Below, piece after piece: positions 1-40,708 of a stretch of DNA of 40,708 nucleotides. Made by a program: the position numbers and the translations under genes. A model generated the notes under the pieces. The model searched no databases. It was not told the DNA's origin and was given only the letters and a program-made list of their open reading frames with translations. Within the stretch, counting starts at the first letter, position 1. Each line of letters opens with the position of its first letter. Source of the stretch: an uncultured beta proteobacterium (GTDB taxonomy: Bacteria; Pseudomonadota; Gammaproteobacteria; Burkholderiales; Burkholderiaceae_C); contig CAIYGK010000250.1 in assembly GCA_903925725.1 (NCBI GenBank), forward strand, positions 1 to 40,708, written 5' to 3'.

Positions 1-1154
1 CCGTCCTGTAGTTTTGGCATACTCAGAAGCAGACCGAGCCGCGCCACTGGATTGGATTGATTGGCGGCGATCGTTGTCGGCTTTGCCAGATTGATTGTCT
101 CGTCACCCAGCGTGGCATGCAGCGTGCGCCGCGCTCCCTGGCGCCAGCTGTCAAGTTCAATCCGCTCGCCGGGTTGGGCCAGACTCACGTTGGCCGACAA
201 GTCGCCGGCCAGGTCGATCGGCTTGCCGTTGACAGCCAGAACAACATCGCCGCTTTCTACGCCGGCGTTCTCGGCGGCGCTGCCTTTCTGAACGTCGTCG
301 ACCAACGCACCAGCGGGCTTGTCGAGCTTGAACGCCTCGGCCAGCGTCTGATTCACATCCTGCACTGAAACTCCAAGTTTTGCATGGCGCACCTTGCCGG
401 TGCTCAGAATCTGCTGTTCTATGCCCTGCGCTACGCTGATTGGAATGGCAAACGACAGACCCTGATAGCCCCCGGAGCGCGAATAGATCTGCGAGTTGAT
501 ACCTACGACCTCGCCCCGCATATTGATCAGTGGGCCGCCCGAATTGCCAGGATTGATAGCTGCATCGGTCTGAATGAAGGGGACCGAACCGTCGCCTGGG
601 AGCGAGCGTCGGGTGGCGCTGATGACCCCAGCGGTTACCGTGCTCTCAAAACCGAAGGGTGAACCGATGGCAAGCACCCACTCACCCACTCGCAGCGGCG
701 CAGGTGGCGCGAGTAATGCGGCCTTCAGGTTGCTGGCATCAATCTTGAGCACGGCAATGTCGGTCAGTTTGACCACCACTTCCTCTGCATCGCTGACCAC
801 ATGGGCGTTGGTCAGGATCAGACCGTCAGCACTGACGATGAAGCCCGAGCCCTCGCCGCGTATTGGCATTTGAATTTGCGGCGGAAGTCCGCCAAACCGC
901 TGCTGGAAGCCACGCAGGAATTCGCTCATGGCATCTTCTTCTTGAGACTTCTGAGCATCGGTGCCGTTGTCAGAGGAAACGTCACCCGTTGTTGATACCT
1001 TTCTCGTCCCGCGAACACTGATATTCACCACTGTCGGGGCATATTGAGCTGCAATGCTGGTCATGTCGGGAAGTTCTGCGCGGGCCACGCCCGTGATCAG
1101 CAAAATAGCGGGAAGTACCAGGCGTGGCAGGTGTGGGTGGTTCTTGAAAATCAT
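1..1154 (-). CDS. DegP/HtrA-family periplasmic serine protease with PDZ domain (3' end runs off the window; internal in-frame deletion)
   Basis: Not in the ORF track; translated by hand. MIFKNHPHLPRLVLPAILLITGVARA (signal-like), then GEGSGFIV, TNAHVV, TDIAVLKI, IQTDAAINPGNSGGPL and a PDZ-like GALV...GDVVLAVNG segment. The frame is open to the window edge. Confidence 0.9.
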   Translation of the reverse strand, partial: MIFKNHPHLPRLVLPAILLITGVARAELPDMTSIAAQYAPTVVNISVRGTRKVSTTGDVSSDNGTDAQKSQEEDAMSEFLRGFQQRFGGLPPQIQMPIRGEGSGFIVSADGLILTNAHVVSDAEEVVVKLTDIAVLKIDASNLKAALLAPPAPLRVGEWVLAIGSPFGFESTVTAGVISATRRSLPGDGSVPFIQTDAAINPGNSGGPLINMRGEVVGINSQIYSRSGGYQGLSFAIPISVAQGIEQQILSTGKVRHAKLGVSVQDVNQTLAEAFKLDKPAGALVDDVQKGSAAENAGVESGDVVLAVNGKPIDLAGDLSANVSLAQPGERIELDSWRQGARRTLHATLGDETINLAKPTTIAANQSNPVARLGLLLSMPKLQD

Positions 1155-1436
1155 GATTTGGCAGGTACCGCTTACGGAACGCGCTCGCGCGGGATTGACG
1201 ATGACCGCAACAAGTTGCGCAGTCGCAGCCGAACTCGCCACCACCAACAACGCCGCGAGAATCCGATCTTGCGCTTCTGGTCGGGCGGTTTCAAAGGCCC
1301 GGCCTGTATCGACAGGACTCAGTGTGGTCAGATGAAGTTGCGGGCAGGTACCCGGTTTGTGAAGCAATGGCAAAGAATGAAACCGTCTCACTCGTCCATC
1401 CAGAAGTGAGTGCGAACAGGCACCCGGACTTGGCGG

Positions 1437-1835
1437 TCAATCCGGAATGACGGCTGTGACTTCGATCTCGACCTTGGCGTCGTCTTCAATCAGGTCAGCA
1501 ATCTGGACCGCGCTCATCGCCGGATAATTCCGACCCATGACCTCGCGATAAGCCGCGCCAATTTCCTTCAAGCGCTCGACATATTCCTTCTTGTCCTTGA
1601 GATACCAGGTCATGCGAACGACGTGTTCAGGAGCGCCACCGGCCGCACCCACAACCGCAACGCAGTTGATCAGGGCCTGCCTGATCTGCGCGACCAGATC
1701 GACCGAGTCGAATTTGCACTGCGCGTTCCAGCCGATTTGACCGCCAACAAAAACCTGGCGACCGCGTGCCTCGATGCCATTGGCGTAGCCCTTGGGCGCT
1801 AACCAGCCCTCGGGCTGAAGGGTCTTGTGTGTCAT
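1437..1835 (-). CDS. RidA/YjgF/UK114-family enamine/imine deaminase
   Basis: KGYANG, VFVGGQIGW, YPAMSAVQI and KVEIEVTA motifs; last gene of the abm-type cluster. Confidence 0.92.
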   Translation of the reverse strand: MTHKTLQPEGWLAPKGYANGIEARGRQVFVGGQIGWNAQCKFDSVDLVAQIRQALINCVAVVGAAGGAPEHVVRMTWYLKDKKEYVERLKEIGAAYREVMGRNYPAMSAVQIADLIEDDAKVEIEVTAVIPD

Positions 1836-2989
1836 CCCGGTTCCTTCAAAAGCTCACGACCTACGATCAACTTTTGCACTTCAGTCGCACCTTCGTAAAT
1901 GCGAAGTGCACGAATTTCCCGGTAGAGCGATTCCACCTTGACGCCGACGCGCACACCCTGCCCACCATGCATCTGCACAGCGGCGTCGATGACGCGCTGG
2001 GCATTCTCGGTAGCCGTCATTTTGGCCATCGCGGCCTCACGCGTGGTAGGGAGCTTTTGTACGTCTCGTCGCCAGGCGGCGCGGGCAACCAGCAGCGCAG
2101 CAGCGTCGATGTCTGTGGCCATCTCACCGAGTTTGGATTGCGTGATCTGAAAATCTGCCAGCGTTTGACCAAACATCGGGCGCTGGCGCACGTGCGAGGT
2201 CGCCTCGTCCATCGCACGGCGCGCAAAACCGAGTGCCGCCGCCGCCACGGACGAGCGAAAGATGTCGAGTGTGCGCATCGCCACCTTGAAACCTTCACCT
2301 GGTGCCCCCAGCCGGTTGGCGACTGGCACTTTCATGTTCGTGAATTTCAGTCGTGCCAGCGGATGCGGTGCAATCACTTCGAGCCGCTCCGCGACCTCGA
2401 AGCCCGGCATGTCGGGCGTAATGACAAAGGCGGAGATGCCGCGTGTGCCGGGCGCTTCGCCGGTACGCGCAAAGAGCGTGTAGACATCGGCAATACCGCC
2501 GTTGGAGATCCAGGTCTTCTCGCCATCGATGATGTATTGATCACCCTCCAGACGCGCACTGCATGTCATGGCGCCGACATCGGAGCCGGCCAGCGGCTCG
2601 GTCAGAGCGAAAGCGGCAAGCCACTGACCAGCTGCAACCTTGGGCAGGACGTGCTGGCGAATCTCGGTCGAGCCGGCCAGAGTGATTGCGCCGGTGCCTA
2701 GGCCCTGCATGGCGAAAGCAAAGTCAGCCAGACCATCGTGATAAGCCAGCAATTCACGGGTCAGGCACAGCGAACGCGAGTCGAGTTCAGGAAGGGCGCC
2801 ACCAAACTGAGCCGGAACACAATAGCGCAGGAAGCCGGCGGCGCCGAGCTCGCGCACGAGGCGGCGACAGGCGTTGTCGGTGTCGTAATGGTCGATCGGC
2901 GCACACTGCCCGGTCCAATCGAGCAGGGCGTCCGAAAGTTGACGATGCTGCGGAGCGTAGAAAGGCAGATCGAGAAAAGAGCGGTCCAT
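1832..2989 (-). CDS. Acyl-CoA dehydrogenase (abm cluster)
   Basis: [30 protein letters not shown]. Start moved to the ATG at 2989 (MDRSFL), which has GGAGG upstream. Confidence 0.93.
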
Positions 2990-3000
2990 GATATGCCTCC

Positions 3001-3846
3001 TCAATCGCCCATGAAGGCCGGTTTCTTCTTGGCGGCGAAGGCTTCGAAAGCACGCCGGAAGTCGCCGGTCATCATGCAGATGGCCTGCGCCTGGGCTTCG
3101 GACTCGATCATCTCCTCGATACCCATCGCCCATTCCTGATTGATCATGGTCTTGGTGACGGTATGGGCAAACCAGGGACCATCGGCCAGGCCGCGCGCCA
3201 GCTCGTGCGCTTTCGTCAAGAGATCGTCAGAGCCGTGCAGGCTGTTGAAGAAGCCCCAGCTGGCACCTTCCTCGGCGCTCATGACTCGACCGGTCATCAG
3301 CAGTTCGTTCGCACGGCCCTGCCCGATCATGCGCGGCAGCAAGCCACAGGCGCCCATATCGGCACCTGCCAGGCCAACGCGTGTGAACAGAAAGGCGGTC
3401 TTGGCGCTGGGCGTGCCGAGGCGGAAGTCGGAGGCCAGCGCCACCATCGCGCCGGCACCGGCGCAGAAGCCGTCAATGGCGGCAATGACAGGCTGCGGTG
3501 CGCGGCGCATCGCCTTCACCAGGTCCCCGGTCATGCGTGTGAATTCCAGCAACTGCGGCATGCTCATGTGCGTCAGTGGTTCGATGATCTCGAACACATC
3601 ACCGCCCGAGCAGAAATTGCCACCTTCTCCACTGAACACCACCGCGCGCACGTCGCTGGCGTACTGCAGGTTACGGAACAGGTCGCGCAACTCCGCGTAG
3701 GACTCGAAGGTCAAAGGGTTCTTCTTGTCAGGTCGATTGAGGGTAATCGTGGCGACGCGGCCGTCGCCGTCACACGACCACTTGAAGTGGCGTGCCGCGT
3801 AGTCCCTGAAAGGCCGCTTGTTGTCTTGCATGGAAATTTCTGACAC
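3001..3846 (-). CDS. Enoyl-CoA hydratase/isomerase (crotonase family)
   Basis: [30 protein letters not shown]; GTG start with an AAGGAGA RBS. Confidence 0.93.
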
Positions 3847-3869
3847 GGTGTCTCCTTCTGTGTTCTCGA

Positions 3870-4631
3870 CTACATCACCTCGCCACCGGCAACAGCAATG
3901 GCCTGGCCGGTGATGCTGCTAGTGCCCTCGCCGGCCAGCCAAAGCACAGCGTTGGCCACTTCTTCGGACTGCACCAGTCGTCCCTGGGGGTTGGACTTGG
4001 CGAGTTCGGCACGCGCCTGAGCTTCTGAGCGACCGGTCTTCGCCATGATATTGGCAAGGGCATCTTTCACAATGTCCGTCTCGGTGTAACCGGGGCAGAC
4101 GGCATTGACGGTGATGCCCTTGAGCGCCACTTCCAGGGCCAGCGAGCGCGTCAGTCCGATCACACCATGCTTGGCAGCACTGTAGGCGCTGACGTAAGCG
4201 TAGCCGCGCAGACCGGCCGTGGAAGCCACGTTGATAATGCGGCCCCAATTGGCTGCCAACATGTCGGGCAAGACTGCCTGCGTACAGTTGAAAACACCGC
4301 CGAGATTGACCGCCAGCATGTCCTGCAAGAGAGCGGCATCGGTCTTCAGGAACGGCGCACTGGCAGCCTGGCCGGCATTGTTGACGAGAATCTCAAAGGC
4401 ACCGAAACGCTGGCGTGCCAAAGCCAGTGCGGCGTCAACCGACGCGCGATCTGTGACGTCCATGCTGAGCGCATGACAGTTCTCTCCCAGTGCCGCGGCG
4501 AGGTCCGCCAGCCGAGCGGCATCGCGCCCCGTGATCGTCACATGGTGTCCGGCAGCGACAAGCGCCGAGGCGATGGCCGCACCGATGCCGCGACCGCCGC
4601 CGGTGACGAGGGCGTGGCGAGCGCTGCCCAT
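3870..4631 (-). CDS. SDR-family (3-hydroxyacyl-CoA) dehydrogenase
   Basis: [19 protein letters not shown]. Confidence 0.93.
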
Positions 4632-6937
4632 CAGGCGTTCAACGCCAACTGAGCCGCCCTCTCCAGATTGCGCTCAAGCTGGACCTTGCCACCCATGTAC
4701 TGCTTTGGCCAGGCGACGCCGGCGTAACCCTGCTCGGCAGCCGCGTGCAAGGTCCAGGCCGGATCGGCCAGATGCGGACGCGCCAGCGCGCACAGGTCAG
4801 CGCGGCCAGCCGCAACAATGGTGTTGACGTGATCGGCCTCGAAGATGTTGCCCACGGTAATCGTTGGCACATGCAATTCGTTGCGGATGCGCTCCGAAAA
4901 CGGCACCTGGAACATCCGGCCATAGACCGGCTTTTCTTCCTTGACCACCTGGCCCGAGGAGACGTGAATGATGTCAGCGCCTGCGTTCTGGAACAGCTTG
5001 GCCACTTGCGTCGCATCAGCCGGCGTGATGCCGCCAGCGGCCCAGTCGTGCGCCGAGATGCGCACCGACATCGGCTTCTCGGTGGGCCAGACCGCGCGCA
5101 TGGCCTTGAACACTTCCAGCGGATAACGGCAGCGATTCTCCAGGCTGCCACCGTATTCGTCACCCCGCTGATTGGTCAGTGGTGAGATGAAGGAGGAGAT
5201 CAGGTAACCGTGCGCCGCATGGAATTCCACCAGATCAAAACCGGCGGCATCAGCGCGTCGCGTCGCAGCGACAAAGTCCGCTTTCACCCGGTCCATGTCG
5301 GCGCGGTTCATTTCGCGCGGTGTTTGCGATACACCTGTGATGTAGGGCAGGGGCGATGGGGCAATCAAGGACCAATTGCCACTATCGAGTGGCTGGTCGA
5401 TGCCGTCCCAGGCCAGCCTGGTTGAACCCTTGCGGCCGGCGTGCCCAATCTGCAGACCCATTTTGGCTTCGCAGTTGGCATGAACAAAGTCGACAATGCG
5501 CTTCCAGTCAGCCTGCTGGGCATCGTTCCAGATGCCGGTGCAGCCGGGGGTGATGCGTCCATCTTGCGAGACTACCGTCATCTCGGTCAGAACCAAGGCT
5601 GCACCACCCAGGGCGCGCGCCGTGTAGTGCTGGAAATGGAAGTCACCCGGAACACCGTCCGTGGCCGAGTAAGTACACATCGGTGAGACCACCACACGAT
5701 TGCTGAGCGTCATGTTGCGCAGTTTGAAGGGCGTGAACATGGGCGGCACCGGGGGCTTGGCCGGGTCAGACGGCAGGCCGGCCTGTTGCTGAAACCAGCG
5801 ATCGACGCTCTCGACGTAGCTGGCGTCACGCAGCTTCTGGTTGGCGTGACCGACGCGCTGACTACCGGTCAGCACGGCGAAGGCCAGTTGCTCTGGCTCC
5901 ATATAGACGTAGCGCTCGATGTCCTCAAACCAGCTCATGCGGTTGCGTGCGGCGCTTTGCAGCTTGAGCGCTTCAGTCTCGCGCTCAGCCTGGTAACGCG
6001 CCAGACGCTCGGGTACCGTGCCTTCGCTGCTGCTCAGCACCTTGGTGAGCGCGATGCCATCTTCCATCGCCAGCTTGGTGCCTGAGCCGATGGAGAAGTG
6101 GGCGGTATGGGCGGCGTCGCCAATGAGAACGATGTTGTCCTTGAACCAGCGCTCACAGAGCACGCGGTTGAATTTCATCCAGACAGCGGAACCGCGCAGG
6201 TGGCGGGCGTTGGAAATCAGGCTGTTGCCGTCCAGCAAATCGGCAAAGAGGTTTTCACAGAAGGCAATCGCTTCCGCCGGTTCTTTCTTGTCCAGGCCAG
6301 CCCGGTACCAGGTCGGCTCTGGCGTTTCGATGATGAAAGTCGACATTTCGTCGTTGAAGCGGTAGGCATGCAGGTTGAACCAGCCCCACTCTGTCTCCTT
6401 GAAGGCAAAGGTGAAGGCAGTTTCGAACTTCTTCTTCGTTCCCAGCCAGATAAAGCGATTCGTGCGCACGTCAATGCGCGGGTTGAAATGAGCCTCATGC
6501 TTGCTGCGCACGGTCGACGACACACCGTCCGCTGCAACCACCAGATCGTAGTTGCGGGCGTACTCGTCAGGGTCGGTGATTTCTGTCTCCCACACCATCT
6601 TTACACCCAGCTCGGCGCAGCGCTTCTGGAAGATTTCCTGGAGCTTGAGCCGCGCGATGCCGCAGAAGCCGTGGCCGCTGGAAGTGATCTTGCGGTCCTT
6701 GAAGAAGACGTCCACGTCGTCCCAATGGCGGAAATTGGCTTCGATTTCGTTGACCACCTTCTCGTCGGCCTCGCGGAAGCCATCCATGGTCTGGTCCGAG
6801 AAAACAATGCCCCAGCCAAAGGTGTTGTCGGCCGCATTTCGGTCGAAGGTGGTGATGTCACATGCCGGGTTGGCCTGTTTCATGAGTAGAGAGAAGTAAA
6901 GGCCTGCGGGGCCACCGCCAAGAACAGCAATTCGCAT
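4631..6937 (-). CDS. abmA: 2-aminobenzoyl-CoA monooxygenase/reductase (salicylyl-CoA 5-hydroxylase family): FAD monooxygenase fused to an OYE-type reductase
   Basis: 768 aa. N-terminal [27 protein letters not shown]; C-terminal [22 protein letters not shown]. Neighbours are SDR, ECH, ACAD, RidA and MarR. Confidence 0.88.
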
Positions 6938-6953
6938 GGTTTTCCTTCAATAT

Positions 6954-7472
6954 TCAGCTTGTCTTTGACCGGCTGGTGATATCCCGCTTCAACTTGCCCA
7001 GCAGGTCGGTCAGTTGCTGGAGTTCAGAGGGATCAAAATCACCGAGCAGTGAACTAACCCAACGTTCGTGCTGCACGGCCATCTTCTGAAACAGTTTCTT
7101 TCCCTTGGGTGTCAAACTGATCGCGTAAGCGCGGCGATCGTTCGGGTCGTCACGCCGTCGAACCAGATCTTCCTCAATCAGGCGATCGGTCAGCGCAGTG
7201 ATGTTGCCGCAGGTCACCATCAAGAGTCTTGACAATTCCCTCATCTTCAGGCCATCCGGATAGCGGTAAAGCTGAGACATCAGGTCAAAGCGTGGCAATG
7301 TGGTGTCAAAGCCGTTACGCAATTCCGTGCGCAAACGGATTTCCATCAAGTGGTAACACGCCACCAGCCGCACCCACATCCGCAGGGGATCGTGGCCGTT
7401 GTCGCTGACCGCGTCGGCCGACGCTGCACCAGATGTCGGTTTCTTGCTAGCTACTCGAACAAGTTTTGTCAT
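6954..7472 (-). CDS. MarR-family transcriptional regulator
   Basis: TTLPRFDLMSQL...DGLKMRELSRLLMVTCGNIT...DRRAYAISLTPKG. Likely start is the ATG at 7472, 7 nt after the bamB-like stop. Confidence 0.92.
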   Translation of the reverse strand: MTKLVRVASKKPTSGAASADAVSDNGHDPLRMWVRLVACYHLMEIRLRTELRNGFDTTLPRFDLMSQLYRYPDGLKMRELSRLLMVTCGNITALTDRLIEEDLVRRRDDPNDRRAYAISLTPKGKKLFQKMAVQHERWVSSLLGDFDPSELQQLTDLLGKLKRDITSRSKTS

Positions 7473-7479
7473 GAGCCGT

Positions 7480-9390
7480 TTACGCTTTCGCAAGAATGCC
7501 GCGCTCAAGGAAGTCGTCCTTGACGAAGGAAAGTCCAAACTTGTCGAGCGTCTCGGCGGTGGGAATGCCGTCCTCGTTCCAGCCCTTGAACTCGTAGTAG
7601 GCGTCCAGCAACTGCTTCTCGGCCTGCGGGTCCCGGTGTTTCCATTGGTCGGCCGGCGGCGCCTCGTCCGCGCGCCGCAGACCGCGCCGGATATTGATGG
7701 CCCGAATCAGGTTGCGATTGCGGGCGGCAATCTTCCACAACTCGTCCGGGTCAAGTGCTTTGCCGGTAGCGAGCGCTATCAGTTGCGGCAGGTTGTGAAT
7801 GTGGTACGGTGGCCGACCGCCGAACTGGCCTCTGAATGACGAGAGGAATGCACACGTGCCGATAGCGTCGTCCACGTAATGCATGGTTTCATTCCAGTCG
7901 CAGATATGAACCGACGCTTCAATGCTGGGGTGCGTGCGCGGCTCCCATTCCATCAGCCACTTCTTGAATCGTTCCGGCGCTGCGACCCAGCCCTTGACGT
8001 AAGCTTCGCGCTCAGCCTTGTCGGCGATTGGCGTCTGCGGAAAGGACCCCTCGATCTGGTTGATGGCCATCTTCTCGCCGGTCGCGTACATCAGGAAGTA
8101 GGGGTAGTTGATCATCGAAAGCTTGATCGGAACCTGTTCAAACCTCTTCATGGTGTTGTGGTCAAAGGCCTCAGCCCCTTTGCCGATCTGGCGCGCGGCA
8201 AGATAGACGCCATTGGCGAGCAGGTCGCCTATCCCTTCGCGGCGAACAATCAATTCCAGAAGGTAGAAAAAGCGCTCCGCGCCGGTGGGCGGAAAATCCG
8301 GCAGTTCCTGACTGGTCAGAATGCCTGCTTCATAAAGCTCGATGGCAAAGGCCATCACTTGCGGCGTGGAGTAGGCATCCAGACCGTACTCCTGCGTGAG
8401 CCCGATGATGTCGTAGTCGAATTCCAGATCCTCCATCGCCGCCATGGCGTAGGTCAGTTTGCTGTAGCACTTCTGGAAATAGGGACGCCGACCGGGGTAG
8501 TTGATGGCCTGATGGCAGTCTTTGGGACAGTTGTAACAACCCGTCCAGCGCACCCGCAGTTTGTCTTCCAGTGCGAGCCAGGCTTCTTCGCGCTCCTTGC
8601 TCCAGAAATTCTTGCGCCGCCCGCGCGCATTGCCCCAGGCAAAATTGTTCACGTGAAATTCGTCACCATCGCCGTGCGCCATGGTGTCACCGGCATCCCG
8701 GTTGTCATGAATTTCGCGAACCATGCGGCTGCAGATCTCAAACAGCTCGGCCGGTTTGGCGACATACAGATCCTTGGTGCCACGCACCGCTATGGCCTTG
8801 AGCCGCTTGTCTCCCATGATCATGCCCACCCCGCGCGACGCGCTGGAATTGGCATGCTCGATGGAAGCCATGAAGACTCTGTTTTCACCCGCCAGGCCAA
8901 TGGCAGCCACCTGGATCCGCGCGTCCTTCAGCTCCGTCTGAATGATCTCCGCGGTTTCTGAGGCGCCCTTGCCCTGAAGGTGGGCGGCGTCGCGTATTTC
9001 GACTTTGTCGTTGTTGATGTACAGGTAGACCAGGCTCGACGCCTTACCCTGAAGGATGATCTTGTCGTAACCGGCCTGCTTGAGCTCGGGGCCGAAAAAG
9101 CCGCCAAAGATCGAATGGGAATAGCGGTCCGTCTGGGGTGAGATCGTGTTCACCATGGTGCGGTTGGCACCGATCACCGGCGTGCCGTCCAGCAGTCCGG
9201 TGCTGAAGATCAACAGGTTGGCTGGCGAGAAAGCGTCGACTTCGGGCGGTACCCGATCCCAGAGTATCCTGGCAGCTGTTCCCTGTCCGCCGAGATGGAG
9301 CTCAGTCAACGTTTCGTCAGTGGCTTTGCGCTCGATGCTCCCTGTGCCCAAGTCGATCTCGAGGTTGAATCCGGTTTCTGCGTACTTCAT
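7480..9390 (-). CDS. bamB: AOR-family bis-pterin (W/Mo) enzyme, BamB-like (class II benzoyl-CoA reductase catalytic subunit homologue)
   Basis: MKYAETG N-terminus, LWDRVPPEV, CYNCPKDC 4Fe-4S motif, QKCYSKLTY, WGNARGRRKNFW, YATGEK..QIEG, PPYHIHN. These are colinear with Geobacter BamB as remembered. Confidence 0.85.
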   Translation of the reverse strand: MKYAETGFNLEIDLGTGSIERKATDETLTELHLGGQGTAARILWDRVPPEVDAFSPANLLIFSTGLLDGTPVIGANRTMVNTISPQTDRYSHSIFGGFFGPELKQAGYDKIILQGKASSLVYLYINNDKVEIRDAAHLQGKGASETAEIIQTELKDARIQVAAIGLAGENRVFMASIEHANSSASRGVGMIMGDKRLKAIAVRGTKDLYVAKPAELFEICSRMVREIHDNRDAGDTMAHGDGDEFHVNNFAWGNARGRRKNFWSKEREEAWLALEDKLRVRWTGCYNCPKDCHQAINYPGRRPYFQKCYSKLTYAMAAMEDLEFDYDIIGLTQEYGLDAYSTPQVMAFAIELYEAGILTSQELPDFPPTGAERFFYLLELIVRREGIGDLLANGVYLAARQIGKGAEAFDHNTMKRFEQVPIKLSMINYPYFLMYATGEKMAINQIEGSFPQTPIADKAEREAYVKGWVAAPERFKKWLMEWEPRTHPSIEASVHICDWNETMHYVDDAIGTCAFLSSFRGQFGGRPPYHIHNLPQLIALATGKALDPDELWKIAARNRNLIRAINIRRGLRRADEAPPADQWKHRDPQAEKQLLDAYYEFKGWNEDGIPTAETLDKFGLSFVKDDFLERGILAKA

Positions 9391-9440
9391 TGGTATTCTT
9401 GACCCTACTTTGTTACCGGTTCGACCACCTTCATCCAGCC

Positions 9441-9980
9441 CTAGCGTCTGCCGAGCTTGGCGACTGTTTCCAGAACCTTCTGCAGCCCGTGTTTGGCAAT
9501 CATCGATTCAACGCCGATCTCGACCTCGCCCAACTGCGGCTGTTGCTCCCGGACTTCCTCCTCGATCTCTTCATAGATCAGCGCTCCGTTGGGACACCAC
9601 TCGACGCATTTCGGCACCTTCAGCGGTGGCGTGTCTTCGCACATATCGCACTTCAGCGCGAGACCAGAGTCGGGTTCCTTGAACAGGTCGCGTGACGGAC
9701 AGGATGCACGGCAAAAGTCGCAATTGCTGTATTCCTTACCGTCCAGGATGTACTTGTTCCTGCTAGTACATTCAGCGGCCGTGTATTCGCCCGCATAGAC
9801 CGGCAGGTAGATATCCTTCAGCGGGTCCTTGATGATTTGAATGCGCGAACGTGTCGGGTTGATGCTGCTGTAGCGTGGCTTGGCGTGGAAGGCCGCACAA
9901 GCGAGCTCGCAGGCCCTGCAGCCAATGCATTTATTGGCATGGATGGTGATGCTTTTCCTGATTTTCTTGGCTTTGGCCAT
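9441..9980 (-). CDS. bamC: BamC-like multi-[4Fe-4S] electron-transfer subunit
   Basis: CIGCRACELAC.AFHA.P.YSS.NP, DGKEY..CDFCRASCPSRDLFKEPDSGL.LKCDMC, EIGVES. These match the BamC pattern as remembered; adjacent to bamB-like. Confidence 0.85.
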   Translation of the reverse strand: MAKAKKIRKSITIHANKCIGCRACELACAAFHAKPRYSSINPTRSRIQIIKDPLKDIYLPVYAGEYTAAECTSRNKYILDGKEYSNCDFCRASCPSRDLFKEPDSGLALKCDMCEDTPPLKVPKCVEWCPNGALIYEEIEEEVREQQPQLGEVEIGVESMIAKHGLQKVLETVAKLGRR

Positions 9981-9988
9981 GGCAGCGC

Positions 9989-10417
9989 CTATTCGTTGGC
10001 GGCTTCGAGCTCACGCCACTTGTAGTCGATCACCTCAAGCAGTACACCATTCATCTTCTTCGGATGCACGAAGGCGAACTCGCAGTCCCGAAACGAGCGC
10101 AGACCACCGATCATCGGGTAGCCCAAAGCCTGAATCTCTTCAACCGCTCTTGCTGTGTTGTTGACATTGAAACTGATCAGCATCACGCCTTCGCCGCGCT
10201 TCTCAATGAACTTGGCGACATCGCCGTCCGACGTCGTCGATTCCATCAGCTCAAAACCGACGCCACCAAGCCAGTAGCGTGCGACCCGGATTTTCTCGGG
10301 CTCATCGACGTAGGCATCGTCGGGCGCCGTCTTGCCCAGCATCGGCTCCCAGATCTTGCGTGCTTCATCGAGGTTGCGCACAGCGATGCAAATGTGATCG
10401 ATCTTGTTGACTTTCAT
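9989..10417 (-). CDS. VOC-family protein, methylmalonyl-CoA-epimerase-like
   Basis: IDHICIAV, FELMES, KFIEKRGEG, AFVHPK..NGVLLE; GAGGAG RBS. Confidence 0.88.
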   Translation of the reverse strand: MKVNKIDHICIAVRNLDEARKIWEPMLGKTAPDDAYVDEPEKIRVARYWLGGVGFELMESTTSDGDVAKFIEKRGEGVMLISFNVNNTARAVEEIQALGYPMIGGLRSFRDCEFAFVHPKKMNGVLLEVIDYKWRELEAANE

Positions 10418-10432
10418 TCCTTGCTCCTCGGT

Positions 10433-10500
10433 TGTTCATGTGGTGCGGATCGTCGAAATAGGGCTACGCCGGGCGTGTCGCTGACGATCCGTCACGAACA
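10433..10500 (-). other. Predicted long stem-loop in the 5' leader of the VOC-bamC-bamB-marR-abm operon
   Basis: Inverted repeats CGGATCGTC (10446-10454) / GACGATCCG (10483-10491) and TGTTCATG (10433-10440) / CACGAACA (10493-10500); the second pair has one G-U in the minus-strand RNA. Confidence 0.6.
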
Positions 10501-10508
10501 TGAGAAAA

Positions 10509-10524
10509 AGTATACCATGGTGTA
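10509..10524 (-). promoter_or_regulatory. Putative extended -10 promoter (TGgTATACT) overlapped by the palindrome TATACCATGGTGTA
   Basis: Minus strand reads CCATGGTATACT. The near-perfect 14-bp palindrome is at 10511-10524 in the AT-rich divergent intergenic region. Confidence 0.5.
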
Positions 10525-10635
10525 AACTATTCATGTCTATATTATAGTTGGCCTGTAGGGGTTTGCACTATTGGCATGCATGCAGGCAGCGTCTCTAATG
10601 TCGGAAACTAAAATCATTGATGAGCAGGTAACACG

Positions 10636-12258
10636 ATGAACAAAAGTGCCCATGTTGATCGCTTCATTCTTGACAGCATGCCACCGCCTGAGCAGTGGCC
10701 GGAGTTCATTTTCGAGACACCGGAGCTGCAATTCCCGCAGCGCATGAATGCCACAGCATGGCTGCTGGATCGCGCAGTTGCTGAGGGAGACGGTGAGCGC
10801 GTTGCCATCATCAGCAATGAGCTTCGCTGGACCTATCGAGAGTTGCAGCGGCAGGTCAATCGGCTGGCGCGCCTTTTGACAGAAGATCTTGGCGTACAGA
10901 CGGGCAATCGCGTGCTGCTGCGTGGCATGAACTCTCCCTGGATGGCGGCGGGATGGCTGGCCATCTGGAAAACGGGGGCAGTCGCGGTCGGCACGATGCC
11001 CTTGCTGCGCGCCAAGGAACTCAGGCAGATTGTCCAGCTAGCCAATATCAGCCACGCTTTTTGCGAAGCATCGCTGGTTGCGGAACTTGATCTGGCTGCA
11101 TCGGACTGTCCGCAGTTGAAGCACGTTCAGCTCTACGACAACGATGAGATCAGGCAACGTCTGGCTACCAAGTCTGCCGAGTTTGAAGCAGTTGATACCG
11201 CCGCTGACGATCCAGCCCTGGTTGCTTTCACTTCCGGCACCACCGGTGTACCCAAAGGCTGTATCCACACCCATCGGGACATACTCGCCATGTGCGAGGT
11301 GGTTCCGCGCCACTGCCTGAAACCGAGCCGCGATGACGTCTTCATTGGCACGCCACCGCTGGCCTTCACCTTTGGTCTGGGCGGACTTTTGTGTTTCCCG
11401 ATGCACGCGCGGGCCAGCACAGTGCTTCTGCCCAAGCTGCCACCTGAGGCGTTGATCGCCGCCATGGAGAAGTACCACGCGACCCTGTGCGTCACTTCAC
11501 CAACCGGCTATCGGCAAATGACGCCGCTGGTCAAACAACACGATCTGAGTTCACTCAAGAAGTGCCTTTCCGCTGGCGAAGCGCTTCCAGTGCCGACACG
11601 TGACCAGTGGCGCGCTGCCACGGGCATCCAGATCCACGACGGCGTCGGCGGCACCGAGGTGATCCACATCTATATTGCATCCGACCCTGACAATTACCGT
11701 GTTGGCGCACTCGGCAAACCGCTGCCCGGCTACCGTGCGATGCTGGTCGACAAGGACATGTACCCTGTGCCCCCCGGCGAGGAAGGCTGGCTCGCTCTCA
11801 AAGGGCCAACGGGTTGCCGCTACCTCGCCGACAAGCGCCAGGCCGACTATGTGCGCCAAGGCTGGAACATCACTGGCGACACCTATCACACTGATTCAGA
11901 TGGCTACTACTACTTCCACGCCAGAGTTGACGACATCATCGTTACCTCCGGATACAACGTGGCCAGCCCGGAAGTCGAATCGGTGCTGCTGGAGCACCCA
12001 GCTGTCGCTGAGTGCGGGGTCATCGGTGCGCCCGATCCTGATCGGGGCCAGGTCCTGAAGGCATTTGTCGTCCTGAAACCCGGTCGAAAGGGCGATGGCC
12101 AACTGATCAAGGAACTTCAGGACTTTGTCAAGAACAATGCCGCACCCTACAAATATCCGCGCATCGTCAGCTTTGTCGATGCGCTGCCGCGCACCGAGAC
12201 AGGCAAGTTGCAGCGTTTCAGGTTGAAGGAAATCAAGGAGCCAAGTCGGTCCGCCTGA
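10636..12258 (+). CDS. 2-aminobenzoate-CoA ligase (benzoate-CoA ligase family)
   Basis: SAHVDRF..D.MPPPEQWPEF N-terminus, FTSGTTGVPKG, PPLAFTFGLGG, PYKYPR, LPRTETGKLQR; divergent from the abm genes. Confidence 0.88.
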   Translation: MNKSAHVDRFILDSMPPPEQWPEFIFETPELQFPQRMNATAWLLDRAVAEGDGERVAIISNELRWTYRELQRQVNRLARLLTEDLGVQTGNRVLLRGMNSPWMAAGWLAIWKTGAVAVGTMPLLRAKELRQIVQLANISHAFCEASLVAELDLAASDCPQLKHVQLYDNDEIRQRLATKSAEFEAVDTAADDPALVAFTSGTTGVPKGCIHTHRDILAMCEVVPRHCLKPSRDDVFIGTPPLAFTFGLGGLLCFPMHARASTVLLPKLPPEALIAAMEKYHATLCVTSPTGYRQMTPLVKQHDLSSLKKCLSAGEALPVPTRDQWRAATGIQIHDGVGGTEVIHIYIASDPDNYRVGALGKPLPGYRAMLVDKDMYPVPPGEEGWLALKGPTGCRYLADKRQADYVRQGWNITGDTYHTDSDGYYYFHARVDDIIVTSGYNVASPEVESVLLEHPAVAECGVIGAPDPDRGQVLKAFVVLKPGRKGDGQLIKELQDFVKNNAAPYKYPRIVSFVDALPRTETGKLQRFRLKEIKEPSRSA

Positions 12259-12266
12259 CACTCCTC

Positions 12267-14396
12267 ATGAGCAAATCCGTCACAGAGAGATACAAGATCG
12301 GCATTGACGTCGGCGGCACGTTTACCGACTTCGCCCTGATGGGCAGCAAGGGCCGCTCGGTCGTACACAAGCAATTGTCAACACCGGCCGACCCGTCAAT
12401 CGCCGTGATGGAAGGCCTCGTCGCACTTGCGCAGGCCGAGGGCTTGAGCTTCGATGCATTTTTGAGCCAGGTATCACTGATCGTGCACGGCACGACAGTG
12501 ACAACCAACGCGGTGCTCACCGGCCGCACCGCACGCACCGCGCTGCTGACGACGCGGGGCTTTCGCGATACGCTGCAGATGCGCCGCGGCGTGCGTGAGA
12601 TGATGTACGACAACCGCTGGCATGCACCTGAGCCCATCGTGCCGCGCCATCTTCGGCTGCCGATCACTGAACGTCTGGATGCCGGTGGCCGCGAACTCGT
12701 GGCGCTTGATGTGGCAGATGTTGAATCGGCCATCCGGACCCTGCGCGAGCAAGGCATCGAGGCGGTGGCAATCTGCTTTCTGCACTCCCATGGCAGCGCC
12801 GCACACGAGGAGGCGGTCGCGCGTCTGGTGGAGCAGGCGCTGCCGCAGGCCTACATGTCGGTATCCTCGCGCGTCTTGCCGCAAGTGCGGTTTTATGAGC
12901 GCACCAGCACTACGGTACTTAACGCCGGTGTCGGACCGATCCTCGCGCACTATCTGGATCGGCTGGATGCCCGCCTGCGCGAGGCCCAATGGCGTGGCAC
13001 GCTGCTCATCATGCAGTCCAACGGCGGCACTGCCGCGCCGGCCAGTGTGCGGCGCCTAGCCGCCTCAACGCTTTTGTCCGGTCCCGCCGCTGCGCCGGCG
13101 GCAGGGTTGGCATGGATGGCGCCAACGCGCAAGAAAAGCTTCATCACCGTCGACATGGGCGGCACCAGCTTCGACGCCGCTCTGGTTCAGGGCGGCGAGC
13201 CTGCCGTTACCACGGCTGGCCACGTCAACCGCTTCGCGATGGCGCTGCCCAGCATGGAAATCAACACCATCGGCGCCGGAGGAGGGTCGATCGCCTGGAT
13301 CGACGATGGCGGTCTGCTGCACATGGGTCCGCAAAGCGCCGGAGCCGATCCTGGTCCGGCGTGCTATGGCAGGGGAGGTACCGAGCCCACGTGCACTGAC
13401 GCCAACCTGGTGCTCGGATATCTGTCGGCCAGCTACTTTGCTGGTGGGCGTTTGCAACTGGACGAGATCGCCGCGCGCAGCGCTATCGAGCAACGCATCG
13501 CCACGCCGCTGAAGCTGTCCGTAGTTGAAGCGGCGCAGGGCATGTTCCACGTCATCAACGTGGCGATGGCCGCTGCCATCCGCGAAATATCGGTGCAAAA
13601 GGGTTTCGACCCGCGTGAGTTTCCACTGGTGTGCGCCGGCGGCGCCGGGCCACTGCATGGAGCGGCGATCGCCGATGAACTCGGCATCGAGCGCGTCTTC
13701 GTGCCGCGCGAGTCTTCCGTGTTCTGTGCATCAGGGATGCTGCACAGTGACCTCAAGCACGATCACGTGCGCAGCTTTGCGCGCGTGCTGCATCCACCCG
13801 GTCCCGACCGCGTGCAGGTGCGCACGGGTGTGCGTACCTTGCTGCGCGAGATGCGCGCGCAGGGCCGCAGCGCGTTGAACGCGGAGGGTATCGCGCCCGA
13901 ACGCCAGCAGTTGCGCCACGCGCTGGATCTGCGTTACACGGGCCAGTATCACGAGGTCACGGTCGATGTGCCAACCGACCTGCTCGACCACGCCGATTGG
14001 GCAGCCGTGGCCGAACTCTTTCACAGCCAGCACGACCGGCTCTACGGCTATGCTCTGCGCGAAGAAGGCACACCCGTCGAACTGCTCAGCCTTCGTGTGG
14101 CCGCCGTCGGTATCACCGACAAACCGGCGCTCAGGCGCCAGCCGCGCACGGCGTCTGCACCGCGTGTTGCGCTCAAGGGGCGGCGCGCGGTTTACCTGCC
14201 CGGACACACAGCCAGTATCCAGGTTCCGGTCTACGACGGTGAAAAGCTGCTGCACGGCCACCAATTCAACGGACCGGCGCTGATTGAAAGCGCCAATACC
14301 AGCATCCTGGTCCCCACCGGCTGGGCCGCAGAGATTGACGCGCTCGGCAGTTGTGTGCTGAGCGTGCGTCCCGGAGCAAAGAGGTCAGCCCAATGA
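12267..14396 (+). CDS. Hydantoinase/oxoprolinase alpha (ATP-binding) subunit
   Basis: IDVGGTFTD, HGTTVTTNA, LLSGPAA, DMGGTSFD, IGAGGGSI, SAGADPGPACYG. Confidence 0.95.
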   Translation: MSKSVTERYKIGIDVGGTFTDFALMGSKGRSVVHKQLSTPADPSIAVMEGLVALAQAEGLSFDAFLSQVSLIVHGTTVTTNAVLTGRTARTALLTTRGFRDTLQMRRGVREMMYDNRWHAPEPIVPRHLRLPITERLDAGGRELVALDVADVESAIRTLREQGIEAVAICFLHSHGSAAHEEAVARLVEQALPQAYMSVSSRVLPQVRFYERTSTTVLNAGVGPILAHYLDRLDARLREAQWRGTLLIMQSNGGTAAPASVRRLAASTLLSGPAAAPAAGLAWMAPTRKKSFITVDMGGTSFDAALVQGGEPAVTTAGHVNRFAMALPSMEINTIGAGGGSIAWIDDGGLLHMGPQSAGADPGPACYGRGGTEPTCTDANLVLGYLSASYFAGGRLQLDEIAARSAIEQRIATPLKLSVVEAAQGMFHVINVAMAAAIREISVQKGFDPREFPLVCAGGAGPLHGAAIADELGIERVFVPRESSVFCASGMLHSDLKHDHVRSFARVLHPPGPDRVQVRTGVRTLLREMRAQGRSALNAEGIAPERQQLRHALDLRYTGQYHEVTVDVPTDLLDHADWAAVAELFHSQHDRLYGYALREEGTPVELLSLRVAAVGITDKPALRRQPRTASAPRVALKGRRAVYLPGHTASIQVPVYDGEKLLHGHQFNGPALIESANTSILVPTGWAAEIDALGSCVLSVRPGAKRSAQ

Positions 14397-16153
14397 AGCG
14401 CGATGCTATCCAGGTCTCGGTGCTGCAGCGGCGCCTGAAATCCATCACCGAGGAGATGGGCCTGACGCTGTTGCGCACAACGCGCTCGCCGATTCTCAAT
14501 GAGGCGCGCGACTTTGTCACAGGCCTGTACGATGCCAAGGGCCGCATGCTGGAGCAGACCGAATACATACCGGTGCTGGCCTTCGCGCTGCAGCCCGCCT
14601 GCGAAAACGTGGTGCGCTTTTTCGGGGACGACATCCATCCGGGCGACGTCATCCTGCACAACGACGTGTTCAGTGGCGGCAACCAGAACAACGATGTCGC
14701 CGTCTTCAAACCGATCTTCGACGGCAAGACCTTGGTCGCATGGGCCGCCTGCAAGGGTCACCAGGCCGATATCGGTGGCGCCGTGCCCGGTGGCTACAAC
14801 CCGGAAGCGCGCGAGGTCTGGCAGGAGGCATTGCGCATTCCGGCTGTGAAAGTTCTTGAGCGAGGCAAGCTTCGACGCGATGTCTGGAACCTGATATTCG
14901 CCAATATCCGGCTGAAGATCGTCGAAGAGGACATCAAGGCGCAGATCGGTGGCTGCACGGTCGGTGAGCGGGGCTTTCACGAGTTGTTGGCACGTTTCGG
15001 ACGGCCCACACTACAGCGGCTGCTCGAGGACCTTTTTGACAGCAGCGAGCAGATGGTACGCTCAGAGATTGCGGCCATCCCTGACGGCCGCTACCGTGGT
15101 GATTCCACGGTCTTTTACGACGGCGTCACCGATGGCAGCACGATGCAGATCGCGCTCGCGGTGACCGTTCAGGGCAATGGCATCACGTTTGATTTCAGTG
15201 GCTCGTCGCCACAGACGCCAGGCTTCGTCAATGCCCCTCATGCTGCCACGGCATCGGCGCTGCTGCTGACCTTCCTGATGCTGATCAACCCGGAGATTCC
15301 GCACAACGCCGGCATCCTGCGGCCGATCAAGATCATCAACCCCGAGGGCTCCTTCCTCAACGCACGGTTCCCGGCAGCCACCACGTTCGGCAATTCAATC
15401 ACAGGACCGACTTCGGACGCCGTCTTTCGCGCCATGGCACAGGCGCTGCCAAAGGTGGTCACCGCAGGCTGGAACCGCTTCCTTGGCTTTGCCGTCTCAG
15501 GCGACGACCCGCGGCACGCGAACCACCGACGCTATGCCGATATCCTGTTTCTGTCTCTCAAGGGCGGATCCGGTGCGACACACGGCGCAGACGGCTATGA
15601 CCACATCGGCCTGATCAACTGCGCCGGCGGCATTCTGGCGCAGGATTACGAGATGTTCGAGATTCACAACCCACACTTGCTGCGCAAGCACGAATACCTG
15701 AGCGACAGTGCTGGCGCTGGTCAGTGGCGTGGTGGCCTGGGTGTCGAGACCGAGTTCGAGATGCTTGGCGACAACGTGACCGGTGTCGCTTTTGGCGATG
15801 GCATTGAGGAAGCTGCGCGAGCCTTTGGTTTCTTCGGTGGCGGGGCCGGCTCGCGCAATGCCATCGTGCTGACCTATCCCGACGGCAGCCAGCGGCGGGT
15901 GAAGTCCAAGGAAATCATTCGCGGGATCCCGCCCGGTACCGTATTCCACCAGCTCGCCGGCGGCGGCGGCGGCTATGGCGATGCCTTTGATCGGCCAGCC
16001 GAACTGGTCGCGACCGACGTGCGCGCCGGGGTGGTCAGTGTGCAGGCGGCAGGCGAAGACTACGGAGTGGTCGTCGATGCCGGCAATGGTGTGGTTGACA
16101 CCGCTGGCACGGCGCGCCTGCGTGCGCGACGCAAACCCAGGAGCACGGCATGA
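14393..16153 (+). CDS. Hydantoinase/oxoprolinase beta subunit
   Basis: EMGLTL.RT.RSPILNEARDF, HQADIGGAVPG, DSAGAGQWRGGLG, GGGGGYGD; ATGA overlap with the alpha subunit. Confidence 0.95.
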   Translation: MKRDAIQVSVLQRRLKSITEEMGLTLLRTTRSPILNEARDFVTGLYDAKGRMLEQTEYIPVLAFALQPACENVVRFFGDDIHPGDVILHNDVFSGGNQNNDVAVFKPIFDGKTLVAWAACKGHQADIGGAVPGGYNPEAREVWQEALRIPAVKVLERGKLRRDVWNLIFANIRLKIVEEDIKAQIGGCTVGERGFHELLARFGRPTLQRLLEDLFDSSEQMVRSEIAAIPDGRYRGDSTVFYDGVTDGSTMQIALAVTVQGNGITFDFSGSSPQTPGFVNAPHAATASALLLTFLMLINPEIPHNAGILRPIKIINPEGSFLNARFPAATTFGNSITGPTSDAVFRAMAQALPKVVTAGWNRFLGFAVSGDDPRHANHRRYADILFLSLKGGSGATHGADGYDHIGLINCAGGILAQDYEMFEIHNPHLLRKHEYLSDSAGAGQWRGGLGVETEFEMLGDNVTGVAFGDGIEEAARAFGFFGGGAGSRNAIVLTYPDGSQRRVKSKEIIRGIPPGTVFHQLAGGGGGYGDAFDRPAELVATDVRAGVVSVQAAGEDYGVVVDAGNGVVDTAGTARLRARRKPRSTA

Positions 16154-16584
16154 CTTCGGCGACGACGACACCGCCCCCCTACATTGACCACATCGGCATC
16201 ATCGTCTCCGATCTTGATCAGGCGGTCAAAAGGCTGAGCCCCTTGTTCGGGACTCCGGCAAGAATCAAGGAACTCACCGAGGTCGGCCTGCGCGTGGCCG
16301 AGTTCGACGCTGCCAATGTGGTCATCGAATTGCTGCAATACACCAGCGCTACAAGGGGCTTCGCGCAACAGGTAATGGGTGAGCGGCTCGGATTGAATCA
16401 CCTGTCGGCACGGGTGACCGATGTGGAGCAGTCGATCACCACCTTGCAGCAAAGCGGCTTTACGCCGATGGCCGGTTTTCCACGTCAGGGGGCGCATGGC
16501 CGGGTCGCTTTTTTCGAGCCTGACGCCGTGACTGGCTTGCTGTTTGAAGTTTGCCAGCTTGACGCGAAGGAGCACCCCACATGA
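16150..16584 (+). CDS. VOC-family protein, methylmalonyl-CoA-epimerase-like
   Basis: IDHIGIIV, IELLQ, GLNHLS, GAHGRVAFF.P, GLLFEV; ATGA overlaps at both ends. Confidence 0.87.
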   Translation: MTSATTTPPPYIDHIGIIVSDLDQAVKRLSPLFGTPARIKELTEVGLRVAEFDAANVVIELLQYTSATRGFAQQVMGERLGLNHLSARVTDVEQSITTLQQSGFTPMAGFPRQGAHGRVAFFEPDAVTGLLFEVCQLDAKEHPT

Positions 16585-17963
16585 TGGCCGCACAGGATCC
16601 GCAACGCCGGCTCTGGAACGAGCGCGTCGAGTTGATGTCGCACGACGAAATGCGCGCGCTGCAGCTCTCGCGGCTGCAGCGACAAGTCGCCTACAACCAC
16701 GCGCATTCGCCCTATTACCGCGAACGGCTCGACGCGGCTGGCATCGCGCCTCGCGATATTTCGAGCTTCGACGATTTCACCCATGTGCCCTTGATGGACA
16801 AGGTCGAACACAGGCGCGTGCAGGAGGAGTCGCTCGTGCGCCACGGCACGCCCTTCGCCTTGCTGGCCTGTGCGCCACGGGAAAAAATCGTTCGCGTTAG
16901 CGCTACTTCTGGCACCACCGGCATGCCTACGCTGTACACACTCACCGCGCACGACGTTGCGGTGGTCAACGAGATGCATGCACGCAAATACTGGCGTGCT
17001 GGCATACGGCCCGGGCACGTGATGGTGCAGGCGCTGTCTTTGTCGATGTTCACCGGCGGACTACCGCTTTCACAGGGCATACAGCATCTGGGCGCCTGCG
17101 TGGTGCCCGTCGGCATCGAAGGGGGTACGCAGCGGGTGCTCGACTTTGCTCACCTGACCCGGCCCGACGCGCTGATCGCCACGCCCTCCTTTGGACAGTA
17201 CCTGATAGAACAATGTCCCACGCTCACGGGCAAGCCTGCCAACGAGCTGGGCTTTCGTTGGTTCTTCTGCGCCGGTGAACCCGGTGGCGGCAACCCGGGC
17301 CTGCGCCGGCTGCTGGCCGATGGTTTCGATGCCAAGGTGTTTGACCACACCGGGGGCGGCCACGCCTTTCACGGCATCTCATGCGACGAATCACCCGACG
17401 AATACAAGGGCATGCACTTCACATCTGAAGACCATTGCCTGCTGGAGCTGGTCGACCCGCATACGCACGCGCCGATCGCGCTGGCTGAGGGTGCCGTTGG
17501 CGAGATGGTATTTACGTTCCTGGATTGGGAGGGCGGGCCCTTCATGCGCTATGCGCTGGGCGACCTGATCCAGGTCTGGACCAAGCCGTGCAGCTGCGGC
17601 ATGCCAGGTCTGCGCTTCAAGATCGTGGGGCGCACAGACGACATGCTGATCATCAAGGGCGTGAACCTGTACCCCGAGGCGATTCGCCAGGTGCTGATGG
17701 GCTTTGCACCGCGTGTGACGGGGAGCTTTCGCATCCGCTTGCGCGAACCGGGTCCCAAGGTCGTGCCACCACTGCACTTGCGCATCGAACATGGTCCCGA
17801 CCTTGCCCAAGCCGATCTGCCAGAACTTGAAGCCCAGTTGCAGACCCGAATGCGCTCTGAACTGCGTGTTGCGCCACTGATCGAGTGGCTGGCACCCGGC
17901 ATACTGCCGCGCGAGGCACACAAGACGAAGTTCATCGAGATCGTCGGTGACGTTGGCCACTGA
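16581..17963 (+). CDS. Phenylacetate-CoA ligase (PaaK) family aryl-acetate CoA ligase
   Basis: ATSGTTGMP, AGIRPG, AGEPGG, RYALGD, GRTDDMLIIKGVNLYP. Confidence 0.9.
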   Translation: MMAAQDPQRRLWNERVELMSHDEMRALQLSRLQRQVAYNHAHSPYYRERLDAAGIAPRDISSFDDFTHVPLMDKVEHRRVQEESLVRHGTPFALLACAPREKIVRVSATSGTTGMPTLYTLTAHDVAVVNEMHARKYWRAGIRPGHVMVQALSLSMFTGGLPLSQGIQHLGACVVPVGIEGGTQRVLDFAHLTRPDALIATPSFGQYLIEQCPTLTGKPANELGFRWFFCAGEPGGGNPGLRRLLADGFDAKVFDHTGGGHAFHGISCDESPDEYKGMHFTSEDHCLLELVDPHTHAPIALAEGAVGEMVFTFLDWEGGPFMRYALGDLIQVWTKPCSCGMPGLRFKIVGRTDDMLIIKGVNLYPEAIRQVLMGFAPRVTGSFRIRLREPGPKVVPPLHLRIEHGPDLAQADLPELEAQLQTRMRSELRVAPLIEWLAPGILPREAHKTKFIEIVGDVGH

Positions 17964-17979
17964 ACAAGGAGCACACTCC

Positions 17980-18762
17980 ATGGACCTGAAGCTGAGCGGT
18001 CGCCGCGCCCTGATTACCGGCGGCTCCAAGGGGATCGGCTTGGCCATCGCCCGCCTGCTGGCAAACGAAGGTTGCCACCTGGACCTGGTTGCGCGATCAG
18101 CCGACGACCTGGAGAGCGCAGGCGAGGAACTGCGTCAACGTCACGGTGTCGAGGTGAGGGTTCATGCCATTGACCTGGCTGGACGGGGGCGAGCCGAAGA
18201 GTTGGCAGCCTTGTGCACGGACATCGACATTCTCGTCAACAATGCCGGTGCCACACCGCGTGGCAGCCTGCTTGATGTCGAAGAAGACCGCTGGCGCGCC
18301 GCCTTCGACCTCAAGCTGTTTGGCTATATCAATCTGTCGCGTGCTTTCTATCGACAGATGAAGGCGCGCCACAGCGGCGTCATCATCAACATCATTGGCA
18401 ACGGCGGCGAACGACTCGACGCCGGCTACATCGCCGGCGCCACTGGCAACGCTGCGCTGATGGCCTTCACGCGCGCGCTTGGCGGCGCCAGTGCGACCGA
18501 CGGTATCCGTGTGGTTGGCGTCAATCCGGGTCCGGTGGCGACGGAGCGTCTGGTTGGCCTGATGAAGACCGAGGCCAGTACACGCCATGGCGACCCCGCC
18601 CGTTGGCGCGAATTCGAAGCCGGGTTTCCCTTCGGACGCGCTGCCACTGTTGAGGAAATCGCTGCCACAGTGGCCTTGCTCGCCTCCGATCTGTCGTCGT
18701 ACACCACCGGCACCATCATCACCATCGACGGCGGCATGGCAAACAGGGGTTCGCTCATCTGA
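17980..18762 (+). CDS. Atypical SDR-family oxidoreductase
   Basis: TGGSKGIG, NNAG, VNPGPVAT. The catalytic region reads YIAGATGNAAL with no YxxxK. ATG at 17980 follows AAGGAG. Confidence 0.88.
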   Translation: MDLKLSGRRALITGGSKGIGLAIARLLANEGCHLDLVARSADDLESAGEELRQRHGVEVRVHAIDLAGRGRAEELAALCTDIDILVNNAGATPRGSLLDVEEDRWRAAFDLKLFGYINLSRAFYRQMKARHSGVIINIIGNGGERLDAGYIAGATGNAALMAFTRALGGASATDGIRVVGVNPGPVATERLVGLMKTEASTRHGDPARWREFEAGFPFGRAATVEEIAATVALLASDLSSYTTGTIITIDGGMANRGSLI

Positions 18763-18901
18763 CCGAGATTTTGACTGCGATTTTGCTGGACTGCCCTTTG
18801 TATTCGGTATACGATATGCGCTGATGAAGCCGGTCCTGACCAACTGTTCTGGTTCGGTGCCCGGCCCAGCTCAAATTGCCGCGAGAACTCAGGAAGACCC
18901 C

Positions 18902-20917
18902 ATGCAAGTGCCGCAAAACAACCCACTTCTTCAGACGCCCACCCGCAGCTTGCCGCGCCATGTCGCCGTCATTGGCGCAGGCTCGATCGGACCGGACATC
19001 GGCTACTACCTCAAGAGTACGCTGCCCGACCTCAAGCTGACATTGATCGACATCTCGCAGGCCGCCATCGATGGCGCGCTGGGCCGCTTTGCCGAGTACG
19101 CCAACAAGGCGCTGGCCAAGGGCAAGATGAACGCACAACAGGCAGCTGCGGTGCAGCAGAACGTTCACGGCAGCACCGACTACGATGCCATCAAGGGCTG
19201 TGACTGGGTGATCGAAGCCGCCACAGAAAACATCGACCTCAAGCGGCGCATCTTTGCGGCGATTGAAGCGCGTGTGGCCAGCGACGCCGTCATCACCTCC
19301 AACACCAGTTCCTTGCCGGCAGAGCGCATTTTTTCCGATCTCCAGCACAAAGAGCGCGCCACCGTCACCCACTTCTTCGCGCCAGCCTGGCGCAACCCGG
19401 CGGTCGAAGTGATCGACTGGCCCGAGGCAGCGCCCGCGCTGGTCGCCTGGCTGCGCTGGGTTTTCTGCAGCACCGGCAAGCTGCCCCTGGTAACCAGCGA
19501 CGCGCCGTGTTTTATGCTGGACCGCATCTTCGACAACTGGTGCAATGAGGCCGCGCTCCTGCTCGGCCAGGCGACGGCTTCGGAAGTCGATACGGTGGCC
19601 ACCGAGTTCGTGCATGCCGGACCCTTCTTTGTGCTGAACCTGGCGCACGGCAACCCGATCATCACTGAGACCAACACCTTGCAGGCCGACGAAGAAGGCG
19701 AGCACTACCGTCCGGCCCCCATCTTCAAATCCGTACAGAAGTGGCTTACCGTCGCACCTGGAAAGCGCGTTGAGGTGCCGGCCGCAACAGCGCAGGCCAT
19801 CAGGGACCGCCTGTTGGGCATTCTGTGGTCGCAATCGGTGGACATTCTGGACCGTGCCATAGGCACACCGGCCGACCTTGACCTGGGTTGCTGCACCGCG
19901 CTGGGCTTCAAGAGCGGGCCGCTGGCCCTGCTGCGCCAGACACCGTTGGCGGAGGCGCAGCGCATCCTGGACCGGCTGGCACAGGAGCGAGCCGGCATGC
20001 CCATGCCGCGCAAACCACTGGCTGACTACCTGCGTTTTGAGCGCCATGTGTTGGTGGACGATCTGGACGGCGTCAAGGTCATCACCCTGCGCCGCCCCGA
20101 GGCCCTGAATGCCTTACATGATGAAATGACGGATGAAATTCTGGCGGTGATCCGGCGTTTTGAGAACGACCCTGGCGTGGCCGGATTTGTCATCACCGGT
20201 TATGGCAACAAGGCATTTTGTGCTGGTGCAGACATCGGCCGCTTCCCTTCTATGCTCGGTGACAAGGCTGCAGCAGCACAGTATTCACGCGACTGCTCGC
20301 GCCTCTTGGTGCATCTGGACAGTATGCAAAAGCCCGTGGTGGCTGCCCTCAACGGCATGGCCCTGGGCGGCGGTTTTGAGTTGGCGATGCGCTGCCACGC
20401 GCTGGTTGCCATAGAGAACAGCTGGATGCAACTGCCCGAGGTCAGCCTGGGCATCCTGCCCGGAATCGGCGCCATGGTCGTACCCTACCGTCGTTGGCCG
20501 CAGGCCGCAGGCACCTTCCACGCCATGCTGCGGCGCTGCGAAAAGCTCAAAGCCAAACAGGCCCTGGCGCTCGGCGTGGTGGATGCGCTGGCGAAAGATT
20601 CTTCCGAGTTGATTGCCCTGGCGGTGGCGCGCGTGCAGGCCCTGGCGCAGGGGCATAGTCGTATTGCCGACGCACCCGTCGCCGTCCCCGCCTTCGAGCC
20701 CATGGACGGCAAGGCGGCGAGTGGCATGATCTTGAGTCCAACTACGCTCGCCTTGCTGGAACGTGCCGTGCAGCAGGCGGCAGAAGCGCCGACCTTGGCA
20801 GCAGCGCTGGAGATCGGTTACCTTGCCTTTGGGGACAGCGCCTGCACAGCGGCCGCCCGTGAAGGCATCGCGGCCTTTGGCGAACGACGCGCACCGGACT
20901 TTGCCCGGGTAGGGTGA
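18902..20917 (+). CDS. 3-hydroxyacyl-CoA dehydrogenase / enoyl-CoA hydratase fusion (HAD N-terminal, ECH C-terminal; IaaP-like)
   Basis: GAGSIG, EAATEN..LK, SNTSSL, HFFAP, then LRRPEALNAL, FCAGADI, NGMALGGGFELA, PEVSLGILPG. ATG at 18902. Confidence 0.9.
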   Translation: MQVPQNNPLLQTPTRSLPRHVAVIGAGSIGPDIGYYLKSTLPDLKLTLIDISQAAIDGALGRFAEYANKALAKGKMNAQQAAAVQQNVHGSTDYDAIKGCDWVIEAATENIDLKRRIFAAIEARVASDAVITSNTSSLPAERIFSDLQHKERATVTHFFAPAWRNPAVEVIDWPEAAPALVAWLRWVFCSTGKLPLVTSDAPCFMLDRIFDNWCNEAALLLGQATASEVDTVATEFVHAGPFFVLNLAHGNPIITETNTLQADEEGEHYRPAPIFKSVQKWLTVAPGKRVEVPAATAQAIRDRLLGILWSQSVDILDRAIGTPADLDLGCCTALGFKSGPLALLRQTPLAEAQRILDRLAQERAGMPMPRKPLADYLRFERHVLVDDLDGVKVITLRRPEALNALHDEMTDEILAVIRRFENDPGVAGFVITGYGNKAFCAGADIGRFPSMLGDKAAAAQYSRDCSRLLVHLDSMQKPVVAALNGMALGGGFELAMRCHALVAIENSWMQLPEVSLGILPGIGAMVVPYRRWPQAAGTFHAMLRRCEKLKAKQALALGVVDALAKDSSELIALAVARVQALAQGHSRIADAPVAVPAFEPMDGKAASGMILSPTTLALLERAVQQAAEAPTLAAALEIGYLAFGDSACTAAAREGIAAFGERRAPDFARVG

Positions 20918-20979
20918 GTGACCCGCCCCCTACCGGCCGACCGTCAGTATGCTGGTAGCTCAATGTAATTGCAGATCAC

Positions 20980-21972
20980 TCACGCATACAACTTTGCCAG
21001 CACACCTGCCAGGCCAGCCTGCGGATCCCAGCCGCGATACCGGTACGCGATCGTTCCTTGCGGGTCGATCAGGAAGATCGACGGGGTGTCCGAGCACGAG
21101 TAGTAGGTGCAACTCAGGTACTCGCGGTTGTAATACTGGCAGGCGTCGTCGGTATCTGCGACCAAGGGGTAGTTGACCCCATAGGTTTGAGACCAGGCGT
21201 TCAGATCCGCTGGCCCGGCGATGCGTAATTCCGAATTCGGAGCGACCAGCACCGACAGCACCTCAAGACCGGCAGGGTGGTATTGGCTATAGATAGACGA
21301 CAGCACTGGAGCGAAGTTGCGCGCACCGGCGCAGAACCATGCACCGAACGTGACGAGAGCCCACTTGCCACGCAGGGCACTCAGAGTGTGGAGTTGCCCG
21401 CTCGCATCGAGCCCCTTGAAGTTGGGCGCCGGGTCGCCGGGCATGATGGCGACGTAGGCGAACAAGGTGTTATCGAAACCCGGGGTCAAGTTCAAGTCCC
21501 AGGTGCCCGAATCGGGGATCGCCTTGCCATTAAGCTGCAACCATAGCTTGGCGTTGTCCGGCACGGCTTTGATGGCGTAAGCAGCGCCCGGACGCACCTG
21601 TGCGCCGCCGGTGATCCCAATGTTATCGCCCGGAAGCCTCGTCTCAGCCCAATCGAGAACCAGGCCCAGGTTTACGCCCCCGGAACTGTGGATGGACAGG
21701 TGGTAGGTGCCGTCACAACTGGGGAGCGATGGCCCTCCGCAAGACGGGGTGCTATTCGCAGGACTGTTCAAATTCTTGGTCGTCACTAACAATGACGATG
21801 CCGGGCTGGATCCTGATCCGCCCACACCATCCCCACCGCCGCCACCGCAACCGGAGAGCCAAACAGAAGACGGTAACCCCATGCTGAGCAGGGCCGCAAT
21901 CGCAGATCTTCGGTTGAATCCCTGTGACTCGCGTGTCAATGCAACAGGGTCGGTGTTGAACTTGCTACTCAT
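20980..21972 (-). CDS. Putative Tat-exported lipoprotein with a C-terminal TlpA/redoxin domain (CxxA)
   Basis: NRRSAI twin-Arg, LSGC lipobox, G/S-rich linker, GDPAPNF...LSALRGKWALVTFGAWFCAGA...TPSIFLIDPQG. ATG at 21972 follows GGAGG. Confidence 0.8.
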   Translation of the reverse strand: MSSKFNTDPVALTRESQGFNRRSAIAALLSMGLPSSVWLSGCGGGGGDGVGGSGSSPASSLLVTTKNLNSPANSTPSCGGPSLPSCDGTYHLSIHSSGGVNLGLVLDWAETRLPGDNIGITGGAQVRPGAAYAIKAVPDNAKLWLQLNGKAIPDSGTWDLNLTPGFDNTLFAYVAIMPGDPAPNFKGLDASGQLHTLSALRGKWALVTFGAWFCAGARNFAPVLSSIYSQYHPAGLEVLSVLVAPNSELRIAGPADLNAWSQTYGVNYPLVADTDDACQYYNREYLSCTYYSCSDTPSIFLIDPQGTIAYRYRGWDPQAGLAGVLAKLYA

Positions 21973-22158
21973 CGCTGCCTCCAATTACAAATCCATATCG
22001 GCGAAATCGCCAGTCCAGTTTAGTAAGAAAGAGAAGATCGCAAAGGGGGGACACAGGCACTGCCTTGCGCAGCAATGTTTTGATTACCCGGGCTTCGAAG
22101 TACCGCACGTCCGAAAGATTTCTCGGTGGGAATTTTAGTAAGTGACTGTGAAATGTTT

Positions 22159-22174
22159 TGTGAACTAGTTCACA
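22159..22174. promoter_or_regulatory. CRP/FNR-family-type binding site
   Basis: Perfect palindrome TGTGA-ACTAGT-TCACA (TGTGA-N6-TCACA) in the intergenic region upstream of the redoxin gene. Confidence 0.65.
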
Positions 22175-22296
22175 CTCGTGCCGGCTTTCTGGAAGTTTTG
22201 CGTGAGACGGTCGTTTGTCTTTCTGCAAATTTGACCAGTGAACATGAACGAATATCCGTTGTCGAGTGCGGCCGACCCGAACGTGCCTGTGCCGAT

Positions 22297-23070
22297 CTAC
22301 CTGGTTCCCGTCAGAGCAAACATGACACCTTCAGGGTCAAGACCATTCACGATCCATCCTCCGCCCGGAACTTCCATCGGGCCGTGAATCACTTGACCAC
22401 CGGCTTCAACTATGCGACGGGCCGCGAGTTCGATTCCGTCAACCCGAAAATACACAAGCCAAGCTGGTCGCGCAAAGCGGGCGTCGGTCATGATGCCGCC
22501 AAGATCGCGCCCCCCGATACTGAGCAACTGGTAGACGCCCATGGGACCCATGTCCACACTACGTGATTTACCCCAGCCGAACTGCCCGCAATAGAAGTCC
22601 GTAGCGCTAACGCCATCGGTGGCATGCAATTCGTGCCAAGCCCCGTGCCCTGGGCTGTCGGGGCTGTACGCAGTGCTCTTCTCGTCACTCGATCCGCGCA
22701 TCACATAAAACGGCGCGCCTTGCGGATCCAACAGCATCGCGATACGCCCAACATTCGCAATGTCGAATGCAGGCATCAGGACCGAACCGCCGGTGGCGGT
22801 ATTCGCGCAAACGCAAGCGTCAACATCGTCGACGCCGATGTACATCATCCAACATGGCGCCGCACCCTGCTTGCACATGTCATCGGTCAGTTTGAATACG
22901 CCGCCGACCAAACCGTCGCCTGCGTTGATCATGCGGTAGTCCATCGTTGAACCCGTCGGGGGCGTCTCGTCAATTTGCCAACCTAAAACGGCTGCGTAAA
23001 AGCGACGCGCTGCTAAAGGGTCTTTGGACATCAACTCGTACCAAATCGGCGTACCGTGGCGGTCACTCAT
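22297..23070 (-). CDS. Two-domain VOC/glyoxalase-bleomycin-resistance family protein
   Basis: WYELMS.D..A..FY..VLGW and WHELH......FY...FGW repeats, DPQGA / DPEG. ATG at 23070 follows AAGGAG. Confidence 0.9.
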   Translation of the reverse strand: MSDRHGTPIWYELMSKDPLAARRFYAAVLGWQIDETPPTGSTMDYRMINAGDGLVGGVFKLTDDMCKQGAAPCWMMYIGVDDVDACVCANTATGGSVLMPAFDIANVGRIAMLLDPQGAPFYVMRGSSDEKSTAYSPDSPGHGAWHELHATDGVSATDFYCGQFGWGKSRSVDMGPMGVYQLLSIGGRDLGGIMTDARFARPAWLVYFRVDGIELAARRIVEAGGQVIHGPMEVPGGGWIVNGLDPEGVMFALTGTR

Positions 23071-23288
23071 GTCGGTCTCCTTGTCAAGACATTCAATTTG
23101 AAATTGTCGGCATTGGGTCAAACACGCGCATTATCTGACCGTTCCGATCCAAGGATTCAATCAGAACCTGAAGTTTGCCGAGACGGCATTCGCCGGGACG
23201 CATACTTGGTGTGGCTGGCAGGGGGCAGGTCACCCGGGAAAAACCGGCGAGCCCGGATGAAGCGGCGGAGAAATGTCCCAAATGCGTT

Positions 23289-24113
23289 TTATGGTCCTGC
23301 GGCAGTGACGCCACGTGCGTCGAGCAGGAAGTCCGTCACCAAGTCGGCAAAGCGCTGCGGCATCTGGTCCGGCAGCGGCACCATACCGCCTTCGATTTCG
23401 ACATAACGACTGCCAGCGATGGAACCGGTCAGCGGTTTCGCGCTGGGGTAGGCGTGCGGGTCGGCGGTCGGTGCGATCACCAGCACCGGGCAGCGAATCA
23501 AGGGCAAGCGTGTTTCCATCACATAACGTGCTACCACGGCGTGGCCCTCGACGGCGCGCGCTCCAGCCTTGAGCGCATCGACCATGAAGCGATCCAGCAA
23601 ATCGATGTCACCCGCCGGGTACCAGGGTTGGCGTTGCCGCCACAACTCGCTCAAATGCGAGCCGTCGCTCAAGTGCACAGCGTTGTCGATGCGTACCGGC
23701 CCTGCGTGGCTGGCGCGAAAGTCGGCATTGACCAGTGGCGCAGCGGACAGCACGACAGCCTCAATGCGGTCGGGGCACGCGGCCGCCATCTCGATGGCGA
23801 TGGCAGCGCCGGTATGGTGCCCGACCACTGAAAGGCGTGTTATGCCCAGCGCATCGGCCAGGTCGATGGCGGTTTGCGCCCAATGCTCAATCGAGTCCTG
23901 GCCAAGTGGTGGTTTCGATGAATCACCAAAACCAATGGTGTCCATCGCGATGGCGCGAAAACGCCGCCCCAGCATCGGCAAGACATCGCGGTACTCATCC
24001 CAGGAACGCGGCGTCTGGTGCAGCAACAACACGGGCTTGGCATGCTGCCCACCGCACTCGGCGTAGTGGATCTGCCCAACCGCGAGATCAGCAAATGCGC
24101 GCCGGATGTTCAT
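23289..24113 (-). CDS. Alpha/beta-hydrolase-fold protein with non-canonical active site
   Basis: PVLLLHQTP, AMDTIGFGDS, VVGHHTGA, L..IRCPVLVI. Confidence 0.88.
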   Translation of the reverse strand: MNIRRAFADLAVGQIHYAECGGQHAKPVLLLHQTPRSWDEYRDVLPMLGRRFRAIAMDTIGFGDSSKPPLGQDSIEHWAQTAIDLADALGITRLSVVGHHTGAAIAIEMAAACPDRIEAVVLSAAPLVNADFRASHAGPVRIDNAVHLSDGSHLSELWRQRQPWYPAGDIDLLDRFMVDALKAGARAVEGHAVVARYVMETRLPLIRCPVLVIAPTADPHAYPSAKPLTGSIAGSRYVEIEGGMVPLPDQMPQRFADLVTDFLLDARGVTAAGP

Positions 24114-25111
24114 TCGCGCGTTTCGCTGGCAGGCGCTTGCCAGAGTCCCGCGTGCCTGAGCATGCCGAGCGTGCGCGACAGTACGTCGCGCCGATAGGCA
24201 CCGACATCGCGACCCTCGTATTGATAGAAACCGCTGCCACTCGTCAGGCCGAGTCGCCCTTCTTCAATCATGCGGTCCACGATGGCGGGTGCGGTGTAAC
24301 GCTGCGGGTTGATCGATGCCGACATTTCCCGGCTGGCATGGTGCAGGATGTCACAGCCGCCAAAGTCGATGAATTCGACCACGCCGATGGCCGCAAAGCG
24401 CAGGCCCATACCGTAACGCGTGGCCTTGTCGATTTCTTCGGCTGTGGCTGCGCCCTCCTCGATCATGCGGGCCGCTTCGTTCATCACCAGCGCCTGCAGT
24501 CGCGGCACGATGTAGCCCGGCGTTGCCCCGCACACCACCGGGAGCTTGCCGATGGCTTCCATCAGCAATTTGGTGCGCGCCAGCACCTCGGGGTCGGTAC
24601 CGGGATGGCAGCTGAGCTCGACCACAGGGATCACATAAGCGGGATTGAGCCAGTGCATGTTCAGGAAGCGTTCGGGCCGGCGCACCAGCGCCGCCAACTG
24701 CGTGACAAGAATGCTGCTGGTGGTCGATGTCAATATCGCATCGTCGCGGCAGCAGCGGTTGAGCTGCTCGAAGGCCTCGCGCTTGGCCGCGAGGGTTTCA
24801 GGCACACCTTCAAACACCAGATCCGCAGACTGCAGCGCCGCAGGAGCATCAGCCGCATTGACGAAGTTGACGCGCGCTGCGATGGTCTGAATCTGCTTGG
24901 TTTCGATCACGCCGAGCTGGGCCAGACCCGACAGGCTGGCCTCGATCTCGGCTTGCGCTTCAGCACGAAGCTCTTGCCAGGCCAGGGCGCTGCGCACTCG
25001 CAAGTCGATTAACGAGATACGATGCCCGGCATATGCAAAAGCGATCGCGATGCCGCGCCCCATGCGCCCCGCGCCAACCGCGGCAAAGCGCGGCAGTGGC
25101 CTATGTCCCAT
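24110..25111 (-). CDS. 3-hydroxyacyl-CoA dehydrogenase family protein
   Basis: GAGRMGRGIA, EGVPE....K, STTSS, HWLNPAY, PGYIVPRLQ. Confidence 0.9.
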   Translation of the reverse strand: MGHRPLPRFAAVGAGRMGRGIAIAFAYAGHRISLIDLRVRSALAWQELRAEAQAEIEASLSGLAQLGVIETKQIQTIAARVNFVNAADAPAALQSADLVFEGVPETLAAKREAFEQLNRCCRDDAILTSTTSSILVTQLAALVRRPERFLNMHWLNPAYVIPVVELSCHPGTDPEVLARTKLLMEAIGKLPVVCGATPGYIVPRLQALVMNEAARMIEEGAATAEEIDKATRYGMGLRFAAIGVVEFIDFGGCDILHHASREMSASINPQRYTAPAIVDRMIEEGRLGLTSGSGFYQYEGRDVGAYRRDVLSRTLGMLRHAGLWQAPASETRE

Positions 25112-26174
25112 CGTGCAAGCGCTGCCGGAGCTGTGCCGGTGTCAGGCTTGAGAGACCGAGGGACTCGAACGTGCGTGGTCCCATGCGCAGATCGCGGCCC
25201 AGAAAGCCGCCAGCGATGGCCAGCAAGCCATGCGCGATTGGCGCATCCACACCAGCATAACGTGCCGCCGAGGCCAGAAAAGCCAGCCCCAACTCGGTGT
25301 CTTCGGTGATGTAGCGGTGACTATGGAGATCGATGTTCTCGCGCCAGTCGCCCGACTTGACGAGCTGCTTGTGTGCATCGCCATACATCCATCGATCATT
25401 GTTGTAATGATCGGCCAGCGGATAGTGAGGTCCGCTGTGGCCCAGCGCCTCTCGCACCGCGATGCGTTCCTGATCCAAACGGTCGGTCACGTCACGCACG
25501 GCGCGCTGCGTGCCTTCGTTGTGGATGTCCCAGCGCTCAAAGTGCTGCAGCGGTGCGGCGTTCATCACCATCAGCGGTGGATGGATGATGGGGCCTGCGT
25601 TCATCAGCGCTCCGGACAGCGCGTCGCCACACGCATGCGCGCTGGGATAGGCCTCGCGGATCACGCTGATTGCTGCGTCCGACTTCCGCGCTGGATAGAC
25701 GCCGGTTGGCAGATGGATGGCGCGGATCGTGACATTGACTTCGCGCTCGCCGTGCTTGCGCGCCAGATAGGGAAGCGTGCCGGTCTCGGCCCAGGCCAGG
25801 TCAGCCCGGTTGCCGGCTGTCGCCACTTGCCGCGCCATGACATAGCTGCCAAAGGTGCCAGGAGGAAGAAATATGACCTGACCATCGACCAGGTGCGGCG
25901 CCATGGCACGGGCGATGTCTTGCTGCGCGATCGCTGGTGCGGGGATGACGATCAGCTCGACGTCCCGCAATGCCTCTGCCATAGAAGCCGTGGCAAGGGC
26001 GAGCGGCACCTCACGCTGGCCGTTGGCGTCTTTCAGCGTGACGGAGCCAGCTTGCAACAGCGGCTGCAGGGCCGCAGCGTCACGCCGCCATAGGCGAACT
26101 TCATGCCCTGCTTCGGACAGATCGGCGGCGGCGGCGTAAGCGCCGTGGCCGCCGCCAAGTATTGCAATTTTCAT
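25101..26174 (-). CDS. NAD(P)-dependent opine (octopine/nopaline) dehydrogenase family protein
   Basis: LGGGHGA, ETGTLPY..R, N...IHPP, RYITED..LGL. Confidence 0.87.
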   Translation of the reverse strand: MKIAILGGGHGAYAAAADLSEAGHEVRLWRRDAAALQPLLQAGSVTLKDANGQREVPLALATASMAEALRDVELIVIPAPAIAQQDIARAMAPHLVDGQVIFLPPGTFGSYVMARQVATAGNRADLAWAETGTLPYLARKHGEREVNVTIRAIHLPTGVYPARKSDAAISVIREAYPSAHACGDALSGALMNAGPIIHPPLMVMNAAPLQHFERWDIHNEGTQRAVRDVTDRLDQERIAVREALGHSGPHYPLADHYNNDRWMYGDAHKQLVKSGDWRENIDLHSHRYITEDTELGLAFLASAARYAGVDAPIAHGLLAIAGGFLGRDLRMGPRTFESLGLSSLTPAQLRQRLHDGT

Positions 26175-26183
26175 GGGTCGAGA

Positions 26184-27149
26184 CTACTCTGGCTTGGCAC
26201 CGGTGAGTGCGATCATGCGCTGGTAGCGCTCGATGTCGCGGCGCACCAGCGCTTCGAGTTCAGCCGGACTGCCGGTGGTGGCGTCCAGGCCGGCCACAGC
26301 GATGCGCTCGATCACTGCCGGGTCGTGCATGATGGTGCGAATTTCACGGTTCAGCCGCGCCACCACGGCCTCGGACGTCCCCGCAGGGGCCAGGATGGCA
26401 TACCAGTCGACCAGCGCGAACTCCGGGTAGCCGCTCTCGGCAATGGTGGGCACGTCGGGCGCGACCGCGTTGCGCTTCGGGCTGGTGACGGCCAGCGCCA
26501 CCAGCTTGCCTGCCTTGGCCTGGCGGATACCGTTGCCAGCAACGACCAGCGACAGACTGACCTGGCCACCGACCAGATCGATCAGGGCCTGACCGCCGCC
26601 CTTGTAAGGAATGTCCAGGATGTCGATCCCGGCCAAGCGCTTGAACCACTCGAAACCGAGGTAATGCGGGCTGCTGGGCCCGAGCGACGCGAACGACAGG
26701 CGCCCCGGTTGGGCCCGCGCCAAGGCCACCAACTCGGGCAGCGACCGCGCACTCAGCGAAGGATGGGCCACCAGCATCAGCGGCGAAGTGGTCAGCTGCG
26801 CGACAAAGGCAAAGTCCTTGAGCGAGTTGTACGGCAGCGCCACGCCGTAGGCAGCATTGATGGCGTGGATGTCGGTGGTCAGCAAGAGTGTGTGACCGTC
26901 GGGCGCCGCCGAGGCAACTGCGCGCGTCGCGATGACGGAGTTGCCACCGGGCTTGTTCTCGACCATTACCGGCACGCCGAGCGCTGCCGTCAGGCGCTCG
27001 GCCAGAGCGCGCGCCACCACGTCCGTGCCGCCGCCGGGCGCGAAAGGCACGATGATGCGCACCGGTTGGCTTGGAAAATCAGCCGCGCCTGCCTGAACCG
27101 CCAGACACAGTGTGAACACACCGAGCAGGAATGAAAACAAACGTCTCAT
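26184..27149 (-). CDS. Bug/TctC tripartite tricarboxylate transporter substrate-binding protein
   Basis: Signal peptide, IIVPFAPGGGTD..AR, VENKPG, IPYKGGG, PDVPT..ESG. Confidence 0.95.
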   Translation of the reverse strand: MRRLFSFLLGVFTLCLAVQAGAADFPSQPVRIIVPFAPGGGTDVVARALAERLTAALGVPVMVENKPGGNSVIATRAVASAAPDGHTLLLTTDIHAINAAYGVALPYNSLKDFAFVAQLTTSPLMLVAHPSLSARSLPELVALARAQPGRLSFASLGPSSPHYLGFEWFKRLAGIDILDIPYKGGGQALIDLVGGQVSLSLVVAGNGIRQAKAGKLVALAVTSPKRNAVAPDVPTIAESGYPEFALVDWYAILAPAGTSEAVVARLNREIRTIMHDPAVIERIAVAGLDATTGSPAELEALVRRDIERYQRMIALTGAKPE

Positions 27150-27191
27150 GGTAATCACCTCGTTCTTCAGGTCCGGATCCGGTCGCCGCGC

Positions 27192-27923
27192 TCAGGCAGC
27201 GCCACCAAAGCCCAGATAGGTCTCGACGATACGCGGGCTCGCGGAGAGTTCCGCTGCGGCACCGCTTAGCGCCACCTCGCCGGTCTCCAGCACATAACCG
27301 CGGTCAGCGATCTGCAGGGCGGCACGGGCGTTTTGCTCGATCAGCAGGATCGCCACGCCGGTGTCGCGTAGTTCGGCAACGATGTGCAGGATGTCGCGCA
27401 CGATGCGCGGCGCCAGGCCCAGGCTGGGTTCGTCCAGCATCAACAGGCGTGGCTTGGCCATCAGGGCGCGCCCGATCGCCAGCATTTGGCGTTCACCACC
27501 CGACAACGTGGCGGCGAGTTGCTGGCTGCGCTCGCGCAGGCGCGGAAAACGCTTGTAAATGGGTTCAAGGTCCCGATCTGCTCGGCGCTCACCTGAGCGT
27601 ACCCGGTGGAAAGCACCCAGACGCAGGTTGTTCTCGACCGTGAGTTCGCCAAACAGCTCACGTCGCTCAGGTACCAGCGACATGCCGTCCGCCACGCGTG
27701 CCTCGACTTCCTGCCCAGCCATGTCGGCGTTGCTGTAGCGTACGCTGCCGCTGCTCGGAAGCAGGCCCATGATGGCCGCCAGCAAGGTCGTCTTGCCGGC
27801 ACCATTGGGTCCGATCACGGTAACGATGCTGCCTGCCTCGACGTCCAGGCTCACACCATGCAAGGCCTGCACCTTGCCGTAGCTCACCACCAGATCGCGC
27901 ACCTGCAATAGAGGCGTGCTCAT
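27192..27923 (-). CDS. LivF-type ABC transporter ATP-binding protein
   Basis: [27 protein letters not shown]. Confidence 0.96.
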
Positions 27924-29683
27924 TCAATGCCTCCCAGATAGGCTTCGATCACTGCCGGGTTGCTCTGGATCTCCTGCGGCAAACCCGCCGCCAGTTTTTC
28001 ACCAAACTCCATCACCACAAGGCGGTCCACCAAGCCCATCACAAACTCCATGTCATGCTCGACCAGCAGGATCGTCAGGCCTTCGGCGCGCAAGCGCTGT
28101 AGCAACTCGGACAAGGCGCGTTTTTCGCCGTAGCGCAGACCCGCCGCCGGCTCGTCAAGCATCAGCAGTACGGGGTCGGCCGCCAGGGCGCGTGCAATCT
28201 CGACGATGCGCTGTTGTCCGAGCGGCAGACTGCCGGCTGCGTCGTGCATGTGCTCGCCAAGACCGACGCGCTCAATTTGCCGTGCCGCTTCAGCCAGCAA
28301 TTGCGCCTCTTCCGACCGGTCCGCTCGCAGCATGGCGGCCAGCGTGCCCTTGGCGCCACGCAGGTGCGCACCGAGTGCAACGTTGTCCAGCACGCTCATG
28401 TTGGAGACCAGATTGACATGCTGGAAAGTGCGTGCCAGACCACTTCGGGCAATCGTACGTGCCGGCAGGCCATCGATAGCTGCGCCCAGCAATTTCACCG
28501 AGCCACTGTCGGCGTCCAGGGTACCGCTGAGCAAGTTGAAGACCGTGCTCTTGCCGGCGCCGTTGGGGCCGATCAGGCCCAGAATTTCGCCCGCGTTGAT
28601 GGAAAACGAAATGTCTTTCACGGCGATCAGGCCACCGAAGCGCTTGTTCAGGCCCTCCACACCGAGAAGCGGTGTTCCGGGCGTGGGGCGCAGGCGAAGT
28701 CTGGGCACCGGCGCCTCGGCCGGACGTGCAGGCGCTGCGCCTTTGGGCAGCCAACGGCTGACCGCCGGGGCAATACCGTCACGTGTGCGATGCAGCAACA
28801 GGAGCATCAGTGCGCCAAAGACGATGGTCTCGTAATTTGCCGTGGTGTGAAGCACGAAGGGCACGATCTCCTTCAATGACTCTTTCAGAATGGTCAGAAT
28901 GGCAGCACCCACCACCGCGCCCCAGACCTGGCTGGCACCGCCGATGACGGCCATGAACAGGTAGTCGATACCGGCATTCACACCAAAAGCATGCGGGCTG
29001 ACGAAGCGCAGGTAGTGAGCATGCAGCCAGCCCGCCAGGCCAGCCAGAACGGCCGCCTGAATGAAGACGACCAGCTTCAGCGCCGCCGTATTGACGCCAA
29101 AACTCTCGGCCATCACGCTGCGAAAGCGCAGCGAGCGCACGGCCCGGCCCGCGCGCGAGTCGAGCAGATTGTGGGCCGCGACCAGCGCTGCCGCTGTAAA
29201 GGTCCAGATCAGAAAGTAAGCGCGGCGTCCGGTATTGAACTCCCAACCGGCGATGGAGACCGCAGGCAGGTTGTCGATGCCGCTGTACTGACCCAGCTGC
29301 GGCAGATTGCCAAACAGATAGTAGATGGCAATGCCCCAGGCGATGGTCGCAATGGACAGGTAGTGCCCGGACAGTCTCAAGGTGACAAAGCCAATCAGCA
29401 AGGCCATCGCGGCGACCAGAACGATCGTCGCTGCCAGCGAGCCCCAGGGCGACCAGCCCAGCAGCGTGGTCAGACCGGCCGTGGCGTAGGCGGCGGCGCC
29501 GACGAAGGCCTGCTGCCCGAAGGAAACAATGCCCGCCACGCCGGTCATGACGACCAGGCCCAACACAACCAGTGTTGCGAGGCCGATGTAACACATCAGC
29601 GTGACATAGAACTCGGGCAATACCACCGGTGCCACACCCAGAGCGAGCAGGCAGACGACGAGTAATCGTTTTGAAGAATTCAT
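27920..29683 (-). CDS. LivM permease fused to a LivG-type ATPase
   Basis: Hydrophobic N-half (G.VSFGQQAF), then [23 protein letters not shown]. Likely start is the ATG at 29683. Confidence 0.93.
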
Positions 29684-29693
29684 GACGCGGCGC

Positions 29694-30740
29694 TCATTCT
29701 TCCTCGTCCTCGACCACCGCGTGCCGCGATACCAGGGAACGCCACAGGAGCACCGGGATGATGAAGGTGAAGACAATGCTTTCCTTCAGTGCACTGGCCC
29801 AGAATGAGGCAAAGGCCTCGATCAGACCCACTGCCAAGGCGCCAAGCGCTGCCAGCGGGTAGCTCACCATGCCCCCAAGGATGGCGCCGACGAAGCCCTT
29901 CAGACCGATCATCAAACCGGTGTCGTAGTAGATGGTCGTGAGAGGCGAAATCAGGATGCCGGAGAGGGCGCCAATCGCCGCCGCCAGCCAGAACGCCAGG
30001 CTCCCGGCCAGCGCACTGGGGATCCCCACCAGGCGCGCACCGATGCGGTTGATGGCGGTGGCGCGCAAGGCTGTGCCGTAAAGCGTGTGCTCGAAAAACA
30101 GCCACAGGGCCGTCATGCAGACGAGGCTCGAACCCATCACCCACAGGCTTTGCGCGCTGATGTTGAGCACGCCCAAATCAAACTTCAAATCCGAGATCGG
30201 GTTGGTGCGCAAGCCTTCGCCACCGAACAGCACCAGACCCAGGCCGGTGAGCATGTAGTGCGCAGCCATGGAAACAATGAACAACACGAGCACCGACGCG
30301 TTCGCCAGTGGCCGGTAGGCAATGCGGTAGAGCATCGGGCCCAGGGGCACCACAATCGCCAGCGTGATCGCCATCTGCAAGGCAGGCGCAAACTTGCGTG
30401 GCGCGGCCCAGGCGGCCAGTGCCGCAATGACCAGCGGCAGCCCCAGCTTCAGCACGGCGATGCGCAGCAGGCGAGTTGGCGTCTTGGCGCGCAGCGCTTC
30501 CACCGCGTCCATCGCAGCAACCAGCACGGCGCCACCCGCCAGCAGATAGATCGTCCCGGGCACCTGACCGAGTTGCAGGGTGCCCAGGGTCAGCCCGGCG
30601 TAGGAAATGAAATCGCCCTGCGGCACGAAGATGATGCGTGTAACCGCAAACACCAGCAACAGCGCCAGCGCCAGCAGCGCGTAGATGGCGCCGCTGGTCA
30701 CGCCATCCTGAATCAGCCACAGGGCGATATCACCGTTCAT
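29694..30740 (-). CDS. LivH-type ABC permease
   Basis: [38 protein letters not shown]. Confidence 0.95.
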
Positions 30741-30744
30741 GCTC

Positions 30745-31884
30745 TTACTTCAGGAGGCGCCATTCACCGTTGACCACCTGCACCAGCACGCGTGCGCGCT
30801 CATCAAGGCCATTGTGGTTGGCGGCACTCATGTTGTAGACACCGTGGGTGCCGACCACATTCTTGACATTTTCCAGGGCATCGCGCAACGCAGCGCGAAA
30901 CTCCGGCGTACCGGGCTTGGCCTTCTTCAAAGCCACCGCCGCAGCCGCGTCGAGCAGGAGCACGCCGTCATAGCTGTAGCCACCGAAAGCGTTGCGGCTG
31001 CCAGCGCCAAAAGCGGCTTCATAGCGCTTGACAAAGTCCAGCGATACCGCCTTGGTTGGAAAGCTGGGGCTGAGTTCCTCGGCCACGATCAGCGCACCGG
31101 TGGGCGCGATGGCCCCCTCGACTGCCTTTTTGCCGGTCTGAATAAAGGGCAGATTGACGGTACCGTGATTGTGATAAATCGGTCCCTTGTAGCCGCGCTC
31201 GACCAGCGCGATATGGGGTGTGGCCCCGGGCGATCCGGAGCCGCCGATAACAACGGCGTCGGGCGCCGCCGCCATCACTTTCAAAACCTGCCCGGCAACG
31301 CTGGTGTCGGCCCGCCCATAGCGCTCGTTCGTGACGACCTTGAAGCCGTTGCCGTCAGCTAGCCCGGTAATGGCTGTGTACACCATGTCGCCCCAGGTGT
31401 CAGAGAAGCCGATGTAACCCACGGTCTTGGCCCCGCGCGCCTTGATGTGCTGGGCCACGGCGCTCATCATCAGTTCGGTCGGTTGCGGCACGACAAAAGT
31501 CCACAGTGCACGGTCCGGCGCCAGCGGCGGCAAAGGCGTCAGCGCAACCATGGGTGTCTTGGTTTCAGCCGCAACCTGTGCCATCGCCACTGCTGAAGGC
31601 ACACCATTGGAGCCCATCAGCGCGTCAACCTTGTCTTCGCTGACGAACTTGCGTGCATTCTTGACGGCGGCGTCCGGTTTCGATTCGTCGTCCAGGATGA
31701 TGTAGCGCACCGGCTCACCGCCGAGCGTCTTGGGGACCAACTGGAATGCGTTCTTGTAAGGCACACCGAGGGACGCACCGGGTCCGGTCGTACCAAGCGA
31801 GACCCCGATCGTGATCTCGGCCTGGCTGGCACCGACAGCAAGAGTGCTGATCAGCGCGAGTACTGCATGTCGTAGCTGCTTCAT
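30745..31884 (-). CDS. Liv-type ABC substrate-binding protein (aromatic-acid type, IaaM-like)
   Basis: Signal peptide [11 protein letters not shown]...[17 protein letters not shown]; AAAGGAG RBS before the ATG at 31884. Confidence 0.92.
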
Positions 31885-31960
31885 AAAATCTCCTTTGGTT
31901 TTAAATGTGAAAGTGGCCACCGATTGGCGACCGCGCGGACACTCGGGGGAGCCGACGAAC

Positions 31961-33151
31961 TCATGCGACCACACCGGCACTATATAGCGCCTGCACCTCG
32001 TCGTTCACAAGCCCGGCCTCTGCCAGCACGCTGCGCGTGTCCTGGCCATACTTAGGTGCGAAGGCAAGATTGCCTTGCGCGCCGTCGATATCGACTGCCA
32101 TCGGCTGCATACTCACCTTCCGCCCATCGGGGAGGGTGGTGTGTGTCAGCCGGTCGCTCAGGGCTTCGAGTTCGCGCACCTGGCGAATGTCGTGGATGCG
32201 CGTTGCCGGAATGGTGGCAGCTCGCAGGTCCTCGAGAATTTCGGCGGCAAGGTGGTGCCGACTGACCTGCGCGATGTCGGCATGGATGGCTTCGCGTTGC
32301 ACGTGCCGGCCTTCGTTGGTCTGGCGTACCTCATTGCCCACGCGGGCGAACTTGGGGATCGCGGTAAAGCGGCGCCATTGCACATCACTGCCAATGGCCA
32401 GGAAAATGAAGCCGTCGCTGGTCGGATAAACGTTGGTCGGGATGAACTTGCGGTGTTCGTTACCGGCACGCGTGATCTCATTGGGCTGACAGCCATAGTC
32501 GATCAATGGCAGCACCGTGATGAGCCAAGACGCTGCGGCCTGCAGCATGGAGACGTGGATCTCCTTGCCGACACCTGTTTCGTAACGTTCCAGCAGCGCC
32601 TGCATCACGCCGGCATAGACCTCGTCGCCAGCCTTCAGGTCGATTATCGGAATCCCGGCGAGCATGGGTGGCCCCTTCGGGTCGCCTGTGACTTCCATGT
32701 AGCCGCTCATGGCCTGGATCACCGGGTCGTAGCCGGGAGCCTCGGGGTAGCGTGGCCCCATGGCTGAAATACCGGCCCAGATCAACTCAGGCTTGACAGC
32801 ACGCAAGGTGGCGGGATCGATCCCCAGACTTTGATAACGTGCAGGCACCGTGTTGCAGCAGAACACGTCCACATCGAGCTCACGGATCAGGCGCTGGAGC
32901 AGTTGGTGACCCCGCGCATCCTTCAGGTTCAGCGCGATCGCTTCCTTGCCGACGTTGGGTGCGACAAAATAGCTGCGCCGGTCATCGTCGGCGATGCGAC
33001 TGCCAATGTAGCGGTTCGGATCACCCGGCAAGCCCTGCCCGCTGGGTGTGGCCTCGACACGGATGACGCGCCAGCCCAATTGCGCAAAGCGCAGCGTGGC
33101 GTAGGGCATGGAAAGCGCCTGCTCCATGGACAGGACAGTGCGACGTTTCAT
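31961..33151 (-). CDS. Class III (CaiB/BaiF) CoA transferase, IaaL-like
   Basis: [34 protein letters not shown]; directly downstream of the XDH genes and moaD. Confidence 0.9.
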
Positions 33152-33200
33152 GCAATCTCCGCTAGGTAGTTCATTTCAGAAGCCATATAAGGTCTGCCGC

Positions 33201-33452
33201 TCAGCCGCCTGCGATCGGCGGGGCCAACATGACCTCGTCCTCGTCGTGCACGGGATGATTGCGATCTGCGTAGCTGAGATTGACCGAGACCAGCACGACA
33301 TCGATGTACTCGAACGCTTTCCTGAAGCGCTCGTCCTGCGTCGATAACCAGTCAAGCAGCATGCCCACATTTTTGACCTTGGTGGGCAAGACGATGTGTT
33401 CGGAGTCGCATCCCATGCTGTCTCTGAGCCACGCGAAGTACTGAAGCTTCAT
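33201..33452 (-). CDS. moaD: Molybdopterin synthase sulfur carrier
   Basis: 83 aa, YFAWLRD N-terminus, DEV...PPIAGG C-terminus. Confidence 0.92.
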   Translation of the reverse strand: MKLQYFAWLRDSMGCDSEHIVLPTKVKNVGMLLDWLSTQDERFRKAFEYIDVVLVSVNLSYADRNHPVHDEDEVMLAPPIAGG

Positions 33453-33468
33453 TGGTGCTCGATCCGCC

Positions 33469-35790
33469 CTAACTGCGGGACTGCCTCAATTCATGGATGG
33501 CGCGGGCAACGGTCTCTGGCGCCATCGGTGGATTGAAGATGCGCACGCCGGTTGCGTTGTACAGCGCGTTGGCGATCGCCGGCGCAATGACGATCGTCGG
33601 CAGCTCGGAGATACCCTTGGCGCCATACGGCCCTTCAGCGCAATTGCTCTCGATAAAGTGCATGTCGAGGGGCGGCATCTCTGGCGCCGTGATGAGCTTG
33701 TAATCGCGAAAGCACGGATTGGTCAACAGGCCACTTTCGATCCGCATGTTTTCGCTCAGGGCGTAGCCCAGGCCAATGGCAATACCGCCTTCGACCTGAC
33801 CTTCGAGCCCCATTCGGTTAATGACCCGGCCGACATCCTGTGCCACCGTAATCTTGTCAACCTTGATCTCGCCGGTCAGCGTGTCGACGGTGATTTCTGC
33901 GATGTGCACGGCGTGAGAATACGCTGCTGAGTGGTCGGAGATGTGCTTGGCCCCCTCAGGCTCGCTCTTGGGCTCGTAATAGTCGGTGACCATCACCAGT
34001 TCAGGTACGGCCTGGAAATGCATTTGCCGCAGCAGACGGTCCAGTTTGATGATCGGCGTGCCGTCACTCTCGCGCACGACCGAGCCGCCGCGCAGGTCCA
34101 GGTTCTTGGCCGGTTCGCCGAGCATCGTCTCGGCGGCGTGCAGGATCTGCGCTTTGGCCTTTTGTGCGGCACGGCGGGTTCCGTTGCCGGCAATGAAGGT
34201 GGTGCGCGAGGCGTGCACACCGACATCCCACGGAGCGATGTCGGAATCGTTATTGACGAGCGTAACGTGCTCCAGCGGCACGCCCAGTTCTTCAGCGACG
34301 ATCAGGGTGATCACGGCATCGATGCCCTGACCGATTTCAGAGGCACCGGAAATGACTGTCACCCGGGCGTAATCGTCCATCTTGAGGATGGTGCCGATAC
34401 CGTCCGACTTGTGGATCTTGGCGCCGCCGGCATTGTGAATCGACGAGGCCAGGCCAATACCCTTCTTGTAGCGCCCGGGTTTGCCCCGCTCTGCAGCGAA
34501 CTCCTTGCGCTTGCGGCTGTAATCGCAAGCTGCTGCCGCCGTCTCCAGACATTCCACCAACGCGCATTCGCGCAGGAAGGATTTCTGCGGCGTGACTTCA
34601 CCGGATAGCTGCGAGTTCTTGATATGGAATGCGAGCGCATCCATGCCCACCATGTCGGCCAGCATGTCCATCTGCTGTGCCGTAGCGTAGGTGGTCTGGA
34701 CGTTGCCGTAGCCGCGGAACGAGCCGGCGTAAGGGTTGTTGGTGTAAATCGCCTGCGCCTTGAAGTCCACTACCGGCACCCGGTAGTGGCCCGAGGTGGT
34801 GCGCATCATGATGACGGGAATGGTAGGGCCCCAGGAGGTGTAGGCGCCGTTGTCCAGCAACACGTCAGCGCTGCGGAAAGTGAGCACACCTTCGCGGTTG
34901 CAGCCGGTGCGCATATGGATGATCGCCGCCTGGCGCGTTGGCGAGGCCTTGAACTCCTCCTCGCGCGAATAGATGACCTTCACCGGCCGGCCGGTCTTCC
35001 TGGCCAGCAACGCAGCAATGGGTTCGTAAGGGTAGACGTCGAGCTTGGAGCCGAAAGCGCCGCCGACGGGCGGCTGCATGACCCTGATGTCACCAGGATC
35101 AATGCCCAGTGCCGGGGCAAGATCCATCTTGTAGTTGTACGGATACTGGGTCTGCGTCCAGATCGTCAGCTTGCCGTTGTGGTCGAAGTCGGCGATGGCG
35201 CAGGAAGTGCCCATGCAGCAATGCGTCACGTGGTGCGGCCGGAACACCGAGTCCACGACAAAGTCGGAAGCCGCTACTGCCGCGGCGAGGTCACCGTGCT
35301 TGAACTCGAAATGCAGGCTCTTGTTGCCGGCGAAGTTCTCGTGGACCAGCGCTGCGCCTTCCCTGGCGCCCGCTTCGGGTGAGAACACGCCTGGAAGATC
35401 CTCGTACTCGACTTCGATGAGTTCGAGCGCGCGGCTGGCAATCTCTTGCGTTTCGGCCGCGACCGCTGCTATCTCATCGTGCTCGCAGCGCACTTTGTCC
35501 TTGAGCGCGACGTTGTCCCGCACGAAGCCGAACTTGAGTCCGGCGGTATCCTTGCCGGTCAGGACCGCATAAACGCCTGGCAGCTTTTCTGCCGCCGAGG
35601 TGTCGATGCGGACGATCCTGGCATGCGCTCGTCCGGCGAACAGCACCTTGCCGATCAGCATTTGCGGCAGCACCATGTCATTGATGTAACGCGTCTTGCC
35701 TGTTGACTTGTCGGGGGCGTCGGGCTTCTTGACGCGCTGGCCGATCAGGGTGGTCTTGGTGATGGGTGAAATGCTGGCGTTCTTTTGCAT
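33469..35790 (-). CDS. Xanthine-dehydrogenase-family Mo-binding large subunit (IaaK-like)
   Basis: GGAFGSK, FRGYG, GQG, ASRTT, GQVEGG, GPYGAKGISE. Confidence 0.93.
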   Translation of the reverse strand: MQKNASISPITKTTLIGQRVKKPDAPDKSTGKTRYINDMVLPQMLIGKVLFAGRAHARIVRIDTSAAEKLPGVYAVLTGKDTAGLKFGFVRDNVALKDKVRCEHDEIAAVAAETQEIASRALELIEVEYEDLPGVFSPEAGAREGAALVHENFAGNKSLHFEFKHGDLAAAVAASDFVVDSVFRPHHVTHCCMGTSCAIADFDHNGKLTIWTQTQYPYNYKMDLAPALGIDPGDIRVMQPPVGGAFGSKLDVYPYEPIAALLARKTGRPVKVIYSREEEFKASPTRQAAIIHMRTGCNREGVLTFRSADVLLDNGAYTSWGPTIPVIMMRTTSGHYRVPVVDFKAQAIYTNNPYAGSFRGYGNVQTTYATAQQMDMLADMVGMDALAFHIKNSQLSGEVTPQKSFLRECALVECLETAAAACDYSRKRKEFAAERGKPGRYKKGIGLASSIHNAGGAKIHKSDGIGTILKMDDYARVTVISGASEIGQGIDAVITLIVAEELGVPLEHVTLVNNDSDIAPWDVGVHASRTTFIAGNGTRRAAQKAKAQILHAAETMLGEPAKNLDLRGGSVVRESDGTPIIKLDRLLRQMHFQAVPELVMVTDYYEPKSEPEGAKHISDHSAAYSHAVHIAEITVDTLTGEIKVDKITVAQDVGRVINRMGLEGQVEGGIAIGLGYALSENMRIESGLLTNPCFRDYKLITAPEMPPLDMHFIESNCAEGPYGAKGISELPTIVIAPAIANALYNATGVRIFNPPMAPETVARAIHELRQSRS

Positions 35791-35841
35791 GACTTGGCTC
35801 TCTTCAGGAGTGTGCGGTCGGAGGTATGACAGGGCGCTCGC

Positions 35842-36333
35842 TTAGCAGCGACCGCAGCACTTCTTCGTCTCGACCACGGCCTCCACGGCATCCAGCACCT
35901 TGGTGTAGCCGGTGCAGCGGCAAAGATTGCCCTCGAGGCCCCGTTGCGCTTCTTCGCGCGTCAGCTTGGGATTGTTTTCGACCAAGTAGTCGGCCTGCAT
36001 GATCATGCCCGGCATGCAGAAACCGCACTGAATGGCGCCGTGGTCGACGAAGGCTTGCTGCATCGGATGCAGGCCCTCGGGTGTGCGCAGGCCTTCGATG
36101 GTCACAAGTTCGCGTCCATCACAATCAACGGCGTACATCAGGCAACTGTTGAGGGTCTGGCCGTCGACCTTGATCGTACAGGCACCGCATTCGCCTTCGC
36201 CGCAGGCATACTTGGTTCCGGTCATGCCGAGCTTGTCACGCAGCATGGTCAGGGTCTTCATGGTCACCGGCACGTTCAGGCAAACATCCCGGCCATTGAG
36301 CTTGAAGCGGATTTCAGTTTCCACGGACTTCAT
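35842..36333 (-). CDS. XDH-family 2x[2Fe-2S] subunit (IaaJ-like)
   Basis: CGEGECGACT...SC, QCGFCMPG, GNLCRCTGY. ATG at 36333. Confidence 0.95.
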   Translation of the reverse strand: MKSVETEIRFKLNGRDVCLNVPVTMKTLTMLRDKLGMTGTKYACGEGECGACTIKVDGQTLNSCLMYAVDCDGRELVTIEGLRTPEGLHPMQQAFVDHGAIQCGFCMPGMIMQADYLVENNPKLTREEAQRGLEGNLCRCTGYTKVLDAVEAVVETKKCCGRC

Positions 36334-37180
36334 TGAGCACCTCTTCAAGGAACACACGAACAAGATGGCCGCGGTACCAGGCACTGGCACGCACGTCATC
36401 GATGGGTTTGGCATCCTCCACGGTCGCGGCCACTGCCGCGGCGATGGTCGGGACGTCGAGCAACTTGCCTTCAAGCGCAGCCTCTACATGGCGGGCCCGC
36501 AGGGGAGTCGGCGCGACCGACCCCATGGCCACTCGCACAGCGCTGAGTGTGCCGTTGGCGACACGTGCGCCAATGGCAACCGAAACGGTGGAAATTTCAA
36601 GCGCAGGACGCGGGCCCGACTTGCGAAACCTGCCGACAAAGTCGGCCGCAGGCCGGTCGAACAGCACAGCGGTCAGCAGTTCCTGCGGCAGCCTGACGGT
36701 TTTGCCGGGGCTGACGAAGAATTGATCGAGCGGTATTCTCCGCGTCTGCACCGCGCCGTCGCGCCAGCAGGCGAGTTCAACCGAGGCGCCAAGTACCAGC
36801 AGAGGCGGGCTCATGTCGCTGGCCGGCGAGGCGTTGCAGAGGTTGCCACCTAACGAAGCGGCGTTGCGAATCTGGTCGCTGGCGAAATGCTCTGCAGCCT
36901 CGACCAGCACTGGCGCGACTTCAGCGAGAGCAGGGTTGCGACGGATTTCGCTGATGGTCGTTGCGGCGCCGATGCGAACCTGGGCACCTTGGGCCTCGAT
37001 GCCGCCCAACCCTTCAATGCGGCGAATGTTCAGCAGCTTTGCTGTGTACTGGCGTACACCGGATTCGGTCTGTGGCGCCAGATCCGTGCCGCCACACAGT
37101 ACGGTGGCGTCACCGTCCGCCATCGCCTGCAATGCCTCGTCCAGACGTCGCGGCGCCAGGTAGGTGCTTATCTCCTGCAT
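36314..37180 (-). CDS. XDH-family FAD subunit (IaaI-like)
   Basis: GGTDL, QIRNAASLGGNL.NASPASD, PIDDVRASAWYR. Confidence 0.94.
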   Translation of the reverse strand: MQEISTYLAPRRLDEALQAMADGDATVLCGGTDLAPQTESGVRQYTAKLLNIRRIEGLGGIEAQGAQVRIGAATTISEIRRNPALAEVAPVLVEAAEHFASDQIRNAASLGGNLCNASPASDMSPPLLVLGASVELACWRDGAVQTRRIPLDQFFVSPGKTVRLPQELLTAVLFDRPAADFVGRFRKSGPRPALEISTVSVAIGARVANGTLSAVRVAMGSVAPTPLRARHVEAALEGKLLDVPTIAAAVAATVEDAKPIDDVRASAWYRGHLVRVFLEEVLNEVRGN

Positions 37181-37235
37181 GGTCCGCCCTCGATTCTCAA
37201 ACAGTGTTTCAATTCATTCATTTCTGGTTAACCCT

Positions 37236-38849
37236 TCAGAATCGGATCGGTTCCTGATAGCGACCGAATACGTTGACAAGCTCTTTCGTCATTTCACCGA
37301 CGCTGGCGTAAGCCTTCACCGCTTCGACCAGCGCCGGCATCACGTTGCGGCAGGCGGCGGCGTCCGCGCGCAGACGACTTAGTGCCGCATCGACGGCGAC
37401 GTTGTCGCGCTCGGCCCGGATGCGATTGAGGGCGTCGATCTGCACCTGCGCATCCTGCTCGTTGTAAGCGTGGAACTCGACCGGATGATCATCTTCCTGC
37501 TCGTTGCGGTAGCAGTTGACTCCAACTTTGGGGAATTCGCCCGACTCGATCTTGCGCAGCATGCCGTAGGCCTGGGCCGAGACCTTGGACTGGATGCTGC
37601 CTTCGGCCACCATCTTGACGATCCCGCCTTCGGCATCGACGTCGGCCATGATCTCCTCCATCTTCCTGCGCATTTCGTTGGTCATGGTCTCGACGTAGAA
37701 CGAACCCGCCAACGGATCCACCGTTTCGGTCAGACCCATCTCCTCGACCAGCAGTTGCATGGTGCGCAGCGAGATGCGGGCGGAATACTCCGTGGGTATG
37801 GTGTAGGCCTCGTCGTAGGAACACAGCGCCATGGTCTGTGTGCCGGAGAGCGCTGATATCAGTGCGTAATAGGCACCGCGCACGATGTTGACTTCCGGCT
37901 GCTCGAAAGTGAGGCCACCACCACCACCAGCAGCGATCATGCGCAGCCACATCGAACCCGGCTTCTCTGCGCCGTATTGCTCCTTCATGATCTTGGCCCA
38001 GAGCCCGCGACCAGCGCGGAACTTGCAGACCTGCTCGAAGATGTTGCCGAAGATGTTGAAGTTGTAGGAAAGCCGTCCGGCGAACTCGTCCACCGACAGG
38101 CCACGCTTGATGGCGTCGTCCGCGTAGGCCTTGGCAATGCAGAAGGCATAGGCCATTTCCTGCGCTGGCGTTGCGCCGGACTCCCGAATGTGGTAGCCGC
38201 AGACCGACACCGGGGTGTACTTTGGTGCGTGCGTGGCGCAGTATTCGATGGTGTCGCCAACCAGTCGGATCGACGGCTCAACCGGAAAAATCCAGGTGCC
38301 CCGGCCAATGAATTCCTTGAGAATGTCGTTCTGCGCGGTGCCGCGCAGTTCCTTGATGTCGTAGCCGCGCTTTTCGGCCATCGCCAGGTACATCGCGATC
38401 AGGATCGCGGCTGCGCCGTTGATAGTGAGCGAGACAGTGATCTTCTTCAGGTCAATGCCATCGAAGGCAATCTCGAAATCGCGCAGCGTGTCAATCGACA
38501 TGCCGACGCGTCCGATCTCGCCCTCGGCAGCCGGATCGTCGGAATCGAGTCCGATCTGGGTCGGCAGGTCGAAAGCAACGTTGAGGCCGGTCTGCCCGTT
38601 GGCGATCAGGTACTTGAAGCGTTTGTTGGTCTCGGCCGGATTGCCGAAGCCAGCGTACTGGCGCATGGTCCAGGGCTGCTTGCGGTACATCTCTCGGTGG
38701 ATGCCGCGGGTGAACGGAAACTGGCCAGGTTCGCCAACCATCTCCATACCGCCGCTGGCCTCGACGTCCTGCGCCGTATACAAGGGCCTGACTTCGATGC
38801 CCGACTCATTGATCACTCTCTTCATGGCTGGTTTCTGCGGGGCGTTCAT
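37236..38849 (-). CDS. B12-dependent acyl-CoA mutase, substrate-binding large subunit (IaaH-like)
   Basis: PFTRG, WTMRQYAGF, AFDLPTQ.G.DSD, QNDILKE, GYHIRE.GA, VDPLAGSFYVE. Confidence 0.93.
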   Translation of the reverse strand: MNAPQKPAMKRVINESGIEVRPLYTAQDVEASGGMEMVGEPGQFPFTRGIHREMYRKQPWTMRQYAGFGNPAETNKRFKYLIANGQTGLNVAFDLPTQIGLDSDDPAAEGEIGRVGMSIDTLRDFEIAFDGIDLKKITVSLTINGAAAILIAMYLAMAEKRGYDIKELRGTAQNDILKEFIGRGTWIFPVEPSIRLVGDTIEYCATHAPKYTPVSVCGYHIRESGATPAQEMAYAFCIAKAYADDAIKRGLSVDEFAGRLSYNFNIFGNIFEQVCKFRAGRGLWAKIMKEQYGAEKPGSMWLRMIAAGGGGGLTFEQPEVNIVRGAYYALISALSGTQTMALCSYDEAYTIPTEYSARISLRTMQLLVEEMGLTETVDPLAGSFYVETMTNEMRRKMEEIMADVDAEGGIVKMVAEGSIQSKVSAQAYGMLRKIESGEFPKVGVNCYRNEQEDDHPVEFHAYNEQDAQVQIDALNRIRAERDNVAVDAALSRLRADAAACRNVMPALVEAVKAYASVGEMTKELVNVFGRYQEPIRF

Positions 38850-39247
38850 TTCGCTTCCTTCTTGATGTAGTCGCAGATGTCATCGAGTTTGGAGCCGGAG
38901 GGGAAGATGCCCTTGAAGCCCAAGTCGCGCAGCGCCTGGTGATCCTGTGCCGGCAGGTTGCCGCCGATCACCCAGAGCTTGTCGTCAAGACCATCGGCTT
39001 CCAGCAAGGGCTTGAGTCTGCGGCAGAAAGACAGGTGTGAGCCGGCCATGGAAGACAGGGCGATGACATCGACATCCTCTTCCAGGGCGATGCGTGCAAT
39101 CTGCTGCGGCGTTTGCCTCAGCCCGGTGTAGATCACCTCGAAGCCGGCATCCATCATGGCGCGCACAACGACCTTGGCGCCCTGATCGTGACCGTCCAGA
39201 CCGGGCTTGCCGAGCAGAACCTTGATGGGGCGTTGGGATGCGGTCAT
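38846..39247 (-). CDS. B12-binding small subunit of the acyl-CoA mutase (IaaG-like)
   Basis: KPGLDGHDQGA (DxHxxG), SSMAGSH, IGG. Confidence 0.95.
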   Translation of the reverse strand: MTASQRPIKVLLGKPGLDGHDQGAKVVVRAMMDAGFEVIYTGLRQTPQQIARIALEEDVDVIALSSMAGSHLSFCRRLKPLLEADGLDDKLWVIGGNLPAQDHQALRDLGFKGIFPSGSKLDDICDYIKKEAK

Positions 39248-40377
39248 GCAGATACCTCCTTGGCGATGATCATTTTCAGAATCTCACTGGTGCCGCCACC
39301 AATCAGGGTAAAGCGCACGTCGCGCAAATAGCGCTGCGCCGGGTACTCCATCGCGTAGCCATAGGAGGCCAGCACGCGCGCCGCCTTGTCGCAGACGGTG
39401 GCGGCCGCCTCGCTGGCGAACAGCTTGGCCATTGCGGCTTCCTTGTGATAGGGCTTGCCGGCATCGCGCCGCCAGGCGGCGTAGTAGACCAGGTGATCGG
39501 CGGCTTCGAGTTCGGTAGCCATCTCGGCCAGTTTCTGCCCGATCGCCTGGAAACGGTTGATTGGCTTGCCGAACTGGCTGCGCTCAGCAGCGTATCGCAC
39601 AGCCTCGGCCAGCGCGGCCTGACCGACACCCAACGCCATGGCGCCGGTGATGATGCGAATCTCGCCCAATGTCTTGCGCAAATGACCCTCGCCGTCGCCT
39701 TCTTCCTTGCTCAATCGGTGGCTGTCGGGCACAAAGCATTCGTCAAACGCGACCTCCGAGGTCGGCAGCGCCCAGACGCCCATTTTGTGTATTTCGCGGC
39801 CGACCGTCAGTCCCTTGAAGCCCTTTTCGACCAGAAAGATGGTGAGTTTCTTCTCTTCGCCTGCCTTGGCGAATACGGTGAAGAAGTCGGCCATGGGCGC
39901 CGAGGTGATCCAGGTCTTCTGGCCATTGATGACGTAACCACCCTCGACCTTGCGGGCGCTCGTGGCAATCGACCCAAGGTCGGAACCGGCGTTCGGCTCG
40001 GTCATGCAGATGGCGCCAATCTTCTCACCACGCAAGGCTGGTTTGAACAGGCGCTCGACGATGTCTGCATTGCCCAGCATGTGCAGGAACTTGGTGCCCA
40101 TCAGCGACTGCATGGCCACGGCGCCGGCCAGCGACATGGAACCGCGCGCCACTTCCTGCAGCGCCAGGCAGAATTCTGTGAGCGCCATGCCAGTGCCGCC
40201 CACGTCCTCGGGGTAGCGCATGCCAAAAAAGCCCAGCGCAGCCAATTCCTGAAACAAGGCGTGCGGAAACGACCTGGCTTCGTCCAGAGCGGCCGCCTGC
40301 GGCGCGATCCGCTCGTCGCAAAAGCGGGCGAACGTGTCGCGCACCGCGCGCTGATCGGGGTTGAGATCAAAGTCCAT
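39244..40377 (-). CDS. Acyl-CoA dehydrogenase (IaaF-like)
   Basis: CMTEPNAGSD, NGQKTWIT, R.QFGKPI, IGGGTSEI. Confidence 0.93.
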   Translation of the reverse strand: MDFDLNPDQRAVRDTFARFCDERIAPQAAALDEARSFPHALFQELAALGFFGMRYPEDVGGTGMALTEFCLALQEVARGSMSLAGAVAMQSLMGTKFLHMLGNADIVERLFKPALRGEKIGAICMTEPNAGSDLGSIATSARKVEGGYVINGQKTWITSAPMADFFTVFAKAGEEKKLTIFLVEKGFKGLTVGREIHKMGVWALPTSEVAFDECFVPDSHRLSKEEGDGEGHLRKTLGEIRIITGAMALGVGQAALAEAVRYAAERSQFGKPINRFQAIGQKLAEMATELEAADHLVYYAAWRRDAGKPYHKEAAMAKLFASEAAATVCDKAARVLASYGYAMEYPAQRYLRDVRFTLIGGGTSEILKMIIAKEVSA

Positions 40378-40708
40378 AATCGCGCGCTGCCGCCTCTGGC
40401 GTGATCACCCCGTCGCGAACTTCCTGCGCCAGCAGTGCACGGTCACGCAACAAGGGGTCACCGTAGCCACCACCACCACTGGCCACCTGATGGTAAAGCG
40501 TGCCCAGTGGCACACCGGTAATCAGATCCTTGTTTCTGGGCACCACGGTGGTGCCGTCGGGGTAGGTCAGACGGATGAAATTCAGACCTGCATCCTTGCC
40601 GCCGGACAAGCCAAAGGCGGGCTCGAAATCGCCATCACCAAAAGTCACCAGTTGGGTGTCGGGCGAGCCGATGCGAAAAATGGTCTCGACGCCGAGACCA
40701 CCGAGCCA
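40367..40708 (-). CDS. Hydantoinase/oxoprolinase beta subunit, C-terminal part (IaaE-like; 5' end off the window)
   Basis: Open frame from the window end: WLGGLGVET...FGDG...SGGGGYGDP..RD....EVRDG.IT...A.RDYG. Confidence 0.9.
   Translation of the reverse strand, partial: WLGGLGVETIFRIGSPDTQLVTFGDGDFEPAFGLSGGKDAGLNFIRLTYPDGTTVVPRNKDLITGVPLGTLYHQVASGGGGYGDPLLRDRALLAQEVRDGVITPEAAARDYGL

Follow-up and report, generated by a model that had tools for sequence, protein, structure and literature searches.

Class II benzoyl-CoA reductases have been placed in strict anaerobes and described with one substrate (PMC12096430, PMC11971306). In BamB of Geobacter metallireducens, the catalytic subunit of such an enzyme, Cys322 is the protein ligand to tungsten, and Glu251 and His255 have been called invariant for proton transfer (PMC12096430). 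The indoleacetate (iaa) pathway ends in a related thioester, 2-aminobenzoyl-CoA (PMC9613470). The available portion of PMC4539516 provides the name AbmA and names, without a gene, an anaerobic '2-aminobenzoyl-CoA reductase' yielding benzoyl-CoA.

Here we analysed a window, i.e., the whole stretch of 40,708 nucleotides of contig CAIYGK010000250.1, in which a pair of genes related to bamB and bamC stands next to genes of abm type. Its features, by position and strand, are:

1437..4631, minus strand: SDR, enoyl-CoA hydratase (PRK08258), acyl-CoA dehydrogenase and RidA-family genes, the remainder of the abm-type run, with spacers of at most 23 nt
4631..6937, minus strand: O2-dependent AbmA-type 2-aminobenzoyl-CoA monooxygenase/reductase (PRK08255, 1255 bits, cut-off 1078)
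6954..7472, minus strand: MarR-family regulator, its likely ATG at 7472, 7 nt past the bamB stop
7480..9390, minus strand: BamB-family catalytic subunit of the short-loop 'AHG(E/D)GDxFH' subclade, 636 aa
9391..9440, minus strand: 50-nt spacer and deletion site, where sister genomes have approximately 8 kb of bamD-E-F-G-H-I
9441..9980, minus strand: BamC-type polyferredoxin, 179 aa, 12 conserved Cys, three predicted [4Fe-4S] clusters
9989..10417, minus strand: glyoxalase/methylmalonyl-CoA-epimerase-fold protein, 142 aa, which opens the run (domain search)
10636..12258, plus strand: divergent, AbmG-like aryl-CoA ligase, top solved match an anthranilate-CoA ligase
12267..40377, no single strand assigned: indoleacetate-type (iaa-like) catabolic genes (domain searches and gene content)

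The reading frames at 7480-9390, 9441-9980 and 9989-10417 are all present on the minus strand, and the ligase scored 286 bits against 4wv3_A compared with 242 bits for benzoate ligases. Domains found in 12267..40377 comprise hydantoinase A/B, a PaaK-like ligase, a 3HCDH-ECH fusion, an ABC transporter, a CoA transferase, an XDH-family trio, a split B12 mutase and an acyl-CoA dehydrogenase; by its gene content this region is a candidate iaa pathway, and as such it would supply 2-aminobenzoyl-CoA. A sigma-70 scan returned no promoter-like sites, terminators in the window scan were at chance level only, and the repeats in the divergent spacer are short.

The 636-aa protein belongs to the BamB family and is not an ordinary AOR. 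It matched G. metallireducens BamB (4z3w_A) over residues 1-634 with 801 bits and 56% identity, the runner-up being an AOR at 224 bits, and its AlphaFold model superimposed on 4z3w with a TM-score of 0.96 (rmsd 1.9 A), compared with approximately 0.8 for AORs. The phylogeny proposed in the earlier note placed it inside the BamB group (85 rows), which separated from 10 AOR-type rows with 100% SH-aLRT; G. argillaceus L099 stood in for 4z3w_A (gap-free alignment, 1421 bits), and the rows exclude Gmet_1802 and Desulfococcus multivorans BamB1. The root of the first tree, which sits on a very long branch, was left unused for the order of events. Two other identities were rejected, i.e., AOR/FOR/WOR, as AORs are set apart by a long branch and have lower bit scores and TM-scores, and YdhV, as PRK09849 reached 212 bits, where its cut-off is 868. 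The protein falls outside the canonical GSPQEM clade, in a short-loop subclade which shares 56-60% identity with the Geobacter-type protein and has ten near-fixed private residues, two of them Gly in the loop.

Both proteins had been described as following BamB and BamC motif by motif, which holds for the families, the tungsten ligand and the Fe-S cysteines and fails for the Zn/proton loop. Cys308 occupies the position of Cys322, Cys285/288/292/513 those of 299/302/306/534, and Phe250 and Glu447 those of Phe264 and Glu461, while His246, equivalent to the proton donor His260, is invariant across 58 aligned sequences. The loop is approximately 12 residues shorter, with a gap at Glu251 and Asp in place of His255 and Glu257, although the alignment here is uncertain, the model has a pLDDT of 59-74 in the loop and His255 varies in canonical rows too. 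For the 179-aa protein, BamC (4z3w_E, 224 bits) was the sole match at E<=1e-8. It keeps all 12 cluster cysteines. Of the 64 columns that 52 operon-linked BamCs conserve, it retains 59, the low end of their range (58-64), having drifted at residues 29, 48, 73, 79 and 108. A predicted complex of two copies with residues 20-460 of a congener BamE scored 0.00, which has no bearing either way. Both genes are under strong purifying selection, with dN/dS of 0.05-0.06 for bamB (8 comparisons) and 0.06-0.15 for bamC.

No Hdr, Nuo or FlpD domains were found in 36 scanned ORFs of the window, and congener BamD, E, H, I and F gave no tblastn match on its contig, which bears out the observation that Hdr-, Nuo- and BamF-like genes are lacking nearby and that the pair is an orphan at this locus. 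In sister genomes the same operon has kept bamD-I, placed between bamC and bamB, and the window sequence matches that of G307 and G023 on either side of a gap of approximately 8 kb; as the sister operons keep bamD-I, the arrangement in the window is derived, through loss of 8 kb. Rows with the deletion make up a clade (8 rows, support 100/99) nested among rows keeping bamD-I, and the gene order of the window recurs in L024, L027, L031 and L034. A second, separate loss of operon bamD-I is seen in G057 (98% complete), whose one bamD and one bamE both lie in its canonical operon. That the locus is an artefact or decaying relic is scarcely credible. The MAG is fragmented and of low depth, but the frames are intact, dN/dS is 0.05-0.15, which speaks against a pseudogene, and a chimeric contig was rejected because the gene order recurs in other genomes and run contigs bridge the junctions; one of these covers 6159-9808 with no differences, in a run which is possibly the source of the assembly and so not independent.

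The MAG that holds the window (G000) is 83% complete and Rhodoferax-like, and its relatives at 89-95% are named Rhodoferax, Comamonadaceae or uncultured betaproteobacterium. It has two NarG pieces, heme-copper oxidases, boxA/C, abmA and class I bcr (bcrCBAD on C249), hence it is not strictly anaerobic, in agreement with the facultative betaproteobacterial host assumed before. Genome-wide the pair is no orphan, as a canonical bamB, 98.5% identical to the canonical, GSPQEM-clade copy of G004, follows dch/oah/had on contig C422, where it is cut by the contig end. Among 144 congeners, all 14 full-length canonical bamB genes have bamD approximately 550 bp downstream, so bamD-I is expected just past the end of C422. 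Other genes are cut likewise, NarG model positions 268-662 being uncovered by the two main pieces.

Searching the rest of the genome, as had been suggested, thus recovered class I bcr and tupABC-like genes, and tblastn and HMM searches of the 83%-complete assembly did not find bamC1, D, E or F; with bamD-F absent from this assembly, supply in trans is an inference and not an observation. Nuo-like matches on C1, C292 and C754 were rejected as bamGHI, with 31-40% identity to BamH compared with 79-80% for true congener BamH paralogues. An exact 40-nt search with the C422 end had no matches in the metagenome contigs, and among run contigs on the congener bam operon a population of different sequence at approximately 45x dominates; short bamD pieces (depth 4-5, approximately 85-88% identity) may be this organism's or another's. 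In G307, the bamF-I blocks (approximately 4 kb) of the canonical operon and of the orthologue's operon match at 99-100% identity, therefore the input part is common to both. The tupABC-like transporter on C735 (Pfam search) is compatible with tungsten use; its TupA candidate scored 226 bits, under the 400-bit cut-off, and carries TTST, not TTTS. At the site of UGA in the Geobacter/Geotalea rows, BamF of the congeners has Cys.

BamB-family genes occur in 19 of the 144 genomes of this facultative genus, and complete class II systems are present in Betaproteobacteria, e.g., the full bam set of G057. A cultured carrier exists in Georgfuchsia toluolica (P0008; orthologue 88% identical), which makes the substrate reading directly testable. 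Its toluene-grown proteome contains an abundant 653-aa BamB and does not list the 636-aa orthologue (PMC9290046 supplement 1). The same proteome ranks canonical BamB above class I BCR, on which the text of the paper is silent (PMC9290046).

Gene neighbourhoods tie the subclade to amino-aromatics. A relative of abmA (at least 60%) or abmG (at least 50%) lies near 17 of 37 short-loop subclade loci vs 0 of 113 other BamB loci, counts which are not independent since the loci are kin and a few are duplicated between collections. These members belong to Rhodoferax-like MAGs, L039/L116, Sterolibacterium (L065) and deltaproteobacterial L086/L094; G307 shows the link as well. This cross-phylum context strengthens the link to 2-aminobenzoyl-CoA raised in the earlier note. 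The glyoxalase-fold orthologue (at least 55%) accompanies 20 of the 37 subclade loci and 2 of the 113 others. The 20 subclade loci without an abm gene stem partly from short contigs (13/24 at >=8 kb); L033 and L035 have unrelated neighbours, and other members adjoin Trp dioxygenase, cyclase-family, XDH-family and 2-oxoacid oxidoreductase genes.

Our preferred reading, with a probability of about 0.47, is that a divergent class II head whose operon lost bamD-I docks on canonical BamD-I and reduces the ring of 2-aminobenzoyl-CoA without oxygen. Taken separately, supply of BamD-I in trans from the genome's canonical bam operon is likely, and 2-aminobenzoyl-CoA is on balance the favoured substrate. 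The aryl-CoA ligase would make 2-aminobenzoyl-CoA, which AbmA would hydroxylate and reduce in the presence of oxygen; in its absence, the W head would add two hydrogens at C3/C4 via the conserved His, or alternatively NH3 would be eliminated to give benzoyl-CoA. After the loss of bamD-I, the head would borrow the bifurcation module of the canonical bam operon. A wider version, held a little more tentatively, is that the subclade may be an anaerobic 2-aminobenzoyl-CoA reductase, i.e., a head that can be swapped on a common bifurcation core and that is co-transcribed, in facultative bacteria, with an O2-dependent enzyme for the same thioester. The missing Glu251/His255, the low-end BamC (59/64), class I bcr in G000, which might itself perform the reaction, the sub-cut-off TupA, the unfound bamC1, D, E and F, the genes not found in G102, and the subclade loci with no abm gene or with unrelated neighbours were all counted against the preferred reading.

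That the head is an auxiliary isoenzyme for benzoyl-CoA, or for aryl-CoAs broadly, on shared BamD-I, its abm position incidental, is rather unlikely. Many short-loop relatives do occur in ordinary bam operons that have no amino-aromatic genes, and the lone bamB2C2 pair of G. metallireducens (Gmet_1802/1803), a known precedent for a lone bamBC, was induced 24- and 16-fold on benzoate (PMC1924859). However, the abm link is confined to the subclade and crosses phyla, the subclade has its private residues, and the orthologue is unlisted in toluene-grown cells, where benzoyl-CoA is an intermediate. Improbable, too, is a different division of labour, in which the head's substrate is a different aryl-CoA with an ortho substituent (2-hydroxybenzoyl-CoA), or 2-aminobenzoyl-CoA is handled by class I BCR or the Hcr-like XDH trio and the head does something else. 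The NCBIfam family of the AbmA-type gene is named salicylyl-CoA 5-hydroxylase/oxidoreductase, the XDH large subunit has HcrA as its top solved match (377 bits) and bcrCBAD is present; against this, RidA, the best match of the ligase and the neighbouring genes of indole/Trp catabolism speak for an amino substrate, bcrB matches are absent in 6 of 12 carriers, G057 among them, and the XDH subunit retains its C-terminal Glu, as expected of a hydroxylase.

The stand-alone enzyme with a new donor, as the earlier note had it, fares poorly and we consider it unlikely; here BamC would be fed by reduced ferredoxin (KorAB-/IorAB-type) and pulled by irreversible NH3 loss, without bifurcation. At least two independent bamD-I losses under maintained selection would fit, as would the 2-oxoacid:ferredoxin oxidoreductase genes flanking L073, L155 and the G057 copy, the absence of bamD-F from the window's assembly, and the failure to find bamD and bamE in G122 or, with the queries used, canonical bamB, bamD, bamE, oah and bcrB in G102 (91% complete, with the bamBC pair). 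Against it stand the second bamB, the sister operons with bamD-I and the bamD or bamE found in 9 of the 12 congeners carrying the window-type gene (G000 included); the three assemblies with neither bamD nor bamE comprise 460-759 contigs each, G057 and all five carriers checked via loci (G160-G164) possess bamD, and an amino group should, by general chemistry, make ring reduction harder. Re-aromatisation of a dienoyl-CoA or amino-dienoyl-CoA, with electrons leaving through BamC, is very improbable. It would require no bifurcation, and one preprint has the G. metallireducens complex working in reverse in vitro, dependent on 1,5-dienoyl-CoA (bioRxiv 10.64898/2026.04.10.717634), yet the full bifurcation module kept in the operon of the nearest sisters speaks for reduction, genes of cyclohexanecarboxylate type were not recognised next to the subclade loci examined, and the oxidative role proposed earlier gained no supporting evidence.

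Should 2-aminobenzoyl-CoA be the substrate of the head, a gene could be assigned to a reaction that closes the anaerobic degradation of tryptophan, indole and auxin and that papers mention with no gene attached; tungsten class II ring reductases would gain a second class of substrate. BamB paralogues would then be substrate-specific heads, and ring reduction would be possible without Glu251. The use of bamB as a marker of strict anaerobes in surveys would need care.

Compared with Bam[(BC)2DEFGHI]2 of G. metallireducens (PDB 4Z3W-4Z40), the window pair has the same fold, W-ligand Cys, Fe-S Cys and three-cluster BamC and keeps His260, Phe264 and Glu461, whereas it differs in an RGQFGG insertion, Tyr for Phe323, Asn for Thr458, the shorter Zn/proton loop, an operon without bamD-I and a facultative host. 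With the YdhV clade (Mo, Cys-ligated) and the AOR/FOR/WOR enzymes it shares the AOR superfamily fold, and with YdhV also the Cys ligand (PMC12096430). Like BamB2/BamC2 (Gmet_1802/1803) and D. multivorans BamB1, it is a second copy outside the main cluster; unlike these, which have 66% and 64% identity to BamB and for which the available parts of the papers report no amino-aromatic link (PMC1924859, PMC5109826), its subclade stands at 56-60%. Finally, the ligase, monooxygenase/reductase and beta-oxidation genes resemble the abm cluster of Azoarcus/Aromatoleum evansii, as far as the available portion describes it (PMC4539516), while in the window, unlike in that cluster, marR-abmA is preceded on the same strand by genes for a W-enzyme head and a glyoxalase-fold protein.

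The flagged pair does encode a BamB-family protein and a BamC, counterparts of the catalytic head of the tungsten class II benzoyl-CoA reductase. The AlphaFold model of the 636-aa protein superposes on the BamB structure 4z3w with a TM of 0.96, and BamC was the sole match of the 179-aa ORF in a structure-sequence comparison. The reported lack of Hdr- or Nuo-like genes nearby also held, with no Hdr, FlpD or Nuo domain in the 36 window ORFs scanned. The relevant features are:

7480-9390: BamB-family protein, 636 aa, 801 bits to G. metallireducens BamB, far above any AOR
Nine genes on the same strand, spacers of at most 50 nt: glyoxalase-fold gene, bamC, bamB, marR, abmA, SDR, hydratase, acyl-CoA dehydrogenase, ridA
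On the other side of the flagged genes: anthranilate-ligase-like gene and indoleacetate-type (iaa-like) catabolic genes
33469-37180: XDH-family trio, large subunit nearest HcrA among solved structures (377 bits), C-terminal Glu kept

The three flagged genes (glyoxalase-fold, bamC, bamB) form the head of the nine-gene run, whose spacing suggests co-transcription from the glyoxalase-fold gene to ridA. The XDH-family trio could be an indoleacetate hydroxylase, and two more glyoxalase-fold genes lie in the iaa-like region (16150-16584 and 22297-23121).

Numbered by locus L099, which aligns to 4z3w_A without gaps, the window protein keeps the cofactor ligands Cys322 and Cys299/302/306/534, together with His260, Phe264 and Glu461. 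The "motif by motif" likeness claimed in the earlier note is sound for these residues but not for the loop preceding His260, which is approximately 12 residues shorter, so that Glu251 and His255, described as invariant in PMC12096430, are absent. The short loop marks a broad paralogue family and is not damage, because it is common to 67 of 85 BamB rows (picked by similarity to the window protein), many of which belong to complete bam operons in strictly anaerobic organisms. Within this family the window protein belongs to an AHG(E/D)GDxFH subclade of 28 rows (100/98). A third BamB subfamily, with a DDSFHH loop (L181:9739-12206, L061, L054, L058, L049), is found in sulfate reducers as well as in Georgfuchsia, Sulfuritalea, Sterolibacterium and Bradyrhizobium. 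Its bamBC pair frequently stands alone, close to genes for a hydratase and an acyl-CoA dehydrogenase that are 62-64% like those of the window. In tandem BamB paralogues from Geobacter (L042:7983-9953, L043, L044, L045) the first copy has Asn or Gly instead of the W-ligand Cys.

The subclade has a distinctive neighbourhood. Among 150 fetched loci, abmA (at least 60%) or abmG (at least 50%), thresholds set relative to the window genes, flanks 17 of 37 subclade loci versus 0 of 113 others, counts that include numerous related rows and a number of loci present in both collections; the link recurs in about five separate lineages, one deltaproteobacterial. Other members adjoin a Trp dioxygenase gene (genome G102), a cyclase-family protein and an IorA-like gene (G057), or XDH, cyclase and 2-oxoacid oxidoreductase genes (locus L155), which we take to be routes from indole compounds to 2-aminobenzoyl-CoA. 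No indole- or amino-aromatic-type neighbours were found around the subclade gene at L033, L035, L114 and L087.

The host MAG (4.22 Mb, 759 contigs, N50 8 kb, 82.9% complete), of which the window is contig C250, has relatives at 89-95% that are named Rhodoferax, Comamonadaceae or uncultured betaproteobacterium, in line with the apparent betaproteobacterium of the earlier note. It carries heme-copper oxidases, two NarG pieces and boxA/C, and is a facultative organism. The genome search proposed in the earlier note recovered Thauera-type class I genes (bcrCBAD, contig C249) and a tupABC-like transporter; two ordinary AOR-family genes lie on C628 and C403.

The pair had been described as an orphan. 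There is indeed no bamD-I at the window locus, but the same MAG holds a second bamB on contig C422, after korAB-like genes, had, oah and dch, broken off at codon 332 by the contig end. This gene is 98.5% identical to the bamB of congener G004, which has the canonical loop and is followed by bamC-D-E-F; bamD, bamE and bamF were not found in the 82.9% complete host assembly. A BamB-family gene occurs in 19 of 144 congeners and a canonical bamB in 16, with bamD approximately 550 bp downstream in all 14 whole ones; only the host MAG and G111, the two in which contig ends break the gene, have canonical bamB without bamD. Twelve genomes carry window-type bamB, nine of them with canonical bamB too, eight with bamD and one more with bamE. 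The window BamBC is real and probably not a free-standing orphan. G102 is the strongest candidate for a genuine orphan, being a window-type carrier in which canonical bamB, bamD, bamE, oah and bcrB were all not found.

The short operon arose by deletion. The orthologue is the final gene of bamC-D-E-F-G-H-I-B in G023, G307, L039, L114 and L123 (some broken at the contig start), and the window aligns with G023 and G307 on either side of an 8-kb gap. In the tree, the eight rows that lack bamD-I cluster together (100/99) inside a set of rows that retain it; G057 represents a second loss. Purifying selection still acts on both window genes. The canonical and orthologue operons of G307 share a bamF-I block at 99-100% identity, while their bamD/E differ by about 20%. 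The loss is most simply explained by redundancy with a canonical module. The G307 orthologue operon is headed by an oah fragment of 106 residues (71%; L180:11655-12035), which would fit an earlier association with ring cleavage.

One protein of G307 is identical to P0008, a protein that NCBI assigns to Georgfuchsia toluolica, and the genome has three BamB-family genes (636, 642 and 653 aa). The proteome of toluene-grown cells (PMC9290046, supplement 1) was queried by terms, and its locus tags were paired with G307 genes by length, name and neighbours. The 653-aa BamB had areas of 2.2-2.7e9 in all six samples, compared with BcrB at 2.3-2.7e8 (Fe(III)) and 7.3-9.8e8 (nitrate). An entry for the 642-aa protein was returned, and the term search of this supplement gave no 636-aa tungsten protein, which fits, weakly, a substrate other than benzoyl-CoA. 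In its main text the paper settles on class I BCR, and the word "tungsten" is nowhere used. In the queried supplement, canonical BamB and its neighbours (G307:C1 3413916-3424000, L183) are among the abundant proteins, above class I BCR, and BamE of this region comes as two ORFs, of 296 and 736 aa, each of which was detected.

What the analysis shows for the window pair is its family, its ligands, the deletion, the selection and the gene context. As to donor, metal, direction and substrate, we infer that the pair most likely serves as an alternative (BC)2 head for a BamD-I core used in common, and reduces 2-aminobenzoyl-CoA. The docked head would act at C3/C4, and loss of NH3 from the amino-dienoyl-CoA would then lead straight to the Oah substrate, or else to benzoyl-CoA. 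With O2 present, AbmA from the same run would handle the 2-aminobenzoyl-CoA thioester.

Runs of bamB-C-D-E-F-G-H adjoin dch/oah in the Rhodoferax-like genomes G057:C11, G150:C3, G131:C201 and G059:C178 (L189, L194, L192, L190), their BamF having Cys at the position of UGA in Geobacter rows; G150 has class I bcr approximately 9 kb from its run, and G057 gave no bcrB match. R. ferrireducens was reported without a clustered bam set in PMC2755013. In the open literature we found no description of class II BCR in Betaproteobacteria or of a BamB for amino-aromatics, and openly accessible work on 2-aminobenzoyl-CoA reductase gave no tie to a BamB. Such an anaerobic reductase step is reported for A. 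evansii in PMC4539516, and lone bamBC paralogues are already known from PMC1924859, PMC5109826 and PMC13119186.
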